Translations under genes and position numbers: made by a program | Part shown: positions 1-64,000 of the stretch, in pieces | Position numbering within the stretch: the first letter of the stretch is position 1 | Layout of the letters: the number at the start of each line of letters is the position of its first letter | Assembly (NCBI GenBank): GCA_964599405.1 | Contig: CAZRED010000001.1 | Coordinates: forward strand, 218,323-282,322 | Reading direction: 5' to 3' | DNA length: 64,000 bases | From: an uncultured Candidatus Saccharibacteria bacterium | Lineage (GTDB): Bacteria > Patescibacteriota > UBA1384 > 2-12-FULL-50-11 | The notes under the pieces: generated by a model | What the model saw: the letters and a program-made list of their open reading frames with translations, nothing else | Databases searched by the model: none | What the model was told of the DNA's origin: nothing

Positions 1-300
1 TAAAGTCATATACCAACGCTCATCCAAATTAAACTCATTAGCCAGGCGAACAATATCGCCCACAAATTTTTTATTGGGTGGCAAAAGACGTAGGTCGACA
101 TGGAACTTGAGTAACAATTCTGGATCATAATCAGCAGATTTGCTAAGCGACTGGTACCACTCCGCTCTTTTCTCCCAGGGTATACCTGTCTCCGGAATTC
201 TATACTTTTTCCTAAATTTTGATGTAGCACGTTGAAACCGCTTATACGCGATGAGCATTTCCCCAAAATCCTCCCAATATCTACTAGCCGTTTGATCCAT
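1..300 (-). CDS. hypothetical protein (partial, runs off window start)
   Basis: Open minus-strand frame from ATG at 298-300 (MDQTASRYWEDFGEMLIAYKRF...) with no stop before position 1. It is not in the ORF track because it lacks a stop, and is in a different frame from the listed 6..266 ORF. No recognisable domain. Confidence 0.35.
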   Translation of the reverse strand, partial: MDQTASRYWEDFGEMLIAYKRFQRATSKFRKKYRIPETGIPWEKRAEWYQSLSKSADYDPELLLKFHVDLRLLPPNKKFVGDIVRLANEFNLDERWYMTL

Positions 301-398
301 TATCTTTAATAAACCCGATCTTATAATGATTTACCACGCACCTCCAGTATTAACCTGTTATTTGATAGATTTCTCGGTATACTGCGGTTGAGTAAATA

Positions 399-2909
399 AT
401 GCCAATACAAAAGACATTTGATCGTTCAAAGAACTTTCTAGCACAGTTAATTTTTGCTCTTACATCAAAGCTCTTACTTAGGAACCGAGGGCTTTGGGGT
501 CTTGATGCAAAACGGCCCAAGCACCAAATCCTGGCCTTAAAAGTTGTTGGTCAAATATACCGCTATGGGAAGGTATCCGGGGAATACTTGAGGATTTGGT
601 TATTCACACTTCACGAAAAGGTCTCATCGAACTGGGGAATCTTTAAAGAGCTTTTATATCACTCTAGATCCTTCATCGTATTCACTTTAATAGTAGTCAC
701 CGCATCTCTTCTGCCACTGAAAGGTTGGGGATTCTTACTAACTCGTGATGTAATAATAGGCAGCTCTACCGCCTATGCGGCAGGTGCAACCGCCTTACTT
801 GGAATAGTATTTGCCCTCTATGCAGTTGGCTTTCAGGTAACTACGGCAAAGTTTTCTTCAAAAGTTACTGATTATTTAAACAGGGAGAGGGTGGGTCAAT
901 TCTTTTTCGCCCTACTAACGCTGACGGTTATTTTTTCCCTTGCCACCTTATTACTTCAGCAGGGAACGGAGGAAAAATTAGTAACAGCCTTTATTGTTAA
1001 TTCGTTTTTCATGTTTATTAGCCTAGCCGGACTCCTAATATTCAAAGATGACTACATAACTAAGCTGAAACCAAGACAGACTTTTGAACGGTTATATAAT
1101 CAAATTCTGAAGTCCATCAGGCAGGTCAATAAGTACGACTACCCTGAATTTGACTCTTTCAAAATCACCCGAGCTCAAAACGCAAAGTCTGGCCGCGTTT
1201 ACCCCTCCATTCACAGTAGTTGGTCAATTGTAACGAACCTCCAGCGTCAGGTAAGGGATCGTCTTAGTATTATCGAAGTATTTTATGATGAACTCATCAA
1301 AGATGATAAGCCCCAGGACGCAATGTATGGACTGTCGCTACTGGGACAGCTGCTCGCCGAATACACATCTGTTAAACATTTTATCGATAAGGACTTTGGT
1401 TGGTGGTTTCCCGACAAGCAAGAAATTGTCAAGGCAGACAACAGCACAACATTCGCTATAAAAGCTAATTACGAATCTAAAGGAATTGGTAGACTTGCCG
1501 TAACAAAAAAAGATTTTGATTGGGTTGAAGATACAATTATTGCATTCTTCACTCGCGTTCAAAAAAACACTGACTTTCAGAGAAATCCCGAATTAGGCCA
1601 AGCCTTAATTTTTGCGTACGAAATAGCTATCTCTGGTGACTTTTCGAAAACTAATAAGGGTCTCGAAAAGCTATTACGAGGGTGTTTTGAAAATCAATAC
1701 AACGAAATTGCTAGTAAAATATTCGCGCTTTTCGTTGATTTAGGAGAGAAGGTTTGTTCTGTAGAAGGCTGCAGGACTAATTACCTAAACGCTATGGGAA
1801 CGATAAAAACTATTATCGCAGACGGATTTTCTTTAAGAAGCTTTCCTGGCCATTTAGAGCACTGGTCAACAGACTTAGAGGCAAGAATTAAAGAGGTTAT
1901 CTCAGGCGTACCCCTAGTTTCACAGCAACGCATGATCTCTTGGAAAATGCCAAAGGAATTCTTTTCCAGCCTAACGCTACTTCGAAAAAGACTGCAAACA
2001 GAGTACGAGATCGAGGGAAGGATGGTAAGTCCTCCGGTGTGGCTAACAAAGGATGTAATGGACGAGCTCCGTCGTACAGAAAACGAGATCTCCCTAAAAC
2101 ATCAAGACGAGGTAGTTGAGGCAGTGATACGATTATCAAAATTCTGTGGCTTCTATCGTGATCACTTCGTCATGGTTATCTTAGACATGTTTAACCAACT
2201 TATTTATGCTGACAACTGGGCTGCCATTGATCGCCTGCTGACAAAGTTCGACAAGCAACTACTTACAGTTTTGCTTTCTATCCCCAAAGATCAATTTATT
2301 GAGAATGGACTTAGAGAGCAAATTGAGTTCGGAGTGTTTAATTCATTAATAGTCCGCAAAAAGGCCCCCTTCTTGTTTTACCTTAAGCTATTTTACCTAT
2401 CTCAAATTCGGCTATCAGCAGACATCACAACTCGATCACTCACCGATCAATTCAAAACGTTAAGAAGACCAATTATGCTGGGGAGCCTAGCTTATCTCGT
2501 CTCAGAGTTGGATCAAGATTTTAGCTATGTAACCTCTTTCACGGTAATGATGGAGAAGCTTTATCCCCGTGTGAGCATTGCCGATTTATATTCGCAAGTA
2601 ATCGATTATAGGAGCTTATTAGGCAGTGTGGGTATATTTGAGGTCAGCACTGAAGAGTTCGCTCGCTACAGAATTTACTATCGACAAGTAATTAACCCTA
2701 TTACGGACTTACCTCGCAGGTCTGAAACGTCTGGCTCTATACCGTACGGATTTCACACTAGCGAAATGGCTGACCACCCCAGCAGCTTTGTACGAGATAT
2801 TTCTCAACACGAATTCTCTGACATGGAAGAATGCCACGAGGGTTATGTTGGTTGGTTAAAAAAACGTGAGTTAATGAAAAAATTTATAACCCTATTAAGT
2901 AATGCCTAG
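399..2909 (+). CDS. large hypothetical membrane-anchored protein (about 4 predicted TM helices in residues 90-210, about 600-aa soluble C-terminal region)
   Basis: 836-aa ORF. Hydrophobic segments FIVFTLIVVTASLLPL, STAYAAGATALLGIVFALYAVGF, FFFALLTLTVIFSLATLLL, AFIVNSFFMFISLAGLLIF. AT-rich codon usage distinct from core genes. No family recognised by eye. Confidence 0.6.
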   Translation: MPIQKTFDRSKNFLAQLIFALTSKLLLRNRGLWGLDAKRPKHQILALKVVGQIYRYGKVSGEYLRIWLFTLHEKVSSNWGIFKELLYHSRSFIVFTLIVVTASLLPLKGWGFLLTRDVIIGSSTAYAAGATALLGIVFALYAVGFQVTTAKFSSKVTDYLNRERVGQFFFALLTLTVIFSLATLLLQQGTEEKLVTAFIVNSFFMFISLAGLLIFKDDYITKLKPRQTFERLYNQILKSIRQVNKYDYPEFDSFKITRAQNAKSGRVYPSIHSSWSIVTNLQRQVRDRLSIIEVFYDELIKDDKPQDAMYGLSLLGQLLAEYTSVKHFIDKDFGWWFPDKQEIVKADNSTTFAIKANYESKGIGRLAVTKKDFDWVEDTIIAFFTRVQKNTDFQRNPELGQALIFAYEIAISGDFSKTNKGLEKLLRGCFENQYNEIASKIFALFVDLGEKVCSVEGCRTNYLNAMGTIKTIIADGFSLRSFPGHLEHWSTDLEARIKEVISGVPLVSQQRMISWKMPKEFFSSLTLLRKRLQTEYEIEGRMVSPPVWLTKDVMDELRRTENEISLKHQDEVVEAVIRLSKFCGFYRDHFVMVILDMFNQLIYADNWAAIDRLLTKFDKQLLTVLLSIPKDQFIENGLREQIEFGVFNSLIVRKKAPFLFYLKLFYLSQIRLSADITTRSLTDQFKTLRRPIMLGSLAYLVSELDQDFSYVTSFTVMMEKLYPRVSIADLYSQVIDYRSLLGSVGIFEVSTEEFARYRIYYRQVINPITDLPRRSETSGSIPYGFHTSEMADHPSSFVRDISQHEFSDMEECHEGYVGWLKKRELMKKFITLLSNA

Positions 2910-3990
2910 AAATAGCGAACAATTCCATGGCACGCATTTTAGCGACCCCTTTAAAGAACTGCTAAACGGACACGCCCAGCGAGTATCTACTACGAAAGAT
3001 GCTATGCAGCTATTTCATGAGGTGCATAATTATCGTCAAAACTTATTTCCTCCACGCTCCGTCCCTGTTTCAGGGAGGCCGGGAAGTTCTACCCTAGACA
3101 GCAACTTTTTTAGAGTTTCAGTAGCTGGAAGCCCCGCCTTAAGTAGGGATCTGAACGGTCATTTTACTGACACTAGAGGGTACCCAGCACATGGGGTGTC
3201 ATATGATGGAGCTCACGACCTATCTGAGTTTTTTGAAAACTCTTTATACCACCTATTAATCGACGGCATTGCTACCTATGTGATCGACTGGGAGCGAATA
3301 AAAGTCGCTAATCGTTATTATACGATTCCCGTGGGCCTTCGCTATATAAATCCCTCAACCATAACTATCCCGAAAAACGGAGTTGTTAAACAAAAGTTCA
3401 GCTGGATTGCCAAAGAGGTAAATAACCATTTTGAGTATCAAGATTCTCGCTTCTCCATAAAAGATTTAGTTATTTTCAAGCACCCTATTTATCCATTTTC
3501 TCCAGTAGGAAGGTCTCTTCGCTTATTAAAACAACTCAACCAGTGGAGTATTTTTTCGTTGCAGCAAGGGCAGGCAAATGTTGAGCCCGAGAATCATTCT
3601 ATCGAGCTAGAAAGAACTCGCTACAAACTAGCCGAACCTTATCGCAATAGGGAAGCAATAGCTCGCGCTAAAGTACGAAGGATCTTCAATCAAATAATAA
3701 GCGATACGGGGGTTGAGGCAACCCCTTATTACGAAGTGCTTGCATTCGCTCAATACAAAATGCGATTAAACGAATTCCGAGACTATTTTATGAAACAATT
3801 TTCCGAACAAATACTCAAACAGATTCAAGAAAGGAACGGGTTAAAGAATCCCCCGCAGATTGAGTACCGAGGGTTTGCAAAGAATGACGACATACTTTCT
3901 TCTCTTAAGGAATTTGAGGAAAGAAAAGTTAACGTTGAGGAGTTTCTGAAGAAAGTTAAGGATGATTTCGACCGAGATCTTTACCAATAG
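2902..3990 (+). CDS. hypothetical protein, translationally coupled to upstream gene
   Basis: 362-aa ORF whose start ATGCCTAG overlaps the upstream stop by 8 nt. No TM segments and no recognisable motif. Confidence 0.55.
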   Translation: MPRNSEQFHGTHFSDPFKELLNGHAQRVSTTKDAMQLFHEVHNYRQNLFPPRSVPVSGRPGSSTLDSNFFRVSVAGSPALSRDLNGHFTDTRGYPAHGVSYDGAHDLSEFFENSLYHLLIDGIATYVIDWERIKVANRYYTIPVGLRYINPSTITIPKNGVVKQKFSWIAKEVNNHFEYQDSRFSIKDLVIFKHPIYPFSPVGRSLRLLKQLNQWSIFSLQQGQANVEPENHSIELERTRYKLAEPYRNREAIARAKVRRIFNQIISDTGVEATPYYEVLAFAQYKMRLNEFRDYFMKQFSEQILKQIQERNGLKNPPQIEYRGFAKNDDILSSLKEFEERKVNVEEFLKKVKDDFDRDLYQ

Positions 3991-4005
3991 AAAGGACTTC
4001 AGTAA

Positions 4006-5172
4006 GTGAGACACCGAAAAGATCGTGAGTACTACGAGAATTTCTACGACAAGCTAACCGTTCATTTTGCTCGGAACGATATGGATTCCTTTTTCAGGCT
4101 CCGCGACGAGCTGAAAAAGAAGCTGCCGAAAAAAGAGTTTGAAGCACAAAGCACGCTGTTCTGGCTCGATAAGCTTTGCGACATGCTGGTTATGTGGCCA
4201 TGTGGTGAGCGCTGGGAAAAACGGGGCAGAGAGATCGACAGCATGATGCTAGCCGACGGAAATAAAGACCGCCAACTGGAAAACGCCCGGCTTCGACAGG
4301 AACCTGTTTGCAAACACTGCGGCAAGATTGGTTTACGTATCACCAGTAAGTATTTGATGCATCGAAACGGCTACTCACAAGACGTGCCAGAAGAAGTTTT
4401 GTTCATGCTCGACTGCCCAGCTTGCGAAAAACGAAGCAGTTACTGGGAAAGCGGCGAGTCATTTGAGAGACAGTCGACCCTCTGTCCAAAATGCCAAAGC
4501 GAGATGAAAGAACGCGACAGTCGCAAAGGCAAGATAATCACTACAACCTACACCTGCTCCAAATGCAAACATTCGTATAAAACGGCGCTCGATCTTCGTT
4601 CAAAGCCAGAAGAACCGGATCCGGATTTCGAGAAGCATAAAGCGATTTTCTGTTTTGATAATAAAACCGGTTTGGAGTATTTGCAGCGGCGCAACAACTG
4701 GAAAGCGTTTCAAGAGATGATGGATAGGGAAAAAGAGAAGGAGCAAAACGAGGCGCTGTACGGCTTAGTCGCGAAGATCAAGCGATTAAAAATTGCCGAA
4801 CTGATTGAGCTAATGGAAAAAGAGCTCAAGAAAGTCGAGTTTATTGAGGTTCGCTTTGAGAAGCCGGAGATTGGCAAAGACGTCATCGTTTCGTTTAGCT
4901 GCTTAGACGGAGATTCCAAACGCAGCGCTTATGACAGCGAAAAAATCCTAAAACGAACCGTTAAGAAAACATTACACCCAACCAACTGGCGACTGATGAC
5001 CGAAGGTGTCAGTTACCGTCTTGGCTACTTAACCGGCCGAGTCCGAGCCTACGAAAACGAAGAAGATTTGGTAAGGCTGATCGAAAAAGATCAGCCAGAG
5101 CTCAAGCGGGAGAAAACGGCGAATGATCCTGATCAACTTTTAGACAAAGACGGAAACATTATTACTTTGTAA
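4006..5172 (+). CDS. hypothetical zinc-ribbon protein (four CxxC pairs)
   Basis: 388-aa ORF with CKHCGK...CPACEK and CPKCQS...CSKCKH, i.e. two predicted zinc ribbons, and a charged coiled-coil-like C-terminal half. Its 3' end overlaps the convergent DGR RT gene by 11 nt. Confidence 0.6.
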   Translation: MRHRKDREYYENFYDKLTVHFARNDMDSFFRLRDELKKKLPKKEFEAQSTLFWLDKLCDMLVMWPCGERWEKRGREIDSMMLADGNKDRQLENARLRQEPVCKHCGKIGLRITSKYLMHRNGYSQDVPEEVLFMLDCPACEKRSSYWESGESFERQSTLCPKCQSEMKERDSRKGKIITTTYTCSKCKHSYKTALDLRSKPEEPDPDFEKHKAIFCFDNKTGLEYLQRRNNWKAFQEMMDREKEKEQNEALYGLVAKIKRLKIAELIELMEKELKKVEFIEVRFEKPEIGKDVIVSFSCLDGDSKRSAYDSEKILKRTVKKTLHPTNWRLMTEGVSYRLGYLTGRVRAYENEEDLVRLIEKDQPELKREKTANDPDQLLDKDGNIITL

Positions 5173-6184
5173 GCGAGGCGGTGATCCGAGACTGAATTTT
5201 CTTTTTGAGCTTGTGGGTATCGGCGTGCTGTAAGACGCCGTGATACGACGCCAGCGACTGGCTAAGGTCGTATGTGGTGATCGACTTATCTTTGTATTCA
5301 CTTAGCCGCTGGTCAATCTTCTTGATGACTCGTTGTTTCGTTTTAGTTCGCAACTGCTTGCGGTACGGCAAGATAACGTAGCCTAAAAAGTCAGCGCCCT
5401 GCCGATATTTTCTGATCGATACTTTGTTTGGGTGTAACTCGAGCGATAGCTCCTTGGTTAAAAATGCCCTAACCGGCTCCAAGAGATTTATTAAATAGTC
5501 TTCACTCTCGGCGATAACGACAAAGTCGTCGGTGTAGCGAGCGTAATATTTTACGCCCAAAGTTTGTTTCACAAATTGATCAAACTCGTTCATGTATATG
5601 TTAGCAAAGAGCTGGCTGGTTAAGTTACCGATCGGCATACCGTCCGGAAAACTCCCGATGATTCGCTCCAGAAGCCAGAGGGCGTCCTCGTCTTTAATCC
5701 GTTTAGCGAAAGTTCGAATGATTAGCTCGTGGTCAACACTTCGAAAGAACTTTTTGATGTCACATTTGAGAACAAAACAGGGTCTGGTGTAATTATGACT
5801 AACCTGTCGGATCATTTTATCGACCGCCAAAACTCCTCGGTGAGTACCTTTGCCGACTCGGCAGGAGAATGACGTTGAAATAAACCCGGATTCGAAAATT
5901 GGATTGAGGATATTAAATAGGGCTTGGTGGACGACTCGATCACGCACCTCGGCCTTACTGATAAGCCGCTGTTTCGGGTCTTGGATGTAAAAGGTGTGAT
6001 ATTTGCCGTGCTTATACCGACGGCTTTTTAAGTCTCGGTGAAGCTGAAAAAGGTTTGGTTCGAGCAACCACTCAAACTTCTGAACATCTTTACGGCTCCG
6101 CTTACCTTTACGGAATTTTTCCCACGCCAAAAAGAGGTTTTCGACCGAAATGATTGCTTCGAACAGATTTTCGTATATTTTCAT
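5162..6184 (-). CDS. diversity-generating retroelement (DGR) reverse transcriptase
   Basis: 340 aa. N-terminus MKIYENLFEAIISVENLFLAWEKFRKGKR is typical of DGR RTs. Motif IGNLTSQ (the DGR-specific I/LGxxxSQ replacing group-II QG). Catalytic YTDD box (ARYTDDFVV). RDRVVHQAL motif. Confidence 0.9.
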   Translation of the reverse strand: MKIYENLFEAIISVENLFLAWEKFRKGKRSRKDVQKFEWLLEPNLFQLHRDLKSRRYKHGKYHTFYIQDPKQRLISKAEVRDRVVHQALFNILNPIFESGFISTSFSCRVGKGTHRGVLAVDKMIRQVSHNYTRPCFVLKCDIKKFFRSVDHELIIRTFAKRIKDEDALWLLERIIGSFPDGMPIGNLTSQLFANIYMNEFDQFVKQTLGVKYYARYTDDFVVIAESEDYLINLLEPVRAFLTKELSLELHPNKVSIRKYRQGADFLGYVILPYRKQLRTKTKQRVIKKIDQRLSEYKDKSITTYDLSQSLASYHGVLQHADTHKLKKKIQSRITASLTK

Positions 6185-6658
6185 ATGATGGAGACACTTG
6201 GTTTACCGATCTTTCAAAAGTCGTACGATCTTTATAAATCCTTCTACGGCTGTCGTGACCACGTCGCCAAACAAGACCGGCATACCGTTTGGCAGCGCTG
6301 CGAAAACCTAGTTCTCGATCTACTCCAGTCGATTATTCAGGCTAGCCAGCAAGATAAGGCGGATAAGCTGATAACACTCGAGAAAGCGAGCGTCCAGCTC
6401 AACATGCTTCGCATTTTATTACGGCTCACTAAAGACCTGAAAGTCATCGATCCCAAGAAATACCTAATGCTCGAGGAGCAAATCGACGAGGTTGGTCGAA
6501 TGTTGGGCGGTTGGCTCAGATCGACTAAGATCCCCCCCCCCCCGACTATTTGGGTTCGGACGCGCGTTAGTATGCTGTCTAAACTAAGATTGAGAGATAG
6601 TGCCGAGAGGCCGACAACCCCAAGTTGGAGTTGCGGTTACCATCCGAGTTCCTGTTGA
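6185..6658 (+). CDS. avd: DGR accessory variability determinant (Avd); true C-terminus probably near 6531-6590, the ORF reads through a C12 tract into the TR
   Basis: MMETLGLP... The C-terminal helix ...LEEQIDEVGRMLGGWLRS closely mirrors the Bordetella phage BPP-1 bAvd ...IAEVGRILGSWIAR, with four-helix-bundle family spacing. The start ATG at 6185 abuts the RT start codon (complement of 6182-6184). The part of the listed ORF before 6185 lies inside the RT gene and is discounted. Confidence 0.75.
   Translation: MMETLGLPIFQKSYDLYKSFYGCRDHVAKQDRHTVWQRCENLVLDLLQSIIQASQQDKADKLITLEKASVQLNMLRILLRLTKDLKVIDPKKYLMLEEQIDEVGRMLGGWLRSTKIPPPPTIWVRTRVSMLSKLRLRDSAERPTTPSWSCGYHPSSC
6532..6543. repeat. C12 homopolymer (G12 on the minus strand) at the avd 3' end, 59 bp from the TR
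   Basis: Twelve consecutive C read directly from the sequence. A tract of plus or minus 1 would end the Avd frame at about 6571 or 6590 instead of 6658. Confidence 0.9.
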
Positions 6659-6716
6659 CGTTGAACCCATTGGCATTGAAGTTGCCAACGTTGACGCGGT
6701 TGCCATTCGAATCGAT
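6603..6716 (-). repeat. DGR template repeat (TR), sense on the minus strand
   Basis: 114-bp near-identical copy of 7154..7267. All 17 mismatches are T in this copy on the plus strand (A on the minus strand) versus A/C/G in the other copy. It is AAC-codon rich on the minus strand and has a GC-rich 3' end (GGGGTTGTCGGCCTCTCGG, IMH-like). Confidence 0.9.
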
Positions 6717-6994
6717 ATTTGCCCATTTTCTTCTGGTTTCACCGAAAGTTGAGCCTTACCGTCGGATTCTATCTTGAACCCTGCGGCTAAAGAATTATCG
6801 AATCGACCTATTTACTCTTCTTTCTGAATTTTATTTGGGAGCAGCGTAGAAGCATCTCCACCAAAAATGAGCAAGAACTTTCTCTCAAATCTTTCTCGCA
6901 CGCTGCCGCAACCGGTGGCTGCTGACATTCTGGCGAACTGAAGAATGAGTGCCCCGCGAGACCCAACCATGGCCGGATCTACACTAGCAAGACG

Positions 6995-7010
6995 CCTGCA
7001 TTATACCTGT
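6995..7010 (-). promoter_or_regulatory. candidate promoter -10 (CAGGTATAAT on the minus strand) positioned to drive a TR-containing transcript
   Basis: The minus strand reads CCTAACAGGTATAATGC. It shares CAGGTATAAT with the target-gene promoter element at 8110-8119. The -35 is weak. Confidence 0.3.
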
Positions 7011-7074
7011 TAGGATGTCAGCCGTACAGGGTTAAACAACGAAAAATGTGGCGAGCGCTTCGCGCTCTTAGTAT

Positions 7075-7102
7075 AAAAAAGCCCCGGCGGAAAACCGCCG
7101 GG
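7075..7102 (-). terminator. rho-independent terminator downstream of the DGR target gene
   Basis: Stem CCCGGCGG / loop AAAA / CCGCCGGG, followed on the minus strand by a T6 tract. Confidence 0.7.
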
Positions 7103-7144
7103 AGTTCAAGGGGGACAAAAGGCTCAAGAGCCAATGTCCAAAGT

Positions 7145-8002
7145 TCAGAAGTTCCGAGAGGCCGACAACCCCAAGTAGGAGTAGCGGAAACCATCCGAGT
7201 ACCCGCGGACGCCGAACCCATAGGCATCGAAGCAGCCAACGTAGACGCGGTTGCCATCCGAAACGATGTCGGAGCAGCGAACGTAGACGTTCTCGAACAG
7301 GCGCTCTCCCGTATTCAGGAAGTGTCCCATGACCGTGTACGTCATAACGCAAGCTGTCGGAGTCGTCTCGTCCTTCAGGAGGGCTTGCTGCTCGTCCCAA
7401 GACTTGCTGGTCGAGTTATCGACCGGCTGCTTGCGGATGAGGTACCAGCGGACTTCGACTTTGGTCTTCTTGGCGAAGGCTTGAGTCTCATACCACCCGC
7501 CGGTCGGCGTGTAGAAGAGCTTGCCCTTCTTGGCTCGGCCAGCCTTGGTCCGAACTTGCAGGAGCGTCATCGGATAGCCGGCAACGAGCACGTGTGTGTC
7601 TTTGCAAGCTTCGAGAACTTCCTTAGTGAACGGAACCGTAGCGAGAGCGTCGAGCTGATCCTGGGTCCACTTAGCACCGAGGTGCTTCGCGGCTTCTTCG
7701 AGACCGAAGAAGTTCGTTCCCATGATCGTCTTGGCTTCGTTCTGGCTGTCGGTCAGCTCGATGGCGGCAACAGGCGGAGCCTGCTGGCCGGCCTTCTTCA
7801 AGGCCTTACGAGCAATCCGATCCATCTCGTTAGCGAGCTGGTCATAGCCCAGAAAGGCTTGAAAGCCCGGGCCGTCCAAACCGTTACGGTGGACAAAATC
7901 GCGCATGACCTGGTCGCACTTGTGAAACTGGTCGTCAGTGACTGGAGTAGATGGAGGGGTCTGTGTTTGTGGCATCAGGCGTCTCCTCGTGTTTATGCCC
8001 AC
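7145..8002 (-). CDS. DGR target protein with C-terminal CLec/FGE-like variable region; no signal peptide evident
   Basis: 285-aa ORF containing the VR. The C-terminal GFRYSY/ VRGYSDG pattern resembles C-type-lectin-fold DGR targets. The opposite-strand 354-aa ORF (7046..8110) is R/L/A/G-rich antisense. Confidence 0.8.
   Translation of the reverse strand: MGINTRRRLMPQTQTPPSTPVTDDQFHKCDQVMRDFVHRNGLDGPGFQAFLGYDQLANEMDRIARKALKKAGQQAPPVAAIELTDSQNEAKTIMGTNFFGLEEAAKHLGAKWTQDQLDALATVPFTKEVLEACKDTHVLVAGYPMTLLQVRTKAGRAKKGKLFYTPTGGWYETQAFAKKTKVEVRWYLIRKQPVDNSTSKSWDEQQALLKDETTPTACVMTYTVMGHFLNTGERLFENVYVRCSDIVSDGNRVYVGCFDAYGFGVRGYSDGFRYSYLGLSASRNF
7154..7267 (-). repeat. DGR variable repeat (VR) in the 3' end of the target gene
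   Basis: Counterpart of the TR. It encodes the last ~40 aa of the target protein (...VYVRCSDIVSDGNRVYVGCFDAYGFGVRGYSDGFRYSYLGLSASR). Differences from the TR occur exclusively at TR adenines. Confidence 0.9.
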
Positions 8003-8094
8003 GGGGCAGATTGTCTCCTCTCGGTTGAGATGAGCTGCTCAGAAACTGCTTATTTCCAAGAAGCTCATCTCAAACTTCTTACTGTTAATGTTCG

Positions 8095-8130
8095 TCGGAA
8101 GTATACCTGATTATACCTGAAAAGTCAAGG
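8095..8130 (-). promoter_or_regulatory. sigma70-like promoter of the DGR target gene (-35 TTGACT, 17-bp spacer, -10 TATACT) carrying the shared CCCTTGACTTTTCAGGT motif
   Basis: The minus strand reads CCCTTGACTTTTCAGGTATAATCAGGTATACT. The same extended motif occurs at 35675-35712 and 36293-36330. Confidence 0.55.
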
Positions 8131-8189
8131 GATTAGAGGACGATTTCGGCTATAAAAGTGTGAAGTGTTACGTGACACCTTACGGTTTC

Positions 8190-8317
8190 GTATCGTAACT
8201 TTTTAGCTGCTCGATTTCTTCTTTGGTTTTGGCTTCGTAGCTACATTGGGAGCAACGGTAAAAGTCATCGATTTTAATCATTGACCCCTTACACCGAGGG
8301 CATTTTTTGTAATGCAT
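8190..8317 (-). CDS. small zinc-ribbon protein (42 aa, CPRC...CSQC), candidate
   Basis: Translated by eye: MHYKKCPRCKGSMIKIDDFYRCSQCSYEAKTKEEIEQLKSYDTKP. It is below the ORF-track size cutoff. Confidence 0.3.
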
Positions 8318-8373
8318 GATTTCTGATTATCTCGGGAACAGGTACAAAGTCAATTATAGTTATCTACTAACTG

Positions 8374-8946
8374 ATGAGTTATGATCACCTCATGAAAAGC
8401 GAGCTACTAATCTTGGCTGAATTTCCCGAGGAAATTTGTTGGCTCGGTAATGAAATACTCCGCCAAAAAGCAGAGTCCCTCACTCAGAATGAAATAAAAG
8501 AGGGGAAAGCTGCAGAAATTACCAAAAGGCTAGAGATAACCCTTAAAAAGATTCAAAAACTTGGCAAGGGTGTTGCCATCGCTGCACCACAAATAGGAAT
8601 CTCTAAAGCAATAATCATTATTTACCTAGAAGATCGGTATATTCCTTTTATAAATCCTGTGATTACCACTGCTTCAGAAAACAAGAACTCTTTTCCCGAA
8701 GGCTGTTTGAGTAGTTTACCGTTAGTGGCTGAAACCATCCGACCGGCAGAAATTGACGTGAAATATTTAGACGCTGAAGGAAAAGAACATTTGGAACATT
8801 TTGATGGCAAGATGGCACGAATGCTCCAACACGAGGTTGATCATCTCAACGGCATTCTGTTTATTGACCGAGCGAACTTAAAGACAGGCCGTTTCATAGC
8901 CGACTGGGATGAGTACAAAGAAACAGCTCAGCTAACTGAAATATAA
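8374..8946 (+). CDS. def: peptide deformylase
   Basis: Motifs GVAIAAPQIG, EGCLS and HEVDHLNG (HExxH). Confidence 0.85.
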   Translation: MSYDHLMKSELLILAEFPEEICWLGNEILRQKAESLTQNEIKEGKAAEITKRLEITLKKIQKLGKGVAIAAPQIGISKAIIIIYLEDRYIPFINPVITTASENKNSFPEGCLSSLPLVAETIRPAEIDVKYLDAEGKEHLEHFDGKMARMLQHEVDHLNGILFIDRANLKTGRFIADWDEYKETAQLTEI

Positions 8947-8996
8947 ACCCCAATGGCTAATTCGACAATTCCAGGTTCGAAAGTACAATTCAAGAA

Positions 8997-9530
8997 ATGA
9001 AGACTCTGCCACGCGAAGAAGCCTCAATGCTTTTTGACGAGTGGTGGAATGATTTTGATAAAGAGTGGTTTAAAATCGAGGTTTTGCAAGACTACTCGGG
9101 TGAAGATAACGGACCTTCACTACAAGCTTGGTTAGAAGGCAAAAAGCAAAAAAGCATTGAGCTAATGAAAGCTACTATGAATATGGAATGGATTGAGAGT
9201 TGCCAAGCCAAAGTTGGACAAGGAGCGAAACTACTTCGTATCCGCCTCATAGGAAATCCTCTCACTCCGTACTCAGAGTGGGAAATGGAACACTATAAAC
9301 ACGTTAATATTCCTCTTTGTGGCGAGGAGGTTTTGCTGATTAATAAAACCGACGCCAATGACCTCTCCCTACCCACTGGAGATGTAATGATTTTTGATGG
9401 GAAGAGGGTTATTAAAAATACTTATACGCCAAATGGCTATATGACAGAGCAAACATTCTATGAGGATGAGGACGTTTCGACCTTTTTAAACCTGAGGGGC
9501 GAGCTACTTAAACGAGCAGTCCCGATCTAA
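8997..9530 (+). CDS. hypothetical protein
   Basis: 177-aa ORF with no recognised motif. Confidence 0.45.
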   Translation: MKTLPREEASMLFDEWWNDFDKEWFKIEVLQDYSGEDNGPSLQAWLEGKKQKSIELMKATMNMEWIESCQAKVGQGAKLLRIRLIGNPLTPYSEWEMEHYKHVNIPLCGEEVLLINKTDANDLSLPTGDVMIFDGKRVIKNTYTPNGYMTEQTFYEDEDVSTFLNLRGELLKRAVPI

Positions 9531-9535
9531 TAGCC

Positions 9536-10138
9536 TTACGTCTTTATCAGTGTGAAAGCGGAAACCAAGAAAAGGATCCCTATAATTATCCTGGCCAAGG
9601 GTTGGGCTAAGACTTTCTCTATTATCATTACTTTTTGGGATGCTTGGGCGATAAAAATAAACCAAAGAGCTGTGAACAGTCCCATCTCTAACGCAACGGC
9701 GAGCTGGAATGATAGATCTACGCCGTTGCTTCCCAGCTGACTAATGACCGCGATATAGAAGAAGACCATTTCAATATTTACAGTGTGGTTGATAAATCCG
9801 GCCAGCAAAGGGCTTATTGTCTGCGTTTTATTCCCGCCTGATTTTGCTACGTGAGGAAAGAAGCAAATAACCGCTTGCCAGATGAGCCAAGCTGCACCGA
9901 GGTACCGAATGACTTTTGCGGCGGAAGGAAAGTAGTCAAAAAAGACGCTTAGCCCAAAGATAGCAAGAATAACGACCAACAAACTTCCCAAGCCAAGGCC
10001 AATAGCAACTAGGCTGCCGTTACGAGAGCCTTCCTGAGACGAGTGCCTCAGAACCAGAAACCAGTCAGATCCCGGAAAGACAATCATCCCTGCCTGGAGC
10101 AGAACAACCGCAATTATTTGTTGCAGTGAATTTTCCAT
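9536..10138 (-). CDS. LysE/RhtB-family amino-acid exporter
   Basis: About 6 TM segments in 200 aa. N-terminal VFPGSDWFLVL resembles the LysE-type translocator PGP motif. Confidence 0.7.
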   Translation of the reverse strand: MENSLQQIIAVVLLQAGMIVFPGSDWFLVLRHSSQEGSRNGSLVAIGLGLGSLLVVILAIFGLSVFFDYFPSAAKVIRYLGAAWLIWQAVICFFPHVAKSGGNKTQTISPLLAGFINHTVNIEMVFFYIAVISQLGSNGVDLSFQLAVALEMGLFTALWFIFIAQASQKVMIIEKVLAQPLARIIIGILFLVSAFTLIKT

Positions 10139-10248
10139 ACTTACTCCATATCGTACTCGTTATTTGATATCGGAGTAGGCCGGAAAACGAGACAAAATGC
10201 AACTTCTTTTTTATAGTGTCTCAAATGTCTCATTTACCCTGATGGGAA

Positions 10249-10270
10249 GTTCTAGACCGGAATGTCCCGC
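10249..10270 (+). repeat. 22-bp direct repeat, copy 1 (GTTCTAGACCGGAATGTCCCGC)
   Basis: Perfect identity with 10719..10740. Lies 43 bp upstream of the peptidase gene start. Confidence 0.9.
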
Positions 10271-10313
10271 CAGTCTTGATAATAAAAATATAAATTCTAC
10301 AATTCGGGGATCC

Positions 10314-10718
10314 ATGGAAAGTGTCACTCAACAAGATAATTATGGTTGTGGGGTAGCTTGTGTCGCCTATATTAGTAAAAGGACTTATCGAGCAACGTTA
10401 AAAACATTAGACGCTAAAGCGGCTAAGACTCGGGGGTTTGCTTGCAAGGATTTGGTTATCGGCTTAAATACCATAGGCCATTCTTATACTTATAGTTACC
10501 TCCCAGGAAAGTTAAAACGAAAAATTTATGCTGATGGTGTTATCGTGTTTATTAAAAGGTCTGAACATTACCCGGCCGGACATTACTTAGTTCGAAGCCA
10601 AAATAAGTGGATGGACCCTTGGCTTAATTTTAAGAAGGATCGAAATATTAAAAAAGCTGAGTCTGGCTATCGAGCTAGGTTACCCGGCAAACCAGTTTAT
10701 GCCTTATTCCCAAATTAG
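10314..10718 (+). CDS. papain-like cysteine peptidase, C39-like domain protein
   Basis: QQDNYGCGVACVAYI matches the C39-family Q...CG(V/P)AC catalytic-Cys motif. The start is taken at the internal ATG with a GGGGA RBS. The track ORF from 10197 would include repeat copy 1. Confidence 0.5.
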   Translation: MESVTQQDNYGCGVACVAYISKRTYRATLKTLDAKAAKTRGFACKDLVIGLNTIGHSYTYSYLPGKLKRKIYADGVIVFIKRSEHYPAGHYLVRSQNKWMDPWLNFKKDRNIKKAESGYRARLPGKPVYALFPN

Positions 10719-10740
10719 GTTCTAGACCGGAATGTCCCGC
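10719..10740 (+). repeat. 22-bp direct repeat, copy 2
   Basis: Begins immediately after the TAG stop of the peptidase gene. Confidence 0.9.
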
Positions 10741-10803
10741 ATTGTTTGCTTCTAATAAATTCTCTATGTATATTCCGGTGAGACACACAGGAGGAATTCG
10801 TCT

Positions 10804-11136
10804 ATGAACCTTATATTTCGAATCAACACTACTGCCGATGACGCGGGTGAAATGCTTGGGTTGGTCAATAAGCTCGAATGGAGGTTAGAAGTCCTCAATC
10901 TTGGAGTGACCATCAAAAAGACCATGGTTTCGTCTCGGAAGAAACGTAACGAACCGCACACTCTAACAGTTGGCGAAAGGGCCGTTCGGGGTGTTGAGCA
11001 AATTGAGGCACTTCTTAGTGATATGCGCCTTAATCCTTACTGGCTTACCGCTGAACAGGCTTCTGTAGAAGTGCGTAAATGGCCGACATGGAAACGTGGT
11101 GACTACTCACATCTCAAGCTTCCCGAAGCAACATAG
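10804..11136 (+). CDS. hypothetical protein
   Basis: 110-aa ORF with an AGGAGG RBS 7 nt upstream. Confidence 0.45.
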   Translation: MNLIFRINTTADDAGEMLGLVNKLEWRLEVLNLGVTIKKTMVSSRKKRNEPHTLTVGERAVRGVEQIEALLSDMRLNPYWLTAEQASVEVRKWPTWKRGDYSHLKLPEAT

Positions 11137-11219
11137 TCCGGAGCCCGAAACGATCTCAACCCGTCCTTCTGGACGGGTTATCCCTTTATTTACGGACAAT
11201 CCTAGTTCATAATCGAACT

Positions 11220-11600
11220 ATGAAAAATCGAGTTGTGCATTTTGAGATTGGAGCAGAAGATCCGAAAGAATTGTCCGAGTTCTACAGAAAAGCGCTGGGC
11301 TGGGAGATTAACGAATGGCCGGGCTCGAATTATTGGATGGTCGGCACGGAGAATGACCGCTCTGTCGGCGCTATCAACGGCGGCATCATGAAGCGCTACG
11401 AGCAAGAAAAAACGATCAACACCATCGAGACCGAAAATATTGAGGCAACAATTAAAGACATAACGGATGCCGGTGGCAAAGTCGTCAAACCTGTTGCCGA
11501 CATGGAAATGGGTGAAAAAGATATAATGCGTTGGTGCTACTGCGAAGACCCGCAAGGCAACATCTTCGGCCTGATGCAGATGGTCAAAACCGCCAAGTAG
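11220..11600 (+). CDS. VOC (glyoxalase/bleomycin-resistance) family protein
   Basis: VHFEIGAEDPKELSEFYRKALGW N-terminal beta-alpha-beta-beta-beta module signature. Confidence 0.7.
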   Translation: MKNRVVHFEIGAEDPKELSEFYRKALGWEINEWPGSNYWMVGTENDRSVGAINGGIMKRYEQEKTINTIETENIEATIKDITDAGGKVVKPVADMEMGEKDIMRWCYCEDPQGNIFGLMQMVKTAK

Positions 11601-11606
11601 GTTCGA

Positions 11607-12199
11607 TGAATCGCTGCTCTTGGCCGGGAACAAACGAGCAGATGATTCGTTACCACGACGAAGAGTGGGGCATGCCCTGCCACGACGATCGGAAACTGTT
11701 TGAATACATCGTGCTCGACACTTTCCAGGCCGGTTTGAGTTGGGCAATTGTGCTGAATAAGCGGGAGGGCTTCCGGAAGGCGTTCGACAACTTTAATCCA
11801 GAGAAAATCGCCCTGTATCACAATATTGTGATACAACGGCTCAAGAACAATCCGGAAATAATTCGCAACAAACTCAAGATTGCCGCGACGGTAACTAATG
11901 CTCAAGCGTTTTTGGCAATCCAGAAGGAGTTTGGCAGTTTTGATAGGTACATTTGGCAGTTTGTTTACCCCGAGCAAGGTCGAGGGGTCGGTGGCAAACC
12001 TCTTGTCAACTCGCCCAAAGAAGATTCCCATATCGCTAGCTCCTCCAAAGAATCCGATGCGATGAGCGCAGATCTGAAAAAGCGCGGCTTCAAGTTTGTC
12101 GGCACCACTATTTGTTATGCCTTTATGCAGGGAGCGGGCTTAGTAAACGACCACACAACTAATTGCTTTCGTTACAATGACCTCAAGAATGCAAAGTAG
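11607..12199 (+). CDS. tag: DNA-3-methyladenine glycosylase I
   Basis: YHDEEWGMPCHDDRKLFEYIVLDTFQAGLSWAIVLNKREGFRKAF matches the Tag family. Confidence 0.85.
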
Positions 12200-12575
12200 A
12201 GACGAAAGCTATTGGAAAGAAAAACTAACCACCGAACAGTACGAAGTGCTGCGAATGAAAGCGACTGATGCGCCGTTTACTGGCGAATTTGTTGACCATC
12301 ACGAAGACGGTAGCTACGCCTGTGCCGCATGCGGTAATGTATTGTTTGAATCGAGCACAAAATACGACTCCCACTGCGGTTGGCCGAGCTTTTACGACGC
12401 CAAAAAGGGTTCGGTTGAGCTCCACAAAGACAATTCTAACGGCATGGAACGAACCGAAGTTATTTGCGTGAACTGCGGCGGACACCTCGGCCACATTTTT
12501 GACGATGGCCCAGCCGAGCACGGGGGAGCCCGCTACTGCATTAACTCCACGGCGCTCAATTTCAAACACCAGTAG
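12177..12575 (+). CDS. msrB: peptide-methionine (R)-S-oxide reductase
   Basis: CAACGNVLF...HCGWPSF...CVNCGGHLGHIFDDGP...RYCINS (SelR/MsrB motifs). Confidence 0.85.
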   Translation: MTSRMQSRDESYWKEKLTTEQYEVLRMKATDAPFTGEFVDHHEDGSYACAACGNVLFESSTKYDSHCGWPSFYDAKKGSVELHKDNSNGMERTEVICVNCGGHLGHIFDDGPAEHGGARYCINSTALNFKHQ

Positions 12576-12578
12576 CCA

Positions 12579-13340
12579 CTAACGAATCCGAAACACCACG
12601 GTTACCGTGTAGGTGACAGTTTCTTCGCCAGTTAGCAGAATCGGAGCAGTAACTGGTGCCGCTTGATCGCTTGATACACCTTTGTTTTCCAGCCCCATTA
12701 TCGGGATTGGACCGCCCCAAAGGGGGTCGGAAACGGAAACGACCCGACCGAGTTTCACGTCCAACTCGTCAGCCGTCTGCGCGGCCTTGGTTTTGGCGTC
12801 AGCTATCGCCTTAGCCCGGGCCTGGGTCTCCAGATCTTTCCGTGTCTCACTACTAAACGTACTTTGCGGGGAAACGCCGTAGAGCGGTGAGGTGGTGACG
12901 AGGTAGTCGAGAACTTTTTGCGCTTGGTCTTTGTCTTTAAGGGTAATTATCAGCGAGAACGTCGCGACATAGCCGCTTGGGTCAGCTATCCCACTCTCGC
13001 CCGGCATCTCAACTGCGTCTCGGGAATAGTCGGGATTACTGCCGGCTGATGTTTTAATTGCCTTCTCGGCCACACCGAGCTCTTTAAGCTTGGCCACAAC
13101 TTCGTTGCCAACTTTGGAGACGGCGGAAATTGCCGCCGTGCTGGTAGTAGCGGACTCTTGATACGACGGGTAAAAAACAAATTCGTTGGGTGTGGCTTTG
13201 ATTGATGCCTCGCCCATAACCGAGATTGTTTGCGTATCAATACCCTGCCAAGGTTGCCAAAAACCAAGCATTGCCACGATAACGACCATTAGAATAGCGC
13301 TGACCAAGCGAAAGTCGATCCGCAATGTTGCTTGATTCAT
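12579..13340 (-). CDS. SIMPL/DUF541-domain periplasmic protein
   Basis: N-terminal TM anchor plus a DUF541-like repeat pattern. Confidence 0.6.
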   Translation of the reverse strand: MNQATLRIDFRLVSAILMVVIVAMLGFWQPWQGIDTQTISVMGEASIKATPNEFVFYPSYQESATTSTAAISAVSKVGNEVVAKLKELGVAEKAIKTSAGSNPDYSRDAVEMPGESGIADPSGYVATFSLIITLKDKDQAQKVLDYLVTTSPLYGVSPQSTFSSETRKDLETQARAKAIADAKTKAAQTADELDVKLGRVVSVSDPLWGGPIPIMGLENKGVSSDQAAPVTAPILLTGEETVTYTVTVVFRIR

Positions 13341-13427
13341 CGTCTAAATATACGCCTAGCGGAGCTATGGCTCAAGGTAATTAAAAAGCGAGACGAACTG
13401 TAAGGTTAGACATGCTACCATAACCCT

Positions 13428-14426
13428 ATGAAGCGGGTTCTGCTCTGGGCACTGGTAGGGTTAGCTGTCATCGCCATTATCGCGACCGTTGCGCTCGTTA
13501 GTAGGAACGATGATAACGAGCCAACTGATAGTAGCGATAAACAGTCTGAACGGTTGGTTGGTGTCAGTTTGTCGCCGAGAAGCTTCGGGGCAAAGGATTA
13601 TTTGGCATTTTTCGACAAAGCCGCCGAAGCTGGCAACGCCTTAAGCTGGGCCGGTCCGTACAGTGATTTGGCAAAAACTACGAATAATCCCGCCGAGACA
13701 GTCCTTGAGCAAAGTAAAAATTCTGGGTCCACCCCCGTTATTATCACTGGGCCAGGTAAAGGAGAGGTTTTTGACGGCATTTTTCGACAAGGGTTTAGTA
13801 GCGCAGTGTTGGAATTTGTGAAAGCCAACGAGGTGCCGTACTTGGGAATTGGTAACGAAATTGACGAGCTTTATCTGGACTCGCCGGCCAAATACGATGC
13901 ATTCATCGCCCTGGCTAACGATTTGGCAAGCCAAGTAAAAATAGCCTCCCCAGAAACGAAGGTGATTACTATTTTCCAGCTGGAACGGATGAAGGGGCTA
14001 AATGGCGGACTGTTTGGTGGCGTTAACAACACCGATAAAAACACAATGGCACTGCTCGACGGCCTGAAAAGCTTTGATATGGTTGCTTTCACTACTTACC
14101 CCTGTTTGATTTATAAATCCCCGGCCGAAATCCCTGAAGAATACTATTCGGATATCGCCAACCACACCGATTTGCCGGTAATTTTCACGGAGGTTGGTTG
14201 GTTTCGGGAAACACCGGTGGCTGGTTGGGAAAGCAGCGAGCAAGAGCAGGCCGACTTTATTTCCCGGTTTGAAGATTTAACCACCCGTCTCAATCCCCAA
14301 CTACTGCTCTGGCCGTTTCTTTTCGACCAAGATATCCCCGAGCCTTTCAAACAAATTGGGCTACTCGGCGTTGAGCAACAGACATCTCTTGGCTATGAAG
14401 CCTGGAAAAGCTACCCGAAACAGTAA
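13428..14426 (+). CDS. membrane-anchored glycoside hydrolase, clan GH-A TIM-barrel type
   Basis: GIGNEID (NE acid/base) and FTEVGW (nucleophile E) motifs. N-terminal signal/TM. Confidence 0.55.
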   Translation: MKRVLLWALVGLAVIAIIATVALVSRNDDNEPTDSSDKQSERLVGVSLSPRSFGAKDYLAFFDKAAEAGNALSWAGPYSDLAKTTNNPAETVLEQSKNSGSTPVIITGPGKGEVFDGIFRQGFSSAVLEFVKANEVPYLGIGNEIDELYLDSPAKYDAFIALANDLASQVKIASPETKVITIFQLERMKGLNGGLFGGVNNTDKNTMALLDGLKSFDMVAFTTYPCLIYKSPAEIPEEYYSDIANHTDLPVIFTEVGWFRETPVAGWESSEQEQADFISRFEDLTTRLNPQLLLWPFLFDQDIPEPFKQIGLLGVEQQTSLGYEAWKSYPKQ

Positions 14427-14427
14427 A

Positions 14428-16776
14428 TTATTTGTCAATCACGTGGCTAAGCAGGAGTTTCCGTTCAACGGAAGCAATTAGTCTGCGAGTGGAGACAGCC
14501 ACATCAGGAGCCACTGATACGGAAGTGGCGCCGGCTTTAACCATTGCTTCGGTAATTTCCGGGTAAACGCTGGGCGCTTGGCCGCAGATTGAGCAGGTAA
14601 CGTGGTGTTTGCGACAAGTCCTGACGACGTGAAGAATTGAGTTCAAAACGGCCGGGTAGCGTTCATCAAACTCACTGGCTAACTTCGCCGAGTCGCGGTC
14701 AATACCTAAGATTAGTTGCGTTAAATCGTTCGAGCCAATTGATACGCCGTCAATTCCTTCGTCAATATAGCGCTCCAGCTCCAACACCGTTGATGGCACT
14801 TCTACCATTATCCAGAGCTTGAAATCCGGCCCTTGGCGCAAACTGTTGTGGTGCATTAAATCACGGACTTTCAAAAACTCTTCAACAGTGCGGACAAAGG
14901 GAATCATTACGTGTAAATTTTTCAAATCCATCCCATCGCGAACGGCTTTGATGGCTTCAATTTCCAGGGCAAATTCATCCGGCTCGGCGATGTAGCGCGA
15001 GGCACCGCGGTAGCCAATCATCGGGTTGTTTTCTGGTTCTTCAAACTCTTTGCCGCCTTTGAGCGAGCGGTATTCGTTGGTTTTAAAATCCGTAAACCGG
15101 TAAACCACTGGGCGGGGGCTGAAGGCTTGAGCAATTGTACCGATCCCCTGGGAAAGCTTTTGAACGTACTCTTTTTCCCGGCCAGCTTTAATCATCGCCC
15201 GGGGATGCTCGCCGATATCGGCCACAATAAACTCGGCTCGCAGTAGCCCAACTCCGTCCACCGGCAACTGGGCATATTCGTCGGCCTTCGACGGCTCGGC
15301 TAGGTTTAAGTAGACCTTAGTGGCGGTGACTGGTACCGTCGTGTCCACGCCGTTGGTGGTGGTGGTTTTTAGGTGATGGCCAGGCGGCTCGGTATGAGCC
15401 GGCACGCCGACTTTGCCCTTGTAAACTTTGCCGGAGGCGCCATCAACGGTAACCACTTGGCCGGTTTTTAGCACGTGCGTTGCCGTGCCAGTGCCAACTA
15501 CGCAAGGGATGCCTAGTTCGCGTGACACGATGGCAGCGTGGCTAGTTCGGCCGCCGGTGTCGGTAACGATCGCTGCTGCTCGACGCATAGCTGGGACGTA
15601 GTCGGGGCTAGTCATCTCCGTTACTAACACATCCCCTTTCTCCACTTTGTCGATGTCTTTCGGATGATGAATTATTTTGACGGGACCAGAGGCCTTACCC
15701 ACGGAAGCGGCGGCACCAGAAACAATTACTTCGACTTTCGCTAAATCTGTCGCTTCTACTTTTTCCGCTCCTGTTGGCGAATCCTTAGCGGACTCCTCTT
15801 TTTTCATGGTTGTAACAGGGCGCGCTTGCACCATATAAAAACTACCGCCTTCCAATGCCCACTCGGTGTCTTGAGGTTTGCCGTAATGCTTCTCTACTTC
15901 CGCACCAAGTTTGGCTAAGGCGATAATTTGTTCGTCGGTTAGTTTTTGACCGGCTTTTTCTTTAGCAGTTAGCGCCACATGCTTGTTAGCGCCCTTCTCG
16001 TCACGGACAATCTGCCATTCTTGGGCACCGATTTCCTTGGAGGTAATCTCCATTTTTTTCTTGTCGATAATATAGTGGTCGGGAGTGACCGAGCCGGAAA
16101 CCACGGCTTCACCCAGTCCCAGCCCGGCGTCGATAACAATTTTCGACTCGTCAGAAGTGACTGGGTCAACGGTAAACATAATGCCGGCCACCTGGCTTTG
16201 AACCATCCGTTGGACTGGCACTGCGATGCCGACTTTAAGGTGGTCGAATTTGTTGACGGTCCGGTAATAAATCGCTCGCGCCTCAAATAGCGACGCCCAG
16301 CACTCCCGAACTGCTCGGATCAGCTTGTTCTTGCCCTCAATATTCAGAAACGTTGCCTGCTGACCTGCAAAAGACGCGTCCGGCAAATCTTCGGCGGTAG
16401 CACTGGAGCGGACCGCTACCGGCCCTTCACCAAGCTCCTTGTAGGCTTTTTCAATTTCGTCCACCAATTTCTTGGGAAGTTCTCGCTCTTTGATGGCCGC
16501 TTGAACATGTTCGGCAATATCGTTGAGTTTTTTGGAGTCTTCCGGGTCGAGATTTTTAGTTTCTTTAGCAATGAAGTGATCCAGACCGTTTTCGCGAACG
16601 AAAGTGGTGTAGGCGGCGGCCGTAATAATAAAGCCTGGCGGCACCGGCAACTTAGCTTTGGTCATTTCACCAAGATTGGCGCCCTTGCCGCCAACCAGTG
16701 GAATATCGTTTTTGCACACTTGCGCAAACCAGACTAAATCCGGTTCTTTTTTCCCTCCGAACATTACATACATCAT
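14428..16776 (-). CDS. ppsA: phosphoenolpyruvate synthase
   Basis: 782 aa. N-terminal ATP-grasp region ...LVGGKGANLGEM. Phospho-His mobile domain GGRTSHAAIVSRELGIPCVVG. C-terminal PEP-utilising TIM barrel. Confidence 0.85.
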   Translation of the reverse strand: MMYVMFGGKKEPDLVWFAQVCKNDIPLVGGKGANLGEMTKAKLPVPPGFIITAAAYTTFVRENGLDHFIAKETKNLDPEDSKKLNDIAEHVQAAIKERELPKKLVDEIEKAYKELGEGPVAVRSSATAEDLPDASFAGQQATFLNIEGKNKLIRAVRECWASLFEARAIYYRTVNKFDHLKVGIAVPVQRMVQSQVAGIMFTVDPVTSDESKIVIDAGLGLGEAVVSGSVTPDHYIIDKKKMEITSKEIGAQEWQIVRDEKGANKHVALTAKEKAGQKLTDEQIIALAKLGAEVEKHYGKPQDTEWALEGGSFYMVQARPVTTMKKEESAKDSPTGAEKVEATDLAKVEVIVSGAAASVGKASGPVKIIHHPKDIDKVEKGDVLVTEMTSPDYVPAMRRAAAIVTDTGGRTSHAAIVSRELGIPCVVGTGTATHVLKTGQVVTVDGASGKVYKGKVGVPAHTEPPGHHLKTTTTNGVDTTVPVTATKVYLNLAEPSKADEYAQLPVDGVGLLRAEFIVADIGEHPRAMIKAGREKEYVQKLSQGIGTIAQAFSPRPVVYRFTDFKTNEYRSLKGGKEFEEPENNPMIGYRGASRYIAEPDEFALEIEAIKAVRDGMDLKNLHVMIPFVRTVEEFLKVRDLMHHNSLRQGPDFKLWIMVEVPSTVLELERYIDEGIDGVSIGSNDLTQLILGIDRDSAKLASEFDERYPAVLNSILHVVRTCRKHHVTCSICGQAPSVYPEITEAMVKAGATSVSVAPDVAVSTRRLIASVERKLLLSHVIDK

Positions 16777-16816
16777 AACGCAGTAGTGCCAGGCCAGGAA
16801 GTTTTTCGCAGCGACC

Positions 16817-17272
16817 TTAATCCTTTTTCAGCACTTCCCTAATCAACGTCCCGGGGAAGCCTCGGCGCTGGAGCAGGTGGACGGATTTTTCGAAGCGTTT
16901 CCGCTCGGTCAGCTCCCGCCATGAGCGCTGTTTGCTCTCTAACAACGATCGGGCGGCGGCTAACTCTTCTTCTTGGTCTATCGCACCAACGGCTTCGTTG
17001 ATAATTTCTTTGGGAATGCCCTTCTGAATTAACTCCAGGGCAATCCGGTGCCGACCCCGACGGTAAAGCCTTACTTTGTCGTGTGAGTAGTTGGCGGCGT
17101 ACTTTTGGTCGTCCAAAAAGCCGATTCTTTCCAAGTCGGCTATGGTTTTAGTAATTTGATCGTCCTCATAACCTTTGTCACGCAGCTTAACTAGCATATC
17201 CCGCTTAGAGCGGGCCCGATTGCGTAGTAAATACAGGGCGTACTGGAGGGGCGGCAGTGGCCGCGAGGCCAT
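16817..17272 (-). CDS. recX: RecA regulator RecX
   Basis: 151 aa, directly downstream of recA, with a RecX-like helical repeat pattern. Confidence 0.75.
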   Translation of the reverse strand: MASRPLPPLQYALYLLRNRARSKRDMLVKLRDKGYEDDQITKTIADLERIGFLDDQKYAANYSHDKVRLYRRGRHRIALELIQKGIPKEIINEAVGAIDQEEELAAARSLLESKQRSWRELTERKRFEKSVHLLQRRGFPGTLIREVLKKD

Positions 17273-18315
17273 TAGTCTGGTTCCACAATGACGCCAAGCG
17301 GCCCGTTGGCGGCCAGCTCGCGAATTTTCTTGTCTAGCACTTCGGCCAGCTTGACGTCACCTTTGAGAAAAGCTTTGGCAGCCTCCCGTCCCTGCCCAAG
17401 CTTTTGCTCTCCGTACTGGAACCAGGCGCCGCTCTTGTCAATCAGGCCGGCTTTCACGCCGAGGTCGAGTAGGTCACCTTCTTTAGATATACCCGAATCA
17501 AACATTAAATCAAACTCGGCCACCCGGAACGGCGGGGCAATCTTATTCTTCACCACTTTCACTCTCACTCGGTTACCGATCGGCGTTTCACCGTCTTTAA
17601 TTTGCTCACTCCGGCGAATATCCAAGCGCACGGAAGCATAAAATTTCAAAGCGTTGCCGCCGGAGGTAGTCTCCGGATTACCGAACATCACGCCAATCTT
17701 GAAACGGATTTGGTTAATAAAAATCAGCGTCGCCTTCGATTTGGAAACGGCACCGGTTAGCTTACGCAAGGCTTGACTCATCAAGCGCGCCTGGACGCCC
17801 ATCATTGAATCGCCCATCTCCCCTTCAATTTCTGCTCGTGGTACCAAGGCAGCTACCGAGTCGACGACCACCACGTCGACGGCGTTAGAGCGAATTAGCG
17901 TCTCCACAATTTCCAGCGCTTGCTCGCCGGTGTCGGGCTGGGAAATCAGTAAGTTCTCTAAATCCACGCCGAGCTTAGCAGCGTAGGTTGGCTCGAAAGC
18001 GTGCTCGGCATCCACTAATGCCCCCATACCACCCCGTTTTTGCGCCGAGGCAATCGCCGAAAGCGCCAACGACGTTTTACCGGAGGACTCTGGCCCGTAG
18101 ATCTCCACAATCCGCCCCCGCGGAAAACCGCCAGCCCCCAATGCTACGTCCAGTGACAGTGAGCCGGTGGGAATCGTTTCAATGTTTAAGTGGGTTTGTT
18201 CACCCAGCTTCATAATCGAACCAGCACCGAACTGTTTTTCAATCTGATCTAACGCCGCCTGGAGTGCTTGATCGCGGCCAGAATGAGCCGATTCGTTTTT
18301 TACTGCCTTAGCCAT
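17272..18315 (-). CDS. recA: recombinase RecA
   Basis: [19 protein letters not shown] (Walker A) and RecA L1/L2 regions. Confidence 0.95.
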
Positions 18316-18360
18316 GTCTTTCTTTTCTAAAGCCCAATGGCGGTTTTGGCAAGAGGCAAG

Positions 18361-19083
18361 CTAGTTGACTTGGTTGGGATTAGTGGCTTTGGCGACGTCT
18401 TGCTTGTAGAGCACCTGGACAGTCAGCCGGGATTCTTTATCCACCCGGTTTTTTGCTTGGACGATGATTTGGTTAAGGCCGGGCGAAAGCTGAACATCTT
18501 GGGAGAACTTGCCGTCGGCACCAACGTAAATTGGTTCGGCGTTCATTGAGACAATCGCTCCCTGGGTGGTCCAGCCTTCCAACATCACCGTATCGCGATT
18601 ACTGGTGAACTCAGTTGGCACATTAGTAATCTCCAGTTGCGGCGGCTCGGCAAACTTACGCACTTGGTAAATAATATAGCCAGAGATGCCGCCGAAGACC
18701 GCCAGTATTCCAATTACTCCTAGTAGTTTGGGTGTGACTAAAAAACTCCAATCGCCAAGCCGGGCCGGACGGAGCTGATGGACAGCGCTGGCAATTGGGC
18801 CTAACCGTTGGTCGGAGCGCTCAAAACGGTAGAGCTGAATAATTTTTTCCGGGTTGAGATGTAAAAATTCCGCATAGCCCCGAACGTAGCCGATATTGTA
18901 AGCTTCCGCCGGCATTTGGTCGTATTTTCCTTCCTCCAGCGCCCGCAGGTGCTTGGCGGCAATGCAGGTTTGTTGCTCGGCCTGTTCAATCGTTAGCCCC
19001 GCTTTGCTGCGGGCAGCTTTCAAAATTGAGCCAAGTGCCCGGCGACGATTGCCGATTTTTTTGGTCACAAAACCCGCCGTCAT
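18361..19083 (-). CDS. RodZ-like HTH/transmembrane cytoskeleton protein
   Basis: XRE-type HTH (LGSILKAARSKAGLTIEQAEQQT), one TM, C-terminal DUF4115-like domain. Start taken at M21 of the track ORF. Confidence 0.55.
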   Translation of the reverse strand: MTAGFVTKKIGNRRRALGSILKAARSKAGLTIEQAEQQTCIAAKHLRALEEGKYDQMPAEAYNIGYVRGYAEFLHLNPEKIIQLYRFERSDQRLGPIASAVHQLRPARLGDWSFLVTPKLLGVIGILAVFGGISGYIIYQVRKFAEPPQLEITNVPTEFTSNRDTVMLEGWTTQGAIVSMNAEPIYVGADGKFSQDVQLSPGLNQIIVQAKNRVDKESRLTVQVLYKQDVAKATNPNQVN

Positions 19084-19179
19084 CGGCCGAACAGGTGGGA
19101 CACACAAAAGGAGGTAACTAACACTCTCATCCTGTACAACCAACGCTACGCCGATATTTTAGCAGCGTCAAACCTAAGG

Positions 19180-19485
19180 TTACGAACGCTCAAGGATGAT
19201 TTTTTTATCAAATCCTCCACGCTTGTCGCGTTTTACTTGGCGAACTCTGTTGAGCTCTTCTTCGGAGACGCCCAGGGCAGTGGCGGTAGCATAAGTAATT
19301 TCCAACAAATCGGCCAGCTCTTCTGGATCGCCAGACTCTAAGAACTCCGCCACTTCTTCGCCAAGTTTTTCTTTGGCTTTAACCAGGAATTCGGCGTCAT
19401 CGGCAATGTGCGTTTCGGCTTTTTCGCCTTTGGCAGCGATAATCTCCGGAATCTTGTCGCGAATGAGTTTGTTGTACTCTTTCAT
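19180..19485 (-). CDS. MazG-like nucleotide pyrophosphohydrolase (small all-alpha NTP-PPase)
   Basis: NKLIRDKIPEII ... EELADLLE motif pattern of the about 100-aa MazG-like family. Confidence 0.6.
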   Translation of the reverse strand: MKEYNKLIRDKIPEIIAAKGEKAETHIADDAEFLVKAKEKLGEEVAEFLESGDPEELADLLEITYATATALGVSEEELNRVRQVKRDKRGGFDKKIILERS

Positions 19486-19653
19486 CTGCCCTGACTATAT
19501 ATTCCTACGTTCTTGTTGGAAAGCCGGAGTTTTTCGCAGCGACTTACGCAGCCGTCCTGGCATGGTCGCCCGTAGGGCGCAGGCGGCGAGGAATAAAGCG
19601 CAGCGAGTCGCTGGACGAGCAAGCGGTCGCGAGAAAAAGCTCCGGCTTGAATG

Positions 19654-21702
19654 CTATGGCCCGACGTAGTCGTCTGGCTGAACCAGCACATCACGTGGTT
19701 TGGCCCCGTCTGGCGGTCCAATTACTCCTTCCGCTTCCAATAGGTCCAGCAAGCGGGCAGCTCGGGCGTAGCCGACTTTCAGGCGACGTTGCATTAGCGA
19801 AGCCGAGGCCTTGCCAGCTTGAATCACCAAATCGCGCGCTTCGTTGTAGAGCTCGTCGTCGTCAGATCCGCCCTCGCCCCCATGGTGGTGGCCGTCGGCT
19901 TTCACACCACCACGATAAGTAGTGATGGCTTCGTCATAGACAGCCGGCGCTTGGTTTTTAATAAACTCCGTGACGGCGCGGATTTCTTTATCTTGCAAGA
20001 AAACACCCTGAATCCGCCTTGGTTGGGGCTGGTCGGAACTGATGTAGAGCATGTCGCCCTTACCGAGCAGCTTTTCAGCGCCACCTTGGTCTAAAATTGT
20101 TCGGGAATCGGCCATGCTCGGGACGGCAAAGCCAATCCGCGCCGGAATATTAGCTTTAATCAAACCGGTAATCACATCCACCGACGGCCGCTGGGTGGCC
20201 ACAATCAAATGCATTCCTACCGCTCGGGCCATCTGGGCAATCCGGACAATCGAGGCTTCCACTTCGTTGGCCGCCTGGCTCATTAGGTCGGCCAGCTCGT
20301 CAACAATCACCACGATGTAGGGTAGTTTTTGTTGTTCGGCCGGCAAGTCGCTGTTGAACGCTTCAATGTTTCGGCGGTTATGCGCGGAGAGTACTTGGTA
20401 GCGCCGTTCCATCTCCGCTACCGCCCAACGCAGGGCCGAGATGGTTTTGTCGGTTTCGGTCACAACGTTTATCAGTAAGTGAGCCATATTATTGTACTCA
20501 ACGAACTCCACTCGCTTCGGGTCGATCAGCAGCAGCCGGAGATCTTCCGGCGAGTTTTTATAGAGCAGGTTGACGAGAATCGCGTTCATACAGACCGACT
20601 TACCGCTGCCGGTCGCCCCGGCGATCAGTAGGTGGGGCATTTGTTTTAAGTCCGCCACAATCACTTTGCCGGCAACGTCCCGACCCAGTCCCAACTCCAA
20701 ATTAGAGTCGGTTTCTTTGTAGTCGGACGACTCCAATACTTCTCGCAAACTGACAGTGGCCGCTACTTTGTTTGGCACTTCAATACCCACTAAGGATTTG
20801 CCGGGGATTGGCGCTTCAATACGAATTGGGTGGGCGGCCAGAGCCAGAGCCACGTCGTTGGAGCGGGCGGTAATGGCGCTCAACTTCATCCCTTCAGCCG
20901 GCTTCAGGGTGTACTGGGTCAGAGTTGGGCCAACATTAACTTCCCGCATTGCCACTTCGATACCAAAGTCTTTAAGGGTCTTTTTGATTGTTTCAACGTT
21001 TTTACCGATATCGCCGGCTTCAGCCTTGGTCGAGGCGGAGTACTCCAGCAGGCTTAACTCCGGGAACTGCCACTGGCCGTTACCGACCACCAGGGCCGGG
21101 CCAACGTTGGAGGGCTGTTGTTTCATGGTGCGCACCGGGATGCGGGAATTTTCGTTAATTCTGACGCCGCCACTGTTGCGCTGGGCAAAGTTGAAGCGCT
21201 CCAACAGCTGCTTGATCGAGGTGTTAAAAGCCAGCATCACCGCCACCACCGTGATGGCAAGTAGGGCAATGTACCCACCGGCTGTACCAAGTACAGATTG
21301 AAAAACGCCGAACATTCCCCGGCCAACCGACCCACCGGTCGAATTAAAAATGGCCGGGATTAGCAGGAATAATAAAACCACGCCAATAGCGCTCGTTGCT
21401 CGCATGTAATCGGCTTTTAGAAGTAGTAGCTTCACGCCGGTGTAAATCAGCACAAACGGCGTGGCGTAGGCCAGCACGCCAAACAGGGTGGTAGATAAAC
21501 GGAAAAACGTGTCGCCGAAACCACCAGCTAATCGGAACAGCCCCAAAGCAAAAAGCACGCCGAAAAGTAGCAGCACCACCGCCACAATTTCCCGAGCCGT
21601 ATCCGGTTCAACGGCCCAAACTAAATTGTCCCAAAATGTTGGCAGACGCTTGCGCCGGCGCGATCCATAGCGCCGTCTTCGGCTAAACAGTCCCATAGCC
21701 AT
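19654..21702 (-). CDS. ftsK: DNA translocase FtsK/SpoIIIE
   Basis: N-terminal TM helices, AGATGSGKSV Walker A, C-terminal gamma winged-helix (LMQRRLKVGYARAARLLDLLE). Confidence 0.9.
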   Translation of the reverse strand: MAMGLFSRRRRYGSRRRKRLPTFWDNLVWAVEPDTAREIVAVVLLLFGVLFALGLFRLAGGFGDTFFRLSTTLFGVLAYATPFVLIYTGVKLLLLKADYMRATSAIGVVLLFLLIPAIFNSTGGSVGRGMFGVFQSVLGTAGGYIALLAITVVAVMLAFNTSIKQLLERFNFAQRNSGGVRINENSRIPVRTMKQQPSNVGPALVVGNGQWQFPELSLLEYSASTKAEAGDIGKNVETIKKTLKDFGIEVAMREVNVGPTLTQYTLKPAEGMKLSAITARSNDVALALAAHPIRIEAPIPGKSLVGIEVPNKVAATVSLREVLESSDYKETDSNLELGLGRDVAGKVIVADLKQMPHLLIAGATGSGKSVCMNAILVNLLYKNSPEDLRLLLIDPKRVEFVEYNNMAHLLINVVTETDKTISALRWAVAEMERRYQVLSAHNRRNIEAFNSDLPAEQQKLPYIVVIVDELADLMSQAANEVEASIVRIAQMARAVGMHLIVATQRPSVDVITGLIKANIPARIGFAVPSMADSRTILDQGGAEKLLGKGDMLYISSDQPQPRRIQGVFLQDKEIRAVTEFIKNQAPAVYDEAITTYRGGVKADGHHHGGEGGSDDDELYNEARDLVIQAGKASASLMQRRLKVGYARAARLLDLLEAEGVIGPPDGAKPRDVLVQPDDYVGP

Positions 21703-21749
21703 ATCCTAGCAACTGGTTGACTTTTTGCCAGAGGAGTTCTGCTTAGATA

Positions 21750-21778
21750 GATTGAAAAACTAGCTAGCTCAACATATA
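21750..21778 (+). promoter_or_regulatory. sigma70 promoter TTGAAA-17-TATAAT
   Basis: Canonical hexamers with 17-bp spacing read directly from the sequence, upstream of 21810. Confidence 0.6.
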
Positions 21779-21809
21779 ATGTCGGGGTACTTCACCAGGA
21801 GTAGGCACC

Positions 21810-22109
21810 ATGATAAAAAGGTTTTTTGCACGAATAGCCAGCCTGCTTAACGGCACGGTTAGGCCAAGCGACCCTGACAAACCAACGGAAATGCCAAAAG
21901 ACGGCATGCTTCACTGCCCAGTATGTGGCGGGGTAACGTTTCGCAAAGGTCCAGGAGGCGGAGACGGAATGTGCGTTCTGTGCGTCGGCTGTGGCCAGGA
22001 ATACAATTATCACCCCGTGACCGGCATCTATCGCTGGGTTTCACCAAGATCGGCATACGAGCTTCGTCAAATCTACGGCGACGACCTCCCCTGCCTTACC
22101 AGTGGCTAG
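21810..22109 (+). CDS. small zinc-ribbon protein
   Basis: CPVCGG...CVGCGQ. 99 aa. Confidence 0.45.
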   Translation: MIKRFFARIASLLNGTVRPSDPDKPTEMPKDGMLHCPVCGGVTFRKGPGGGDGMCVLCVGCGQEYNYHPVTGIYRWVSPRSAYELRQIYGDDLPCLTSG

Positions 22110-22115
22110 ATTGCC

Positions 22116-22141
22116 AGCCCCAGACACACTCGTGTTTGGGG
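22116..22141 (+). terminator. rho-independent terminator
   Basis: Hairpin CCCCAGACAC-ACTC-GTGTTTGGGG followed by CTTTATTTAT. Confidence 0.55.
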
Positions 22142-22147
22142 CTTTAT

Positions 22148-24166
22148 TTATACGTTAATCACAACGGTAATCACCATCGGACTACGCTGGGTTTTGTGGA
22201 AAAGGTAGTCGGTCATCTCGTCGCGCAGTTGCCGTTTGAAATTATCCCAATTCTTACTTTTGCGCGACAGGGCTTGGGCGTGGATTTTCCGGACTAACGC
22301 CCGGGCGCCGCCAATTAGTTCTTCGGACTCTTTCATGTAGACAAAGCCGCGGGAAATTATATCTGGCGATGACATCAAGCGGCCACTTTTGCCGTCGACT
22401 GTCATAACCACCATAAAGAGTCCATCTTTAGCCATCGTTTGGCGATCGCGCAGAACGATCTCACCAACATCGCCGACGCCGGAGCCGTCAATTAGCACTT
22501 GGCCAACCGGCACTCGTTCATCAGTAATTCTGCCAGTATTATCTGGTGTGAACTCGGCCACTCGGCCATTTTCCAGAATTAATCCATTTTTTTCTTCCAT
22601 GCCACACTGAACAGCCAACTTAATGTGCTCAACGAACCGGCGGTAGTCGCCGTGAATCGGAATTAAGTATTTCGGCTTCAACAGGTTGAGCATAATTTTG
22701 ATTTCATCAATATGGGCATGACCAGACGAGTGGATGTCGAGCTGCTTATTGGTGATTACTTCTGCCCCCTCGCGGTAAAGGTTGTTGATGGTGTTTTCAA
22801 TCCCCTTTTCGTTGCCGGGTACTTGCGAGGAAGACAACACTACGGTGTCGCCTTTTTTGATTTTAATGTGGCGGTGCTCGCCCAGAGCCATTCGCACTAA
22901 CGCCGAGAATTCTTCGCCTTGGCTACCGGTACACATCACGACGATTTTGTCGTCGGGCAGGCTGTTAATCGTTCGAATGTCCACTAGTACTCCTTGGGGC
23001 ACCTTCAAATAACCAAGCTCCATAGCAATGTTAGCGTTGCGCTCCATCGAGCGGCCAGATAGCGCCAAATGGCGATTGGTTTTAGCGCAAGCGGTGACAA
23101 CGTGCTGAATCCGGTCGATTCGCGAAGAAAAGCTGGAAACAATCACCCGGCTCTTAGCGTCAACGAAGATATCTTCAATGGCTTTACCAACTACTCGTTC
23201 GCTGATGGTGTGGCCTTCGGTCATCACATTGGTGGAGTCGGAAAGCAGACAGAGAATCCCCCGCTGGGCCAGCTCGGTCAGTTTGACAAAATCGGTTGGC
23301 TCGCCAAACGGCGTGTCCATATCAATTCGCCAGTCGGTAGCGTGAAAAACTAGTCCGGCAGGAGTGGTGATGGCAAAACCAAGGATATCGGGAATTGAGT
23401 GGGTCATTCGCACCGGCTCAATCGAAAAGGCGCCGATTTGGACTTTTTCGCCCGGTTTGATAATCCGGAATTCGGCGTTGGGGATGCCGTGCTCTTCAAA
23501 TTTGGCTTTAATAAAGCCGGCCGTTAGCGGGGCGGTGTAGATTGGTACTGGGTACTTCGGCCAAACGTACGGGAAGGCGCCGATGTGGTCTTCATGGCCG
23601 TGGGAAACCAAGAAGGCCCGAATCCGGTCTTTGTTTTCGTCTAAATAGGTGGTGTCGGCAATCACGTAGTCAATTCCCGGCATCGAGGCGTCGGGGAATT
23701 GGATGCCGGCGTCAATAATAATGATGTCGTTGTCGTATTCGAAAACAATCATATTTTTTTCGCCGACTTCTTTGGAGCCACCGAGCGGGATAATTCTTAG
23801 TACCTTCGTTGGGGCGCGGCGAATTAGTTTAGCGCCTTCTTCCCGTTTGTTCTCACTTAAGGAAATGCGGCGGGGTGGTAGCGGTTTATTGCGGCGTGAT
23901 CGCGAGCCGCCACGAGCGTCCGGTCGGCCCCTCGAGTCCCCTCGGGGTTGCCCTGAGTCTATCGAAGGGCGGCGGTTTGGCGATTGACTGTTGTTTGGTC
24001 GATCGCCCTGTCTGAAGGGACGGGATGGGCGATTTGGGCGGTTTTTTCGCTCTGGGCGGGGGCTGGCGTTCGGTTGAAGCACCGATCCGGCGTCAGAGAT
24101 GTCGACGGCCTTTTTTTGCTCAGGCGTCAAAGAGCTGTCCGTATTGGACGTAGGTAATGTATTCAA
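22148..24166 (-). CDS. rnj: ribonuclease J with about 130-aa R/S/P-rich N-terminal extension
   Basis: Metallo-beta-lactamase HxHxDH (VSHGHEDHIG), beta-CASP and C-terminal domains. Low-complexity basic N-terminus. Confidence 0.9.
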   Translation of the reverse strand: MNTLPTSNTDSSLTPEQKKAVDISDAGSVLQPNASPRPERKNRPNRPSRPFRQGDRPNNSQSPNRRPSIDSGQPRGDSRGRPDARGGSRSRRNKPLPPRRISLSENKREEGAKLIRRAPTKVLRIIPLGGSKEVGEKNMIVFEYDNDIIIIDAGIQFPDASMPGIDYVIADTTYLDENKDRIRAFLVSHGHEDHIGAFPYVWPKYPVPIYTAPLTAGFIKAKFEEHGIPNAEFRIIKPGEKVQIGAFSIEPVRMTHSIPDILGFAITTPAGLVFHATDWRIDMDTPFGEPTDFVKLTELAQRGILCLLSDSTNVMTEGHTISERVVGKAIEDIFVDAKSRVIVSSFSSRIDRIQHVVTACAKTNRHLALSGRSMERNANIAMELGYLKVPQGVLVDIRTINSLPDDKIVVMCTGSQGEEFSALVRMALGEHRHIKIKKGDTVVLSSSQVPGNEKGIENTINNLYREGAEVITNKQLDIHSSGHAHIDEIKIMLNLLKPKYLIPIHGDYRRFVEHIKLAVQCGMEEKNGLILENGRVAEFTPDNTGRITDERVPVGQVLIDGSGVGDVGEIVLRDRQTMAKDGLFMVVMTVDGKSGRLMSSPDIISRGFVYMKESEELIGGARALVRKIHAQALSRKSKNWDNFKRQLRDEMTDYLFHKTQRSPMVITVVINV

Positions 24167-24267
24167 AGTTACTTCCTTTCTAATGTGTGTAATCTCTCAA
24201 ATTCCTTAGTGGGAGCACGGGAATATTGAGCTGAATATATATATTGTAGGCAAATTGGTTAAATTAG

Positions 24268-24882
24268 TCAACCGGCGGCGGTAATCTTGTCCATGTAGGC
24301 GGGGATCTTAGCGAAGTCCGCCAGCAAGGTTGCGCGCATTGAGCCGTTGTAGAGCGCGGCGGCCGGATGGTAGAGCGGCAGGTAATGTTGGCCTTTCTGC
24401 TCAACTAATTCCCCGTGAACTTCACTAATTGTGGCCGGCTTGCTACTTAAGGGTAGTTTATCGCCCTTCACGGGGAGGCTTAGTCCCGGCAGAACCGCAT
24501 TCAACGCATGCCTCCCCAGAAAACAGATTAGTTTTGGTTTGATAATAGCAATCTGTTTTTGGAGAAATGGCAACTGGAAACTAATTTCCTCCGGCAATGG
24601 GTCGCGGTTACCTGGTGGCTGGTACTTAATAACGTTAGCGATAAAAACGTCTTGGCGCTCTAAACCAATGGAGTTGAGCATTTCTTCCAGAAATTTCCCG
24701 GCTGCCCCGACAAACGGCCGGCCAGTTTCGTTTTCTTTCGCCCCAGGCGCTTCGCCGATAAACATTATCTGGGCATCCGGACTGCCCTCACCAGGAACGG
24801 GGTTTTGGTTGGGAACGTACTTACAGCGCTCGCAAGCGGCAATGCGCTTAGCCACCAGCTCAAGCGCTTCTTCCTTAGTCAT
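24268..24882 (-). CDS. uracil-DNA glycosylase, family 4
   Basis: CERC (Fe-S cysteines), GEAPGAKE, GRPFVGAAG motifs. Start taken at the internal ATG (MTKEE...). Confidence 0.8.
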   Translation of the reverse strand: MTKEEALELVAKRIAACERCKYVPNQNPVPGEGSPDAQIMFIGEAPGAKENETGRPFVGAAGKFLEEMLNSIGLERQDVFIANVIKYQPPGNRDPLPEEISFQLPFLQKQIAIIKPKLICFLGRHALNAVLPGLSLPVKGDKLPLSSKPATISEVHGELVEQKGQHYLPLYHPAAALYNGSMRATLLADFAKIPAYMDKITAAG

Positions 24883-24946
24883 CAGCTTCGGTATAGCATA
24901 ATCTAAAAACAAAGGCTCCGTGGTAACGGAGCCTTGGAAAAAGTTT

Positions 24947-25348
24947 TCAGAAGAGGCTGCACTCTCGATCGATTTGACACAGAGAGAAGTAAGCCTCGCG
25001 ATACTCGCGCTTCCTAATGAGTCGAGAGAACTCAAGTTTGGCAGCCCGGTTACGGTAGTAGAAGTATCTAGCTACCAATACCAACGTGGCTATGTACGTA
25101 ATGGCGATGAGAGTGAGCCAAACGCCTGACAGGAGACTTTGCACTTCCAGTCTTTCGGTAACAAGCGTAGCCACATACATGGCCGGTAGAGCCAAAAACA
25201 TCGCAATAGCAAATACAGACATGACAGAAAAGTTGCGTGTCGTCACAGACAGGTTGTGCAGCTCAATTATTCGATCACTTTCTTCGCCTGGAGGCAAATC
25301 AGCAAGCCGGCCGAAAATAGCGAGCGCCTTAGCGTCGGATGGTCCCAT
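24947..25348 (-). CDS. hypothetical membrane protein
   Basis: 133 aa with two hydrophobic helices. Plus-strand overlapping ORFs look antisense. Confidence 0.4.
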   Translation of the reverse strand: MGPSDAKALAIFGRLADLPPGEESDRIIELHNLSVTTRNFSVMSVFAIAMFLALPAMYVATLVTERLEVQSLLSGVWLTLIAITYIATLVLVARYFYYRNRAAKLEFSRLIRKREYREAYFSLCQIDRECSLF

Positions 25349-25387
25349 AAATGTACACCTCGAAAAGGTGGTTTGATTATAGGGGAG

Positions 25388-27484
25388 TTAACCTACCCTA
25401 GCAAGGGAAATTCGGCCGCGTTCGGAGTCTACTTCTTTGACTTTAACAGTTAGGGTGTCGCCGACTTTGACGACGTCGGAGACATTTTGAACAAACTGGC
25501 CGTTGCCGAGCGCCGAAATATGAATCATTCCGTCACGATTCGGGGTTAGCTGAACAATTGCCCCAATTTCTTTGCCGGAGTTGCGGTCTTTAACGATTTG
25601 AATCACCGGGCCGGTAAATTCCTGGCCGAGCTCAATCGGTTTGCCGATCGCTTCCACGATGGTTTTAACCGAATCAGCCACTTTCGCGTCAGCCGTGGTA
25701 ATCATCACCGTGCCGTCTTCTTCAATGTCAATCGACAGGATATCCGGACCGCCGTGGTCGTCGATAATTTTGTTAATCACTTTGCCGCCTGGGCCGATTA
25801 GTTCGCCGATTTTCTCTGGGTCAATTTTGCAGGTAATAATCTTCGGCGCGTACGGCGACAGTTCTTTTCTTGGCTCGGCGATAACTTTCAGCATCTCGGC
25901 CATAATCTGCTCGCGACCCTTTAGGGCGTCAACAAAAGTCTGGTGAATCATCTTGTCAGTTAGGCCGCCGTTTTTTACGTCCAGCTGAATAGCGGTGATA
26001 CCGTTTTTAGTGCCGGCGATTTTGAAATCCATCTCCCCGGCAAAATCTTCCAAGCCCTGCAAGTCGGTCAGTACCTGAAAATTATCGTCGGATTCGGCAA
26101 CTAATCCCATGGCAATACCAGCCACTGGGGACTTAATTGGCACGCCGGCGTCCATCAGGGCTAAAGTGGAGCCGCAAGTGGCGGCCATCGAGCTGGAGCC
26201 GTTCGAACCAAGAGTCTCGGAAACTAAGCGAATCGTGTAAGGAAAATCTGCTTTATCGGGAATCATGGCCGCGAGCGCTTTTTCGGCTAGGGCCCCGTGG
26301 CCGATTTCTCGGCGGTTCATGCCGCCCATCCGCTTCACTTCGCCGGTAGCGTAGGGCGGGAAGTTGTAGTGATGAATGTAGCGTTTTTTGCCGAACTGCT
26401 CGAGGGTGTCAATCCACTGCTCTTGGCTAGGACCAGCCAGCGTGGCGATAGTTAGCGCTTGGGTTTCGCCGCGATTAAACAGACCGGAGCCGTGAACGCG
26501 CGGCAAGAGCCCTACTTCCGCCGAAACGGAGCGAACTTCGTCCATTTTTCGTCCGTCGGGGCGCTGTTTCTTTTCCAGAATCAAGGCACGGATGGCTTTC
26601 AAAAAGTGGGCGTCAACCGCTTCCCGAACCTGGGTAGCGTCGTATTTACCGACTAATTCTTCGGTTAAAGCCGCCGTTAGTTCCTTGAGCTTATTGTGGC
26701 GCAGACCCAGATCGGTTTCGGTGACAATTGTTTGGAGTTTGTCCCAAGCTTTTTCTTTAACGGCAATCCAGTGTTCGGCTTCGGTAAACGTCTCTTTTGT
26801 TTTATCTTTGGCAATAAAGGCCTCTTGGGGGGTGATAGCCGCAGCAATCGCTGTTTGGGCAAAGGCCAGGGCTTCCTCCATCTCTTTTTCGGGCACTTCC
26901 AGCGAAGCGACCTCAATCATGGTGATTTTATTGGCAGTACCGGCGGCTAACAGGTCGAGATCGCTCTTCTCCATCTCCTCGTTGGTTGGATTGAGAATTA
27001 GCCCACCATCAATCCGGCCGACTTTAACCGCCGCCACTGGGCCATCAAATGGAGCTTCGGTCTGAACCAGAGCGGCTGAAGCACCGATCACCGCCATCGC
27101 CGAGGTGTCGTGAGTGTCGTCGTAGGCCAGGGTAGTAGCAATAATCTGCACCTCTCGGCGAAAACCTTTCGGGAACATTGGGCGAATGGAGCGGTCGATA
27201 ATTCGGCCCCGTAGTACCGCTTCCTCTGAAGGCCGGCCTTCGCGCTTCATAAATTTCGAGCCGGAAATCTTACCGGCGGCGTACATTCGCTCTTCGTAAT
27301 CAACGGTCATGGGGAAGAAATCGGTGCCTTCGCGCGGCTCCGGCGCCACCACCACGGTGACCAAGAGAACGGTTTCGCCTTGAGTAACGACAACGGAACC
27401 GCTCGCCTGTTTGGCGAGTTTGCCGGTTTCTAATTTTAGTTCAGTCTGGCCAAAAGGGATGGTAGCGGAGGCGGCAGACGACAT
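25388..27484 (-). CDS. pnp: polyribonucleotide nucleotidyltransferase (PNPase)
   Basis: Two RNase PH domains, KH (IGPGGKVINKII) and C-terminal S1 domains. Confidence 0.95.
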   Translation of the reverse strand: MSSAASATIPFGQTELKLETGKLAKQASGSVVVTQGETVLLVTVVVAPEPREGTDFFPMTVDYEERMYAAGKISGSKFMKREGRPSEEAVLRGRIIDRSIRPMFPKGFRREVQIIATTLAYDDTHDTSAMAVIGASAALVQTEAPFDGPVAAVKVGRIDGGLILNPTNEEMEKSDLDLLAAGTANKITMIEVASLEVPEKEMEEALAFAQTAIAAAITPQEAFIAKDKTKETFTEAEHWIAVKEKAWDKLQTIVTETDLGLRHNKLKELTAALTEELVGKYDATQVREAVDAHFLKAIRALILEKKQRPDGRKMDEVRSVSAEVGLLPRVHGSGLFNRGETQALTIATLAGPSQEQWIDTLEQFGKKRYIHHYNFPPYATGEVKRMGGMNRREIGHGALAEKALAAMIPDKADFPYTIRLVSETLGSNGSSSMAATCGSTLALMDAGVPIKSPVAGIAMGLVAESDDNFQVLTDLQGLEDFAGEMDFKIAGTKNGITAIQLDVKNGGLTDKMIHQTFVDALKGREQIMAEMLKVIAEPRKELSPYAPKIITCKIDPEKIGELIGPGGKVINKIIDDHGGPDILSIDIEEDGTVMITTADAKVADSVKTIVEAIGKPIELGQEFTGPVIQIVKDRNSGKEIGAIVQLTPNRDGMIHISALGNGQFVQNVSDVVKVGDTLTVKVKEVDSERGRISLARVG

Positions 27485-27487
27485 GGA

Positions 27488-27754
27488 TTACTTACGCAGT
27501 CCAAGCGATGCAATGAGCTTCTTGTAACCGTCCGGCTGCTTCTTCTCCATATAAGTTAGAAGACTGCGGCGGTGGCTAATCATCTTCAGCAAGCCCATGC
27601 GCGAGTCGTTGTCTTTTTTGTGGTCGCCCAAATGCTTGGAAAGCTGGGTGATTTTTTCCGTCAAAACCGCCACCTGCACTTCGGTAGAACCGGTGTCTTT
27701 AGCGTTGCGCTGAAACTTCTTAATCGCTTTTTCTTTGGTCGTTTGTTTTGCCAT
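27488..27754 (-). CDS. rpsO: 30S ribosomal protein S15
   Basis: ...DTGSTEVQVAVLTEKITQLSKHL...HKKDNDSRMGLLKMISHRRSLLTY. Confidence 0.9.
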   Translation of the reverse strand: MAKQTTKEKAIKKFQRNAKDTGSTEVQVAVLTEKITQLSKHLGDHKKDNDSRMGLLKMISHRRSLLTYMEKKQPDGYKKLIASLGLRK

Positions 27755-27824
27755 ATTTAGAGTTAAATTCTACCAGGAATTTCACCTTGCTTCAACAGCC
27801 GGCAAGCCTTGCCGGATGAGCGAC

Positions 27825-29009
27825 CTAATGGTCGCTATCGCCTTGGCCGGTTGTGGCTTTACGTTTGGTCACTTCTTTAACGATTGTTTGAATAATTATT
27901 TCTTGTTTTTCATCAAGTGCCCCCGGTACCGAGAAACCGGCCGCTGGTACATGACCGCCGCCGCCGAATAGTTGGGCGATAGTCGAAACATTAAAACCGG
28001 GCTTAACTGATCGGAGGCTGCCGTTAATCCGGCCTTCTTTCTCGCTCAATAAAAAGACAAAGTCCACATCAATGACATTTTTCAGCAGTTCATCGATCAG
28101 CTCCCCTTTCGATATCGTCTCTGAACCGGTAATTTCTTTAATTTCCCGCTCGCGAATAGTTGCCCAGGCAAAGCCCAGCTCGCGGTTTTCTTCAATATTG
28201 GAAAGAATTCGCCCCCACAGTTTCAACAGAGCCAGCGACTTGGTTTTCAGGACTTTCTCAATAATCTCTTGCTGGCGCGCCCCGGCGGCGATTAATTGGG
28301 CGGCCACGGTTAGGGCCTTCGGCGTGGTATTGGAGTTTTGGAAGCTGCCGGTATCAGTAATCAGGCCCGCCAACAAAGCCGTGGCGATATCTTCGTCGAT
28401 CAATTGCTCATTGCGGCCAAGGGCTTCTATTAATGAAAGGAGAATCTCCGTGGTCGAGCAGGCGGTCATATCCACCCAGTTGACCTTAGCAAAGTAAGAG
28501 TTGGTACTGTGGTGGTCAATTGAAACAGTCGGGACTTCAAATAACAGATCTGGGTACTGCTCCAGCACCGGGCCAATACGCTCTTGGGTAGCGACGTCGA
28601 GCATAACAACTAAATCGTATTTTGGCCGCGACCGAGTGACAGTCACGTCTTCCGGCACTAGCGTCCCCTTCTCTGGTGAGATTACAATCATTACTTGATG
28701 TTTGTCGGCTAGTTTTTTGTGACCCAGGCGCAGCTCCTCGCCGGTGGAGCGGGTGTCAACGGTAATCACCAATTCGTTACTGCCATCGAGTTTTTCTTTA
28801 GCCGCGTCAAACCCAGGCAAAAACTTCAGATTATCAGCCACTTCGCCGCTAAAAATCACATCAACTTGTTTCTTCAATTTCAGCAGGGCCAAACGCAAGC
28901 CCAGTACCGAGCCGATGGCGTCGCCGTCGGGGTCGTGATGGGTCAGGATAAGAACAGAGTTGGCGCTGCGAATTAGTTCAACGATTTGGGATTTCGGCGT
29001 TGCTTCCAT
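27825..29009 (-). CDS. nrnA: DHH-DHHA1 phosphoesterase (NrnA-like oligoribonuclease / pAp phosphatase)
   Basis: HHDPDGDAIGS, DHH, and DHHA1 GGGGHVPAAGF motifs. Confidence 0.8.
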   Translation of the reverse strand: MEATPKSQIVELIRSANSVLILTHHDPDGDAIGSVLGLRLALLKLKKQVDVIFSGEVADNLKFLPGFDAAKEKLDGSNELVITVDTRSTGEELRLGHKKLADKHQVMIVISPEKGTLVPEDVTVTRSRPKYDLVVMLDVATQERIGPVLEQYPDLLFEVPTVSIDHHSTNSYFAKVNWVDMTACSTTEILLSLIEALGRNEQLIDEDIATALLAGLITDTGSFQNSNTTPKALTVAAQLIAAGARQQEIIEKVLKTKSLALLKLWGRILSNIEENRELGFAWATIREREIKEITGSETISKGELIDELLKNVIDVDFVFLLSEKEGRINGSLRSVKPGFNVSTIAQLFGGGGHVPAAGFSVPGALDEKQEIIIQTIVKEVTKRKATTGQGDSDH

Positions 29010-29077
29010 GGTTGTTTACTGGTGTCAGTATACCGAAAAAAATTTTCTCATCAAGTGAGCCGCAGCGGGTTTACAGG

Positions 29078-29110
29078 GGTAGGCAAATATTATATAATTC
29101 TTCCAACATG
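29078..29110 (+). promoter_or_regulatory. sigma70 promoter TTTACA-17-TATAAT upstream of rpsT, followed by a GGCGGGTAAGCCGCC hairpin in the leader
   Basis: Hexamers and spacing read from the sequence. Confidence 0.55.
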
Positions 29111-29152
29111 CCAATCGGCGGGTAAGCCGCCGTAGGCAGTAAAAACAAAAAT

Positions 29153-29485
29153 ATGCCTATCAGCAAATCAGCCAAAAAAGCCCTGCGCGTTTCTTTGAAA
29201 AAGACTTCGCAGAACCGCTACCGCAAAGCCCTAATTAAAGAGGCTCTGAAAAACGTTGACCAAAAATCCGTCAATAAAGCCGTCTCGATGATTGATAAGG
29301 GCGTCAAATGGGGCATTTACCACGGCAACAAAGCCGCTCGCCTGAAAAGCCAGCTCTCCAAAAAGTTCTCGACCAAACCAGACAGCGACAAGCCGTCGGT
29401 CAAGACAAAGACTGCCAAGCCCAAAAAAACGGCTGCTCCTAAGACAGCGGCGAAAAAAGCCCCCTCCAAAGCTAAGAAGAAGTAA
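29153..29485 (+). CDS. rpsT: 30S ribosomal protein S20 with Lys/Ala-rich C-terminal tail
   Basis: SAKKALR...IDKGVKWGIYHGNKAARLKSQL. Confidence 0.85.
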   Translation: MPISKSAKKALRVSLKKTSQNRYRKALIKEALKNVDQKSVNKAVSMIDKGVKWGIYHGNKAARLKSQLSKKFSTKPDSDKPSVKTKTAKPKKTAAPKTAAKKAPSKAKKK

Positions 29486-29521
29486 GTTGGCCGAGCGCTA
29501 AAAAGCTCGTACACTGATATC

Positions 29522-30094
29522 GTGAACGAATCACGAATTCTTGGAATATCCTTGGCTGCTTTCGCGCTACTGCGCAACGCCCTGCTGATCATTCTTCTAG
29601 TGGCGCTGATTATTGTATTCTTTGGCGTCCCCCTGCCAGTTAGCGGCTCCAGTATGGTGCCGAATTTTCAATCTGGTGAATTAGTGGTGGTGGAGAAAAT
29701 TAGCTACTTCGGCGGCAAGGGTGTTCAACGCGGCGACGTGGTGGCCGCCCGCTTCCCGGCCGACCCGAAAAAAACTCGGTTAATTAAACGGGTTATCGGC
29801 CTGCCTGGTGAGTTTATTGAATACCGCGATAGCCAGTTTCACGTTGACGGCGCGCTACTGGAAGAACAGTACCCAATTACCGCCGGAACACCGCCGTACC
29901 AAGAAATTACCTCACTTCAGCTGAAACAAGATGAATATTTTCTAGTTGGCGATAACCGCCCTGGTTCCAGCGACTCCCGCTTGTGGGGGCCGGTTCAGCG
30001 TCAAGACATCCAAGGCCGGGCCGCTTTCGTATTATTTCCAATTAGCCAAATCCGCTATGTCGACCGGCTGTCTAGCGCGCGGCAGGTTGAGTAG
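29522..30094 (+). CDS. lepB: signal peptidase I
   Basis: SGSSMVP (Ser nucleophile), KRVIGLPGE, GDNRPGSSDSR boxes. GTG start as listed. Confidence 0.85.
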   Translation: MNESRILGISLAAFALLRNALLIILLVALIIVFFGVPLPVSGSSMVPNFQSGELVVVEKISYFGGKGVQRGDVVAARFPADPKKTRLIKRVIGLPGEFIEYRDSQFHVDGALLEEQYPITAGTPPYQEITSLQLKQDEYFLVGDNRPGSSDSRLWGPVQRQDIQGRAAFVLFPISQIRYVDRLSSARQVE

Positions 30095-31541
30095 TAATTG
30101 CCAGGACGTGGGAGAGATAGCCAAACAAGGGGAAAACTTTGTTAGCAAATTGGTCAATTGTGCTGATATTAGCGGCGATATACCAGCTGGGCTGGAAGAA
30201 CGGCAGCTCGTAGAACCGGCTGGTCCACTCGGTTTCCACTTCGAAGACAATGGCGTACGGCAGGTAGGCCAGGTACTGCTCTTGGCTGTGAGCGGCGTAG
30301 TTAACCCGCTCCTCGGAAGCCAAAAACTCGCCGAAGGCCAACCACTTCGCCAACTCTCGGTCGCCGTAAATTGTTCGAGCTGGGATACTGCGGGAGAACC
30401 AGAGTACGAGCAATGCCGATATCACCATGCCAACCCAGAAAAATAGAAACAGTTGGGCGCCGGTGACTAAGAATAAATTAGTAAAGAAGCCGCCGATACC
30501 CAACAAAAACAGCAGCAATCCGGCAATTTGGTAGCGCAAGTGGACTCTCAAGGGGTTGGTAGTGAAAAAGCCCAGCTCGCCGATTCGCCGATAAGCCAGT
30601 ACGAACGCTTGGCTAATCCGTTTGCTAAATACTTCTTGAGCCAAAGAGAAGTTAATCTCTTCGGCGCTGGCCTGTTCGTTATTGACCCCGAAAATTTGAT
30701 CGAGAAAAGCCTGCTCAAAGTCTTCTAACTTGTCGGTGCCGACTTGCCGACGGAAGCGAAAGTCGTCGTTAGACAGGTGGCGAATTACCAGGTGACCACG
30801 GTGGGCCAAGTCTAAGAGTGTGGCGGCAATATCGCGGTTGTTGAGCCGGCCGCGCAGCAAAATACCGATCATTGCCGGCGCCAGGCGGCTCGGCGGCTGC
30901 TCCACCTGCTTACCCAGGGCGCTGACCCGACGATTTCGCGCCAGGGCGGTAATTAACAATAGTAAGCCCGCCAGGCTTGGTAAGCCAATCGACACTCCCG
31001 CCCAAACGGCTGGTGGCAGGGCGGCTAACTTTTCACGCAGTTGGAAAACGGCGGTTTTGCTAATTAAATCTTTCGGTACTTCAAATTCAATTGCCAATTG
31101 GGAGTTCGTTCCAATCCCGGTGGCGGTGAATAGAATTGTTCGTGGGTCGTACAGCACGGCGCTCACCGAGTCGGCCCCACCGTTGTTAATCATTCGGTAG
31201 CCAACCGTATCTTCGGTGCCGTTAAACGGCAGCGCCACCACAAAGAACAGCTCTTCAATTAAGCTGTCGGGTTGGTTAATTACCTGAAGACGGTAGCGAT
31301 AGGTGTTGTCGGTGGTAAAAGTTTCGGCATCAGCCTTGGATCGTCCTAGGTAAACTGTGCCGTCGTTGGCTAATTCGTAGTAAACGGTGCTGTCCGGGTT
31401 CCCAGTGAAGCCGAAGTTCTCCACGCCATTGTCGGCTCGTAGTACCCGCAGCTGGGTTGTTACCACCACAAACACAGCGATTAGTAAAAATAGCCCGAGC
31501 GAGCGCTGGTATAAGCCTAGTGACCTAACTAGCTGCCACAT
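30072..31541 (-). CDS. DUF2207-like membrane protein
   Basis: N-terminal signal/TM, extracytoplasmic beta-rich domain, C-terminal multi-TM region. Confidence 0.5.
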   Translation of the reverse strand: MWQLVRSLGLYQRSLGLFLLIAVFVVVTTQLRVLRADNGVENFGFTGNPDSTVYYELANDGTVYLGRSKADAETFTTDNTYRYRLQVINQPDSLIEELFFVVALPFNGTEDTVGYRMINNGGADSVSAVLYDPRTILFTATGIGTNSQLAIEFEVPKDLISKTAVFQLREKLAALPPAVWAGVSIGLPSLAGLLLLITALARNRRVSALGKQVEQPPSRLAPAMIGILLRGRLNNRDIAATLLDLAHRGHLVIRHLSNDDFRFRRQVGTDKLEDFEQAFLDQIFGVNNEQASAEEINFSLAQEVFSKRISQAFVLAYRRIGELGFFTTNPLRVHLRYQIAGLLLFLLGIGGFFTNLFLVTGAQLFLFFWVGMVISALLVLWFSRSIPARTIYGDRELAKWLAFGEFLASEERVNYAAHSQEQYLAYLPYAIVFEVETEWTSRFYELPFFQPSWYIAANISTIDQFANKVFPLFGYLSHVLAITTQPAAR

Positions 31542-31553
31542 CTTCCCCTCGTA

Positions 31554-32405
31554 CTACGCTCCCAAACTCTCCTCCCATAGTGCCTCCCATTTTACCCGGT
31601 TTTGCCGTCGAATGGGTAACTCGGCGATAAACAGCGCTGCGGCCGACTGTTCATCAAGCAGTCCGGTCTTCAGACCCAGGTCTACATCGGCTAATACTTC
31701 GGTAACGGCCCGGCGCTCCGGAGTGGCCGGACGCTTGCGCAACGCCGAAGCGATCATCCCAATCAACAGTTCAATGGGCGCACCGGCAGCGATATCTTGG
31801 CGGATAAAATTAGCGGCGGAGCGCCAGTTGCCGGTTTGAACGGCTCGATACAGAGCGAATTGCTCACTGGGCCGAGCCTTGTTACGGGCCTCTCCCTGGC
31901 CACCCAGCGCCAAGACGGTGATTGCCGTCTCCCCGGCCCATAAATCCGAGCCGTGGTCGCTGACCAACTGCCCAATCTCGCTATCAGTAAGTTGGTGATC
32001 TTGCAGTTTCGCTCGAGCAATTAGGTGGTTTTTCAGAGCGCTCCCGTAAAGAGGGGCAGAACTGATTCGTTTAGCGACTTGCAGTGCTGCTGCCAGGGCA
32101 CTTTTGGCCGGCAGAGCTTTTTCGTCCCAGAGTACTGCCACGGTGCTGGCTGGGCTAGTGGTTAAAAATCCGGCTAAGCTTTCCTGTTCGGCGACAGTCA
32201 GCTGGCCGACTCGCCGGAGAATTACTAAGCGGGTTTGGGCAAATAGCGGCACGGCCTGGAGGTCGGCCCAGTTCAGCACGCCGTCAGCGGCATCAATATC
32301 TAGCAGCTCCACCCCGTCCGGGTTTTTAGCTAAATACTTTCTTTTAATCTGTTGAATCGCCTGGAGCGCCAAGAAGCTATCACTGCCTTCAATAAAAACT
32401 AGCAT
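31554..32405 (-). CDS. holA: DNA polymerase III delta subunit-like protein
   Basis: N-terminal MLVFIEGSDSFLALQAIQQIKRKY resembles the HolA start. Size and helical C-terminus are compatible. Confidence 0.5.
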   Translation of the reverse strand: MLVFIEGSDSFLALQAIQQIKRKYLAKNPDGVELLDIDAADGVLNWADLQAVPLFAQTRLVILRRVGQLTVAEQESLAGFLTTSPASTVAVLWDEKALPAKSALAAALQVAKRISSAPLYGSALKNHLIARAKLQDHQLTDSEIGQLVSDHGSDLWAGETAITVLALGGQGEARNKARPSEQFALYRAVQTGNWRSAANFIRQDIAAGAPIELLIGMIASALRKRPATPERRAVTEVLADVDLGLKTGLLDEQSAAALFIAELPIRRQNRVKWEALWEESLGA

Positions 32406-35095
32406 TACAGCGGCCTCATCTGCGCCCAGTTTGGCCCGACTTTGGTATCGACAATTAGGGGGACTTTTAGCTCGGCGATGCTACCCATCACTTCTTTAAC
32501 CACCTTGGCCACTTTCGCCTCGGCGCCTTTTTCGACTTCAAACAATAGTTCGTCGTGAATCTGCAGTAGCATTTTCGCTTCTGTTGGCAGCTCCCCCTGA
32601 AGTTTGACCATCGAGAGCTTCATCAAATCCGCCACCGTCCCCTGGTTAGGCATGTTAACGGCCATCCGCTCGGCGGCACTGCGCAGCATCATGTTCGGCG
32701 AGTGGATGTCTGGTAGGTAGCGCTTGCGGCCGTAGAGGGTCTCCACCCAACCCTGTTCGCGGGCCTGTCGTTTCATTTTTTCAATAAACGCCGCCACTCC
32801 GGGGAAAGTTTCAAAGTATTTGTCGATAAATTGCCGCGCTACTTCGGTTTTAACGTTCAGATCGCGCGCTAGTGCATTGGCGCCGAGGCCGTAGATAATG
32901 CCGAAATTAATCGCTTTCGCTGCCCGGCGATCCACTCCTAGCCGTTCTGCTACCGCGGCGTGAAAATCGGCGGCGTTGTGGAACGCCTCGATCAGTTGGG
33001 GGTCTTCGCTCAAATGGGCCAACACCCGCAGCTCGGCCTGCGAGTAGTCGGTACCAAGCAGTACTTTGCCCTTATCGGCAATGAAAGCTTGGCGAACCTG
33101 GTTGCCCAACTCGGTGCGGATTGGGATGTTCTGGAGGTTGGGGTTGTTGGAAGAGAGCCGGCCGGTCGCCGCCCCAATCTGGCTATACGACGTGTGAACC
33201 CGGTCGTTACTATCCATCAACACCGGTAGCGTTTCGACGTAGGTATTCAACAGTTTGGCAATTTCCCGGTACTCCAGCACTAGCGCGATAATCGGATGTT
33301 TATCTTTCAGCTTGGCCAAGCTGTCAGCGTCGGTGGAGTAGCCGTTTTTGTTTTTCTTAATGCCAATAATTGGCAAATCGAGCTTCTCAAAAAGAATCTG
33401 TTGAAGTTGGCCGGGCGAAGCCACGTTGAAATCTTCTCCGGCCGCTTGGCGAACAGCGCTTTCGATTTTTTTCAGCTTTGCTTGCAGCTTCCCTTCCAGC
33501 TCTTTCAGATACGGCCGGTCGATTTTAATGCCGTGGGCTTCCATTTCTTCAAGTACGGGCAAGAGCGGCATTTCGATTTCGTAAAACACTTTTTTGACCG
33601 ATTTTTCTTCAACGTCTTTTCGTAGATGCTCAAACAACCGCCAGGTAATTAGGGCATCTTCGCAGGAATAAGCGGCGAGTTTTTCCAGCAGCACTGTCGC
33701 CATCGACTGGTCTTTTTTCTTGCCAATCAATTGGGTGATAGAGATTTTTTTAAAGCCGAGCTCGGAGAAAGAAATGTCGTCGAGCCGGTGAGAATAAAGT
33801 TGGGAGTTGACCAGTTGGGAAGCAATCATTGTGTCAAACCAGACATTTTTTACCGGTAGCCCAGCCCGGCGTAAGACACCGAGGTCGTATTTGATGTTGT
33901 GGCCGATCTTTCGGATATCGGCGTTGCCAAGGACTTCGTTAATACCCGCCCGGATTTTTTCCAGCGGCAGGCCTCTTGGATAGGCCGGGGCCAGCGGCAG
34001 GTAGGCCGAGTCGTCTTTCCCCCAACCAAAGGCAATACCGATTAATTGACCTTCCAAATCAACCGTTTCGGTATCAATTACCAGCATCTCTTGGTTGAGC
34101 AATGTCTCTTTCAGCTCGTTCCAGCGTTTCTCGGTAGTAATCGCTTCGAACGGTAGCTGGGGCTTGAATTCTTCTGGCTCGCCGCTGTTGTCGGCGCCAA
34201 ACAACGTTGCCTGGCCGCCGTTGGAACCGGCCGGTAGCTTAGTTAGGAGCGATTTGAAATCCAATTCATGGAACAGGCCAACCACTTTGGAAAAGTCGAA
34301 GTTCTTCACGTCGGCTTCTTTCAAATTCAAGTCAATTTTCAGATCTTTTTTGATTTCGGCTAACTCCTGCGACATCTCTACCTGCTTTTTATTGTCGCGG
34401 AGAATTGTCTGCGGCCGCTCTTTCAGCTCCTCGAGATGTTGGTAAATCCCTTCGAGGGTTTTATATTTCTCCAGCAACTCGACAGCGGTTTTCGGGCCAA
34501 TGCCGGGTGCGCCAGGAATATTATCGGAAGAGTCGCCAGCCAGGGCTTTGTAATCGACAATTTGCTCCGGGTAAACGCCGATTTTGGCTTTGACGGCCTG
34601 GCGATCGTAGGTCAGCGTATCGGTGACGCCGCGGCGTAAGGAGTAAACCGAAACCATGTCGCCGACCAGCTGGAGGGCGTCGTTATCGCCAGTAACAATC
34701 ACCGCTTCCAGGCCTTTATCGTTGGCGATACGAGCCAGCGAGCCAACCAAATCGTCGGCCTCAACCCCTTTTTGGGCAAAGAGCGGGATATTCAACACTT
34801 CGACGATTTCTTTAACCCGAGGAATTTGCAGGGTCAGGGCGTGGTCGGTTTCTTTGCGGTGGGCTTTGTACTCTTTATATATAACGTTGCGAAACGTGTC
34901 TTTGCCGACATCAAAACAGGCCACGACGTAGTCGGGCTTTTCGTCTTTAATCGCTTTCAGTAACGCGTTGGCAAAGCCGTAAACGGCATTAACTATCTCG
35001 CCTTTCGGCGTGGTTAGCGGCGGAATGGCATGAAACGACCGGTGAATTAAGGCGTTAGCATCCAGTAATAAAATCTTCGGTAAGCCCTTTGACAT
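32405..35095 (-). CDS. polA: DNA polymerase I
   Basis: 5'-3' exonuclease N-terminus, 3'-5' exonuclease region, and polymerase motifs RRAAKAINFGIIYG and QIHDELLFEV. Start taken at MSKGLPKILLLD. Confidence 0.95.
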   Translation of the reverse strand: MSKGLPKILLLDANALIHRSFHAIPPLTTPKGEIVNAVYGFANALLKAIKDEKPDYVVACFDVGKDTFRNVIYKEYKAHRKETDHALTLQIPRVKEIVEVLNIPLFAQKGVEADDLVGSLARIANDKGLEAVIVTGDNDALQLVGDMVSVYSLRRGVTDTLTYDRQAVKAKIGVYPEQIVDYKALAGDSSDNIPGAPGIGPKTAVELLEKYKTLEGIYQHLEELKERPQTILRDNKKQVEMSQELAEIKKDLKIDLNLKEADVKNFDFSKVVGLFHELDFKSLLTKLPAGSNGGQATLFGADNSGEPEEFKPQLPFEAITTEKRWNELKETLLNQEMLVIDTETVDLEGQLIGIAFGWGKDDSAYLPLAPAYPRGLPLEKIRAGINEVLGNADIRKIGHNIKYDLGVLRRAGLPVKNVWFDTMIASQLVNSQLYSHRLDDISFSELGFKKISITQLIGKKKDQSMATVLLEKLAAYSCEDALITWRLFEHLRKDVEEKSVKKVFYEIEMPLLPVLEEMEAHGIKIDRPYLKELEGKLQAKLKKIESAVRQAAGEDFNVASPGQLQQILFEKLDLPIIGIKKNKNGYSTDADSLAKLKDKHPIIALVLEYREIAKLLNTYVETLPVLMDSNDRVHTSYSQIGAATGRLSSNNPNLQNIPIRTELGNQVRQAFIADKGKVLLGTDYSQAELRVLAHLSEDPQLIEAFHNAADFHAAVAERLGVDRRAAKAINFGIIYGLGANALARDLNVKTEVARQFIDKYFETFPGVAAFIEKMKRQAREQGWVETLYGRKRYLPDIHSPNMMLRSAAERMAVNMPNQGTVADLMKLSMVKLQGELPTEAKMLLQIHDELLFEVEKGAEAKVAKVVKEVMGSIAELKVPLIVDTKVGPNWAQMRPL

Positions 35096-35200
35096 TTGCG
35101 TTGAGAATACCGGATTAACCGAGAGGTGGGAAGGGAAAAATGGGTAAAGAAAAAGCCCGAAGCAAAAATGCTTCGGGCCGTCATAAATGTGTTGCCGCAA

Positions 35201-35647
35201 TCATGGGTACTCCAGCCAGGACCTGTTGTCCCATTCTCCCTCTTTACCTCTGACTAGCGACAGGCTATCAAACCTGTAGCTATTCATTAGGGCAAGGAGC
35301 GTTTCAATTGTGCTAAGAAACCCGTTACCATTTTTGCGGTGTCCCTCCATCCTCTCGTTGAATTTCTCACCAGTGTGTTCGAAGAACGAAAGAACGCTAG
35401 TGTCGAAGTCAAGAAAGGTGATTACCCTGAGTTCCCTGGCGTCGTCGTAGATGAATTGTGAGTTGGGCGATCCAACAACGATGACTGTCATCCCCACCTT
35501 CAGCTTTTTTGGTGAAAGAATTTGGCCGGGACGATACACCCGTTTCCTTGAAGTCAAGGAATAATCCTCGAAGTTCTCTTCCGACAGCTCTTCAACCGCC
35601 TCTTCAAAGAAGCGAAGACCTCGGTCTTGATCTTGTAATTTTGACAT
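35201..35647 (-). CDS. hypothetical protein
   Basis: Start moved to the second ATG (MSKLQDQ...), because the predicted -10 and transcription start of the shared promoter lie inside the first 14 codons of the track ORF. AGGAG lies 11 nt upstream. Confidence 0.5.
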   Translation of the reverse strand: MSKLQDQDRGLRFFEEAVEELSEENFEDYSLTSRKRVYRPGQILSPKKLKVGMTVIVVGSPNSQFIYDDARELRVITFLDFDTSVLSFFEHTGEKFNERMEGHRKNGNGFLSTIETLLALMNSYRFDSLSLVRGKEGEWDNRSWLEYP

Positions 35648-35674
35648 GTATCTGTGCACTCCTGCGTTTGAGCG

Positions 35675-35712
35675 CAATAACCATACCATATCTAACCTGA
35701 AAAGTCAAGGGC
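35675..35712 (-). promoter_or_regulatory. promoter carrying the shared CCCTTGACTTTTCAGGT motif (-35 TTGACT, 17 bp, -10 TATGGT)
   Basis: The minus strand reads CCCTTGACTTTTCAGGTTAGATATGGTATGG. Confidence 0.5.
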
Positions 35713-35780
35713 TAGGGTAGGTATTTTGGGTAAAGAAAAGGCCGCGCTTTCGCGCGGCCAGTGGCTGGGGCATTGAATTG

Positions 35781-36254
35781 TTACTCCGGACGAACGAACA
35801 CCCAATTTGTACTTCCGCCGTACCGGTTAATCGCCTCGCCATTACTGGCGTGCAACCACGTTCTTTTATCGCGTCGAACAATCGCGTAAACGTGCGGATT
35901 ATCACAGGAGTCCTTAATCGGATCCATTGCGACCAGAAGATCTTCCTCCGTAGGGAGGGCCTCACATTGGAGCAGAAGCTGGGGCCCAGCTTCAGACGGG
36001 CAACGCCCGAGGCCTAGCTTGGTGGCGGCATCAAACGTCTCAGCGACAGTGCAACCATCCGGGAACCCAAGCTCTTCGTTGGATCGAACAACCAAGTTCA
36101 GATCTGTCGGCTCGCCGACAGCACTGGTCTTGTACAGCATGTCGTGGGCCCAATCACTGATACTGTGACCTTTTCTTCCTAGTTGTTCGCGAAACGTCCC
36201 TGGATTGACGTCCCCAAGACGGATCATCATCTTGACTTGCAAGTTCTGAGTCAT
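35781..36254 (-). CDS. hypothetical protein
   Basis: The track ORF starts at a TTG. The first ATG (MTQNLQVK...) at 36254 is used. No motif recognised. Confidence 0.5.
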   Translation of the reverse strand: MTQNLQVKMMIRLGDVNPGTFREQLGRKGHSISDWAHDMLYKTSAVGEPTDLNLVVRSNEELGFPDGCTVAETFDAATKLGLGRCPSEAGPQLLLQCEALPTEEDLLVAMDPIKDSCDNPHVYAIVRRDKRTWLHASNGEAINRYGGSTNWVFVRPE

Positions 36255-36292
36255 ATTTTTAACACCCGCTGGTGAGTTACACACCAGAATTA

Positions 36293-36330
36293 GGCGCAAT
36301 ATACCATATCCAACTTAAAAAGCCAAGGGT
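36293..36330 (-). promoter_or_regulatory. promoter, diverged copy of the shared motif (-35 TTGGCT, 17 bp, -10 TATATT)
   Basis: The minus strand reads CCCTTGGCTTTTTAAGTTGGATATGGTATATT. Confidence 0.5.
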
Positions 36331-36447
36331 TGTAGTAGGTATTTTCGCATTTAAAATTATCGCAAAAGCGGCGAACCTGACCCACAGCAGGTCCGAGAGC
36401 CAGCTTTTGCTCCTCGCCCCTGCGGGAAGCGTGGCGGGGGTGGAGGT

Positions 36448-36496
36448 GCAGGAGGAAGGGGGCGGCCTTCGCAACATGAGCCCCCTACCTCCTGCA
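36448..36496 (-). terminator. GC-rich hairpin downstream of the Mur-ligase gene (GCAGGAGGNAGGGGGC stem), followed by a second hairpin and U-run at 36355-36410
   Basis: Inverted repeats read directly. The second element GCAAAAGC...GCTTTTGC is followed by ATAATTTTAAAT on the minus strand. Confidence 0.5.
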
Positions 36497-36504
36497 AAAA
36501 GCAA

Positions 36505-37848
36505 TTAAACTCGATATTTTTCCAGCAGTTTTTCCAAAACTTCCCTGTCCGAAAACGGCACTAATTGACTACCGACCGCCATCACTTTTTCCGCCCCCTT
36601 GCCGGTAACCAGCACCATATCCTGCGGCCGGGCTAGCTCTAGTGCCCGCTCGATAGCGACTTCGCGGTTCGGCACCCGCCACCACCACAAATCTTCGCCG
36701 CTTTCGCGGTACTTGAACGGCACTTCCGACTCTTTGTTGATTTTCATTCGCCCCCGTTTCGGCCGCCCTTTGGAGATGCCGTTAGCGACTTCGTTGATAA
36801 TTTGCTCCGGATCTTCGTCGTAGGGGTCTTCGTTCGTCACAAAAACATAATCAGCGTAGGTGCCGGCCAGCGCGCCTAAAATTGGCCGTTTGGTTTTGTC
36901 GCGCCGCCCCGTGGCTCCCAAAACCGAGATTAGCTTGCCCCGAACTGTTGGCTTAACAGTTTCATAGACTTTTTGGAGGGCATCAGGGGTGTGGGCGTAG
37001 TCAACAATTACTGTAAACGGCTGGCCAACGTCCACCACTTCCATTCGCCCCGGCACGGCGGTGACGCGACGCAAGCCAACCACCACCGCTTCAATCGGCA
37101 AACCCAGCCCAATCCCGACCGTGGCGGCGGCCAAGGCGTTGTAAACATTGAACTCTCCCGGTAACGGCAGGTTAATACTGGCCTGGCGCTGGCCAATCAC
37201 CAGCACGAAATCGGTCCCGCCCGGGCGGGCATAGAGTTTTTTGGCGGCAATTAGCGGCTGACCGTGCAGGCCGTAAGTTAGCACGTGATCGGCCGGGTAC
37301 TTAAGAAAATCCTTGGCGTAGGGGTCGTCGTGGTTAACCACTGACAGCTCCGGATGGTGGGCAAAAAGCTGCTCTTTAGCCAGGCGATACTCGGTCATGG
37401 TCGTGTGATAGTCCAAGTGGTCGTGAGTGAGGTTGGTAAAGACGGCGGTGTGAAACTCCAGCCCCCAGAGCCGGTGCTGGTCGAGAGCAATGGAAGTAAC
37501 TTCAATCACGGCGTCTTCACAGCCGGCTTCGACCATTTTTTTCAGCAATTTCTGTAGAGCAAATGGCGAGACGGTCGTCATTTTAATGTTGTTTTCAATC
37601 AGCTCACCGCCAATTTTGAAGGTGGTGGTGGAGCTCATACCAACTTTTCGGCCGCCGGCCTCCAAAATTGAAGCAATCATATGACAGGTGGTGGTTTTGC
37701 CGTTAGTACCGGTAACACCGATAATTCTTAGTTTTTTGGCTGGGAAACCGTAAACGACGTTCGCCAACATCGCCAGTACTAAGTGGTAACGGTTTATCAT
37801 TTTGCGGCTAAAGACTTTGCGGCCGATGTTTTTTAGAAAGTTGGTCAT
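36505..37848 (-). CDS. Mur ligase family protein (MurE-like UDP-MurNAc-peptide ligase)
   Basis: GVTGTNGKTTT P-loop, DYAHTPDAL, central and C-terminal Mur ligase domains. Exact substrate not assignable. Confidence 0.7.
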   Translation of the reverse strand: MTNFLKNIGRKVFSRKMINRYHLVLAMLANVVYGFPAKKLRIIGVTGTNGKTTTCHMIASILEAGGRKVGMSSTTTFKIGGELIENNIKMTTVSPFALQKLLKKMVEAGCEDAVIEVTSIALDQHRLWGLEFHTAVFTNLTHDHLDYHTTMTEYRLAKEQLFAHHPELSVVNHDDPYAKDFLKYPADHVLTYGLHGQPLIAAKKLYARPGGTDFVLVIGQRQASINLPLPGEFNVYNALAAATVGIGLGLPIEAVVVGLRRVTAVPGRMEVVDVGQPFTVIVDYAHTPDALQKVYETVKPTVRGKLISVLGATGRRDKTKRPILGALAGTYADYVFVTNEDPYDEDPEQIINEVANGISKGRPKRGRMKINKESEVPFKYRESGEDLWWWRVPNREVAIERALELARPQDMVLVTGKGAEKVMAVGSQLVPFSDREVLEKLLEKYRV

Positions 37849-38786
37849 CTGGCAATTTTTCGTCGCCTTTTTTCGGCGAATTGGTACAGTTTATACCAGA
37901 AGGGACTCCCGACCAAGTCCCAACTGCCAAGCAGCTGGACTGCTGAACCGCCAAACTGTGACTTAAATCGGCTTAGGCCAGCGTAGGGATGTTTGTCGCC
38001 TGCCTCTGGCGGGGCGATTGCCAGTAAGTCGTAGATTTTGCAGTGCCGGGCTTTGGCTCGCTTGATCGCCTCCCAGTGCATTAAATACGGCGCCATCAGG
38101 TTGCGGTCGCCGCCTGAGCCGCCATAGAGATAACTAGCCATGGCGCCGTAATAAAGAATAATACCGGCGGCTAACGCCTTTTTCCCCTGGTAGACAGCCA
38201 CAATCTCGCCCTGGTTGTTTTCGGCTAGTAGGTTACAGAGCTCCTGAAAGTAGGCGGCGCTGCGACCAGAGAACTTAGAGCGGCGGGCAGTTTCAAAATA
38301 CAGGTCGTAAAAATCGGTTAACAATTGGTTGGTCATACCCGTTTTTACCTCCAAATTATTGCGTTCGGCCACCCCAATGTTGTAGCGACCCTTTGGCTTC
38401 ATCTGCTTCAAAATGTCCTCTTCGCTACCTTCCAGCGGCACCCACTGCCGGTACTCCGGCTGGACTTCTTCAAAAGATTTAACCAACCCCAGCTCGTGGA
38501 GAGTTTGGGCGGCGGCTGCCGACCAGGGAGTCAGGAACTCGAAGCGGGTAAAGATGTGTTTGGCAGCGACGCCATCGCGGACAGTTTTTTCGAGCGTCAC
38601 GAGCGCTTCTTCGCTGTAAGGAATCTCTGGGAAGTAGAGCATGGACTTGCCGAACGGCAAGCGGCGCTCCAGCCCGAGCAGGTTATCGTAACGCGTCGCT
38701 CGCCAGCCGGTAGCGGCTTTAAATTTTCCCCAGGCGTCAGTCTGAAAATATGACGGGATCACGGTTGTAAGTATACCCTGCAACAA
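37845..38786 (-). CDS. FemAB-family peptidoglycan branch aminoacyl-transferase; 5' end uncertain
   Basis: ...SYFQTDAWGKFK...GW... is typical of the FemAB N-terminal region. The track ORF extends to 38930 over tsaD on the other strand. A TTG/GTG start near 38762-38786 is more plausible. Confidence 0.6.
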   Translation of the reverse strand: MLQGILTTVIPSYFQTDAWGKFKAATGWRATRYDNLLGLERRLPFGKSMLYFPEIPYSEEALVTLEKTVRDGVAAKHIFTRFEFLTPWSAAAAQTLHELGLVKSFEEVQPEYRQWVPLEGSEEDILKQMKPKGRYNIGVAERNNLEVKTGMTNQLLTDFYDLYFETARRSKFSGRSAAYFQELCNLLAENNQGEIVAVYQGKKALAAGIILYYGAMASYLYGGSGGDRNLMAPYLMHWEAIKRAKARHCKIYDLLAIAPPEAGDKHPYAGLSRFKSQFGGSAVQLLGSWDLVGSPFWYKLYQFAEKRRRKIAR

Positions 38787-38813
38787 GTAGGTTATTCCAG
38801 GTAAAATGAAGGA

Positions 38814-39833
38814 GTGAAGATACTGGCGATTGAAACTAGTTGTGACGAATCGGCTGCGGCAATTGTGGCGGAAGACAATTTCCGGCCGGTAGTTTTGAGT
38901 GAAGCGCTCGCCTCGCAGATGGCCATCCACGCTGATTCCGGCGGGGTAATTCCCAACGTCGCAGCGCGCTTACACGTCGAGAATCTGCCGGCCGTTTTGA
39001 AAAAAGCCACCAACTCCCAGCGCTTGGATTACGACGCTGTCGCCGTTACCGCCGGGCCAGGGCTAATTGGATCGTTGTTAATCGGTGTAGCGGCGGCTAA
39101 AACCATTGCCATGACTAAAGGCCTGCCGTTTTTTGCGATTAACCATATGGCCGGCCATGTATATAGCGCTTGGCTAGGTGAAGCCCTGCCGGAGTTACCG
39201 GCCTTAATTGTGATTGTCTCTGGCGGCCACACCGAACTGGTTTTAATGGAACGGCACTACCGCTTCCAGTTGCTTGGCGCTACCCGCGACGATGCCGCCG
39301 GCGAAGCGTTCGACAAAGTCGCTCGAATGTTGGGCCTCCCCTACCCGGGCGGACCGGCCGTTTCTGAATTAGCCAGACACGGTAAGCGCGACGCGTTTGA
39401 CTTCCCGATCGGCCTCAACGAACGCGACAACCTAGACTTTTCGTTTAGCGGCTTGAAGGGGGCGGTATTCCATACCCTGGAAAAGCAGAAGCAGCCGTTG
39501 TCGGAGCATCTCCGAGCCGACATTGCCGCTAGCTTTGAAGACACCGTTGCCCGGACGATCAGCCGTAAAACCGTCGCCGCCCTGCAATCCAACCCGGAAG
39601 TCCGCTCGGTTTGTTTGGTCGGCGGCGTCGCTGCCAACCACCATCTGCGGGTGGAGCTGGAAAAAGCCGTTAAAAATGCTCGGGGCGATGTTCAGTTCCA
39701 CCTGGCACCGCTCGAATACTGCACCGACAACGCCGCCATGATTGGTGCGGCGGCCGTTTTCAAGCATTTGTTTGGAAAACCTGATAACTGGTATGATGTC
39801 GAGGCCAATCCCAACCTGGAGTTGACGCCATGA
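38814..39833 (+). CDS. tsaD: tRNA N6-adenosine threonylcarbamoyltransferase
   Basis: MKILAIETSCDESAAAIV, HMAGHV metal-binding motifs. GTG start. Confidence 0.9.
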   Translation: MKILAIETSCDESAAAIVAEDNFRPVVLSEALASQMAIHADSGGVIPNVAARLHVENLPAVLKKATNSQRLDYDAVAVTAGPGLIGSLLIGVAAAKTIAMTKGLPFFAINHMAGHVYSAWLGEALPELPALIVIVSGGHTELVLMERHYRFQLLGATRDDAAGEAFDKVARMLGLPYPGGPAVSELARHGKRDAFDFPIGLNERDNLDFSFSGLKGAVFHTLEKQKQPLSEHLRADIAASFEDTVARTISRKTVAALQSNPEVRSVCLVGGVAANHHLRVELEKAVKNARGDVQFHLAPLEYCTDNAAMIGAAAVFKHLFGKPDNWYDVEANPNLELTP

Positions 39834-41950
39834 CCAACGAAATCCCCACTAGATACGATCACACCAAAGAGCCGGATTTGTATAAATCTTGGGAAGACGC
39901 TGGTGAGTTCAAACCAACTGGCCAAGGCGAGCCGTTCTCCATCGTTATCCCGCCGCCTAACGTCACCGGCGATTTACACTTAGGTCACGGCCTAACTTAC
40001 GCCGTTCACGACGCCATTGCCCGCCATCAGCGCCGGCTTGGGCACGACGTGCTAATGCTCCCCGGGGCCGACCACGCCGCCATTGCTGTTCAGCATTTAG
40101 TGGAGAAAAAACTTCAGAAGGAAGGTAAGCGCCGCACCGACTTGGGCCGCGAGAAATTCCTTGAAGAAGTTTGGACCTGGATTAACTACTACCTGCCGCG
40201 GATGCAGACTTCATTGCGCCGTTTCGGATTGTCGGCCGATTGGAACCGGTTCCGTTTTACGATGGACGACCAATCCCAAGCGGCCGTCAAAACCGCTTTT
40301 ATCCGCCTGCACGAAAAGGGGCTGATTTACCAAGGCACCTATTTAATTAACTGGGATCCGAAACTCCAGACCGCCGTTTCCGACGACGAAGTTATCTACC
40401 AACCAGGCACCGGCAAGCTTTACTGGATCAAATACGGCCCGATCTCTGTTGCCACCACCCGGCCGGAAACCAAGCTGGGCGATACCGCCATTGCCGTTAA
40501 TCCGATCGATAAGCGTTACGCCAAATACGTCGGTAAAGAAATTGAGTTCAAAAACGAGCAGGGGCAGCTACAAAAGTTGCCAGTGATTGCCGACGAATCC
40601 GTCGATCCGGAGTTTGGCACTGGCGCCCTGAAAGTTACCCCCGCCCACGATCCGCTCGACTGGGAGCTGGGCCAAAAGCATAAGTTAGCCAGCAAACCGG
40701 TGATTGATCAATTCGGTAAAATGACCGCTGACTGCGGGCCGTACGCCGGGCTGAAAGTAGCGGAAGCCCGGGAGAAAATTGTTGCCGATTTGGATAAATT
40801 AGGGCTGCTGGAAAAAGTGACCGAGCACGACATCCGCCAACCAATATCCGAACGCTCCGGAGCAATTATCGAGCCGCTACCGTCGAAACAGTGGTTTTTG
40901 AAAACAACCGCCCTGAAAGACGCGGCCATGGCGGCGGTAAAAAGTGGTCAGATTAAATTTCACCCGAAAAGCGTCGAGAAAGTCTACTTCAATTGGCTGG
41001 AGAACTTGCACGACTGGTGCATCTCCCGGCAGCTCTGGTGGGGACATGAGATCCCGGCTTTTTATTGCATAAAAAGCGCGGGGTCAGAAAATGAAAAGCC
41101 CATAATCGCCACGAAAAAGCCGGATAAATGCCCAGTTTGCGGAAAGTGTGAAATGATCCAAGATCCAGACGTACTGGACACCTGGTTTTCGGCAGGGATT
41201 TGGCCGTTCTCGACACTTGGCTGGCCTCTCGACTCCGCTCGAGGTAAACCCAGCGACGACGATTTCAAACGTTACTTCCCAACCAGTCTTCTGGAAACCG
41301 GTGCCGACATTCTGTTTTTCTGGGTCGCGCGGATGATTATGATGAGCCAAGCGCTAACGGAGCAAATTCCGTTTAAAGAAGTTTATTTCCATGGTCTAGT
41401 CCTGGACGAGCAGGGACAAAAGATGAGCAAGAGCAAAGGAAATGTCTTAGACCCGCTAACATTAATCGACAAATACGGCGCCGACGCCTTACGGATGAGC
41501 CTGATAGGTGGGAACAGCGCTGGTGTGTCACAACGATTCTCCGAGCAGAAAGTTCTCAAGTATCGCAATTTTGTGACGAAAATCTGGAATGCTAGCCGGT
41601 TTGTGGCCATGACAACCGGAAGTCCCAAGTCCCAAGTCCCAAGTCCCAAAATTGATGAAGTTGAAAAGAAGTTTTTAGCTAAGTTAGAAAAAATTGAGAG
41701 AGATAACCAGCGGTTGATGGCCAACTACAAATTGGGCTTGGCCCTAGAGGAACTGTATGAATTTTTCTGGCACGACTTTGCCGATGAAATGATTGAGTAC
41801 CAAAAGAAAATTATTCAGGAATCCACCGACCCGGCTCGAGTCCGACAAAGTCAAAACTTTCTGACATCGGTGCTGAAACGGCAATTAACTCTGTTGGAAG
41901 ACTTTTCCCCATTTGTCGTCCGGACGATTAATAAGGATATGCTCGGGTGA
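39830..41950 (+). CDS. valS: valine--tRNA ligase (short form, 706 aa, lacks C-terminal coiled coil)
   Basis: PPPNVTGDLHLGHG (HIGH) and KMSKSKGN (KMSKS). ValRS-type PPPNVTG signature. Confidence 0.85.
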   Translation: MTNEIPTRYDHTKEPDLYKSWEDAGEFKPTGQGEPFSIVIPPPNVTGDLHLGHGLTYAVHDAIARHQRRLGHDVLMLPGADHAAIAVQHLVEKKLQKEGKRRTDLGREKFLEEVWTWINYYLPRMQTSLRRFGLSADWNRFRFTMDDQSQAAVKTAFIRLHEKGLIYQGTYLINWDPKLQTAVSDDEVIYQPGTGKLYWIKYGPISVATTRPETKLGDTAIAVNPIDKRYAKYVGKEIEFKNEQGQLQKLPVIADESVDPEFGTGALKVTPAHDPLDWELGQKHKLASKPVIDQFGKMTADCGPYAGLKVAEAREKIVADLDKLGLLEKVTEHDIRQPISERSGAIIEPLPSKQWFLKTTALKDAAMAAVKSGQIKFHPKSVEKVYFNWLENLHDWCISRQLWWGHEIPAFYCIKSAGSENEKPIIATKKPDKCPVCGKCEMIQDPDVLDTWFSAGIWPFSTLGWPLDSARGKPSDDDFKRYFPTSLLETGADILFFWVARMIMMSQALTEQIPFKEVYFHGLVLDEQGQKMSKSKGNVLDPLTLIDKYGADALRMSLIGGNSAGVSQRFSEQKVLKYRNFVTKIWNASRFVAMTTGSPKSQVPSPKIDEVEKKFLAKLEKIERDNQRLMANYKLGLALEELYEFFWHDFADEMIEYQKKIIQESTDPARVRQSQNFLTSVLKRQLTLLEDFSPFVVRTINKDMLG
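41621..41648 (+). repeat. (AGTCCCA)x4 tandem heptanucleotide repeat inside valS
   Basis: Four perfect tandem units read directly. Encodes GSPKSQVPSPK. Confidence 0.9.
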
Positions 41951-42303
41951 TGATTGGGCGATTCTGGTTTTACTTGCCGGTATTAATTATCATCGCCGGA
42001 CTGGGCAGTTATTTGAGCTGGATTCACACTCGCCAGGACAGCGAGTTGGCGGCCATCGAGCTAGCTAGCGACAAGCAGCGTCAAGCGAGTATGGCAGTCT
42101 ATCTAGCCGCACAAACTGACGGCCGGAAAATGATTAGCTTGGCCAAGACCGTTGAAAAAACGGCTCCCGAACTGGTTGAGCCAATTGTTCTAAAGGCTTA
42201 CGAATTACTACCGAACAGCCGTGATGCTGCCATACTAGCAAGCCACTACCGGCCGGAGCTGAAAGAAAAAGTCAAAGAACTCGATCCGTTGTATCAAGAA
42301 TAA
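41947..42303 (+). CDS. small membrane-anchored hypothetical protein
   Basis: N-terminal TM (FWFYLPVLIIIAGLGSYLSWI). 4-nt overlap with valS. Confidence 0.45.
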   Translation: MMIGRFWFYLPVLIIIAGLGSYLSWIHTRQDSELAAIELASDKQRQASMAVYLAAQTDGRKMISLAKTVEKTAPELVEPIVLKAYELLPNSRDAAILASHYRPELKEKVKELDPLYQE

Positions 42304-42329
42304 AAAAGGGGTTGGCTTACGCCAACCCC
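42302..42329 (-). terminator. rho-independent terminator (GGGGTTGGC-TTAC-GCCAACCCC plus T6 on the minus strand), bidirectionally placed
   Basis: Perfect 9-bp stem with U-tract on the minus strand. Lies between convergent genes. Confidence 0.7.
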
Positions 42330-42349
42330 GAACTTTGTGAACATCGCCA

Positions 42350-43135
42350 CTACAGACGAATCCTTTTTCCAGATTCAGGAAGCCTCTCACTGGGCAGTGA
42401 CGGCTTGCCGCCCAAGGGATCAAACGGGTTGATATCCGCTGGTCCCAAGTAGATTGCCCAGGGTCGAGCCGCCTCCAAGACGAGATTTGGATTGCGAGAG
42501 GCAAATTTCGTTGTTTTGCCGGTCGACAGGTCCGTCTTAGCCTCCACAAGTAGTGGGCTGTTTTGGCAGGTTGCTCGTACTATTAGCAGTGCGCTCCCGA
42601 CTGGAGCTATCACTGTAACCCCGTTCGCACTAGCACCATCGCTTGCACGAATGTCCAGCTTTTCGAGGTCGCTCACCCCGTAGAGGGAGAGAATCTCTCT
42701 CAAGCTCGGTGTCTGCTGCTGCCTCCGGCTGTAGCCGAAGCTCATTGTTAGCTGCAGAGCATTGATCTTTTCCGACCCCTTCCTTAGGGATGCCTCGTAC
42801 CTTGCGTCCCATTGACCAGCAACCTTATTGTTGTCGATCATCTGGCTGTCGTGCTCGTACCATGTATAGCTACGAAAGCCTTTTTTGTAGTCGAGCTGCA
42901 AGTATGGCGTCCCAAGCAAATCCGAGAGTTGCTCATCGGGTCGATCGATAGAAGTAAGGGCTTTGTAAAGCCTCGGGCTGTTCTTGACCCAGGTAGGGTC
43001 TCCCGAAACAGGCTCGACGATGCTGGTGGCGACCATTGAGGCCGAGACCACCGGATCGCCAGCAACTGGCATTTCTTGTGGCCGCTGGCACCCGCAGAGC
43101 ACCAGAATGGCAATGATAAGCGATACCGTTCTCAT
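42350..43135 (-). CDS. lipoprotein (lipobox VLCGC)
   Basis: MRTVSLIIAILVLCGCQ signal peptide with lipobox. Start taken at M22 of the track ORF. Confidence 0.55.
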   Translation of the reverse strand: MRTVSLIIAILVLCGCQRPQEMPVAGDPVVSASMVATSIVEPVSGDPTWVKNSPRLYKALTSIDRPDEQLSDLLGTPYLQLDYKKGFRSYTWYEHDSQMIDNNKVAGQWDARYEASLRKGSEKINALQLTMSFGYSRRQQQTPSLREILSLYGVSDLEKLDIRASDGASANGVTVIAPVGSALLIVRATCQNSPLLVEAKTDLSTGKTTKFASRNPNLVLEAARPWAIYLGPADINPFDPLGGKPSLPSERLPESGKRIRL

Positions 43136-43243
43136 TATGTGCGCACCACCTCCGTGGTGAATTGCCAACAGCATAGCACTTCCCGCCCTCCATGTCATCA
43201 GAAAGGGCTCACATTTTTACCAAGGCTGGTATGCTATAAGCAG

Positions 43244-44818
43244 ATGAGGGGAGGGTTTTTGAAAAGAGCAGGACGGGTTGTACTATTTTCGATGGCAACC
43301 CTTGTAACATTTTCGGGCGTATTCGGGCTGGCAAGCCCCGCCATGGCCATTGGTGAGCCAAAGTTTTCATACACAAGTAAGACCCTCAATCTCAGGCGAA
43401 TCAGTGAAGCTAAAGTGACGGCATCTGCTCGGTTCCAGGTCTCAGAAGATGGCGCGCCAGACGAGTTGATAGGGTACGTAACTGTTAATGTAGCCTACTC
43501 ATTCCTCTCAAAAGACGGGGTTTTTGAACGTTGGAAAGTAGCCGACGTAACTTTCACCAATCCGAAATTCGACGCTTACGGTAGCAAGCAGAATAAAAGC
43601 AAGGCAGAGGGGTCGCTGCTTGAACTCTATAATGATGACCAACAACTTGTTGCTAGGTTCGATTTCCGTACATCAGTACCTACCTTTCGTTACGTAGTTA
43701 TCAACCAGGAGCCGGCCCAGGTTGGTGGCAACCCAGTCAACCACCCAGGTGTTTTTGTTGGGGTTGCCGATGGTAACGAATTCATACCTACTACCGGCCA
43801 GGGCTCGTTGAGCGAAAAGCACCCGGTGCAGGCCTTTGCCTATGCCAGCACTAGTTCGGGTAGCATCGCTTCCATCGGCTCAATTGCCGGGGAGACATAC
43901 GTACCATACGCCAGCGTCTTCAACTACAGCCTAAAGACTGATGGTTCGGCAGGAAGCGCCGTGAGCAAGGAGCAAGCACAGGGATGGTTCTCTGGCCAAA
44001 ACCTTGGGACACTCTCTATTGAACGCTTTGAGGAAGCCGGCAACCCACCGTACATAGACCTCCCTGGCAGTACTGCTCTGCAGCGGCCGGCGCTGCGTTT
44101 TGTTTTAGCCCATATCGGCGGCGAGGGGTCCGGCTGGGTGCTTTGGGGTAATGTTGATTGGCTAATATTCGAAGCCTACTTACTGGAGGGTGGTAATGCC
44201 ACAGAAAAAGTCCCGAATATTTTCCTCGTAGCCAACGACGAGTTTCGCAAGGACTTCATTTATGACGCCGACATAACAGGAGTGAAAAAAGGAAAATACG
44301 ACCCGATCCCGGCAAATTTCGACATTAATCGCAGCCAACACGAAAAGTTACTAACCTACATCTATAACCACGTACCAAAAGACCCGGCAAAAGAAAATTG
44401 TGGCGAGGAAGCAGTGTATAGTATCGGCCCGAATAGCACCGACGATTATCGTTACGTTAACTTAGTGCCGGGCTGGGCAGATAAGTTGGCCGGGGAGTTA
44501 AACGGTAACTGCATCACAGTCCCCGCAGCAGGTTGGGCGCAGTTTTGGGGAGTAACCGTCAATAGCGCCCCCTTCACCGCCACTGCCGACGGCGGCTGTA
44601 GTGCCACTTGGATTGTTACCGGTGGCAACATCTTGGTTGGCCCTCCCGCTATCCTCAATGAGCTAGGGATTAACCCAAACGAATTAAATATGATATCGCG
44701 TGCCGCCATTTGTATATACGACTGGGTCGTTAACCCAATCGTCGACTGGGCAACAAGTGTGATTCTGTACGCGGCCGGGATTGCCCGCAGCCCGTTTAAC
44801 TTCCTCTACCATGCGTAG
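43244..44818 (+). CDS. secreted hypothetical protein, first gene of the T4SS-like operon
   Basis: Signal peptide MRGGFLKRAGRVVLFSMATLVTFSGVFGLASPAMA. Hydrophobic C-terminus. Stop overlaps the next start (ATGCGTAG). Confidence 0.55.
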   Translation: MRGGFLKRAGRVVLFSMATLVTFSGVFGLASPAMAIGEPKFSYTSKTLNLRRISEAKVTASARFQVSEDGAPDELIGYVTVNVAYSFLSKDGVFERWKVADVTFTNPKFDAYGSKQNKSKAEGSLLELYNDDQQLVARFDFRTSVPTFRYVVINQEPAQVGGNPVNHPGVFVGVADGNEFIPTTGQGSLSEKHPVQAFAYASTSSGSIASIGSIAGETYVPYASVFNYSLKTDGSAGSAVSKEQAQGWFSGQNLGTLSIERFEEAGNPPYIDLPGSTALQRPALRFVLAHIGGEGSGWVLWGNVDWLIFEAYLLEGGNATEKVPNIFLVANDEFRKDFIYDADITGVKKGKYDPIPANFDINRSQHEKLLTYIYNHVPKDPAKENCGEEAVYSIGPNSTDDYRYVNLVPGWADKLAGELNGNCITVPAAGWAQFWGVTVNSAPFTATADGGCSATWIVTGGNILVGPPAILNELGINPNELNMISRAAICIYDWVVNPIVDWATSVILYAAGIARSPFNFLYHA

Positions 44819-46970
44819 GTTGGCCTTACTGTTCCTGCTCGGCGGTAGCTTACTATTTTTCACGCCGCACTTAGACCAGGCTTCGAGCCAGTTGGGAGTT
44901 GGTTTTGTTACCTCGGCCCAAGCCCAGGACGGCGAAAAGTGCGACGACAGTTTCACGGGTACTGGGCGGAAGTGCACACTGGCCGAGCGGATTGTTGACC
45001 CCAGCGGGTTTGTCTACCCGTCTTGGGTAATTGTCAGGGGGATAATTAATATCCTCCTTATTCTGGGCCTGCTGGCAATCTCTTTCTCCAACATCACCCG
45101 AATCAATATCGACACCTACACCATCAAGAAGGCTCTGCCCAACCTATTGATTGGGATCGTCTTAGCAAACGCCAGCTTACTGATTATTCGTTATATAGCG
45201 GATATTTCCACGGTGGCAATTTACTTTTTTGTTGAGCGTTCCCCCGGCTTTGATATCGAGGGTCAAACCCTCCTGTTTCAAGATTTTATCCGCGTTGTGC
45301 TCGGAAATGTCGGAATAGGTTCATTGGTACAGATAATTAACTTAACTGGTGGCGCTGCAGCGTTTTCGGCGCCGTTAATCGTGTTGGTTTTGGGGTTAAT
45401 CCTTCTTATCGGAATGTTATGGCTGGCGTTAGTGATGTTTATTCGACTGGCCGCTATTTACCTGCTTACCATCCTCGCCCCGTTGGCGTTTGTTGCCTAC
45501 GGCATACCAGGTCAAGAAAAGTACTTTACCCAATGGTGGCAGCTTTTCACAAAATGGATGTTTATATTGCCGGCCATGACTGCCGTCTTTTGGCTGATAC
45601 TTCAAATATCCAGGCAGGGTGGGGACTCTATATTAAAGATTGCGATAATGTATATGCTCTTCTTCTTCGCGCTGGCTATTCCGTCCAAGTTTGGCGGATC
45701 TGTTATCGATAAAGCTACCACCGCTTTTAAAAAGTACAGCGGCACCGATGCCGCCGTGAAAGCATCAAAAGAATACGCAGCCCAAAAAGGTCAACAGATC
45801 GGTTATCGCATGCCGGGCGTTGCTAGATTCCAGGGTTGGAGAGAGCAGCAAAAAGCCAATGCGGAGAAAGATATTGATCAGCTGAAGCGGCGCGGCAAGG
45901 CAAAAATTCTTGCCGGCAAGACTGGGCTTAACAAGCAGAAACTAGAAGTGTTAGAGAAAGAATTGGCTAGTCAGGAATTAGAAGTGGACGCTAATCAAAG
46001 GATCAAGGCTGGGGAGCTCAGAGACCGATTTGGATTTGGGACGACTTTGGACGTCCGGGAGATTAGGGCCGACTACGCCAAGCAGAAGGCGGAAGGCCAC
46101 AGGGATGCTGAAGCGGCTAAGAAAAAACTAGAATACTTAGATGCCGGCGAAAACAAAGAAGAACTGCAAAGGGTGTTCGACAAGGTGAATGAATCTACCG
46201 TCCTTACGGGAGAAGTGGGGAAAAACGAGGGCATCGCTAAGGGTAACTTGGCTCGAGAAGAGCTGATTCTTTCTAAGCACGTTGACGACTATAAGAAGGC
46301 TAAAGAAATTTACGATCGGCTTGATAAGCAGCTGCAAAGTGGGCAGGCGCTAAGCCAAGACGACCTCGATCTTATGAATAAAAACGGCCAGGTAATGACC
46401 AAGGTTAAGGCAAACTACAACCTGATTATCGGTGGCAATATGGCCGGGCACGGGTTCTTCTCTGGCAAACACATAGAGCAGGCAGCAAATGCAGTCGGCA
46501 TAGAAAAAACTATCATTTCGGCCAAAAAAGCTCAGTCTGCCAAAGCCGTGGACGCGGGGGTTAAGGCAACGATTGAAGAGGCGCTGAAAAATGAAACCCT
46601 TGAGGAGGCACTCGCTAGTTACGAAGAAATTAAAGACAAAGACAAGCTTGTTAAAGGCGATACGCTTGGAGTGGAGATGAAGGATCAGCACAAGTTTGTG
46701 TCCCACACACAGAAGCTTGTGGCTTGGGCTGGTAAACAGAATGACCACAGGAGGGATGGCGCACTTACTGAGTTGGGGGGTATGTTAATTGACGGCAAGG
46801 GAACAGTTAACCTTAATGGAGTTGATTACATAGACAAGGACGTGTTGGCTGACGCCATAGAAGCTGCAAAGCCCGAGGATAAGAAGAGAATATTTAGAGA
46901 TATTGCAAAAAATAGCCAATTCTTAGTCGGGTCTGGCGGTTATCAAGCCGGCCACTACGAGGATAAATAA
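44811..46970 (+). CDS. VirB6/TrbL-like polytopic membrane protein with long C-terminal coiled-coil region
   Basis: Signal sequence, about 6 TM helices (residues about 80-330), then about 380 aa K/E/A-rich predicted coiled coil. Confidence 0.55.
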   Translation: MRRLALLFLLGGSLLFFTPHLDQASSQLGVGFVTSAQAQDGEKCDDSFTGTGRKCTLAERIVDPSGFVYPSWVIVRGIINILLILGLLAISFSNITRINIDTYTIKKALPNLLIGIVLANASLLIIRYIADISTVAIYFFVERSPGFDIEGQTLLFQDFIRVVLGNVGIGSLVQIINLTGGAAAFSAPLIVLVLGLILLIGMLWLALVMFIRLAAIYLLTILAPLAFVAYGIPGQEKYFTQWWQLFTKWMFILPAMTAVFWLILQISRQGGDSILKIAIMYMLFFFALAIPSKFGGSVIDKATTAFKKYSGTDAAVKASKEYAAQKGQQIGYRMPGVARFQGWREQQKANAEKDIDQLKRRGKAKILAGKTGLNKQKLEVLEKELASQELEVDANQRIKAGELRDRFGFGTTLDVREIRADYAKQKAEGHRDAEAAKKKLEYLDAGENKEELQRVFDKVNESTVLTGEVGKNEGIAKGNLAREELILSKHVDDYKKAKEIYDRLDKQLQSGQALSQDDLDLMNKNGQVMTKVKANYNLIIGGNMAGHGFFSGKHIEQAANAVGIEKTIISAKKAQSAKAVDAGVKATIEEALKNETLEEALASYEEIKDKDKLVKGDTLGVEMKDQHKFVSHTQKLVAWAGKQNDHRRDGALTELGGMLIDGKGTVNLNGVDYIDKDVLADAIEAAKPEDKKRIFRDIAKNSQFLVGSGGYQAGHYEDK

Positions 46971-46972
46971 TA

Positions 46973-47761
46973 ATGGACACGGATATCTTACTTACCGACC
47001 AAGAAGAAGGTCTCCTGGATAGCCTGGTCGCGCAGCTCTATCAAAGTGGCGCGGACATCAATGGGGCAATTAACCAGATCGATGGATTGGGAGGTAAGAA
47101 AACTGACTTATTCTCCTCGGCTATTTATAGCGTCTCCTTTCATCAGCGGGAACGCGAAGACTATGTGATCGCCTCGATTTTCGGCAAAAAAATTACGAGC
47201 TCTAATAGCAGAAAAGTAATTATGCTAGCTCTGGCAAATAACCCCACCTCTCCAGATGAAGCTCTGCGGGCACTCAATATCCCCGAGCTACCGGCAACTG
47301 CTATCGGCACAGTACAAGACCAAGAAGTTCTTAACCAGCTCGCTATCTACAAAACCGTCGAAGAGAACCTCTACAAACTGCAAACCCAATTAATCACCCG
47401 ATACAACGTGATGCCGGTGTTCCCGCTGTTGAAAAACATCCCGGCAGAAAAGTTACAAGAGATTTCAGCCGGAATCGAAAACTACATCAATTACTGCCTG
47501 GGGCTGGAAGAAAAAGTGCTATTTTCCGACCTGCCCTTACCGCCAGCCCTCGAGAAACTATTGATGGAGGTGTCGCCTAGCCTGCCAGCCTTCAAAGCCG
47601 AGTCAACACTGGAAAGAATTAACTACATGAAAGAACTTTTGGTTATCTGCAGCGTGCTAGTCGAAAATTCCGCTCGGCTTGGCCAATCACCAGACTGGGA
47701 GATAGCTGAAATCGCCGGTAAGGTGTTAGCCCTAACAAATACCCCAATCAGCTACCGTTAG
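46973..47761 (+). CDS. hypothetical cytoplasmic protein within the T4SS-like operon
   Basis: 262 aa, no TM, no motif. Confidence 0.45.
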   Translation: MDTDILLTDQEEGLLDSLVAQLYQSGADINGAINQIDGLGGKKTDLFSSAIYSVSFHQREREDYVIASIFGKKITSSNSRKVIMLALANNPTSPDEALRALNIPELPATAIGTVQDQEVLNQLAIYKTVEENLYKLQTQLITRYNVMPVFPLLKNIPAEKLQEISAGIENYINYCLGLEEKVLFSDLPLPPALEKLLMEVSPSLPAFKAESTLERINYMKELLVICSVLVENSARLGQSPDWEIAEIAGKVLALTNTPISYR

Positions 47762-47842
47762 TTCAATTGGCTGGCTAACCCGATTAAGTTACACTATTCA
47801 CTATGGAGGGGTATGCAGTTGAAAACGGTACTTTGGGGATAG

Positions 47843-48262
47843 ATGCAATTTAAAGTTCCCCAAAACATCGATATGGAGGATAAGATTATTGGGCCGCTGA
47901 CGCTGACCCAGTTCTTTTACTTGCTCTTTGGCGGGGTGATTCTCTATATTCTCTTCAACAAACTAGTACTGTCTGGTTTGTCGTTACTGTTTTGGGTGTT
48001 GGCAATTCCTATCGGGACATTCAGTTTCGCGATGGCCTTTGTGAAAATCCAAGACCGGCCGTTCCCCTCGTTCTTTTTCGCCATGTTGAAATACGCCTCG
48101 ACGCCTCGAGCTCGGGTCTGGCAGCACTACACTCGCCCCAACCAGGTCAAGCCGAAGGTTGTTGCACCGAAAGCGGCGACCCCGAAAAAATCCTTCGACA
48201 CCGTCCGGGTGAGTGAATTAGCCCAGGTGATGGATCAAGATTTGCCGAGGGCTCAAGAGTGA
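47843..48262 (+). CDS. PrgI/VirB3-like small two-TM protein
   Basis: MQFKVPQNIDMEDKIIGPLTLTQFFYLL N-terminal pattern of the PrgI family, followed by two TM helices. Immediately precedes the VirB4-like gene. Confidence 0.5.
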   Translation: MQFKVPQNIDMEDKIIGPLTLTQFFYLLFGGVILYILFNKLVLSGLSLLFWVLAIPIGTFSFAMAFVKIQDRPFPSFFFAMLKYASTPRARVWQHYTRPNQVKPKVVAPKAATPKKSFDTVRVSELAQVMDQDLPRAQE

Positions 48263-50928
48263 TGGCCAAGAAAGCCCAAAACAAACCGGTTGCTACCCAG
48301 AAGTTCCTGCAGATCGAGCGAATTCGCGACGGCATCGTTATCTTGAAAGACGGCCGGCTGCGCAAGATTGTCCGGTGTATGCCGTTAAACTTTGATTTGA
48401 AAAGTGAAAAAGAAAAAGAAGTGGCGATTTATCAGTACCAAAACTTTTTGAATTCGCTGAAGTTTCCCCTGCAAATCGTCATCCAATCGCGACGGGTGGA
48501 CTTGTCGGCCTACGTGGAAAAAGTTGAGCAGGCTTCGGCCAACGAAATTAACGAACTACTCCAAAAACAGTCGAAAGACTACCTGGAATTCATCAAAATT
48601 CTAAGCGAACAGGTTAATATCATGGAGAAGTCTTTCTATATGATTGTCGGCCATACGGTGAAAGGAGCGGTAGAGCGCCAGACCTTCGTGGACAAAATCC
48701 TGGGGAAAAAGCGAATTGGTCTGACCGATGTGACCGACAAAGACTTTGCTGAATACAAAACAGTCTTGAGTGAACGGACCCGCACCGTCGCTGGCCGACT
48801 GAATTCGCTGGGCATCCAAACCCATGAACTAGACACCCGGGAAATTATTGAGCTGTTTTACAACTCCTATAACCCCGAGGAATCCTTCACTCAACACTTA
48901 GCCGACCCCGAACAAGTAACGGCTCCTGTGGTACAAAAAGGGCAGGATTTGCTGAAAAAAGCCGGGATTTCAGAGCTGTTACCGCCAGCGACTAACCCGC
49001 CAGCGGCAGCTGCGCCGGCTGGCGCTGGCGAGGTTAAGATTGACCAAGCGGCGGCGGCCGATATTGGCAACGAAGCCAAAACAATGCGCAAAACCACCGT
49101 TTCCCAAATTTTCAACCGGCTCGGCATTAAAGCCACCGACGCCGAAAACACCGAAGCGGTTCTGCGCCAGGGTATCGCCAGTGTGCTGGACGTGATTGCC
49201 CCGGGAGGCATGAATATCACCCCCAACTACGTGCAGCTAGGCAGCTACTATCTCCGCACTCTTTTTGTTTACACCTACCCGCGCTATCTCCAGGCCAACT
49301 GGCTCTCGCCGATTATCAATTATGACACCACGCTCGATTTAGGAATGTTTATCTACCCAATCGAAACCAATATTTTGGTCGGGCAGTTGCGCCGGAAAAC
49401 TACCCAATTACAGTCCAGCTTACAGATTGAGTCCGAAAAAGGGCTGGTTCGAAACCCGGAGCTGGAGACAGCCGTTGGCGATATCGAAGAGCTACGTGAC
49501 ACTCTTCAAAAAGGGGAAACCCGCCTGTTCCAGATGGGGCTCTACTTCACCATATACGCTAGTACGATCGACGAGCTTAATAAACTTTCCAAACAGTTCG
49601 AGTCAATCCTTGGCGGGCAGTTAATCTACACCAAGCAAGCCCTCTTACAAATGGAGCAAGGCTTCAACGCCACTATGCCGCTGCTCGACGACCAGATGGA
49701 TATCGTCCGCAATCTCGACACCGCTTCGCTCTCCACCACCTTCCCCTTCACCTCGGCCGAACTATCGCACCACGACGGTGTGCTCTACGGCATCAACTTG
49801 CACAATAGCTCACTGGTATTGTTTGACCGCTTCCGCATGGAGAACGCCAATCAGGTGGTTTTTGCCAAATCTGGCGCCGGTAAATCTTACGCCGTTAAGC
49901 TAGAAGTAATCCGTTCCTTGATGCTCGGCTCCGAAGTAATTGTGATTGACCCAGAAAACGAGTATCGCACCCTCGCTCAAGCCGTTGGCGGCACCTACGT
50001 TGACCTGTCGCTGAACTCCACCCAGAAAATTAACCCGTTTGATCTACCGAAATACCGCGAAGACTCTGGCGAAACCGGTGAACAGTTGCTGCGCAGCACT
50101 GTCGTGGCCGTTCACGGTCTGGTGAGCCTGATGGCTGGCAGTCTTAACCCCGAGGAAGACAACTTGCTCGACAAGGCCCTTTACGAAACCTACGCCCTGC
50201 GTGACATCACCACCGACCCAGCCAGCCACGCCAACACCCCGCCAACCATGAGCGATTTGGTAACAGTGCTCCAAAACATGAGCAGCACGGAGTCGCTGGT
50301 TAATCGCCTCGCCAAATACACCGACGGTAGTTTTGCCGGTTTGTTTAACTCCCAGACTAACATTGATATGAACAATAAAGTCACCGTTTTCTCGATCCGC
50401 GACATGGAAGACGAGCTCCGACCAATCGGCATGTACATGGCCTTGAACTACATCTGGGCACGGGTGAAAAGTGATTTGCGCAAACGAATGATGGTAATCG
50501 ACGAGGGCTGGGTGCTGATGCGCTACGAGGACTCGGCCAAATTTGTGAACGCCATCGCCAAACGAGCCCGCAAATACTACTTGGGTCTGACAGTGATTAG
50601 TCAAGACGTTGAAGATTTCTTGGGCTCCAGTTACGGCCGATCGGTAGTTAGCAACTCTTCAACCCAACTATTACTTGGCCAGTCGACCACGGCTATCGAT
50701 AAAATTGCCGAAGTTTTCAAACTGACCGATGGCGAGAAGTTTTTCTTAACCGAGGCGGAAGTCGGCCAGGGCTTGTTCTTTGCCGGTAATAACCGGGCAG
50801 CCATTCAAATTGTTTCGTCTTATACCGAAGATCAAATTATTACCACCGATCCGAAACAGCTGCTGGAGCTCTACGGCATTGGTGGGCAGTCCACTCCGCC
50901 CGAAGTGAATACGCCGCCAAATGGCTGA
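48259..50928 (+). CDS. VirB4-like T4SS ATPase (PrgJ/TrsE/CagE family)
   Basis: 889 aa. Walker A FAKSGAGKSYAVK in the C-terminal half, Walker B MMVIDEGW. N-terminal VirB4-type domain. Confidence 0.85.
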   Translation: MMAKKAQNKPVATQKFLQIERIRDGIVILKDGRLRKIVRCMPLNFDLKSEKEKEVAIYQYQNFLNSLKFPLQIVIQSRRVDLSAYVEKVEQASANEINELLQKQSKDYLEFIKILSEQVNIMEKSFYMIVGHTVKGAVERQTFVDKILGKKRIGLTDVTDKDFAEYKTVLSERTRTVAGRLNSLGIQTHELDTREIIELFYNSYNPEESFTQHLADPEQVTAPVVQKGQDLLKKAGISELLPPATNPPAAAAPAGAGEVKIDQAAAADIGNEAKTMRKTTVSQIFNRLGIKATDAENTEAVLRQGIASVLDVIAPGGMNITPNYVQLGSYYLRTLFVYTYPRYLQANWLSPIINYDTTLDLGMFIYPIETNILVGQLRRKTTQLQSSLQIESEKGLVRNPELETAVGDIEELRDTLQKGETRLFQMGLYFTIYASTIDELNKLSKQFESILGGQLIYTKQALLQMEQGFNATMPLLDDQMDIVRNLDTASLSTTFPFTSAELSHHDGVLYGINLHNSSLVLFDRFRMENANQVVFAKSGAGKSYAVKLEVIRSLMLGSEVIVIDPENEYRTLAQAVGGTYVDLSLNSTQKINPFDLPKYREDSGETGEQLLRSTVVAVHGLVSLMAGSLNPEEDNLLDKALYETYALRDITTDPASHANTPPTMSDLVTVLQNMSSTESLVNRLAKYTDGSFAGLFNSQTNIDMNNKVTVFSIRDMEDELRPIGMYMALNYIWARVKSDLRKRMMVIDEGWVLMRYEDSAKFVNAIAKRARKYYLGLTVISQDVEDFLGSSYGRSVVSNSSTQLLLGQSTTAIDKIAEVFKLTDGEKFFLTEAEVGQGLFFAGNNRAAIQIVSSYTEDQIITTDPKQLLELYGIGGQSTPPEVNTPPNG

Positions 50929-52225
50929 GCCGGCGTTGCAACTCCCCGACGACGATATTGAACCGGTCGAACCAAGCGACCCTGATGTTTTATACATGCC
51001 CGGCGCCGAACCGCCGCCGGAGTCTGTTGCTGACGATGGCCAAACCATTGATGCCCGCCCACAAATTAACGAACGTCTTGAGCAGCAGAAGCGCGCTAAA
51101 GCCCAAAGCGAAGTAGAAAAAGTAAAATCCGGCGAACAGAAACTGAAAAAAGCGACCAGCACACCGACAGCGGGCAAGTCCAAGTTCGGAGAGGCGGCCG
51201 CCGGTGCGGCACTGTCTGGCGGCGGAGACAAAGAAGACCGAAAAGAAAGAGCCAAAGAAGCCTTGAAAGAAGAGGCTAAACAACAAGCCAAGCAGTACGC
51301 GAAACAAATCGCTCGTCAGGCGGGTGCGACGATAAAGAAAGCGGCTGTTGAGGCTATCGCCGCCACCTCAGAGTTCTGGGTTCCTGCGCTGGTTATCATT
51401 CTAATTATCATTGCAATTGTCGCCATTATCTTTGTCCTCTTCTCCTTTGACGGTGACGGCGGCAAAGGCCCCGCCCAGTACCCGGAAACAGCCCTGCAGC
51501 GCCAGCACTCCAACTTTTTACTGGCAATTTCAGGCGATAAAATTGCGAGCGATGTGGCAGTCAAAGAAGTGATCGACAGCGAGCTCGAGCGCTACGATCG
51601 GATTAAGACCAACGCCGACCGTTTCAACCCCGACCTGTCAACTACCATTGCCGCCAAGAAAATTGAACTGGACGGCAAGCTGATGGGGCTGCTAATTGAA
51701 AAAAGTGTCGATCGGCGCAAAGTCTTGCGCGACCAATTCCAAGGGGAGATGCGGGCGTTTGAAGCCACGCTGCCGTTTGGCAGCTGGATTGCGGCGTTGG
51801 CCGAAGAGCGGGTAGGCCAGCCCAATCTGCAATTCTGTTCGATTACTGGCGCCACCGCTAAGGTAGCCTGCGCATCGTTTACGTCCACTATTATGTACCT
51901 GGCCGGCGTGCCCAATGCCATCGTTGGCAATACGACCGAAGTTTGGAACAACAGCGCTCTAAAAGTAGTGATCGATCGCAGCCCCGCCCCCACGGCAGGG
52001 CAGTACGACCCTGCCAAGCTTCAGCCCGGCGATATTATCTGGTGGGGCAATGGCAGCTGCAGCAGCGTCAAGTACTCTGGTAAGCTCTTTGACCACGTTG
52101 GTTTTTATGTTGGTAACGGCATGGCGATAGACACCAGCTCCAGCCGCGAAACGGTCGAAAAGCGCTCGGCGCCGCGTCGTGATAGCTGCCGGCTATTTAA
52201 CGGGGCTAAAAGGTACGGAAGATGA
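50921..52225 (+). CDS. membrane-anchored NlpC/P60 (CHAP-like) peptidoglycan hydrolase
   Basis: Acidic N-terminus, K/E-rich segment, TM (VPALVIILIIIAIVAIIFVLF). C-terminal FCSITG (Cys) and HVGFYVGNGMAID (His box) motifs. Confidence 0.55.
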   Translation: MAEPALQLPDDDIEPVEPSDPDVLYMPGAEPPPESVADDGQTIDARPQINERLEQQKRAKAQSEVEKVKSGEQKLKKATSTPTAGKSKFGEAAAGAALSGGGDKEDRKERAKEALKEEAKQQAKQYAKQIARQAGATIKKAAVEAIAATSEFWVPALVIILIIIAIVAIIFVLFSFDGDGGKGPAQYPETALQRQHSNFLLAISGDKIASDVAVKEVIDSELERYDRIKTNADRFNPDLSTTIAAKKIELDGKLMGLLIEKSVDRRKVLRDQFQGEMRAFEATLPFGSWIAALAEERVGQPNLQFCSITGATAKVACASFTSTIMYLAGVPNAIVGNTTEVWNNSALKVVIDRSPAPTAGQYDPAKLQPGDIIWWGNGSCSSVKYSGKLFDHVGFYVGNGMAIDTSSSRETVEKRSAPRRDSCRLFNGAKRYGR

Positions 52226-55200
52226 CAAATAAAAAAGTCTTTCAGCTATTGGCAGCAACGTTTCTGGGCCTGTTGATTGTTGCCCAACCGCTCTTTGTCG
52301 TTGGCCAGTGGCGGTTTGACCGAATCCAAGCTCAACAAGACGACGGCGTTGAGCCCGACAATACCAACGTTTCCCCGGAAGACCAGCTTGGCGACGCCTC
52401 CCCAATCGATTCGCTCGAAGAGCTCGATCCGGTACTGCTAACTAGCCCCGCCCTGACCATTGCCCCGCAAGACGCTAACAATATCCGTGAAGGCCGGGTG
52501 GACGTGCGGGTAACCGACTACTTAATTTACTTAATTACCCCCGTCGAGAAGGGTGGTGGTGGCTTTAAACACATTAAGACGCAACGAATTTTGAAGAACT
52601 ACGACACCGACGGCGTCGGCCGTTTTGATCGGGAAACCCTAGCCGCTATCGATGAAGACGGCTCGGTAATCTCGGCCCACAACGACGGCCAGGCGGTGGA
52701 CGTTTCAGAAGTTGGGGCGATTACCTGCAAAATGGTTGAGCGACGCTATTTGGGCGGCTCAACTACCAAGTGGCAACGCCCCAAACCAATCAAAGTGGCC
52801 TGGCAGAGCCGTGACGGCATCCGCCGCAACCCTACCCCGAAAGGACCAAGCCTCTTTGAGGTCGCTAACACCATGACCGCCCAAAGCATCCTGATGATGC
52901 TTAACGAGTCCGGCGAGATGGACGACTTTGCCGACTACGTCAAAGGGCTCTCGATGGGAGAAATCTTTCGCTACGTCGGCGCTAATATCCTGTTGAAAAA
53001 TTACGGCGCTGGCGATATCCAAATCGACCCACTTTCGCACGATGTTCCGGAGATTCTCGGGGCGCTGTTGTTGCAACGCTCACTCCCCGACTTGCCAACC
53101 AACCTACCAATTGCCGACGGCGATCAAGACATTCGGATTGCGGTCGCTCGCGCCCAAATAGAAGAATTGCTCAACTTGCCGGCCGGCTCGCTACGCGGTT
53201 TCGGCTGGGACGCTATTCTAGCCAGTACCGGCAAGCGAACTTTAGAAAATGCTTTGGGGCTCCCAACGCTAACCTTTGACAAGAAATCACTCGAGGAGGC
53301 TTTGGGTAACGATGCTGTTCAAGCCGCCCTTAAAGAATTCGCTCGCAGCGATCAATCGTTTGGAGTAATGGACGGTACCGTTGGCCTAATCCAGGCCAAA
53401 GATAACCGTGGCTTTGTGTGGGCCGGCGTTAATTTGCTGGCCGATGCTCTACGTTTAAGCCCCGAGCAGCGCCAAGCATTAGTGGCTGCCGTTAAAGCCA
53501 ACCAACAGCCGACAATTCAGCTAGAGACGGTCGGCGCCGACCAAGCTGTCCCCATCGATGTGCTGACCTCGATGTTTGTGGCTAGCGGCAACGAAACCCA
53601 GATACTAAAAGATTTTGGCCAGCGCTACCTTAGCCAAGTGCTCTCCAAGGCCGTGCCCAATCAGCTGTTGGGGCTGACTCGCGAGGTTTTGGGCGACTTA
53701 GCTAACTCTGACAGCAATGTTAAATACGGCGACCTGCGCCGCAGCATGGGGGTACGCAAAATTGCTTCGGACAGCTCGGTTTCCGTTGAAAATGCTGACA
53801 ACTTGGACGGCGGCGCCGGCAACAGCCGCTACTACGGCGAAATCGCCGAAGCCCTTAATGCCCAGCTCGACCTGTCGGTACAGACAATCGGCGCTGGCGA
53901 TATTACAGCGATGCTCCGCGGTGACAACTCAGGGTTACTGGCCAAGGTTGGCGGTAACCAGGCCGATAAAGCCCTCGGTTGGTATAACGGCACGGGCTAC
54001 GCCATTATCAACGGCGACAAAACTTTTGAGCAGGGTCTGAACGAAATCTTCAGCAACTCGTTAACCCAGCTAGTTGGCCTGCCGGCGGGTGTGGAGGTCA
54101 GCTTAGAAGGCGATCTCTACCGTAACTACGGTAACGCTCTGGCCGAAAACCGGCTGGGCTTTGCCTTAACGGAAGGCGGCTCGGCTACCGACATCAACCC
54201 CCAGACGCTTTATCAAGGCTTTGGACTGCGGGAAAGCCGGGGCTTGGCCGAACTGCGAGCCGATAACGCTTACTGGCAACGCGCCGACGTTATCGACGCC
54301 CTGGAGTTTTCCGATATTCGGCTGGGTGTGGCCCTAGGCAGTAGTGCTGCTTACCTGCGTGGCCAGAGCGATAACAACGCCTTTTCGCGCCTAGCCGCCC
54401 AAGGCAACTTATCAACCATTACCCGCGACAAAATTCTTAACTACCTAGACCTCGAAGACAACTACAAGTTAAGCAACGACGAGCTAAATGTTATCGTCGA
54501 CACCCTCGGCAACTGGGACAGCGCTGACGTTACCGCCCAGCAGCGGGTGCTTAGCTTGGGTCTAAAACTAATCGGCGTCACCCTCGACCAGCGAACAACG
54601 TTCGAAAAAGGAGCGATTCTCAATATTGCCCAGAGCCAAAATAGTGCCGAGCTAGTTGACCGACTGATTGAGCAAGGAGTCCGGCAGTTGGCCGGAGCTT
54701 TGGGAGTCAACGTCGCCAGCTTTGAAACGGCTGACTACAAGATACTTACCACCCTGCTAACCGATGCTTACAACGGCTCGCTGGCCGGCAGTACCGGTGC
54801 CTACGGCTATACCGCTGAAAACTTGCTAGTTAAATGGCTGACCGACGCTACCGGTATTCCGGTAGTCACCGACGTCCGGACTTTCATCGACGGTAACGTC
54901 CGAACTGGCCTCGAATCCTGGTCGGCCGCCCAGATGGTGAAGTTCGCCAATACCTACCTGCCCGGCGAAGTGCAGCTCACCTACGACGAGCTGCGTAATG
55001 CCATTAATTTAACCGACAGCGCGTTAATTAACGCCCGGGCTAGTGAGATTGCCGCCAGCAGCGGCGGGGTGGTGGCGGACTACGTCGACCAGGCTCGTCG
55101 GGAACTGATGCAGCAGTTCCGCGACAACGGCAAATACAAAATTTCCGACGCCTTTTTGCGCCAAGCCGAGATCCCGGTACCGGCTAACTTTTCGAAAGTG

Positions 55201-56502
55201 ATGTTCTCCGGAACCAATCAAGAACGTTCTGAAATGCTAACTAGCTCGTTGTTTGCTTTCCTCGATAACGAACTGCGCAAAATTAACCCCAACTACACTT
55301 CGGGCACGCTCGAGCGTTTGTATAACGGCGAAATCGGTGTCGGACAGATGGACCAGCTGGTTATCAACATTGTCAGCGGCCAGGCCGGGTCGCTTGGCGG
55401 GTTATCTACCAGCTTCCTCGGCAGCTTCTACTCGTTTATCTCTTCCCCGGATAAAACCGCCTTCTTCACCGACGATCGCTATCAAGACATGTGGGGAACG
55501 ATGGAGAACTGGTTTGGCAATAATCTTGGCATCTCGGGGCTACCGCCGGGCTTTGCTAAATCGGTGTACTACGCCTCACAGAACGATTGGAATTTCGACG
55601 CCTCAATTATCGAAAATGGCCAAGTATTAGTGCCCTCCATCAACCAAATTGGTAGTGATTTGCTGGCCAATCGCATAACCCAATGGGCTGACTCAACAAT
55701 GGGCTTACCGGCCGGATCGGCCTATCAATTATATCGGGCCGTCAACGCCATTGGTGCTGCCTCGCGGGCTTTGGCCGCTGCCAGGGCGGTCGGCGACGCC
55801 AGCCAAATCACCCAAGCCCAAAGTGGTTTGAGCACGGCCCAAGCTACCCTGGCCACCATCGCAATAACTATCGCCTTAAACGCCTGCGCGGCCTGCCAGC
55901 AGTTCTTTGCTTCAGTAGACCAAGCCCTGGCCGCCCCGCCCGGCTTTACCAATGCGGCAGTTGCTGGCGCCATTGCGATGGCTTTTGGCCTGGGGCCAGC
56001 TGGCTTAATTGCTGCGGCGGCAATTTACTTATTTGGCGTCTACAAGGTTGATTACCTCTGCCCCATGCCGCCTCCCGATCGGTTTGCCTATCCGCAGTTC
56101 GACAATCCCCAAGACGCTCTAGCGCCGTCGGACAGTAGCTACTACGCCGACCCGGCAGTAGTAGTAAAAGATAGCCCAGCACCAGGCCAGAACAAATTCG
56201 ATTGGGACGACGGCGTACCGTTTAAAGACGCCAATAACCCCGAGCTGTGGATGGCCTGGAGTCGCTACTTCACCGGCAAGCTGCTTGACGCCACTATGAG
56301 CTATGGCGCGAGCGTTGATGGCGCCGGCAAACCGCTGCAGGTAATTACCTACCGTCAGGCCAACGTCGAGTTCTTTGCACCGCGCGCCGCTGCCACATTT
56401 GGTCCGAGCGAGGCCGGCAACGATCGGCTGGGCCTAGGCTTCACCCAGGCTTCCACTAAAACCACCGACTGGGTGCATGCCGCCTTTGGAGGGTTTTTCT
56501 AA
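52222..56502 (+). CDS. giant secreted/surface protein (1426 aa), possible peptidase M15-like motif near N-terminus
   Basis: Signal peptide. SAHNDGQAVDV resembles the VanY/M15 S-x-H-x-x-G-x-A-x-D zinc motif. Hydrophobic C-terminal segment. Confidence 0.55.
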   Translation: MTNKKVFQLLAATFLGLLIVAQPLFVVGQWRFDRIQAQQDDGVEPDNTNVSPEDQLGDASPIDSLEELDPVLLTSPALTIAPQDANNIREGRVDVRVTDYLIYLITPVEKGGGGFKHIKTQRILKNYDTDGVGRFDRETLAAIDEDGSVISAHNDGQAVDVSEVGAITCKMVERRYLGGSTTKWQRPKPIKVAWQSRDGIRRNPTPKGPSLFEVANTMTAQSILMMLNESGEMDDFADYVKGLSMGEIFRYVGANILLKNYGAGDIQIDPLSHDVPEILGALLLQRSLPDLPTNLPIADGDQDIRIAVARAQIEELLNLPAGSLRGFGWDAILASTGKRTLENALGLPTLTFDKKSLEEALGNDAVQAALKEFARSDQSFGVMDGTVGLIQAKDNRGFVWAGVNLLADALRLSPEQRQALVAAVKANQQPTIQLETVGADQAVPIDVLTSMFVASGNETQILKDFGQRYLSQVLSKAVPNQLLGLTREVLGDLANSDSNVKYGDLRRSMGVRKIASDSSVSVENADNLDGGAGNSRYYGEIAEALNAQLDLSVQTIGAGDITAMLRGDNSGLLAKVGGNQADKALGWYNGTGYAIINGDKTFEQGLNEIFSNSLTQLVGLPAGVEVSLEGDLYRNYGNALAENRLGFALTEGGSATDINPQTLYQGFGLRESRGLAELRADNAYWQRADVIDALEFSDIRLGVALGSSAAYLRGQSDNNAFSRLAAQGNLSTITRDKILNYLDLEDNYKLSNDELNVIVDTLGNWDSADVTAQQRVLSLGLKLIGVTLDQRTTFEKGAILNIAQSQNSAELVDRLIEQGVRQLAGALGVNVASFETADYKILTTLLTDAYNGSLAGSTGAYGYTAENLLVKWLTDATGIPVVTDVRTFIDGNVRTGLESWSAAQMVKFANTYLPGEVQLTYDELRNAINLTDSALINARASEIAASSGGVVADYVDQARRELMQQFRDNGKYKISDAFLRQAEIPVPANFSKVMFSGTNQERSEMLTSSLFAFLDNELRKINPNYTSGTLERLYNGEIGVGQMDQLVINIVSGQAGSLGGLSTSFLGSFYSFISSPDKTAFFTDDRYQDMWGTMENWFGNNLGISGLPPGFAKSVYYASQNDWNFDASIIENGQVLVPSINQIGSDLLANRITQWADSTMGLPAGSAYQLYRAVNAIGAASRALAAARAVGDASQITQAQSGLSTAQATLATIAITIALNACAACQQFFASVDQALAAPPGFTNAAVAGAIAMAFGLGPAGLIAAAAIYLFGVYKVDYLCPMPPPDRFAYPQFDNPQDALAPSDSSYYADPAVVVKDSPAPGQNKFDWDDGVPFKDANNPELWMAWSRYFTGKLLDATMSYGASVDGAGKPLQVITYRQANVEFFAPRAAATFGPSEAGNDRLGLGFTQASTKTTDWVHAAFGGFF

Positions 56503-57233
56503 TGCGCCAGAAACGTCCAGGAATCTCGGCGGTAATTGTGATTGTCGCGGCACTGGTGATTATTCTCGGAATAATCGTTTTCCCGATTATTATTGTTGGA
56601 ACTTACTTAGGGGGAGGGCTGGATAAAGCAACGGGTGCGGTTGGGGCAACGCTAACCAGTAGCGAGTGTATCACCCCGCTCTATCCACCCGTGGCTGACG
56701 AGCAGAAATTCGCCGCCGCCATCGACACTTACGTCGCCAAACTAACCCCGAGCTCTCCATTTGTGGGCATGGGAAAGGTGTTCGTTGATGCTGGTAAAAG
56801 TTACGGCATTAATCCGGCCTGGGTGGTCAATATTGCCCGAAAAGAATCGTCGTTCGGCATTCACATACCACCAAACTCCAATAATGCTTTCGGCCGAACC
56901 GCCACATCAGAGCAGCCCGGCGTTGAGCTCAGCGGTCGCAAGTGGTATCGATACGACTCTTTTGAAGCTAGCATCCCCGTCCAAACCGAATATCTAAAAA
57001 GACGCTATATCGACCAAGGCCTAGTGACGATCGAGACCATTACTAACGTTTATGCTCCGCCGTCAGAAAACAGCACCGGCACGTATATCGAACAGATGAA
57101 GGAATGGATTGGTAGAGTGATGGCTCTGGCTGGTAACGGGGTTACTTGCCCAGGTTCGGCGGTCGTGGCAATTAAGGCAGCGCCGACAATTTTGTTGGCT
57201 GGTATATTGAAAGGGAGTATTAATGAAAAATAA
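56502..57233 (+). CDS. membrane-anchored glucosaminidase-like (FlgJ-type) peptidoglycan hydrolase
   Basis: N-terminal TM. ARKESSFG ... NNAFG ... YRYDSFEASI pattern of the mannosyl-glycoprotein endo-beta-N-acetylglucosaminidase domain. Confidence 0.55.
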   Translation: MRQKRPGISAVIVIVAALVIILGIIVFPIIIVGTYLGGGLDKATGAVGATLTSSECITPLYPPVADEQKFAAAIDTYVAKLTPSSPFVGMGKVFVDAGKSYGINPAWVVNIARKESSFGIHIPPNSNNAFGRTATSEQPGVELSGRKWYRYDSFEASIPVQTEYLKRRYIDQGLVTIETITNVYAPPSENSTGTYIEQMKEWIGRVMALAGNGVTCPGSAVVAIKAAPTILLAGILKGSINEK

Positions 57234-57819
57234 GTTCCTCCTGTATGGTTTGATAGCTGTCGCCCTAGTTGTAGCCTTCTTCATCTATCGCTCGACCCTT
57301 TTCCGGCTGATTGATACTAACCCCAAGCGCAACACTACTGACATGGCAATTAGCGCCCCGGTTCAGTTTGTTTTCTCAAAAGAAGTGGCCGCAACCGACA
57401 GCTTAACCATTGAAATTAGCCCACCCCAAGACGGTACAATCGCGGTTGCCGGAAAAACAGTGACCGTTCAAACCGGCCTGAAATATTACACCGACTATAC
57501 TATTACCCTGAAAAGCGTCTCCAGTGTTGGAGGCAAGAAAATTGACAGCGTTTCGGTTCGTTTTGTTACTGGCGGATTGGATCTGGCCGGAGTTGAGAAG
57601 CGCAACCAGCTCTTATCAACGCTCCCCTACACCGAAGAGCGTTTCTCGGTTGATTACACCGTCGGTAACCGAGTATTTACGGTGCAAGTTTTTAGCGAAC
57701 CGGTTGAAGACGTAAAACGAGCCGCCTTAGAGTTTCTGGGTCAGCACGGCGTTACCGAAGCCACCGATAAGATTGAATTTTATATCGTACCTAGCGTCTC
57801 CGGCCAGGCTGGCCCGTAG
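57223..57819 (+). CDS. membrane-anchored hypothetical protein, last gene of the operon
   Basis: N-terminal TM, beta-rich remainder. Confidence 0.45.
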   Translation: MKNKFLLYGLIAVALVVAFFIYRSTLFRLIDTNPKRNTTDMAISAPVQFVFSKEVAATDSLTIEISPPQDGTIAVAGKTVTVQTGLKYYTDYTITLKSVSSVGGKKIDSVSVRFVTGGLDLAGVEKRNQLLSTLPYTEERFSVDYTVGNRVFTVQVFSEPVEDVKRAALEFLGQHGVTEATDKIEFYIVPSVSGQAGP

Positions 57820-58089
57820 CTATCGAGATATTTTTATCCTAATTGTGTAGCCGTGGCCCTTACCGGCCATATCGACCAGCTCGGCGTAGAGCCGGGGTCG
57901 GCGCAGTTTAAAGAAAGTGGCCTGGGCGTTGCTGGCGCAGTGGAGGGTGATAATTTGGCCGCGTACACTGACCCGCGGGGCGTCGCTGTGAATGGTTTTG
58001 AGCTTTTTTTGAAACTGCGCTGATAGATAAATGCGCTGCAAATAATCCCGTCCCCCGCCGCTAAGGATATTTTTGATCGGTTCGATCAT
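57820..58089 (-). CDS. DUF721/DciA-like protein downstream of recF
   Basis: 89 aa. Conserved recF-DUF721 synteny. 4-nt overlap with recF. Confidence 0.55.
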   Translation of the reverse strand: MIEPIKNILSGGGRDYLQRIYLSAQFQKKLKTIHSDAPRVSVRGQIITLHCASNAQATFFKLRRPRLYAELVDMAGKGHGYTIRIKISR

Positions 58090-59114
58090 TTCAACTTCTC
58101 CACCTGCCAGCCGTTGAAAATCGGGTCTTTAACAACGCTGGTGGCCAGGATTTGATAGCGATCGCCAAAAAGCGAAAACAGCCAGGCGCAGTTGTCGCTG
58201 TCTAGCTCGCTCACCAGGTCATCCAGTAGAATAATTGGCGGGTTGTCGCTGTGTTTCTCTAAATACTTCGCTTCGACCGCTTTCAGTAGGGCAATAATGC
58301 TGCGGGCTTGGCCACGGGAGGCGAAACGCCGAGCTAGCTGATCATTGCAGGTAATTTTTAACTCGTCACGGTGCGGTCCAAACAGGTTGTGGCCAGTCCT
58401 AATTTCTTGGCTTTGCAGCTGCTCCAGCGTCTCTTTGCTAATTTCCCACTCAACTGTGACGGCGATTTTTCCGGGAATGTCTTTTTGAAAAGTGTTGATT
58501 GCTGTTTGGGCAAATTCGGCAAACTCCACTCGTTTGGCGCGGATTTTGCCGGCGTAATCGCTTAGCAGCTGGTTCCAGGGCTGCAGCTCGGCGATATCGG
58601 CACGGTGGTGCTTCAAAAAGAACAGCAGCCGGGCTCGTTCCCGAAGCACCCGATGATACTCTAAGTAATCGCGGCGAAAACCCTTGTGGGCCTGCCAAAG
58701 AATCCCGTCAACGTACTGCCGGCGCAAGCTGGGTTCGTCGGTCACAATATCAACGTCTTTGGGGATAAACGACACAGTTGGCAGGACGCCTAGAAAATCC
58801 AGCAACGGGGTGGTTTTGCCGTTATGGTGCAGCCGCCGTTCGATTAGCGGGTTGTCTTCAAACTGGCTGCCGTAGAAGTATTCGTAGCTATGATCTGGCC
58901 CGCTGGCGCTAATCCGGCAGTACGGCGCGCCGAAACGGATTAAGTCTTCCTGCCGGCTGGTTCGAAAGCTTTTCCCCACCGACAGCACCCGGATCGCTTC
59001 TAAAATTGAGGTCTTGCCCGAGCCGTTCGCTCCCGTAAAGACGGTCTTTAGCCCAACCTTGGTGCTATATAGTTTTTGGTTGCGAAACTGCTCGAGTTCG
59101 ATTTGCTCGACCAT
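58086..59114 (-). CDS. recF: DNA replication and repair protein RecF
   Basis: Walker A GANGSGKTSILEAI. SMC-like signature. dnaA-dnaN-recF synteny. Confidence 0.9.
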   Translation of the reverse strand: MVEQIELEQFRNQKLYSTKVGLKTVFTGANGSGKTSILEAIRVLSVGKSFRTSRQEDLIRFGAPYCRISASGPDHSYEYFYGSQFEDNPLIERRLHHNGKTTPLLDFLGVLPTVSFIPKDVDIVTDEPSLRRQYVDGILWQAHKGFRRDYLEYHRVLRERARLLFFLKHHRADIAELQPWNQLLSDYAGKIRAKRVEFAEFAQTAINTFQKDIPGKIAVTVEWEISKETLEQLQSQEIRTGHNLFGPHRDELKITCNDQLARRFASRGQARSIIALLKAVEAKYLEKHSDNPPIILLDDLVSELDSDNCAWLFSLFGDRYQILATSVVKDPIFNGWQVEKLK

Positions 59115-59117
59115 CCA

Positions 59118-60203
59118 TCACTCGTTTCGCAGCGGCATAAGTAGGTAGAGGTAGTTCTCCTTGCCCGGAAAGCGAACCACAATCGGGCTGGTAGCGTCAG
59201 TTAACTCCAAGGAAAAATCGCCACTGACGGCGTTTAATACTTCAATTAGGTATTGGGCGTTGAGCGAGACGGCGAAGTCGTCGCCGGAGCTGTTTTTTAC
59301 CGCTACCGTACTCCGGCTCTCACCAAGCTGCGGCGAAGTGGCAATAATCCCCAATTTGTCGCCCTTAATCTCTAGTTTGGTGCTGTACGACGAATCCCTA
59401 GAAAAGAGGCTAGCCACCTTCAAGCCGTGAAGCAGCGCGCTCCCGCTGCCGGTTAGCGCCATTTTGTGCTGCTGGGGAATTCGTGATTGATAGCTAGGGA
59501 ATTTACCATCGATAATCCGGCTGATGATTATGGTTTTGTCGAAAGAAAACTGGACCTGCGACTGGCCCAAACTAATTTTTACCGTACCTTCTTCAATAAT
59601 TCGTTGCAGCTCCAATAGGGTTTTTTTCGGGATAATATACTGGCCAGGGCCAGATTTAACCTTATTAGAGTAAAGAGCTAGACGGTAACCGTCGGTACCA
59701 ACCACTTCAAGTTTTTCGCCAGAGAAATTGAACAGTAGGCCAGTTAAGATTGGCCGGGTGTCGTCGTTGGCGGCGGCAAATAGGCAGGTGGTAATTGCTT
59801 CATTGACAATTGACGCGTCCACCTCAATCTCATCGTCGGCCTTCACCTGTTGGGTGGTCGGGTACTCCTGGGCGGACAGGCCCTTTAGCTTTACTTGGTG
59901 GTTTGAGGATTTCACTAGAATATCCAAGTCATCCACAGAAATAGTAATTACCTCGTCGGTATTGTTCTGTAAAAAGTCGGCACAGAGCCGTAGTGGTACA
60001 GTAATCGCCCCCTCTTCCTCTACTTCCCCATCAATTATTACTTCAATTGTCTGCTCTAAATCTGTCGAGCGAATTATTAACTCTTTATTTTTCGCTCCAA
60101 TATAAACGTTTTGGAGAATTGGTAGGGTTGAACGAGTAGAGATTACCCGACTTGTGGCGTTAAAAGCTTTTATTAGGTCTTGGCGTTTGGTAATTACTTT
60201 CAT
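59118..60203 (-). CDS. dnaN: DNA polymerase III beta sliding clamp
   Basis: Three-domain beta clamp (MKVITKRQDLIKAF...). Confidence 0.9.
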   Translation of the reverse strand: MKVITKRQDLIKAFNATSRVISTRSTLPILQNVYIGAKNKELIIRSTDLEQTIEVIIDGEVEEEGAITVPLRLCADFLQNNTDEVITISVDDLDILVKSSNHQVKLKGLSAQEYPTTQQVKADDEIEVDASIVNEAITTCLFAAANDDTRPILTGLLFNFSGEKLEVVGTDGYRLALYSNKVKSGPGQYIIPKKTLLELQRIIEEGTVKISLGQSQVQFSFDKTIIISRIIDGKFPSYQSRIPQQHKMALTGSGSALLHGLKVASLFSRDSSYSTKLEIKGDKLGIIATSPQLGESRSTVAVKNSSGDDFAVSLNAQYLIEVLNAVSGDFSLELTDATSPIVVRFPGKENYLYLLMPLRNE

Positions 60204-60408
60204 CTGTTTAAATAATAAATATCAGTTATAAGGGATGTGTGTTTGTGGAACCGTACCATAAACGCCTGTGAAAAAAACTGGTAAATCTGTGGATAAGTTG
60301 TTAATTGAGTTGGGATAACTTTTTCAACCCGTTGTTTCCTGGTAGCACTAAGTAAGTTAACTGGTTTTTCAGTAATTTTCCACATGTTTATCCACATAGT
60401 TGGCCACA
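60204..60408. promoter_or_regulatory. oriC-type region with DnaA boxes between dnaA and dnaN
   Basis: TGTGGATAA at 60288-60296, TTATCCACA at 60388-60396, TTTTCCACA at 60377-60385, further 7/9 matches. AT-rich stretch at 60204-60235. Confidence 0.7.
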
Positions 60409-61770
60409 TTACTGAAACCGCTCCTGGATTGCTCGGATATCTTTTTCCACGGCCGAGTCGGCTTTTTTCAAGCCGGTAATCTTATTAACGCCGTGCATAA
60501 TAGTGGTGTGGTCTTTCCCGCCCAGGAATTCGCCGATCTGGGGGTAGGACTGATTGAGTTGCTCGCGCAGGATATACATCACAATTTGTCGGGGATAAAC
60601 CAGCTCCTTAATTCGTTTTTTCCCTAAGATGTCCGCCGGCTCGATTGAAAAGTAATCCGCTACCACCGTAATTACTTTGCGGCCAGAGATGTTGGGCGTG
60701 GCGGCCTTGATAATATCTTTGAGAGTGCGAGCAGTGAACTCTTTAGTGATTGGCGTGTCCTCGAGCATCGCCGCGGTCGCCAGCTTAATTAGCGAACCCT
60801 CCAGCTCGCGAACATTGTCGGTGATGGTGCTGGCGATGTACTCCAGCACATCGGCGGGGATGTCGATGTTTTTTTCTTTGGCTTTAGCCTGCAAAATAGC
60901 CGTTCGGTTTTCGAAGTTCGGCGCTTGAATGTCGGCAATTAAGCCCCAGCCCAAGCGGGAGATCAGCCGATCTTCCAATTCGGTCATTTCTTTAGGAATT
61001 CGGTCGCTGGTCAACACAATTTGCCGGTTAGCTTGATGGAGAATGTTGAAGGTGTGGAAGAACTCCTCCTGGGTGCCCTCTTTATTGGCCAGAAATTGGA
61101 TGTCGTCAATTAGCAGCACATCAGCCTTGCGATATTTGTTTTTAAATTCGTTGATCCGCTTTTCCTGAATAGCCGTCACAAAATCAGTGGTGAAGGCTTC
61201 GCAGGAGGTATAAACGATGCTCTTTTTTGGCCAGCGTTTCCGGACTTCGTTACCGATCGCCTGCATTAGATGGGTTTTCCCCAGGCCAACGCCGCCGTAG
61301 ATAAACAGCGGGTTATAGGCCTCGCCCGGCTTTTCGGCCACCGCTTGGCTGGCGGCAAAGGCCAGGCGGCTATTGTTGCCGACGATAAAATTCTCGAAGT
61401 TGTAGGTTTTGTTAAACGGTGGTGGCCCACTCTTGCTTGGTGTCTCTTCGGTGGCTGTTCCATCTGGGGCAGCCTCCTCTGGGCCAGTTTCTTGGAGAAG
61501 CGGCAGATCGTCGAGCGGTTTAGTCGCTTCCTTTTCCAGCACCACAAACTGGAGCGACTCCATCTTTGGGTAGTGCTCCAGCAGGGCCTGCTTAATTTCC
61601 TTAAGGCAGTTTTTTTCGATCCAGGCCGTTGTGTAGGGGTTGGGAACGCCGATTTTTACCAGACCAGCCTGCTCGCCGAGGAGTTTGGTGGGCTGGAGCC
61701 AAGTGACAAAATTTGGCCGACTGACGGATTTTTCAAGGTTGGTAAGTATTTCCGACCAGACTAATGACAT
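60409..61770 (-). CDS. dnaA: chromosomal replication initiator DnaA
   Basis: AAA+ [18 protein letters not shown], sensor motifs, C-terminal DNA-binding helix-turn-helix. Start at MSLVWSEIL. Confidence 0.95.
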
Positions 61771-61865
61771 CGTCGCTAAGGTACCGGAGTTTTCCACAGG
61801 GGTCAACAAACTGCCCGGAACGGTTGAAGGGCTGTGGAAAAACGGGTAAAATTGTTGAACATAAC
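61771..61865. promoter_or_regulatory. dnaA/rpmH divergent promoter region with inverted DnaA-box pair
   Basis: TTTTCCACA at 61791-61799 and TGTGGAAAA at 61833-61841. Confidence 0.6.
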
Positions 61866-61985
61866 ATGAAACGGACATACCAAGGCAACAAACGTAAGCG
61901 CGCTAAGGTTCACGGTTTTCGCTCTCGCTCGAAGACAGTTTTGGCGAGCCGCCGAGCCAAAGGCCGCGCCAAGCTGGCGCTTTAA
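61866..61985 (+). CDS. rpmH: 50S ribosomal protein L34
   Basis: [39 protein letters not shown]. Confidence 0.9.
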
Positions 61986-62329
61986 TGCTTAAAAGCGTTA
62001 ATCGCTTAAAAAAAGAAACGGATTTTCAGTCTGTTCAGCGTAGCGGAACTCGGTTCAAAACTGCCCATCTCGCTGGCAGTTTTTTGGTCAATAATCTCCC
62101 GGAACCACGAGTTGGCGTAGTGATCTCTAAAAAAATCAGCAAACTGGCCGTTCGGCGTAACCGAATACGCCGGATTATCTTGGCCCAGTTGGCCGAGTTG
62201 CTCCGGGCCGAAAAGCCAAAACACGGCGTTGACTTAGTTCTACGAGTTACCAACTTACCAGCCGAAGATGTCTCGCTAGCCATGCGCCAAGAAGTTAAAG
62301 AATGTTTCGCCAAATTGTTGTTGGTCTAA
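61985..62329 (+). CDS. rnpA: RNase P protein component
   Basis: KLAVRRNRIRR RNR motif. Position after rpmH. Confidence 0.85.
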   Translation: MLKSVNRLKKETDFQSVQRSGTRFKTAHLAGSFLVNNLPEPRVGVVISKKISKLAVRRNRIRRIILAQLAELLRAEKPKHGVDLVLRVTNLPAEDVSLAMRQEVKECFAKLLLV

Positions 62330-62538
62330 TCTCGGCGTATCAGAAAACCCTCTCGCCCGATCACGGTTGGCTGCGCGCTCGCTATCCGGCTGGGCTGTGC
62401 CGCTACCAACCAACCTGTTCCGAATACACCAAAGAAGCGGTTACTCGCTACGGCGTTATAAAGGGGTTATACTTGGGCTCGAAGCGCGTCGGCCGCTGCC
62501 ATCCCTGGTCTGCTGGCGGATACGATCCGGTTAAATAA
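62302..62538 (+). CDS. yidD: membrane protein insertion efficiency factor YidD
   Basis: LISAYQKTLSP...CRYQPTCSEY...G. Confidence 0.85.
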   Translation: MFRQIVVGLISAYQKTLSPDHGWLRARYPAGLCRYQPTCSEYTKEAVTRYGVIKGLYLGSKRVGRCHPWSAGGYDPVK

Positions 62539-62540
62539 AT

Positions 62541-63287
62541 ATGGTTAAAGAATTTTTCAAGACTATCCTCTACGAGCCGCTGTTTAACCTGCTGGTGTTT
62601 TTTGCTTGGCTGGTGCCGGGCCACTCAATTGGTTGGGCGATTATCTTACTGACGCTATTGGTCAAATTAATTCTTTGGGTGCCGTCAGCCAAGGCGATCC
62701 GCTCCCCTCTCCAGATGCGCCAGTACCAGGACGAAATCAAAGAACTCCAAGATCGCCACAAAGGTGACCGAGCCGCTCAAAGCCAAGCGTTGATGGCGTT
62801 CTACAAAGAGAAGGGGATTAATCCCCTCTCCGGCTGTCTGCCGTTACTGATCCAGCTGCCAGTAATCTTTATTCTTTACCGAGTATTTATTGTTGGCTTG
62901 GGTGATTTTCGCCCAGACCTGCTTTACTCGTTCACGCCGCACTTGGACGCGATTAATACTAACTTTTTCGGCATCAACCTGTCTAACCCAGACCGATTTG
63001 TTTTACCGATTATTGCCGCCGGTCTGCAGTTTTTACAGAGCCGCCATATGATGCTGCTTAACCCGCCGTCGAAAAACAGCAACGATCCGGCCGCGGCGAT
63101 GCAGAAACAGATGATTTATATTTTTCCGGTCATGACTTACTTCATTGCCTTGTCGTTGCCGGCTGGTTTGGCGCTCTATTGGGCCGCCAATGCGCTGTTC
63201 TCGGTCGGCCAACAAGAAGTGCTGCGACGTAACTTCAAGCCGACCAAGCCCAACGTGACGGTGAAAGTCCGGACGAAAAACCGGTAA
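62541..63287 (+). CDS. yidC: membrane protein insertase YidC (short form)
   Basis: 5-TM Oxa1/YidC core, GCLPLLIQLPVIF motif. Confidence 0.85.
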   Translation: MVKEFFKTILYEPLFNLLVFFAWLVPGHSIGWAIILLTLLVKLILWVPSAKAIRSPLQMRQYQDEIKELQDRHKGDRAAQSQALMAFYKEKGINPLSGCLPLLIQLPVIFILYRVFIVGLGDFRPDLLYSFTPHLDAINTNFFGINLSNPDRFVLPIIAAGLQFLQSRHMMLLNPPSKNSNDPAAAMQKQMIYIFPVMTYFIALSLPAGLALYWAANALFSVGQQEVLRRNFKPTKPNVTVKVRTKNR

Positions 63288-63341
63288 GAACCGTTCATTT
63301 CTGGGTTAGATTAAGGTACAATTCCAAAGCACTTTAGATAT

Positions 63342-63423
63342 GGAGGGTTGGCAGAATGGTAATGCACTAGTCTTGAAAACTAGCGGGCGCAAGCCCTTGT
63401 AGGTTCGAGCCCTACACCCTCCG
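63342..63423 (+). tRNA. tRNA-Ser (anticodon UGA), class II with long variable arm
   Basis: Manual fold: acceptor GGAGGGT/ACCCTCC, anticodon stem CTAGT/ACTAG, loop CTTGAAA, variable arm CGGGCGCAAGCCC, T-arm GTAGG-TTCGAGC-CCTAC. Confidence 0.8.
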
Positions 63424-63450
63424 CAAGAGCGCAAGCTCTTAAAACTAATT

Positions 63451-63523
63451 GCGCTCGTAGCTCAGCGGATAGAGCGTTCGGTTGCGGTCCGAAAGGTCAC
63501 AGGTTCGATTCCTGTCGAGCGCG
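63451..63523 (+). tRNA. tRNA-Arg (anticodon reads GCG)
   Basis: Manual fold: acceptor GCGCTCG/CGAGCGC, D-stem GCTC/GAGC, anticodon stem TTCGG/CCGAA, loop TTGCGGT, T-arm ACAGG-TTCGATT-CCTGT. Confidence 0.7.
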
Positions 63524-63604
63524 CAGATTGATTTTGAAGTAGTAAACAGGTAATCTCACTTTACCGGATTCGTCTGGCGAACATTCCACACAGGAGGTCT
63601 GACT

Positions 63605-64000
63605 ATGGCTTCGGCTAACAGACTAAATATGATACTCGGACAAGATTACAACGATCAACCACTCACACCGCGCGAGCAAGTAAGTCTACTGCTCGCTGTC
63701 ATTTCCCGAGCCAGGGGACAACTGTCTCACATAACTCCCTGGAACTTCATTGAGTATGCCCAAGAGAAATGGGGGGACTCTTTCGATGGTAAGTACATTG
63801 GGCGACTCTCCCAGGCTGTACAATACGACGGGGACGACTTCACAGCAGAGACAAAGCTACTCCCGTTGCTAGACCACCTTATGGCTAGCGAGAAAAAGGT
63901 ACCCGGTGCCTATGCGGCCACCAGCTACTTTCGTCGAGGGCTTGTTCTCTCTAGGGACGGCAAGTTGGGGATTGCGGTCGCGGAATCGACCTGCTCTCTG
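63605..64000 (+). CDS. hypothetical protein (partial, runs off window end)
   Basis: AGGAGG RBS 8 nt upstream of ATG. Open frame MASANRLNMILGQDYNDQPLTPREQ... to the window end. Located directly after two tRNA genes. Confidence 0.45.
   Translation, partial: MASANRLNMILGQDYNDQPLTPREQVSLLLAVISRARGQLSHITPWNFIEYAQEKWGDSFDGKYIGRLSQAVQYDGDDFTAETKLLPLLDHLMASEKKVPGAYAATSYFRRGLVLSRDGKLGIAVAESTCSL

Follow-up and report, generated by a model that had tools for sequence, protein, structure and literature searches.

The DGR target gene of the 64-kb window (the whole stretch of DNA analysed here) is preceded by a promoter that appears, from comparison with other loci, to belong to a conserved, portable 5' module of the Patescibacteria DGR cassette, and one of two small genes situated behind look-alike promoters in the distant murE-polA gap encodes an orphan, N-terminally shortened homolog of DGR variable proteins. 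The promoter itself is ordinary; what is added here to a known system is the conserved unit of promoter and leader, the mosaic way in which this unit is distributed, and the orphan variable protein. We lean towards the explanation that the promoter sequence is shared mainly by descent, i.e. through a DGR-target 5' module and a tandem duplication, without a dedicated regulator.

Anatomy and occurrence of the promoter sequence

The window is a fragment of a Patescibacteria/CPR-type chromosome (with murE, femAB, polA, holA, def, rpsT and two tRNA genes). Three sites on its minus strand (Table 1) exhibit an extended common -35 region spaced by 17 nt from the -10 hexamer, one of them with the variant TTGGCT, exactly as proposed in a preliminary description made from the sequence. 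The segment CCCTTGACTTTTCAGGT is found without changes at site 1 (8131-8115, minus strand) and at site 2 (35711-35695, minus strand), and site 3 exhibits CCCTTGGCTTTTTAAG (36329-36314, minus strand), with 3 mismatches. The -35 and -10 hexamers map to 8128-8123 and 8105-8100 at site 1, which is detected also by a generic promoter scan, and to 35708-35703 and 35686-35681 at site 2; the -10 hexamer of site 3 maps to 36303-36298. The spacer of site 1 comprises a 10-nt direct repeat, CAGGTATAAT followed by CAGGTATACT. GGTAT occurs in the same register at all three sites, GG precedes each TAnnnT -10, and all sites are intergenic, located 40-125 nt 5' of the start codons of co-oriented ORFs with ribosome-binding sites.

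Table 1. Features of the window discussed in the text
Feature	Position	Strand	Details
DGR reverse transcriptase (RT)	5162..6184	-	Pfam RVT_1, E = 4e-23
avd, inverted	6185..6658	+	Pfam bAvd, E = 1.8e-20; ATG abuts the RT start codon
TR	6599..6716	-	differs from VR at TR adenines on the minus strand
DGR target (variable protein) gene	7145..7975	-	ATG 7975 with ribosome-binding site GAGGAGAC, preferred start
VR	7150-7267		within the target gene, C-terminal
Structured 5' leader of the DGR target mRNA	8008..8094	-	box GAACATTAACAG, 21-bp hairpin, tail GAGAGGAGAC
Site 1 promoter (DGR target gene)	8100..8131	-	CCC-TTGACT-(17 nt)-TATACT
45-aa CxxC...CxxC Zn-ribbon ORF with its own promoter	ORF 8317-8180; promoter 8353-8326	-	TTGACT-16-GATAAT
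Degenerate fourth copy (polA promoter)	35104..35135	-	CCCTTCCCACCTCTCGGTTAATCCGGTATTCT; CCC-TTCCCA-(17 nt)-TATTCT
ORFan gene, 148 aa	35201..35647	-	ribosome-binding site AGGAG
Site 2 promoter (ORFan gene)	35680..35726	-	AAAATACCTAC-N5-CCC-TTGACT-(17 nt)-TATGGT; probable tandem paralog of site 3
Orphan DGR variable-protein homolog	35781..36254	-	VR-type C-terminus ...NWVFVRPE; no cognate TR in the window
Site 3 promoter (orphan variable-protein gene)	36298..36344	-	AAAATACCTAC-N5-CCC-TTGGCT-(17 nt)-TATATT

With a -35 hexamer near TTGACA, the 17-nt spacer and the TAnnnT -10, sites 1-3 fit the description of near-consensus, presumably strong promoters of the ordinary housekeeping sigma-70 type. 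They resemble the canonical sigma-70 promoter in TTGACT, spacer length and -10 hexamer, and sites 2 and 3 resemble also its extended -10 form (TG one base upstream of the -10). Unlike in the canonical promoter, the identity extends past the hexamers, with CCC upstream and TTTTCAGGT downstream, the -10 is preceded by GG at many promoters of this genome, and the 10-nt direct repeat of the site-1 type creates two -10-like boxes. Within the window, GG-TAnnnT is exhibited also by the promoters of the genes starting at 399 and 27825, of gene 27488, of tRNA-Ser and of polA. The 17-nt spacer and the TAnnnT -10 hold in four further loci (L049, L060, L144 and L039), and conserved promoters occur at orthologous positions in L049 (the murE-polA slot) and in L060/L144 (the DGR 5' module). 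The suggestion of a common transcription factor or sigma specificity is not supported by these observations, as the hexamers, the spacing and GG-TAnnnT are all of the housekeeping type seen at other genes of the window; an alternative sigma factor is disfavoured, because the hexamers and the spacing are those of the housekeeping type.

The motif is not ubiquitous, being present in 3 of the ~30 promoter regions of the window. The 16-mer with ≤3 mismatches has 3 matches in the 64-kb window (0.59 expected), a number reached by 4 of 100 shuffled sequences. The exact repeat taken alone is weak evidence, since ~5 further dispersed pairs of exact 16-mers arise by chance in the window, where ~1 such pair is expected in 64 kb. 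In a PWM scan of the window sites 1-3 obtained 45-52 bits and everything else ≤ -2.8 bits, scores given by an overfitted matrix made from 6 sites, and the next-best matches (the tRNA-Ser and polA promoters) fall within the shuffle noise. The evidence for the motif consists of the shared -35/-10 register, the position upstream of ORFs and the gap in the PWM scores.

In a set of 583 kb including the window, CCCTNNNNTTTTCAGG was found without mismatches 5 times (0.07 expected, i.e. 70-fold enrichment), namely at sites 1 and 2, in the promoter of L060 and in the leaders of both L061 targets. Since L060 and L061 came from a search for homologous proteins and not from the motif, this association is unbiased. 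When 596 Gb were scanned with CCTTGRCTTTTYARG-N8-GGTAT, 53 sites were obtained, mainly promoter-like ones in Clostridia, some of them directly before tRNA genes. One match precedes secE-nusG of a Magasanikbacteria member and one a secreted protein of a Saccharimonadales member; among the 6 matches in Patescibacteria, one lies upstream of a DGR target (L039) and one in the murE-polA slot (L049). Five matches in viral contigs were rejected as generic AT-rich strong promoters. The 16-mer (≤3 mismatches) is absent from the target promoters of 80 metagenomic loci of Patescibacteria-type DGRs, chosen by relatedness of their RTs (L064-L143); thus, the motif is not a general DGR feature. The sampled DGR-target promoters are all near consensus, whatever their sequence family.

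The DGR cassette, its 5' module and the leader RNA

The locus downstream of site 1 is a DGR: it comprises the RT, an adenine-specific TR/VR pair (85% identity, with mismatches at TR adenines) and avd, encoded head to head with the RT on the opposite strand. GTG 8002 is an alternative start of the target gene. The RT is 57-59% identical to those of L066, L074 and L092 and 45% identical to that of L060, and the target exhibits 45-53% identity to the DGR targets of L074, L066, L092, L101 and others (50-53% for L066 and L074). BLASTP detected no mutual relationship between the target proteins of the window, L060 (P0003) and L039. [quoted passage not shown] 2018, PMC5758913), in having a target with a C-terminal VR, a TR, an inverted avd and the RT, and also in the adenine-specific mutagenesis and the single adjacent target. 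It differs from B3 as surveyed there in possessing a conserved 5' module composed of the Zn-ribbon ORF, the promoter and the structured leader, and in that this module is mosaic relative to the RT and the target.

Site 1 and its flanks are ~74% identical to the DGR-target promoter of L060 and its relative L144. The blastn comparison revealed 73-74% identity to L060 over 8361-8200 and 8139-8013, and 75% (8356-8205) and 64% (8361-8013) identity to L144; CTAATCCCTTGACTTTTCAGGTA is identical between the window and L060/L144. Upstream of the L060 target (P0003) lies CTAATCCCTTGACTTTTCAGGTAaAATaAGGTAgAgT, which is followed by a leader with the same hairpin and preceded by the Zn-ribbon ORF. The Zn-ribbon ORF of the window has a match in L060 only, with 71% amino-acid identity; the module match of L144 is alike, and the Zn-ribbon unit is present there twice. 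The DGR target of L060/L144 belongs to the same family as the gene 35781-36254 discussed below, and to another family than the target of the window. The cassette of the window is therefore mosaic, as its 5' module matches that of L060 while its RT and target are closer to those of L066 and L074. Over its N-terminal 75 aa the target protein of the window shows no significant similarity to other targets, and the recombination breakpoint is therefore not placeable. The 10-nt direct repeat (nAGGTAnAAT followed by nAGGTATAnT) is common to the site-1-type promoters of the window, L060, L144, L039 and L145; L039, identified by the motif alone, is a DGR with two targets and a motif-type promoter before each of them. 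Such conservation suggests that site 1 is part of a portable 5' module of the Patescibacteria DGR cassette.

The leader between site 1 and the target gene (8094-8008) has a fold energy of -39.6 kcal/mol (z = -3.85). The arms of its hairpin correspond to 8073-8053 and 8045-8025, and the tail repeats the 5' arm. The leaders of related targets have in common a box that reads GTTCTTTGAAA or CATTAACA, in many cases CAAGGTTC as well, and a long hairpin whose base is (T)GAGRC.../...GYCTCA; their tails also repeat the 5' arm and covary with it. RNAalifold predicted 24 pairs, 18 of them with compensatory changes. The covariance model R1 scored the leader of the window at 58.1 bits, recovered 12 training loci and identified seven new ones (L098, L074, L076, L078, L075, L073 and L123), a second copy in L066, and L144; all matches lie ≤~3.2 kb upstream of an RT, and none was found elsewhere in the 583 kb. 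Among 17 leader sequences 92.9% of cells are paired (72% in shuffles and ~41% in slid controls), 19 of 24 pairs have compensatory changes, and the covariation score is 0.665 (0.26 in shuffles, 0 of 500 of which reach 0.665), although the pairing is partly circular, because the seed sequences were chosen for having a hairpin. The conserved base of the stem and the consistent position provide independent support for the leader RNA. In total, the hairpin RNA was found upstream of ~20 related DGR targets, and about one fifth of the related cassettes possess it.

Searches of Rfam 15 yielded nothing for the leader, either at E ≤ 1 in the regions 6500-8400 of the window and 3100-5100 of L066 or at the gathering score in 12 loci. 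Conserved structured RNAs beside DGR RT genes have been described as RT-1 to RT-19 (Weinberg et al. 2017, PMC5737381), where the sole DGR position given is that of RT-10, between TR and RT in the phage BPP-1. The leader resembles these motifs as a structured RNA of DGR loci, but unlike RT-10 it belongs to the 5' UTR of the target. A weak RT-16-like signal was observed immediately 5' of the TR, both in the window and in L066.

The murE-polA slot and its two genes

The similarity between sites 2 and 3 covers ~70 nt and includes AAAATACCTAC on the upstream side and ATTGCGC within the 5' UTR; they were initially reported to share 29 of 32 positions, but the actual number is 26 of 32. A terminator followed by TTCTTTACCCA precedes both site 2 and the promoter of polA. 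The syntenic locus L049, from a 'Patescibacteria group bacterium', exhibits 74-86% nucleotide identity over the flanking genes and the order femAB, murE, a single promoter, one small gene, terminator, polA. The -35 hexamer of its promoter begins two bases past the stop codon of murE, and downstream of the promoter there is a 5' UTR that has a ribosome-binding site. This promoter matches site 2 at 94% identity over 32 nt. Taken together with the 5' UTR hairpin, in which one change is compensatory, it matches site 3 at 74% over 65 nt. The protein encoded in the L049 slot shows no significant similarity to the orphan protein or to P0003 (z ~1; profile score -1.8). Thus, the slot keeps its promoter while the gene changes, as the L049 promoter is orthologous but its product dissimilar, and the promoter was not simply carried along with the orphan gene, as L049 has it before a dissimilar protein.

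Kinship of the promoters was measured at 31 positions outside the hexamers, with a background of 9.6 +/- 3.2 identities given by other DGR-target promoters. Site 2 shares 24 of the 31 positions with site 3 and 22 with L049, and site 1 shares 26 with L060. The promoter of L060 has 21 identities to site 2, and these two are 82% identical over 45 nt, with the upstream sequence included. For site 1 the corresponding numbers are 17 of 31 with site 2 (z ~2.4) and 14 of 31 with site 3 (z ~1.4). These values suggest that a single ancestral promoter of the murE-polA slot gave rise to sites 2 and 3 as tandem paralogs, and the resemblance of site 1 to them may reflect convergence on a strong consensus.

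The product of the gene 35781-36254 shows significant similarity to the proteins P0003-P0008 (E = 8e-38 to 8e-17), and aligns over its full length with the homologs of 226-228 aa (P0003, P0006, P0007), to their very C-terminus ...WVFVRRK. These homologs are encoded directly upstream of inverted avd and RT genes, with VR/TR pairs, in L060, L061 (two genes) and L062/63; the further sampled family members L145, L149 and L150 adjoin an RT, two of them with avd also annotated. Homologs of the gene adjoin avd plus RT in 7 loci. The C-terminal 41 aa match translated TRs of the homologous DGR loci. A profile search with this family revealed 1530 relatives, of which those named by source are from Patescibacteria, Berkelbacteria or Wolfebacteria. 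The AlphaFold2 model (pLDDT 72.9, pTM 0.71) has weak top matches in the PDB according to Foldseek (E = 0.12-1, TM 0.3-0.47), nearly all of them C-type lectin domains. The protein is 157 aa long as compared to ~226 aa of the homologs, and is devoid of their first ~70 residues, and the gene of their leader. Its VR-like 3' end scores 122 against the VR of L060 and 49 against the TR of the window. The TR of the window was rejected as a template for this gene, as it does not match the 3' end, and no repeat of that end was found in the 64-kb window except for a chance 17-mer (50298-50314). We call the gene an orphan because no matching TR lies within the window. Such a combination of features shows that 35781-36254 encodes an orphan, N-terminally shortened homolog of DGR variable proteins, which may be a relic or else be diversified by another DGR of the genome, situated outside the window. 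It resembles remote DGR targets in its distance of 28 kb from the DGR, its homology to variable proteins and its VR-type C-terminus. Known remote targets retain a VR matching the TR of their element; unlike them, this gene has no match to the TR of the window and is shortened at the N-terminus.

The gene 35201-35647 is a true ORFan, and no connection to the DGR was detectable for it. Its product found only itself in a search of 5.8 billion proteins (k-mer plus HMMER) and one marginal match in a full HMMER search of 1.8 billion representatives, has no match in Pfam or NCBIfam, and shows no similarity to the ORFs of the collected loci. The idea that it is a paralog of the orphan protein was rejected. 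The preliminary description had linked both genes to the DGR target, and the link holds for 35781-36254, as a homolog of variable proteins, but not for the ORFan. For 35781-36254 the connection is real, and appears to consist of homology and shared promoter ancestry and not of a demonstrated common regulator. The preliminary description had also placed the start of both genes at the second ATG. For 35201-35647 this is correct: the first in-frame ATG (35689) sits within the -10 region, and the start is therefore ATG 35647, which is preceded by AGGAG. For the other gene the start at 36254 is right, but this is the first in-frame ATG of the listed ORF (35781-36299), which begins with TTG 36299 inside the promoter.

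Origin of the shared promoter sequence

Any explanation has to accommodate what is established, i.e. the promoter anatomy, the homologies, the synteny and the status of 35781-36254 as an orphan with respect to the window. According to the explanation by descent, to which we give somewhat better than even chances, RNA polymerase with the primary sigma factor would initiate ~7 nt past each -10, and CCCTTGACTTTTCAGG would be read by RNA polymerase/sigma-A rather than by another specific binding protein. The genes would be expressed strongly and probably together, as expected from the likeness of their promoters; site 3 would drive an orphan member of the family diversified by L060/L144, and site 2 the ORFan. 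This type of promoter would have been distributed along with DGR-target 5' modules and multiplied by local duplication. Against this explanation stand the low number of identities between site 1 and sites 2 and 3, the dissimilar protein behind the orthologous L049 promoter together with the missing N-terminal part and leader of the orphan gene, and the occurrence of such a pattern at housekeeping promoters of unrelated bacteria. Or perhaps the sites are merely generic strong sigma-70 promoters of this lineage, with the 17-nt match due to chance or convergence and the DGR tie of 35781-36254 incidental? The numbers of 16-mer pairs and of shuffles that equal the 3 matches agree with such a coincidence, as do the 596-Gb scan with its predominance of promoter-like sites in Clostridia (besides secE-nusG and the secreted protein), the near-consensus character of all sampled DGR-target promoters, and the resemblance of the tRNA-Ser and polA promoters of the window to the spacer of sites 2 and 3. 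However, the 23-nt identity with L060/L144 is embedded in a homologous module of 350 nt, L060 and site 2 are similar outside the hexamers and in the upstream sequence, the enrichment is seen before genes of the same target family at loci selected through homologous proteins, and none of the 80 RT-related loci has the motif; we therefore regard this explanation as unlikely.

Another explanation, which we find similarly doubtful, is that CCCT-N4-TTTTCAGG is a dedicated cis-regulatory site, either a protein operator or an RNA hairpin, of a regulon of active and orphan DGR variable-protein genes, which would overlap the -35 at certain loci and fall within the early leader at the remaining ones. 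CCC and TTTTCAGG, both outside the hexamers, are identical in the window, L060/L144 and L049. In L061 the element is located downstream of a separate promoter of each of the two genes, at ~+15 to +31, with an indel variant in L062/63, and forms a nested hairpin, CCCTG...CAGGG inside an outer stem GATGG/CCATC or AGTGG/CCACT. The 10-nt direct repeat of the site-1-type promoters also speaks for a dedicated site, as direct repeats are typical of protein-bound sites, and so does the 70-fold enrichment, with all unbiased matches upstream of variable-protein genes. On the other hand, no candidate regulator gene is linked to the element, and its palindrome is imperfect in the copies of the window. The stem positions are invariant, hence covariation offers no backing for its RNA structure. 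The element is missing from most of the related targets examined (~38 from the RT scan and 5 from the target family, among which L145 and L149 have approximate versions only), and look-alike promoters drive secE-nusG and tRNA genes. A more far-reaching version, and in our opinion quite an unlikely one, would be that a lineage of Patescibacteria DGRs possesses a portable 5' control module, swapped between unrelated targets and read by a specific factor that switches active and orphan genes together. The parts of such a module may be CCCT-N4-TTTTCAGG (at the -35 or as a leader hairpin), the -10 region with the 10-nt repeat, and the covarying stem-loop with its arm-repeating tail. Finally, the sites could be no promoters at all. 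The repeated sequence would then represent either the end of a small element that is mobile or recombines, or an RNA element whose transcripts start further upstream, e.g. at the promoter of the Zn-ribbon ORF. The tandem arrangement of terminator, TTCTTTACCCA and promoter in the murE-polA gap and the different gene content of the slot in the window and L049 would suit such a reading, and site 1 could be read through from 8353-8326, with no strong terminator between them. Nonetheless, this is very improbable, given that the 17-nt spacing and TAnnnT are constant in seven family members while the spacer sequence varies, that no inverted repeats, target-site duplications or integrase were found, and that in L049 the -35 begins two bases past the murE stop, with a 5' UTR and ribosome-binding site downstream.

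To our knowledge, very little is known about the expression and regulation of DGR target genes. The DGR survey of Wu et al. (PMC5758913) makes no mention of promoters or UTRs, and full-text literature searches retrieved nothing on promoters or leaders of DGR targets. If the control module read by a specific factor were real, it would be the first cis-regulatory code for the expression of DGR targets; if the sharing reflects descent and a strong consensus alone, the promoter comparison is a useful annotation and no more. Four results offer testable handles on the expression of DGRs and on the fate of targets devoid of their DGR: Patescibacteria-type DGR targets stand behind near-consensus promoters, about one fifth of the related cassettes have a common covarying leader RNA without a counterpart in Rfam, mosaicism of the 5' module relative to the RT and the target is possible, and a 'hypothetical' chromosomal gene under a look-alike promoter turns out to be an orphan variable protein.

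Mosaic composition of the DGR cassette

Judged by sequence comparison, the diversity-generating retroelement (DGR) of the window (5162-8361) is a mosaic. The closest relatives of its reverse transcriptase (RT) are those of the comparison loci L066, L074 and L092 (57-59%), whose targets are also the closest to the window target (50-53%). The 5' module, which precedes the target gene, is nearest to the versions from L060 and L144, two loci with RTs showing only 45% identity to the window RT and with a target from another family. The GC content of window positions 1-12000 is 0.40-0.46, except for the DGR-containing segment 6001-8000 (0.52), and that of the remaining window is 0.47-0.55; positions 1-12000, with the DGR inside, may constitute an island.

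In the window, the RT ATG and the inverted avd ATG are directly adjacent on opposite strands, and therefore the promoter of each gene must lie within the other gene. The inverted avd upstream of RT, found also in L039, L061, L062, L145 and L149, is the 'B3' DGR architecture of CPR.

The 5' module and RNA signals

One component of the 5' module is a 45-aa Zn-ribbon ORF with its own promoter, limited to the window, L060 and L144 (two copies in the latter). The 10-nt direct repeat in the target promoter creates two -10-like boxes spaced by one helical turn, a layout shared with L060, L144, L039 and L145. In some 20 related DGR targets, the 5' UTR of the gene contains a conserved, covarying leader hairpin RNA, without a match in Rfam 15. 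Its 5' arm is repeated in the 3' tail of the RNA, which suggests, from the sequence, that an alternative pairing is possible.

Sub-threshold matches to RT-16 occur at the equivalent place in the window and L066, directly 5' of TR, and may represent a divergent TR-associated RNA. In L083, a LOOT RNA precedes a related DGR RT by ~3 kb.

Features of the window and of comparison loci
Feature	Position (strand)	Remarks
Zn-ribbon ORF	window 8180-8353 (-); L060 2711-2889; L144 3165-3300, 5228-5379	CxxC...CxxC
10-nt direct repeat CAGGTATAAT, CAGGTATACT	window 8097-8116 (-)	
Leader hairpin RNA	window 8008-8094 (-); L066 3260-3358; L120 2982-3082; L098 836-928 (-)	further loci too
RT-16 (RF03019) matches	window 6721-6873 (-); L066 4291-4476	~24 bits
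LOOT RNA (RF03000)	L083 1804-1926 (-)	78.5 bits
avd/RT start-codon junction	window 6184/6185	
Tandem variable-protein genes	L146 2512-4190	two genes
GTCGCTGCGAAAAACT	window 16800-16815, 19528-19543	read on minus strand; two intergenic gaps
19-nt direct repeat CTAGACCGGAATGTCCCGC	window 10252-10270, 10722-10740	
Palindrome TATCACAATATTGTGATA	window 11816-11833	perfect, 18 bp
AAGTCCC heptamer	window 41620-41645	tandem; within ORF 39830-41950

Other repeats and orphan or remote targets

In both gaps, GTCGCTGCGAAAAACT closely follows one minus-strand gene and precedes the next. The first copy of CTAGACCGGAATGTCCCGC falls within ORF 10197-10718 and the second just past its end. The palindrome TATCACAATATTGTGATA, by its sequence, looks like an operator.

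The two L146 genes, members of the same variable-protein family, have identical upstream regions of ~200 nt and no RT within 3.5 kb. This pair is a further case of orphan or remote targets.

Follow-up and report, generated by a model that had tools for sequence, protein, structure and literature searches.

What does it mean that a single small peptidase gene is enclosed by two identical 22-nt sequences, at the very place where a low-GC island meets the core chromosome? The question arises from a 64-kb stretch of DNA, called the window in what follows, and it bears on the biology of a whole group. Patescibacteria (CPR) have tiny genomes and are closed to genetic manipulation and, to our knowledge, the ways in which they acquire and lose genes are poorly understood. 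If the reading preferred below is true, a junction site of 22–27 nt, a promoter unit and serine recombinases would together form a concrete, testable mechanism of accessory-gene exchange in these bacteria; the site would offer a means of detecting their mobile elements in metagenomes and, with its recombinase, could become a candidate engineering tool. A regulatory site, on the other hand, would mark a set of element-borne accessory genes as a regulon.

The repeat pair and its genomic setting

The features on which the argument turns are as follows, all on the + strand and in window coordinates.

10174..10274, conserved noncoding module (block A, 13-nt spacer, block B), common to the window and the metagenome contig L002
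10189..10235, block A, promoter-like GAGACA-17-TATAGT followed by GTGTCTCAAATGTCTCATTT, from a promoter scan
10249..10274, block B, junction site GTTCTAGACCGGAATGTCCCGCCAGT, with 26 nt identical in L001 and L002
10249..10270, direct repeat copy 1, the first 22 nt of block B
10274..10739, cassette as delimited by homology (blastn against L050): own promoter, peptidase ORF and 3' repeat
10276..10303, cassette promoter TTGATA-16-TACAAT, sigma70-type, 10/12 consensus positions, between copy 1 and the ORF
10314..10718, 134-aa stand-alone papain/C39-like cysteine peptidase ORF, assigned by homology, motifs and model
10719..10740, direct repeat copy 2, the site at the cassette 3' end; counterpart in L050 GTTCTAGACCGGTATGGCCCGA (19/22)
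10746..11136, next unit: promoter-like site, SD and 110-aa ORFan, partly read by eye
11160..11192, terminator-like hairpin CCCGTCC-TTCT-GGACGGG with T-rich tail, read by eye and unreported by the scanner

The repeat GTTCTAGACCGGAATGTCCCGC is present exactly twice in the window, at 10249–10270 and 10719–10740, and no further copy was found there at up to 3 mismatches. The geometry given in the preliminary description is accurate: the 22-bp direct repeats are perfect, the peptidase stop codon TAG occupies 10716–10718 with copy 2 starting at the next base, and the start-to-start spacing is 470 nt, the insert between the copies measuring 448 nt. Identity ends sharply, with gggaa before and cagtc after copy 1, and attag before and attgt after copy 2. 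Degenerate copies at up to 6 substitutions were absent from the window and from a set of peptidase-homolog loci that did not include L050, and a looser two-box pattern revealed no additional site in the island.

That such a pair is a chance repeat or an assembly artefact has, in our judgement, practically no probability. Of 100 dinucleotide-preserving shuffles, not one contained a match, and by our own arithmetic an exact 22-nt direct pair is expected by chance anywhere in 64 kb at about 1e-4. Moreover, the independent metagenome contig L002 carries the same pair and the independent MAG L001 the same 26-mer; the one circumstance in favour of an artefact is that the window and L003/L004 come from one sample, SRR6868922. 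The sequence is also rare. The exact 22-mer has one match among 185,579 species-representative genomes, and one contig in the metagenome set contains it, while viral contigs gave no match to the 22-mer or to its 18-mer core. This near absence from public data indicates that it is neither a host housekeeping sequence nor the generic intergenic motif that would have counted against a cassette.

The pair marks a boundary. To its left lies a low-GC island, with genes for a ParB-methylase (just upstream of the window, 57% identical to that of L034), a DGR, def and LysE; GC steps up at the pair, and to the right of about 11 kb the DNA is core chromosome throughout, including recA (17272–18315), ftsK, polA, dnaN and dnaA. 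Between the pair and the core chromosome stands one further unit. Its promoter-like site (TTGCTT at 10746–10751, 17 nt, TATATT at 10769–10774) is weak, with 8/12 consensus positions, below the scan threshold, and is followed by an SD sequence (GGAGG, 10790–10794) and a 110-aa ORFan (10804–11136). Among 5.8 billion sequences the encoded protein matches only itself, and searches of Pfam, PHROG and PADLOC gave no hit. The hairpin at 11160–11192 probably closes this unit.

The peptidase gene as a proposed self-contained cassette

Public gene calls place the start of the peptidase gene at ATG 10197, yielding a protein of 173 aa (P0001), and would read through copy 1. The start supported by homology is ATG 10314, which gives 134 aa. 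The preliminary description had assumed an RBS inside the repeat-bounded unit; what is found there instead is a sigma70-type promoter. A distance of 10 nt separates its -10 box from the ATG, so that the mRNA would be near-leaderless and an RBS unnecessary. Homologs in L005, L007, L008, L013, L027 and L050 have the same promoter, TTGTTAATAAAAATATAAATTCTACAAT, 6–10 nt before the start codon. A scan for a terminator of the peptidase unit found none.

The label 'C39-like' holds at the level of the fold, whereas the window protein itself falls below the Pfam cut-off for C39 (PF03412; 18 bits against 22, E 0.0027). Matches to C39 occur in 8 of the 17 members of the peptidase family at E <= 0.01, the best at 3e-5. 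Invariant in the family are the cysteine motif GCGxAC (G11-C12-G13-x-A15-C16) and the histidine motif G89-H90. The AlphaFold model (pLDDT 95.7) finds its best PDB matches in the C39 peptidase domains of ComA and PCAT1 and in papain-like toxins, with TM 0.59–0.64, and the protein is thus predicted to have a papain-like fold with catalytic Cys and His. An ABC exporter, fused or adjacent, with a double-glycine leader substrate is absent: the peptidase is stand-alone and its neighbours are unrelated in every locus, and the gene comes with a conserved promoter of its own. A toxin-immunity pairing with the 110-aa ORF was considered and dropped, there being no conserved partner gene in any homolog locus and no PADLOC or PHROG match. 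In L008-L010, a peptidase homolog is bracketed by an unrelated perfect repeat of 29 nt (about 40 nt if imperfect), which resembles a terminator hairpin.

The boundaries of the cassette are defined by L050, the locus of the closest peptidase homolog (65% aa identity). In blastn, L050 35–501 aligns with window 10274–10739 at 71% identity over 470 nt, and the flanks have no homology on either side. The alignment thus takes in promoter, ORF and 3' repeat. The L050 site lies directly at the 3' end of the peptidase ORF, with the stop codon inside the site, and it remains joined to the peptidase ORF before it, even though the gene behind it is not that of the window. Base composition sets the same segment apart, the GC content being 0.386 in the cassette, 0.446 to its left and 0.518 to its right. 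Occurrence of the gene without flanking repeats in relatives had been named as a finding that would weigh against a cassette, and the outcome is divided: the closest homolog keeps a 19/22 site, whereas homologs at 41–59% identity carry the gene without the 22-mer.

A conserved noncoding unit that ends in the repeat

Copy 1 is part of something larger. It forms the beginning of block B, which follows block A to make a two-part noncoding unit. The arms of block A, GAGACA and TGTCTC, are inverted and give it an operator-like look, and it takes the form TTTTTATAGTGTSTCAWWTGTSTCA in L001, L002, L029, L030, L034/L036 and L032/L045. The unit recurs in seven independent loci with a spacer of 13 to about 215 nt. 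Across loci, we compared a block of 27 nt (the 26 nt of block B and the preceding base), whose identity to the window is 20/27 in L030 and L029 and 18/27 in L032/L045. The loci resemble one another as far as block B and no further, and what comes next is different each time: the peptidase gene in the window, a NUDIX gene in L030, the gene of a 155-aa membrane protein in L045, those of a 57-aa protein in L001 and a 259-aa protein in L034, two opposite-strand genes in L002, and the 3' end of a convergent FtsX-like permease gene in L029.

Five of the seven loci are in contigs with common mobile-element-type genes (ParB-methylase, methylase, small and large terminase-like genes). Three of these five, L001, L034 and L045, have near the unit a large serine recombinase gene (PF00239/PF07508), which lies about 45–65 nt from block A in L001 and L045, divergent from it in L001, and about 1.5 kb from block B in L034. 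Over viral contigs, a degenerate pattern of the unit retrieved only L029 and L030, plus four chance matches in coding DNA; a short block A pattern retrieved mostly chance matches, plus L034/L036 and L045. A limited literature search returned no description of the two-part unit. Upstream of related serine recombinase genes (L011, L012, L031) there is a conserved CTAGAC/CTGGAC TT..CC with only loose resemblance to block B, and we left this motif out of the evidence for block B.

The site occurs as a pair only in the window and in L002; L001, L029, L030, L034 and L045 have a single copy in the available DNA. L002 2780–2880 is 98% identical to window 10174–10274 over 101 nt, whereas the def gene region is only 85% identical and all else between and around differs. 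The L002 copies are identical over 25 nt and enclose 1929 nt start to start. About 190 nt of noncoding DNA separate copy 1 from the two opposite-strand genes, which encode a 190-aa KTI12-like kinase and a 370-aa protein; the cargo has a lower GC content than the flanks. On the right, the repeat has the same boundary (…CCCGC) in the window and in L002. The same pair of sites encloses one cargo in the window and another in L002.

The main rival to the cassette reading is that the 22-mer is a cis-regulatory protein-binding site, for an activator or as an operator, upstream of two consecutive accessory-gene promoters, and not a recombination scar. We think this rather unlikely, but the arguments for it deserve to be laid out. 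One regulator binding both sites would explain their perfect identity. Exactly 5 nt separate the end of each copy from a -35-like hexamer (TTGATA at 10276, TTGCTT at 10746); in L001, L030, L045 and L050, a co-oriented start codon follows block B or its counterpart at a distance of 26–57 nt; and the L045 block B and the L050 site precede homologous membrane-protein genes (pairwise E 9e-12). In addition, the promoter and operator look of block A makes a regulatory unit plausible. However, other observations speak against it. Copy 1 of L002 faces noncoding DNA and opposite-strand genes, and block B of L029 the 3' end of a convergent gene. The distance between site and promoter varies, being 10 nt in L001 and 24 nt for L002 copy 2, with the two overlapping in L030 and L050, and the L050 site accompanies the peptidase ORF despite a different downstream gene. 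The peptidase promoter, for its part, appears from its sequence to function in six other settings that lack the site. Finally, identity over 22–26 nt across distant genomes is unusual for an operator without dyad symmetry, and no clear dyad symmetry was found in block B.

A second rival takes the unit from block A to block B as a small RNA gene with the 22-mer as its 3' part, where elements integrate and restore it, just as elements that integrate into the 3' end of tRNA and tmRNA genes carry a restoring copy. We consider it very improbable. Block A is indeed a good promoter oriented towards block B; the latter has at its end ...GCCA(G/A)T, which is similar to a CCA end and is followed by eight T in L045; and a possible long-range pairing CTGnnGGGA...TCCCGCCAG can be read by eye in the window, L001 and L030. 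Against this, the unit is absent from Rfam as checked at the window, L001, L029 and L030, ARAGORN reports nothing at the window locus and no tRNA in L001, and the spacer of varying length has no conserved structure. Both copies and their relatives, as DNA and as RNA, fold no better than shuffles (z-scores -0.1 to -1.2), and copy 2 lacks the conserved 3' tail, CCAGT, expected of a displaced gene end.

Several more specific identities were tried and rejected. The 22-mer with the following CA has the look of a tRNA 3' end, with T-loop, acceptor and CCA, but ARAGORN and Rfam returned nothing and the T-stem is unpaired in every copy. SRP-RNA-like or other known noncoding RNAs gave no Rfam match even at E <= 1–10. 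An attC-like hairpin fails on the folding just mentioned, and a dif/Xer site shows no resemblance by eye. A transposon, IS or MITE is contradicted by insert ends without inverted repeats, by the lack of a transposase and by a duplication of 22 nt here against 25 nt in L002.

Proposed origin and comparison with known systems

We propose, as a reading that we hold to be somewhat more probable than its opposite, that the two 22-mers are copies of an att-like module-junction site from a mobile-element family of Patescibacteria-type bacteria, and that the peptidase gene is a cassette. A single-gene cassette with a duplicated att-like site was one of three readings first offered, and the comparative evidence supports it. 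Also in its favour is the homology, noted above, between the gene behind the L050 site and that behind block B of L045. Copy 1 would be the block B end of the unit, at the cargo end of mobile elements, which in this genome would coincide with the boundary between low-GC island and core chromosome. The peptidase gene would be a self-contained cassette of near-leaderless promoter, ORF and 3' site copy. In the most likely history, the cassette existed in a free form, perhaps a circle, and the 22 nt in common allowed it to recombine with block B of the element; it was thereby left bracketed by sites, as att repeats separate SCC elements or tandemly accreted islands. A further recombination between the two copies could excise the gene. 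The expected empty junction would be 10248|10741 with one 22-mer, and the expected circle junction ...AATTAG-22-mer-CAGTCTTG..., i.e. ...CCAAATTAG-22-mer-CAGTCTTGATAA.

We looked for these products and for an enzyme. No recombinase was found in the window, by tblastn with the L001 serine recombinase or by Pfam on 47 ORFs. Empty sites in relatives, suggested at the outset as a check, were searched for as the unit and one 22-mer followed by the downstream gene, and none was found, nor was a circular junction of the cassette; look-ups with window proteins matched only the same genome, and the 110-aa downstream gene, having no homologs, cannot reveal an empty site. With neither a recombinase in the window nor an empty site or circle to go by, we infer the enzyme and the crossover point: a serine recombinase may have acted in trans, or the host may have used the 22–25 bp of identity for homologous recombination, and the crossover presumably falls within the site.

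Some facts sit less easily with this model. Block B has neither a clear dyad symmetry nor a significant fold, the site is paired in two loci only, and the distance of both copies from a -35-like hexamer suits a regulatory site just as well. Copy 1 has the conserved CCAGT tail of block B behind it but copy 2 lacks it, which simple insertion into an intact block B does not predict. Furthermore, a crossover of 2 bp is normally enough for large serine recombinases, and their action leaves no long repeats, SCC elements being an exception; an identity of 22–25 bp is thus not their customary signature.

The same identity leads to a third rival, in which the repeat is a passive by-product, a linker with no dedicated function or recombinase, and modules are shuffled by host homologous or illegitimate recombination. 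Identity over 22 nt in one case (the window) and 25 nt in the other (L002) is the kind of difference that crossovers driven by homology produce, there is no recombinase in cis, recA is present in the window, and the homolog in L008-L010 with its unrelated repeat suggests that flanking repeats are not tied to one sequence. Gene loss by repeat-mediated deletion would still be possible. We nevertheless judge this explanation unlikely. Block B is discrete in seven independent loci and always stands where similarity ends, which argues for a functional site, and the right boundary of the repeat is identical in both events. Besides, 22 bp is about the lower limit for RecA-dependent recombination.

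The preferred cassette reading can be extended. Block A and block B might constitute a gene-capture platform in Patescibacteria mobile elements, integron-like but run by a large serine recombinase, with the peptidase gene as a captured cassette; we offer this as a tentative and rather unlikely idea. Block A would serve the platform as its outward promoter and block B as its attachment site, together with the recombinase gene, and captured cassettes would be small circles with their own leaderless promoter and a 3' site copy.

How far such a system resembles known ones can be judged case by case. In SCCmec and in psi-SCC elements, which lack ccr, cargo is partitioned by short direct att-core repeats of 15 bp, and gene content between the same repeats differs among related isolates (PMC4723332). 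The recombinases are large serine recombinases, and recombinase-less segments can sit in tandem and be mobilised in trans (PMC4723332). Likewise, the cargo of the window and of L002 is bounded by direct repeats and differs between the same repeats, and large serine recombinase genes are near the unit in L001, L045 and L034. By contrast, SCC enters the 3' end of a host gene, rlmH/orfX, whereas the site here ends a noncoding unit of the element itself; the cassette is a single 0.45-kb gene; and the serine recombinases are only candidates for a Ccr-like role, none being detected in the window.

With integrons, the system has in common a recombinase gene, an outward promoter, an attachment site and variable single-gene cargo, with a divergent arrangement in L001 like that of intI and Pc. 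The site stands at the ORF 3' end, in the window and in L050 alike, as the recombination site of an integron cassette does. The differences are several. First, the associated recombinase is of the serine type and not an IntI tyrosine recombinase, and there is none in the window's long ORFs. Second, the site is not a folded imperfect palindrome, and it starts with GTTCTAG, having C at position 4 against R in the GTTRRRY core. Third, the cassette has its own conserved promoter, whereas integron cassettes are promoterless and expressed from Pc. Fourth, a single cassette is seen and no array.

In tandem island accretion, and in the CIMEs found beside ICEs, a recombinase-less att-flanked segment adjoins a larger element with the same site, and the window has such a repeat-flanked segment beside a larger element. 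In those systems the enzymes are tyrosine integrases, the att sites lie in host genes (tRNA, fda), and the kilobase segments derive from decayed ICEs; here the segment is a single promoter-gene unit. The pdif modules and IMEX are likewise small, recombinase-less and bounded by copies of a short site. They depend on host XerC/D, and pdif sites are inversely oriented; the 22-mer is, by eye, unlike dif (11-6-11, conserved TTATGTTAAAT arm).

Phage morons are single accessory genes with their own promoter and terminator, placed between genes that adjoin each other in relatives, and are not defined by flanking direct repeats. The peptidase gene resembles them in its own promoter, its distinct base composition and its unrelated contexts elsewhere; the scan found no terminator for its unit, and no relative lacking the insert was found. 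The neighbouring 110-aa ORFan, with its promoter-like site and terminator-like hairpin, fits the definition of a moron better.

The repeat pair and the peptidase gene

The 22-mer GTTCTAGACCGGAATGTCCCGC occurs at 10249-10270 and again at 10719-10740 of the window. The identity covers exactly 22 nt, with the sequences outside differing between the two copies, and copy 2 begins at the base right after the peptidase stop codon. Allowing up to 3 mismatches gave no further match in the window, and 0 of 100 shuffles matched. The exact pair reported in the preliminary description, with its second copy abutting the peptidase stop, is borne out. A -35-like hexamer lies 5 nt from the repeat at both copies; the conserved CCAGT tail found 3' of copy 1 is absent 3' of copy 2. 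No recombinase is encoded within the 64-kb window. Public gene calls start the ORF at ATG 10197, making it read through copy 1; we use the start backed by 16 homologs.

Peptidase gene and its promoter in the window
10276-10303, strong sigma70-type promoter, TTGATA-16-TACAAT, between copy 1 and the ORF
10314 (ATG) to 10716-10718 (stop), peptidase ORF, 134 aa

With 10 nt separating the end of the -10 box from the ATG, the mRNA would be near-leaderless, and the RBS that the preliminary description assigned to this gene is not needed.

The peptidase family is small: 17 members were found among 5.8 billion proteins, most of them in CPR/Patescibacteria samples, with GCGxAC and G-H motifs invariant across the family. 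The label C39-like stands only in part. Of the 17 members, 8 match C39 and the confident structure model of the window protein (pLDDT 95.7) resembles the C39 domains of ComA and PCAT1, as well as papain-like toxin domains, at a TM of about 0.6; however, the window protein itself scores under the Pfam C39 cut-off. It is predicted to be a stand-alone papain/C39-like cysteine peptidase.

At six homolog loci in other genomes (L005/L006, L007, L008-L010, L013-L022, L027/L028 and L050) the neighbours are unrelated, and a nearly invariant promoter, TTGTTAATAAAAATATAAATTCTACAAT, precedes the peptidase gene, 6-10 nt before the start codon. Together, these features suggest that the gene mostly travels as a promoter-plus-ORF unit, and the short -10 spacing implies leaderless or near-leaderless mRNAs throughout the family. 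In L023-L026 the gene lacks its own promoter and overlaps the HD-domain gene upstream. We also observed stronger conservation of TTGTTAATAAAAATATAAATTCTACAAT (window 10276-10316; L005, L007, L008, L013, L027, L050) than of the coding sequence, the proteins being 41-65% identical. At the Woesebacteria-type locus L013 (about 2440-2460), TTCTAGA precedes the -35 box of the peptidase promoter by 17 nt, which may be chance or what is left of a site upstream; the TTCTAGA within the window 22-mer lies 19 nt upstream of its -35 box.

A noncoding unit followed by changing content

Beyond the window, the 22-mer had one exact match in 185,579 species-representative genomes and one contig in the metagenome collection; none was found in viral contigs. 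The metagenome contig, L002, is related to the window, sharing with it a def region (85% identical) and a 101-nt noncoding module (window 10174-10274; 98% identical) and differing everywhere else. There the module is followed by two repeat copies, identical over 25 nt and 1929 nt apart, with a KTI12-like P-loop kinase gene and a 370-aa gene between them on the opposite strand, and GC is much higher beyond copy 2. Thus, downstream of one and the same module, the site pair encloses unrelated cargo in the two. The Patescibacteria MAG UBA1875 (L001) has a single copy (26-nt identity), then a promoter and a 57-aa ORF; a large serine recombinase gene in divergent orientation starts about 295 nt from this copy. 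Repeat pairs were found in the window and L002 only.

Block A, within the module upstream of copy 1, was used as a scan query against viral contigs and yielded L029, L030, L034/L036 and L032/L045. In L029, L030 and L032/L045 a 27-nt block B, which is related to the 22-mer with CCAGT appended, comes 75-105 nt after it.

Blocks A and B (identities to the window block)
Block A, window 10189-10235: promoter-like GAGACA-17-TATAGT, then GTGTCTCAAATGTCTCATTT
Block B, L030: GGTTCCAGACCTAGGTGCTCCGCCAGT, 20/27 identical
Block B, L029: GGTACCAGACAGGACTGGCCAGCCAAT, 20/27 identical
Block B, L032/L045: GGTACTTAACTCACATGGCCCGCCAAT, 18/27 identical
Block B, looser version, L034/L036: starts GGTTCAAGACC, about 190 nt after block A

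The unit of block A, spacer and block B is present at seven independent loci, the window, L002 and L001 included, with spacers of 13 to about 215 nt. Block B is the point at which similarity between loci always stops, and the content downstream is different each time. The unit gave no Rfam match and no significant fold.

Cassette boundaries and the insertion model

The closest peptidase homolog, P0002 (65% amino acid identity), lies on contig L050. At the nucleotide level it is homologous to window 10274-10739 (71% over 470 nt), i.e., from just past block B to the penultimate base of copy 2, with no homology on either side. Directly at the end of the L050 ORF is GTTCTAGACCGGTATGGCCCGA (19/22), the stop codon lying within the site. 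These limits and the 3' site indicate that promoter, ORF and 3' site form the heritable unit. Furthermore, the genes that follow the L050 site and block B of L045 are homologous, as expected if the cassette had inserted at a block B. At its end, L007 (59% identity) has AAGTTGTAA..., in which 12/24 positions match the site, a faint hint of a possible decayed site; the site is absent from more distant homologs among the loci examined.

The single-gene cassette proposed in the preliminary description is the best-supported reading, based on the L050 boundaries and the different cargo between the same repeats in L002: the cassette would have been inserted by recombination at a junction site common to the element (block B) and the cassette (3' site). 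The repeat duplication would then be both the scar of insertion and a substrate for later excision. Either a serine recombinase supplied in trans, in the manner of psi-SCC elements, or the host RecA working on 22-25 bp may have carried this out; the window does contain recA. The weak points are the lack of a window recombinase, the occurrence of pairs at only two loci, and CCAGT after copy 1 only. Neither an empty site nor a circular junction was found. A further weak point is the 5-nt hexamer spacing at both copies, which would suit a regulatory site. Such a role is weakened, however, by the absence of a co-oriented gene after the site in L002 and L029, by the variable spacing to the promoter in other loci, and by L050, where the site remains with the upstream peptidase.

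Among known systems, the arrangement works most like the staphylococcal cassette chromosome (SCC), where 15-bp repeats divide up a hot spot that varies in content from isolate to isolate and serine-type recombinases are used (PMC4723332). In architecture it is closest to the integron, with its recombinase gene, promoter and attachment site, and with cassettes that carry a site at their 3' end. The window arrangement lacks defining features of both. The strongest of the novel readings, an integron-like capture platform in Patescibacteria run by a serine recombinase, seems unlikely. Transposon and, by eye, dif-module identities were rejected for the cassette, as was a tRNA-type att duplication for the 22-mer pair.

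A second peptidase gene between direct repeats was seen in L008-L010, where a perfect 29-nt repeat, TTTTGGACGGCTTGACTTTCCGTAGCAGG (L008 4804-4832 and 5453-5481), brackets homolog P0007. This repeat is unrelated to the 22-mer, extends to about 40 nt if imperfect, contains a terminator-like CCGTC-TTTT-GGACGG hairpin and adjoins two apparent tRNA genes, as judged by eye.

Carrier contigs and the chromosomal setting

Three carrier contigs (L030, L034, L045) have in common ParB-methylase, methylase, and small and large terminase-like genes. L030 (IMGVR_UViG_3300020195_001307) has a 9117-bp repeat period, about 2.9 copies in 26 kb, and may be either a tandem array or a small circle that was assembled as a concatemer. 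It holds the unit and NUDIX, RNR-like, kinase, terminase-like and ParB-methylase genes, with no recognisable recombinase among the genes of the locus. A large serine recombinase gene adjoins the unit in L001 and L045 and is about 1.5 kb off in L034; these belong to one widespread CPR family (1344 matches). Many genes of this family are split or at contig ends, as expected of repeated mobile elements. Their 5' flank is conserved, CT(A/G)GACTT..CC.C....G.TACCTTTGT.C..ATG (L011 3960-4000, L012 3950-4000, L031 1440-1500, L001 7465-7506), and could be an att site or a regulatory region belonging to these genes.

In the window, GC is 0.446 over the first 10.7 kb versus 0.518 to the right. This part carries DUF2254, a diversity-generating retroelement (DGR), def, DUF6879 and LysE; from about 11 kb follow core chromosome genes (tag, msrB, recA, ftsK, rnj, pnp, polA, murE-like, tsaD, an aminoacyl-tRNA synthetase, recF, dnaN, dnaA and yidC among them). 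The ParB-methylase gene just left of the window is 57% identical to that of L034, and the order ParB-methylase (minus), unit (plus), next gene (plus) is collinear with the L030 map. This collinearity places the repeat pair where an island of this element family borders the chromosome, at the island's cargo end.

The DGR (5162-8002) is complete, with 17 of 18 template/variable repeat differences at template adenines.

DGR features
5162-6184 (-), reverse transcriptase
6227-6658 (+), bAvd-like gene
6599-6716, template repeat
7145-8002 (-), high-GC target gene
7150-7267, variable repeat, at the C-terminal end of the target gene

The peptide deformylase gene def (8374-8946; L002 3488-4060) lies within the low-GC island and is, besides the noncoding unit, the sole segment shared with L002; it is therefore probably element-borne rather than the host housekeeping def. 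In L002 a frameshift or stop divides it into two ORFs. Immediately 3' of copy 2 is a moron-like unit, a 110-aa ORFan (10804-11136) matching only itself in 5.8 billion proteins, with its own promoter-like site, a good Shine-Dalgarno and a terminator-like hairpin (11160-11192). A perfect 22-nt palindrome, TGTATCACAATATTGTGATACA (11814-11835), lies within the DNA-3-methyladenine glycosylase gene tag. Finally, a type IV secretion-like cluster (48259-57233 and 58086-63287; TraG-like P-loop ATPase, 1426-aa protein, glucosaminidase) adjoins the replication-origin region (recF, dnaN, dnaA, yidC, two tRNAs); about 50 kb separate dnaA from the island that holds the repeat pair.

Follow-up and report, generated by a model that had tools for sequence, protein, structure and literature searches.

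Organization and chromosomal setting of the locus

Within the window, that is, the whole 64-kb stretch of DNA analysed, nine co-directional plus-strand open reading frames (O1 to O9; Table 1) were found from 43244 to 57819, at the coordinates first given. Neighbouring genes overlap by 8 bp (O1/O2, if ATG 44811 is the start of O2), 4 bp or 1 bp (O4/O5, starting at GTG 48259 or ATG 48262, respectively), 8 bp (O5/O6), 4 bp (O6/O7), 1 bp (O7/O8) and 11 bp (O8/O9), and gaps of 2 and 81 bp lie at the O2/O3 and O3/O4 junctions. Public gene calls place the start of O2 at 44892 (692 aa) and that of O5 at ATG 48262. The tightness of these junctions is far beyond chance, and the nine-gene order recurs in at least 10 independent public assemblies (L001, L002, L004, L005, L012, L016, L017, L018, L020 and L021), in line with the contiguous gene set described in the first-pass annotation. 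The nine genes constitute a monoderm-type (MPF-FATA-derived) type IV secretion system (T4SS) locus.

Table 1. Genes of the type IV secretion locus
Gene	Product	Position	Strand	Main evidence
O1	Secreted 524-aa protein	43244..44818	+	Signal peptide
O2	VirB6/TrbL-type polytopic membrane protein ("extended VirB6")	44811..46970	+	TrbL_3 via identical public protein
O3	262-aa lineage-specific protein	46973..47761	+	Without TM segment or signal peptide
O4	PrgI/VirB3-like two-TM protein	47843..48262	+	Pfam PrgI
O5	Full-length VirB4 ATPase, MPF-FATA/CD1110 type	48259..50928	+	NCBIfam conju_CD1110
O6	Membrane-anchored NlpC/P60-type (CHAP-like) cysteine peptidase	50921..52225	+	Homologue passes NLPC_P60
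O7	All-alpha protein of 1426 aa, anchored in the membrane and mostly extracellular	52222..56502	+	
O8	Membrane-anchored GH73/lysozyme-like glycosidase	56502..57233	+	Glucosaminidase below cut-off; Glu kept
O9	Exported/anchored 198-aa Ig-like (Big_5) protein	57223..57819	+	Pfam Big_5

The locus sits between tsaD-leuS and recF-dnaN-dnaA. The order tsaD-leuS-118aa ... T4SS ... 89aa-recF-dnaN-dnaA is kept in eight of the assemblies listed above (those other than L004 and L018), and the flanking synteny is common to about 10 Berkelbacteria-like Patescibacteria genomes; the host genome itself is Berkelbacteria-like rather than Saccharibacteria. The locus and its flanks have equal GC content, and together with the kept flanking order this suggests that the locus is chromosomal and vertically inherited. 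As noted at first pass, no relaxase, VirD4 or VirB11 was found among the window's ORFs of 110 aa or more. Additionally, neither a VirB2-like pilin array nor small two-TM pilin-like ORFs were found in the 64 kb, and no VirB8-like protein was identified at the locus. A coupling protein or pilins could lie elsewhere in the genome, beyond the window.

Translocation core and envelope-directed proteins

O5 exceeded the NCBIfam conju_CD1110 cut-off (369.4 bits against 325), matched Pfam P-loop_TraG (3.2e-25) and AAA_10, and carries a Walker A motif (AKSGAGKS) at 536 and a Walker B motif (MMVIDE) at 744, as expected of the VirB4-like ATPase initially proposed. A weak NCBIfam TrsD match covers residues 20-106, and PF26593 (TraC-like) is on record for an identical public protein; in this single 889-aa protein, a TraC/TrsD-like N-domain is fused to a full-length VirB4 ATPase. 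Its homologues in Patescibacteria/Berkelbacteria MAGs share 60-94% identity, and the nearest plasmid homologues, Bacillales CD1110-family proteins, share 29-36%. O4 matched Pfam PrgI (7.3e-12, 46.1 bits against a cut-off of 27) with the hydrophobic profile of a two-TM hairpin, so that the profile searches suggested at first pass supported both the VirB4 and the PrgI/VirB3-like assignments.

In O2, 6-7 hydrophobic segments precede a C-terminal tail of about 419 aa in which K/R/E/D make up 34%; because a K/R-rich stretch comes after the last TM segment, the tail may well be cytoplasmic. TrbL_3 (PF19590) is recorded, marked as weak, for an identical public protein (P0178/L015) and occurs in 37 of 51 homologues, which agrees with a VirB6/TrbL-like polytopic protein with a long tail; it was absent from the local hmmscan listing for O2. 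With VirB4 and PrgI above their profile cut-offs and TrbL_3 in the VirB6-like homologues, the proposal of a minimal Gram-positive-type T4SS was borne out. O1 has a single N-terminal hydrophobic segment and a signal peptide ending in AMA, consistent with its annotation as secreted, and matched no Pfam or NCBIfam family. In L002, L017 and L020, the O1-homologous region is joined in frame to the VirB6-like protein (1276-1303 aa, TrbL_3 present), suggesting that O1 probably serves the VirB6-like channel protein as an extracellular N-domain partner encoded by its own gene.

Two cell-wall hydrolases are encoded downstream of VirB4. O6 has a TM segment at 156-174 preceded by a charged N-terminal segment. 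Pfam CHAP and NLPC_P60 each matched O6 at 2e-3, below their cut-offs, a match to PDB 4xcm spans the DHVG(F/I)Y His motif, and Cys317 and His392 are candidate catalytic residues. The NlpC/P60-like call for this anchored protein is supported because its L012 homologue (48% identity over 299 aa) scores above the NLPC_P60 cut-off (28.3 bits against 23). O8 bears an N-terminal TM anchor and matched Pfam Glucosaminidase (3.6e-6, 28.1 bits, cut-off 30.2), an NCBIfam peptidoglycan hydrolase model (1.5e-6, 27.7 bits, cut-off 500) and LytB-type glucosaminidases in the PDB (8.5e-4). The ES-x-x-G glutamate E115, a GH73-type catalytic Glu, is retained in O8 and does not vary across the alignment, and the reading of O8 as an anchored glucosaminidase-like hydrolase holds. 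Positional homologues of O8 (386-432 aa) carry extra C39_2, M23 or SLT+M23 domains, and O8 has lost the C-terminal cysteine-peptidase (C39_2) domain present in relatives. This domain turnover suggests that the hydrolases may act on the host wall; a VirB1-type role, opening the wall of the cell itself, is equally possible.

The giant O7 comprises an N-terminal signal anchor, a domain with a LAS-like H-x6-D motif, a helical region of roughly 800 aa and, both of them conserved, a hydrophobic hairpin at about 1195-1270 and a C-terminal alpha/beta domain of 140 aa. The possible M15/VanY zinc motif reported for it is present: residues 151-160 read S-A-H-N-D-G-Q-A-V-D, and S-x-H-x-x-G-x-A-x-D is invariant. 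However, the M15 assignment is unsupported, as neither profile nor fold searches backed it. No fold relative of O7 was found, and its family is restricted to this Berkelbacteria-like clade.

O9, described earlier simply as a small TM protein, does have an N-terminal hydrophobic anchor but also contains an Ig-like domain (Pfam Big_5, 25.3 bits against 23.6). Genes of the same size, with undetectable sequence similarity, occupy its position in relatives, and O9 is the positional counterpart of SEML1_0005, an exported Ig/PEGA-like protein (PMC10633639). O3 has no hydrophobic segment, as fits its description as cytoplasmic. Its family has only 30 representatives among 1.84 billion proteins, with lengths of about 256-272 aa except for one of 1669 aa (P0245), no Pfam family common to its members and no significant PDB match. 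A gene of similar size lies at the O3 position in all relatives, with identity from 46% down to undetectable.

Unequal conservation and proposed function

Compared with the nearest relative, L021, PrgI (97%) and VirB4 (94%) were the most conserved, followed by RecF (80%), O7 (73%), O6 (64%), O2 (47%), O3 (46%) and O1 (28%), with O9 undetectable. Among relatives, the ATPase core was 92-97% conserved, whereas exposed components were 0-47% identical and their similarity did not follow the VirB4 tree. For example, the hypervariable O1 is nearer to that of L001 (45%), though the VirB4 of L001 is more distant than that of L021. Thus, the motor seems strongly constrained while exposed parts diversify fast, as expected of host-surface contact. 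O3, without signal peptide or TM segment, also evolves fast, a misfit with this picture.

Reviews call the role of Patescibacteria T4SSs completely unknown. We consider it reasonably probable that the locus encodes a non-conjugative T4SS with a VirB3/VirB4/VirB6 core that acts at the epibiont-host interface. VirB4, the VirB3/PrgI hairpin and the extended VirB6/TrbL channel form the cytoplasmic-membrane core. The secreted O1 would cap the channel on the outer side of the membrane, and the hydrolases and O7 would open and span the cell wall(s). VirB4 would then drive the passage of macromolecules, most likely proteins, between epibiont and host, and the machine would not conjugate DNA.

The same core might instead take up nucleic acids or other macromolecules from the host, like H. 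pylori ComB or archaeal Ced, for an organism unable to make nucleotides, and export no effectors. ComB likewise has neither relaxase nor coupling protein, uptake has been proposed in a review since competence is dispensable and the T4SS essential in S. epibionticum, and a 2026 preprint describes RNA feeding and tubular parasite-host interface structures in another cultivated parasitic bacterium. O5 also weakly matches CedB (NCBIfam 2.7e-7, far below cut-off), but the match stems solely from the common ATPase fold. Pfam and NCBIfam detected neither nucleic-acid-binding nor nuclease components in the locus, and the sequence gives no sign of direction; we regard uptake as unlikely, though the strongest competitor. 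Still less probable is an apparatus that assembles only the cell's own surface components (O7, O1 and the Ig-like protein), serving adhesion or remodelling of the wall, with no cell-to-cell transfer. Anchored envelope proteins do make up most of the gene set, nothing in the locus looks like an effector or substrate gene, and adhesion functions too are essential in S. epibionticum. However, the candidate surface proteins all bear Sec-type signals or anchors and therefore do not need a VirB4-powered channel, and VirB3 and VirB4 are better conserved than RecF, which points to an active translocation motor.

A conjugative or formerly conjugative element (ICE), with relaxase and VirD4 outside the window, would account for the CD1110 conjugation-ATPase family of VirB4, whose nearest relatives outside Patescibacteria are on Firmicutes plasmids, and 109 relaxases were counted among Patescibacteria genomes (PMC12102498). 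Only 15 of these 109 lie near virB4, however, and no relaxase or T4CP was found in the 43 kb before our locus or the 6 kb after it. Moreover, the locus carries neither an integrase nor repeats, its GC content is unshifted, and its position between leuS and recF-dnaN-dnaA is unchanged across genomes with RecF identities of only 42-81%, which makes this origin very improbable.

Comparison with known systems

Likeness to Saccharibacteria T4SS-like loci rather than to a conjugation module had been proposed, and the suggested synteny comparison agrees: gene order and the recF-dnaN-dnaA position match SEML1_0004-0013 of S. epibionticum ML1, all essential for epibiotic growth except SEML1_0012 (NTF2-like) (PMC10633639). 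The Southlakia cluster (SEML1_0004-0019) likewise adjoins dnaA-dnaN-recF, convergent with recF, and, compared by gene order, contains the Ig/PEGA-like protein, a lysozyme-type (+peptidase) hydrolase, a giant protein (>1100 aa), VirB4, PrgI and long-tailed VirB6/TrbL-like proteins in the same order; both loci lack a relaxase and a coupling protein. Unlike our locus, it has six adjacent VirB2-like pilins in an essential array, a VirB4 split into SEML1_0009 and SEML1_0008, a cysteine-peptidase domain fused to the lysozyme protein (here a separate gene, O6, upstream of the giant) and an NTF2-like (VirB8-like) gene. No counterpart of O1 or O3 is given for it.

A survey of Patescibacteria (PMC12102498) placed their VirB4 clade within MPF-FATA and the locus near dnaA, with rare relaxases and VirD4-like genes distant from virB4 in most Patescibacteria. 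The surveyed systems share with ours the MPF-FATA-related VirB4, the TrsD-like N-terminal module, PrgI and VirB6 near virB4, proximity to dnaA/dnaN/rnpA, the lack of a relaxase and non-canonical hydrolases in place of VirB1. The survey gives no description of the 1426-aa family, O1 or O3, nor of the O1-VirB6 fusions or the turnover of domains among the hydrolases. "Berkelbacteria" is absent from its main text.

Firmicutes MPF-FATA systems (CD1110-family VirB4; pCF10 PrgH-I-J-K; a Pontibacillus megaplasmid) also show the core order VirB6-like, VirB3-like, VirB4 and next a large cell-wall hydrolase, which in Pontibacillus is a 1051-aa DD-metalloendopeptidase encoded after VirB4. They reside on plasmids or ICEs and normally work alongside a relaxase and a coupling protein (VirD4/TcpA), and the Pontibacillus cluster has a pilin-like gene; none of these was found here. 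H. pylori ComB, cited in the field as an import precedent, resembles our locus in lacking relaxase and VirD4, but it belongs to a diderm and includes VirB7/9/10 components. Therefore, the locus is a member of the already described chromosomal, non-conjugative T4SSs of ultrasmall epibiotic Patescibacteria (Wang 2023; Quinonero-Coronel 2025), and what it adds is not a new kind of system but lineage-specific detail: the lack of an adjacent pilin array, an O8 without C39_2, the clade-only giant O7 and the uneven conservation of the parts.

Gene organization and chromosomal setting

Nine contiguous plus-strand ORFs (O1 to O9) made up the locus, as the first-pass annotation had described. At seven of the eight junctions, adjacent ORFs overlapped by 1-11 bp or were separated by just 2 bp; an 81-bp gap precedes the PrgI-like gene (O4). 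In a promoter and terminator scan, promoter-like sites occurred at chance level only, and the sole convincing hairpin was located upstream of the locus.

Features of the locus and its surroundings (window positions)
Feature	Position	Strand	Remark
ORFs beside the retroelement	399-5172		DUF2254 membrane protein and two proteins without family match included
Diversity-generating retroelement cassette	5162-8002
Reverse transcriptase	5162-6184	-	RVT_1 4e-23
bAvd-like accessory gene	6038-6658	+	1.8e-20
118-nt repeat pair	6599-6716 and 7150-7267		85% identical
ORF ending in the variable repeat	7145-8002	-	no Pfam family
Mur ligase and FemAB-family transferase	36505-38930	-
118-aa single-TM protein	41947-42303	+	overlaps leuS stop
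Strong hairpin	42308-42329
282-aa protein	42350-43198	-	divergent; lipoprotein-like signal LVLCGC
O1 to O9	43244-57819	+	nine ORFs
O2, VirB6-like	start 44892	+	public gene call
O5, VirB4	start ATG 48262	+	public gene call
O7, giant protein	52222-56502	+	1426 aa
89-aa protein	57820-58089	-	small, basic; abuts O9 stop, no spacer

The locus was preceded by tsaD, leuS, a conserved 118-aa single-TM gene and a divergent lipoprotein-like gene, and followed, in convergent orientation, by an 89-aa gene, recF, dnaN and dnaA and then by rnpA, yidC and two tRNAs. The leuS-to-dnaN arrangement was kept in about ten assemblies (L001/L005, L002/L017, L004/L012, L016, L018, L020 and L021). The other larger ORFs of the window were mostly housekeeping genes (among them FtsK with a gamma domain, RecA, RecX, PNPase, RNase J, Pol I, Mur ligase and FemAB); a few lacked a family match, and one low-GC stretch carried a reverse-transcriptase cassette. 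VirB4 homologues with 60-94% identity came from MAGs carrying the label Patescibacteria group bacterium, Candidatus Berkelbacteria or, in a few cases, Saccharimonadales, and the closest homologues of both VirB4 and the giant protein were all in Patescibacteria- or Berkelbacteria-labelled MAGs. Genes identical to those of the window were found on a 9.4-kb Logan contig (SRR6868922) and on a 326-kb NCBI contig carrying P0121 and P0178, the latter a public protein identical to O2.

The absence of conjugation genes noted at first pass held for the whole window: neither a relaxase nor a VirD4/TcpA coupling protein nor VirB11 was detected by Pfam among ORFs of at least 110 aa, the only related gene being the housekeeping FtsK. 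No integrase, attachment repeats, variable insertion site or other mobile-element boundary was found; in all relatives the flanks consist of conserved housekeeping genes, and the GC content of the locus (0.47-0.55) equals that of neighbouring DNA with no shift. Hydrophobic-hairpin and small-ORF scans across the 64 kb revealed no VirB2-like pilin; except for PrgI, none of the small ORFs combined a signal peptide with a two-TM hairpin. T4SS_pilin matches were likewise absent from the 10-kb flanks of seven related loci (L001, L002, L016-L018, L020 and L021). The nearest plasmid-borne VirB4 (36% identity) was located on a Pontibacillus sp. megaplasmid (NZ_CP062975.1, 351801-361354) in a compact cluster with a pilin-like gene, a 780-aa protein, two small proteins, a split VirB4 and a 1051-aa DD-metalloendopeptidase; this replicon was typed as non-mobilizable, and the cluster adjoins flagellar genes.

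The 118-aa gene was kept directly 3' of leuS in all relatives with the locus (41-75% identity) and matched no family in profile searches. The 282-aa protein shared 23-27% identity with its positional counterparts; in its position, L002 and L017 each had a pair of such genes together with an XRE-type HTH gene, a possible operon regulator. The 89-aa gene, located between O9 and recF, was 52-73% identical in close relatives and had no Pfam family. Additionally, L001 contained, between leuS and a 117-aa gene, a PhdYeFM/ParE toxin-antitoxin pair (2668-3191) that was absent from the window, and L016 had a 23S_rRNA_IVP-family gene at the same spot.

Elsewhere in the window, the mismatches of the retroelement repeat pair within the reported copies all consisted of plus-strand T (minus-strand A) in the first copy and other bases in the second, and the variable copy formed the 3' end of a minus-strand ORF. 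The GC content was 0.40-0.46 at 1-6000 and 8000-12000 versus 0.50-0.55 across the remainder of the window. The low-GC DNA around the retroelement is possibly foreign or variable.

Predicted translocon and wall hydrolases

The protein architectures proposed in the first-pass annotation were borne out, with a cleavable-looking signal peptide in the secreted O1, 6-7 hydrophobic segments and a 419-aa tail (34% charged) in the polytopic O2, no hydrophobic segments in the cytoplasmic O3, a two-TM hairpin in O4 (PrgI, 46.1 bits versus a cut-off of 27) and one N-terminal anchor each in O6, O8 and O9. O5 contained the expected Walker A (AKSGAGKS at 536) and Walker B (MMVIDE at 744) motifs. It matched the NCBIfam equivalog conju_CD1110 (369.4 bits versus a cut-off of 325) and Pfam P-loop_TraG (3.2e-25); its N-terminus gave a weak TrsD-like match (NCBIfam), and an identical public protein has PF26593 (TraC-like) on record. 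On these profiles, O5 is predicted to be a VirB4 ATPase of the monoderm MPF-FATA type, CD1110 family. It is a single 889-aa protein here; in less closely related Patescibacteria loci (L007-L011 and L013), the N-terminal third is encoded by its own ORF.

The PrgI/VirB3 (O4) and VirB6/TrbL (O2) genes both adjoin virB4. PF19590 (TrbL_3) is on record for P0178 and for 37 of 51 homologues, and despite these precomputed records it was not listed by local hmmscan for O2 or three homologues. O1 and the VirB6-like protein were fused in frame in L002, L017 and L020 (1276-1303 aa) and separate in the window, L001, L012, L016 and L021; because of these fusions, O1 is tied functionally to the channel protein. 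Profile searches assigned no Pfam or NCBIfam family to O1, O3 or O7, and an exhaustive HMMER search with O3 recovered no more than about 30 representatives, a small family for which neither Pfam nor PDB relatives were identified. A VirB8-like NTF2-fold protein (PrgL/TcpC type) was not detected at the locus by Pfam or NCBIfam profiles.

Three hydrolase modules had been proposed, of which that of O8 was upheld, that of O6 received weak, homologue-supported backing and the M15 assignment of O7 remained unproven. O8 scored 28.1 bits against Pfam Glucosaminidase, just under the cut-off of 30.2, and matched LytB-type glucosaminidase structures (PDB, 8.5e-4). Its E115, in KESSFG, aligned with the LytB-type ESNWG and was invariant across positional homologues; O8 is thus predicted to be a GH73/lysozyme-like glycosidase with the catalytic Glu kept in E-S-x-x-G. 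In O6, CHAP and NLPC_P60 were each matched at 2e-3, below the Pfam cut-offs, Cys317 and His392 (a candidate catalytic pair) sit in the expected motifs, and a homologue in L012 (48% identical) passed the NLPC_P60 cut-off, which weakly suggests an NlpC/P60 enzyme. O9 matched Pfam Big_5 above the cut-off, indicating an Ig-like exported protein.

O8 has 243 aa and consists of just the anchor plus the lysozyme-like domain; its positional homologues (386-432 aa) carry extra domains, namely C39_2 (L001, L002, L017 and L021), C39_2 plus SLT_2 (L020), M23 (L012 and L016) or SLT plus M23 (L018). The slot 3' of the VirB4 gene held NlpC/P60-like or C39_2 domains. A module swap in O8 was considered and rejected: the alignment showed the glycosidase domain to be common to the relatives, the window protein being without their C-terminal C39_2. 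Close upstream are genes for a Mur ligase and for a FemAB-family transferase; therefore, interpeptide bridges are probably present in the peptidoglycan of the organism and matter for what the hydrolases of the locus would cut in its own wall.

The giant protein O7

About 55 full-length homologues of O7 were found, all within this clade and none with a Pfam domain. Four parts of O7 held most of the conservation: the N-terminal domain (~80-215), scattered middle positions, a hydrophobic hairpin (~1195-1270) and a 140-aa C-terminal domain. A moderately confident AF2 model showed an N-terminal alpha/beta domain, a long all-alpha region making up most of the chain (pLDDT 85-94 for ~540-840), membrane helices and then a small alpha/beta C-terminal domain.

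The zinc motif suspected at first pass is present as SAHNDGQAVD at 151-160. S151, H153, G156, A158 and D160 were invariant in 19 homologues, and this pattern, S-x-H-x-x-G-x-A-x-D with its H-x6-D pair, is a hallmark of LAS/M15 peptidases. The confidence of the model was low exactly around the motif. The third zinc-binding His, expected ~30-50 residues downstream, was absent, its position being held by an invariant K-V-A-W-Q-S, and a conserved W-x-H occurred only at the extreme C-terminus (terminal D-W-V-H). Aligned by hhalign with SYHTKGQAMD of E. coli MepK, the motif gave 20 columns only (6.5% probability), and the KPLQVITYRQ strand of the C-terminal domain, where H-x6-D is absent, aligned weakly with KPVQLISGYR of MepK (1% probability); neither match is statistically supported. 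No recognisable LAS fold or profile match was obtained.

The giant of the Saccharibacteria T4SS locus L011 (1508 aa) shares with O7 both the motif domain (29% identity) and the C-terminal domain including W-x-H, and because of these common domains the O7 family extends beyond the clade in diverged form. A link of O7 to M15 through the Saccharibacteria giants was rejected, as those giants were likewise without a Pfam match.

Both ends of O7 are predicted to lie outside the membrane, either side of the hydrophobic hairpin. In this pilin-less lineage, O7 might be an extracellular conduit or stalk replacing the VirB2 pilus, with both ends jointly forming one LAS-type metallopeptidase site on the outer side of the membrane; we regard this combined proposal as unlikely, and the idea of complementary half-sites as a low-probability lead.

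Two further features of O7 were observed. A conserved loop at ~120-140 (K-N-Y-D-T-D-G-V-G-R-F-D-R-E-T-L) resembles an EF-hand-type calcium-binding loop, and its sole PDB profile match, calmodulin, was not significant (E 0.023). An (L/I)G(L/V)P-x-G-type motif (for example, LGLPTL, VGLPAGV and MGLPAGS) occurred about 7 times in the central region versus about 3.4 in shuffled sequence and was also present in the L011 giant; its recurrence suggests a helical repeat unit.

Conservation, proposed function and relation to known systems

Identity to the window proteins differed markedly between genes of the same relatives.

Identity to the window protein in two close relatives
Protein	L021	L020
VirB4 (O5)	94%	92%
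PrgI (O4)	97%	84%
RecF	80%	81%
Giant (O7)	73%	79%
O6	64%	57%
O2	47%	31%
O3	46%	22%
O8	42% (N-terminus only)	64% (first 58 aa only)
O1	28%	35%
O9	none detectable	none detectable

Moreover, O1 was 45% identical to its L001 counterpart, though the VirB4 of L001 was 90% identical, and O3 was undetectable there. Judged from pairwise identities, the pattern across the locus genes is not congruent with the VirB4 tree. The turnover of hydrolase domains and the hypervariability of exposed proteins among close relatives fit adaptation to different host surfaces but are not proof of it.

In the proposed mechanism, a membrane translocon would consist of PrgI and the VirB6-like protein with VirB4 docked onto them, O1 would provide the outer face of the VirB6-like channel, the wall(s) would be opened and bridged by the giant ectoprotein together with the tethered hydrolases, and the machine would trade macromolecules with the host rather than conjugate DNA. 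Such a non-conjugative translocation machine at the epibiont-host interface is, in our judgement, a reasonably probable overall explanation. The identity of the system as a Patescibacteria T4SS is highly probable, and export as opposed to import can be claimed with much less confidence than that identity. Effector delivery and nucleic-acid uptake have both been proposed in the literature for the orthologous cluster, and a 2026 preprint describes tubular structures at a parasite-host interface.

The Patescibacteria T4SS is essential in the sole species tested, and these bacteria account for much of the bacterial diversity that has yet to be cultivated. The T4SS type itself is already known and the existing picture is unchanged by the window locus, the lineage-specific aspects being its accessory genes and features. 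These offer handles for comparison: the system occurs here with no pilin array next to it; the giant ectoprotein is restricted to the clade, has no fold relative and has end domains common to Saccharibacteria giants; a secreted protein has recurrently been fused with and split from VirB6; and a conserved motor sits among exposed parts that evolve very fast and non-congruently and among hydrolase domains that change. Such features point to components that probably meet the host and could guide mutagenesis in cultivable Saccharibacteria.

The first-pass annotation had likened the locus to Saccharibacteria T4SS loci rather than to a conjugation module, which was correct in substance: gene order and the dnaA-dnaN-recF position match the published cluster of S. 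epibionticum (Southlakia; PMC10633639), a cultivated Saccharibacterium. That cluster encodes an exported Ig/PEGA-like protein (SEML1_0005), a protein with two lysozyme-like domains and a cysteine proteinase (SEML1_0006), a 1114-aa hypothetical protein with a DD-peptidase-like domain (SEML1_0007), VirB4 in two parts (SEML1_0008 and SEML1_0009), PrgI (SEML1_0010) and VirB6/T4SS-like proteins with long tails (SEML1_0011 and SEML1_0013); SEML1_0005-0011 and 0013 were all essential by Tn-seq, and a requirement for epibiotic growth is known only for S. epibionticum (PMC10633639). The two systems differ in that Southlakia has its VirB4 in two parts and an adjacent essential six-gene VirB2-like pilin array, whereas the window has an undivided VirB4 and no such array within 64 kb.

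A 2025 survey (Quinonero-Coronel et al., PMC12102498) identified, in 2417 of 3035 genomes, a VirB4 clade of Patescibacteria that falls within MPF-FATA. The T4SSs surveyed were often near dnaA/dnaN/rnpA, relaxases were rare and seldom near virB4, non-canonical hydrolases stood in for VirB1, and VirB2-like pilin genes or arrays near virB4 were reported for many, not all, classes (PMC12102498). The window locus resembles these systems in its MPF-FATA-type VirB4, its dnaA/dnaN position and the absence of relaxase and coupling protein from the window. Because the survey describes exactly such a system, we regard the locus as a member of that described system.

Follow-up and report, generated by a model that had tools for sequence, protein, structure and literature searches.

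The T4SS known from Patescibacteria is of an MPF-FATA-like, relaxase-less and dnaA-proximal type (PMC12102498); in the sole tractable species, epibiotic growth requires it (PMC10633639, PMC12102498). In 'Ca. Southlakia epibionticum' ML1, the system is encoded by SEML1_0006-0019, next to dnaA (Wang et al. 2023, PMC10633639). SEML1_0007, a hypothetical protein of 1,113 aa encoded directly downstream of VirB4, is itself essential for epibiotic growth (PMC10633639); on structural grounds it is listed with an ECOD Hedgehog/DD-peptidase domain at aa 951-1105 and with Peptidase M15B/M23 as Foldseek neighbours (PMC10633639, Table S2). Downstream of virB4, Quinonero-Coronel et al. likewise note "peptidase and lysozyme homologues". 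Since SEML1_0007 is tabulated, a large LAS-domain protein in a Patescibacteria T4SS locus is already on record, in a table only; in the literature searched, no paper connecting the Patescibacteria T4SS with M15 was found. The protein examined here appears to contain a LAS/M15-like zinc domain that is split by an insertion of ~1,060 residues, an organisation that it would share with more than 150 related giants. It appears to be a conserved cell-wall peptidase or zinc module associated with the T4SS rather than an effector. This split arrangement would be a variant beside the contiguous, C-terminal form recorded for SEML1_0007.

The window, by which we mean the whole stretch of 64,000 nucleotides that was analysed, contains a T4SS of the Gram-positive type that is chromosomal and origin-proximal, and the locus matches the type known from Patescibacteria. 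The preliminary description had spoken of a T4SS-like operon, and rightly so; the genes matching PF12666 and NF045971 lie just upstream of the gene for the 1426-aa protein, referred to below as the giant (Table 1). The order VirB4, 434-aa protein, giant, glucosaminidase-like protein, Big_5 protein and recF/dnaN/dnaA is the Southlakia-type arrangement. In both loci, the large protein lies between VirB4 and the genes for a lysozyme/glucosaminidase-type protein and an exported Ig/PEGA-like one, and recF-dnaN-dnaA adjoins. The two large proteins differ in that, judged by the description in Table S2, the LAS domain of SEML1_0007 is contiguous and C-terminal, whereas the proposed ligands of the giant sit at its two ends.

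Table 1. Features of the T4SS operon and of the giant protein, with their positions in the window.
Feature	Position	Strand	Basis or remark
Operon	43076-57819	+	Two large proteins, PrgI-like, VirB4, 434-aa protein, giant, glucosaminidase-like, Big_5
729-aa polytopic membrane protein, ~6 TM	44781..46970	+	Hydropathy; VirB6/TrbL-like candidate
PrgI/VirB3-like T4SS membrane protein	47843..48262	+	PF12666, E 7.3e-12
VirB4-like conjugal-transfer ATPase, CD1110 family	48259..50928	+	NF045971, E 3.7e-110, 369 bits vs cutoff 325
434-aa protein, candidate cell-wall hydrolase	50921..52225	+	One TM, aa 142-181; weak CHAP/NlpC-P60 similarity
Giant ORF, 1426 aa	52222..56502	+	ATG start; encodes membrane-anchored protein
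N-terminal hydrophobic segment, aa 5-31	52234..52314	+	Kyte-Doolittle mean 2.35; signal peptide or signal anchor
N-half of putative split LAS-like domain, aa 75-212	52444..52857	+	pLDDT mostly >90 (model m6e87da380140), conservation
SAHNDGQAVD = S-x-H-x-x-G-x-A-x-D, aa 151-160	52672..52701	+	Proposed zinc ligands H153, D160
~1,060-residue insertion, aa 213-1269	52858..56028	+	Weak internal repeats; helices in modelled parts
Hydrophobic helix pair, aa 1206-1227 and 1245-1275	55837..56046	+	Highly conserved; candidate membrane hairpin
C-half of putative split domain, aa 1270-1426	56029..56499	+	pLDDT 82-98 (model), conservation
D1416-W-V-H1419, 7 residues from C-terminus	56467..56478	+	Proposed M15C-type D-x-x-H, third zinc ligand
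243-aa membrane-anchored protein	56502..57233	+	Glucosaminidase PF01832, E 3.6e-6, 28.1 bits vs cutoff 30.2, sub-threshold
198-aa exported Ig-like (Big_5) protein, last gene of operon	57223..57819	+	PF13205, E 2.6e-5

The operon is flanked upstream by leuS, tsaD, a Mur ligase gene, FemAB and polA, and downstream by recF, dnaN, dnaA and two tRNAs; the remaining genes of the window are housekeeping genes (PPDK, FtsK, RNase J, PNPase and a DHH protein). A mobile-element origin is ruled out by the leuS/tsaD and recF/dnaN/dnaA flanks and by the absence of a relaxase or coupling protein within the window. Among the neighbouring genes, the 729-aa protein has a syntenic counterpart in a second locus (L001) that matches PF19590 (TrbL_3), and the 434-aa protein resembles PF05257 and PF00877 (E 0.002 each), in either case below cutoff. 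Lytic-type domain signals, namely the weak CHAP/NlpC one and the glucosaminidase, sit in the genes flanking the giant and not in the giant itself. In five further loci, the giant closes the forward-strand run of T4SS genes and abuts (recF)-dnaN-dnaA; among these loci are some whose giants have ~22-25% identity and reach 3,091 aa.

The ORF is present exactly as first described. Its ATG shares bases with the upstream stop codon (ATGA), and its TAA runs into the start codon of the following gene (TAATG); the ORF is thus coupled translationally to both neighbours within the operon. By hydropathy, the protein has three hydrophobic stretches (aa 5-31, 1206-1227 and 1245-1281), the first of which is devoid of Cys, so the giant is not a lipoprotein. 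The hydrophobic C-terminal end claimed in the preliminary description was an error: a highly conserved α/β block of ~150 residues comes after the last hydrophobic stretch. A C-terminal membrane anchor is ruled out, as the hydrophobic segments stop 150 residues short of the C-terminus.

Forty-two full-length homologues (36-82% identity) can be aligned with the giant from end to end. Most of those with names belong to Berkelbacteria or to MAGs labelled generically as "Patescibacteria group"; every one of them is annotated as hypothetical. Conservation in this set peaks at aa 151-200, 1201-1300 and 1401-1426, and four Cys (169, 1222, 1225 and 1280) are invariant. When aa 1-1200 were searched exhaustively with phmmer, 176 cluster representatives (50% identity) were returned, nearly all of them giants of 1,300-3,240 aa and with the best match always on aa ~75-370; no Saccharibacteria protein of ~1,113 aa, the size of SEML1_0007, was among these relatives. 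The giants are an unnamed superfamily and a fixed gene of the Patescibacteria T4SS locus across divergent lineages.

The assignment to LAS/M15 peptidases began with the stretch SAHNDGQAVD, which does fit the first-motif signature of these enzymes and is the same motif as S64-K-H66-..-D73 of EndoT5. The signature occurs once in the giant, with a chance expectation of ~2e-4 for a protein of its composition. A chance match is excluded because the motif is near-invariant across the 42 homologues: G156 and D160 are found in 42/42, and S151, H153 and A158 in 41/42 each. The second M15 motif, which is E-x-x-H in M15B/D and D-x-x-H in M15C, follows the Asp by some tens of residues in a contiguous domain. 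For the giant, E-x-x-H had been suggested; neither E-x-x-H nor H-x-H is present anywhere in the 1,426 aa. What is present is a single D-x-x-H at 1416-1419, far from the first motif (1,256 residues after D160). The giant has only four His (117, 153, 273 and 1419), and H1419 is the sole conserved one besides H153; D1416 and H1419 are each retained in 40/42 homologues, as against 24/42 for H117 and 1/42 for H273. The more distant P0054, P0055 and P0056 (24-35% identity; 1,850-2,080 aa) retain the N-terminal motif, and the two of them with intact C-termini both end in D-x-x-H-x-G-F. An outer-membrane β-signal, as a reading of the terminal aromatic residue, is ruled out by the monoderm nature of the organisms and by the conserved residue being His.

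In the structural model, the N-half comprises two helices, a strand ending in R122, the H153-x6-D160 segment and then a β-meander with the invariant pair W194-Q195; a long helix following the Asp is absent. The C-half is an α/β block in which C1280, Q1373, T1376 and R1378 are invariant; it closes with a helix and two strands, the second of which bears the His. This order of secondary structure elements, as modelled, would be that of EndoT5, whose end is H133-V-E-L-V. The packing of the halves was modelled on a deletion construct. We favour, at a probability of about 0.55, a putative extracytoplasmic, membrane-tethered LAS zinc domain that is built from both chain ends and would cut peptidoglycan peptides. 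The N-half and the C-half would assemble into one LAS-like domain, in which H153, D160 and H1419 are the proposed ligands of one zinc site; the helical insertion would act as a scaffold, and peptide cleavage may serve T4SS passage or the breaching of the host wall.

In conventional family searches, neither the giant nor its pieces matched any Pfam or NCBIfam entry, even at E ≤ 10, and nothing LAS-related was returned when PDB sequences or the 42-sequence family profile were included. The weak Pfam LAS-family matches seen in relatives fall on the N-half region. When the N-half was spliced to the last 25 residues in 30 divergent members and compared with Pfam at E ≤ 10, 12 families matched, five of which are M15/hedgehog families: Peptidase_M15_4 (4 members), VanY (3), Peptidase_M15_2, Peptidase_M15_3 and HH_signal. 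DUF5715 (5 members) and Extensin-like_C (2), which we take to belong to the same clan, were matched as well. The best E value, 0.0086 (VanY), is below cutoff, and the matches are limited to the first-motif region. In the control, 29 C-terminal blocks scanned by themselves matched no LAS family in Pfam; their ten matches were singletons to unrelated families. With hhalign against T5 Lys or a 38-sequence M15C profile, nothing reaches significance, and any confidence in the alignment is limited to the first motif (E 0.009-0.09, probability ≤ 4.5%; 2-4.5% for the M15C profile). Greedy end-to-end alignment of the spliced constructs pairs D1416/H1419 with D130/H133 of EndoT5, a pairing that is not significant.

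At the level of structure, a Foldseek search of the PDB with the good model gave no match at E ≤ 0.001, the best (E 1.3) being unrelated. Structural comparison gave 6.9 for MepA (129 residues aligned), 6.7 for the C-terminal domain of VldE, 6.3 and 5.8 for Sonic hedgehog, 6.2 for the Streptomyces albus Zn DD-carboxypeptidase, 6.1 for LysB4, 5.8 for Drosophila hedgehog, 5.7 for the T5 L-Ala-D-Glu peptidase, 5.4 for VanXYc, 5.3 for Ply500 and 5.0 for RB49 M15C. Sequence support reaches the first motif only; the role of the terminal His draws on the model, on the elimination of the other His residues and on co-conservation. The lack of Foldseek support and the confinement of the sequence-level LAS signal to the first motif would also suit an incomplete or degenerate M15 remnant at the N-terminus joined to an unrelated C-terminal block, the packing being an artefact of deletion-construct modelling. 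The terminal His-x-G-aromatic would then have another role, for example in sorting or as a structural strand that ends the chain, in keeping with three members that have no terminal His and still keep the terminal aromatic residue. We consider this explanation improbable.

Co-conservation was assessed on 158 distinct proteins, of which 149 (1,299-3,239 aa) could be scored at both His positions, with the terminal His scored as part of an H-[IV]-G-[FYW] that closes the chain. The candidate zinc triad of His, Asp and His is present in the giant, and both His are kept in 139/149 proteins and lost together in 4/149 (P0141, P0170, P0189 and P0181); the N-terminal His alone is kept in 4/149 and the terminal His alone in 2/149. 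The odds ratio for co-occurrence is 69.5, with a Fisher p of 5e-5 that is indicative only, because loss events share phylogeny. Within the superfamily, the distance from the Asp to the terminal His ranges from 1,139 to 2,685 residues (median 1,726).

Such a pattern bears on the main rival to a split peptidase, namely a reassembled LAS domain that can bind zinc or peptidoglycan and has no catalytic activity, as a hedgehog-like or PrgK-LytM-like pseudo-enzyme. The domain would then anchor or position the giant in the wall or regulate the adjacent hydrolases, with the CHAP/NlpC-like and glucosaminidase-like neighbours doing the cutting. Three positions ahead of the terminal His, Asp is found in only 20/56 superfamily members, which is in line with inactivity; in the close clade, however, D1416 is kept in 40/42, and the intact H/D/H set, R122 and the invariant Q195 form the pattern expected of an active enzyme, while double loss of the His residues is rare. 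In our view, an inert domain is less probable than the split peptidase and comes second among the explanations.

Among characterised enzymes, the M15C L-alanyl-D-glutamate peptidases (T5 EndoT5, Ply500, LysB4 and RB49) are soluble lysins with contiguous domains of ~130-150 aa. They have significant PF13539 matches and, in EndoT5, 60 residues between Asp and His, whereas the giant has no significant HMM match and 1,259 residues from D160 to H1419, together with an extra subdomain of ~100 residues and membrane anchoring. MepA (M74) and the S. albus Zn DD-carboxypeptidase (M15A) share just 7-16% identity with the giant, and their second motif is H-x-H, which the giant lacks. The Hedgehog N-terminal signalling domain differs in being a eukaryotic, contiguous ligand with a zinc site of debated catalytic role. 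The VirB1-like hydrolases of monoderm T4SSs (PrgK of pCF10, TraG of pIP501, CwlT of ICEBs1 and TcpG of pCW3) are likewise membrane-anchored, directed at the cell wall and encoded in T4SS operons. These combine SLT/muramidase and CHAP/NlpC-P60 domains in one chain of ~300-900 aa, and PrgK includes a LAS-type (LytM) domain; the giant is much larger, has neither the SLT/muramidase nor the CHAP/NlpC-P60 domain type, and its putative LAS domain is discontinuous.

The insertion is helical, at low to moderate confidence, in the stretches that were modelled (213-400 and 1095-1269). Contrary to the first impression of a repeat-free remainder, it contains weak repeats: profile self-comparison relates 290-349 to 619-671 (hhalign probability 87%), and an LGLPxGS-like motif occurs three times in the giant, against 0.04 expected. 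The candidate membrane hairpin directly precedes the C-half. Its second helix is broken at GLGPAG, and the helix pair holds the invariant C1222 and C1225. For the halves to meet, the two helices must make either zero or two membrane passes.

The preliminary description suggested that this secreted protein could be a T4SS effector or an adhesin exposed at the surface, with a head that modifies peptidoglycan and a part in host-cell attachment. This interpretation is supported in part. A length of 1.3-3.2 kaa, with variation mostly in the helical insertion and with weak repeats, is what a host-facing surface might show, and no adhesin of the PrgB type has been found in the T4SS loci of Patescibacteria (PMC12102498). 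Against this, the gene is single-copy, fixed, syntenic and coupled to machine genes in divergent lineages, and hydrophobic anchor segments lie at both ends of the insertion. Moreover, the peptidase 'head' would require both termini and would therefore not be a detachable N-terminal module. An effector or adhesin of this kind seems unlikely to us, and an adhesive role of the insertion could be compatible with the split peptidase.

A more speculative idea, to which we give little credence, is that the split LAS domain acts as a clasp that depends on zinc and closes a helical loop of 1,100-2,700 residues, and that the loop is an envelope-spanning or host-membrane-inserting element of the T4SS. 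If so, the loop and the hydrophobic hairpin would be a functional stand-in for missing outer-channel or adhesin parts, and the active site, by forming, would signal that the loop is correctly assembled or act as a gate on its assembly. A secretion-system conduit would then be built in a new way, from a single discontinuous enzyme fold.

For the superfamily, the split-peptidase reading provides a testable biochemical handle, in the form of a putative zinc site whose residues are separated by more than 1,100 positions. Should this be confirmed, the insertion would be among the largest known within a small catalytic domain, and the arrangement would account for the label "hypothetical" that annotation pipelines give these proteins. 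It would also suggest that T4SS function includes the cleavage of cell-wall peptides where epibiont and host meet.

The 1,426-aa giant protein of the T4SS operon contains only four cysteines (table below), each of which is invariant among its 42 homologues, i.e. close full-length relatives. Two of them form a C-x-x-C pair in a hydrophobic helix; the others lie in the N-half and at the start of the C-half of the proposed split LAS/M15-like zinc domain. Because C169 and C1280 are also kept in the majority of distant relatives, a disulfide between them could act as a staple between the two halves. Within the N-half, Q195 is the top-conserved residue across the whole superfamily of giant relatives (67/67 in alignment A5, and invariant in alignment A8). 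It lies 35 residues past D160, a distance that matches the Asp-to-His spacing of hedgehog; substrate binding or action as a surrogate ligand may be its role.

The helical insertion between the halves carries weak internal repeats: with hhalign, residues 290-349 match residues 619-671 (87%), and residues 337-394 match residues 659-715 (67%). An L-G-L-P-x-G-S/T-like motif occurs in three copies (0.04 expected), and is again recurrent in distant homologues.

Features of the giant protein and neighbouring genes
Feature	Position	Strand	Location
C169	window 52726-52728		N-half
W194-Q195	window 52801-52806		N-half
Repeats, aa 290-715	window 53089-54366		insertion
Repeats, aa ~1160-1167	window 55699-55722		insertion
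C1222	window 55885-55887		hydrophobic helix
C1225	window 55894-55896		hydrophobic helix
C1280	window 56059-56061		start of C-half
Glucosaminidase-like hydrolase	window 56502-57233	+	with giant
Peptidase_C39_2 hydrolase	L001 14384-15571		with giant; also P0117 (superfamily member) locus
Phage_lysozyme hydrolase	L022 6377-7768		with giant (related locus)
580-aa and 729-aa ORFs	window 43076-46970		T4SS operon

The hydrolase genes beside the giant gene vary by lineage, and a PEGA/beta-propeller-like protein is present repeatedly, in several giant-bearing loci. The 580-aa and 729-aa ORFs overlap by 38 nt, whereas L001, a related Berkelbacteria contig, has a single 1,276-aa TrbL_3/VirB6-like gene in their place; in L002, another copy of the same locus, the gene calls are 764 and 517 aa. 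The division into two ORFs might come from a frameshift or from a programmed split, or the genes may have been called differently.

The ORFs scanned in or beside the operon include no recognisable VirB2-type pilin, coupling protein or relaxase. The 118-aa, 282-aa and 262-aa ORFs at window 41947-43198 and 46973-47761 are without a Pfam match. In many Patescibacteria, pilin arrays have been reported close to virB4. The start of the window (1-5200) has a GC content of 0.40-0.46, against 0.50-0.55 in the remainder. It encodes a DUF2254 membrane protein of 836 aa, along with two ORFs that have no Pfam match; for these reasons, it may be acquired DNA.

Four superfamily members (P0141, P0170, P0181 and P0189; 2,331-3,239 aa) lack both the N-terminal and the terminal histidine, and retain the terminal aromatic residue and the giant size. 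Whether paralogues or orthologues, they appear to have a dead zinc site, and this points to a role for the scaffold that does not depend on metal binding there.
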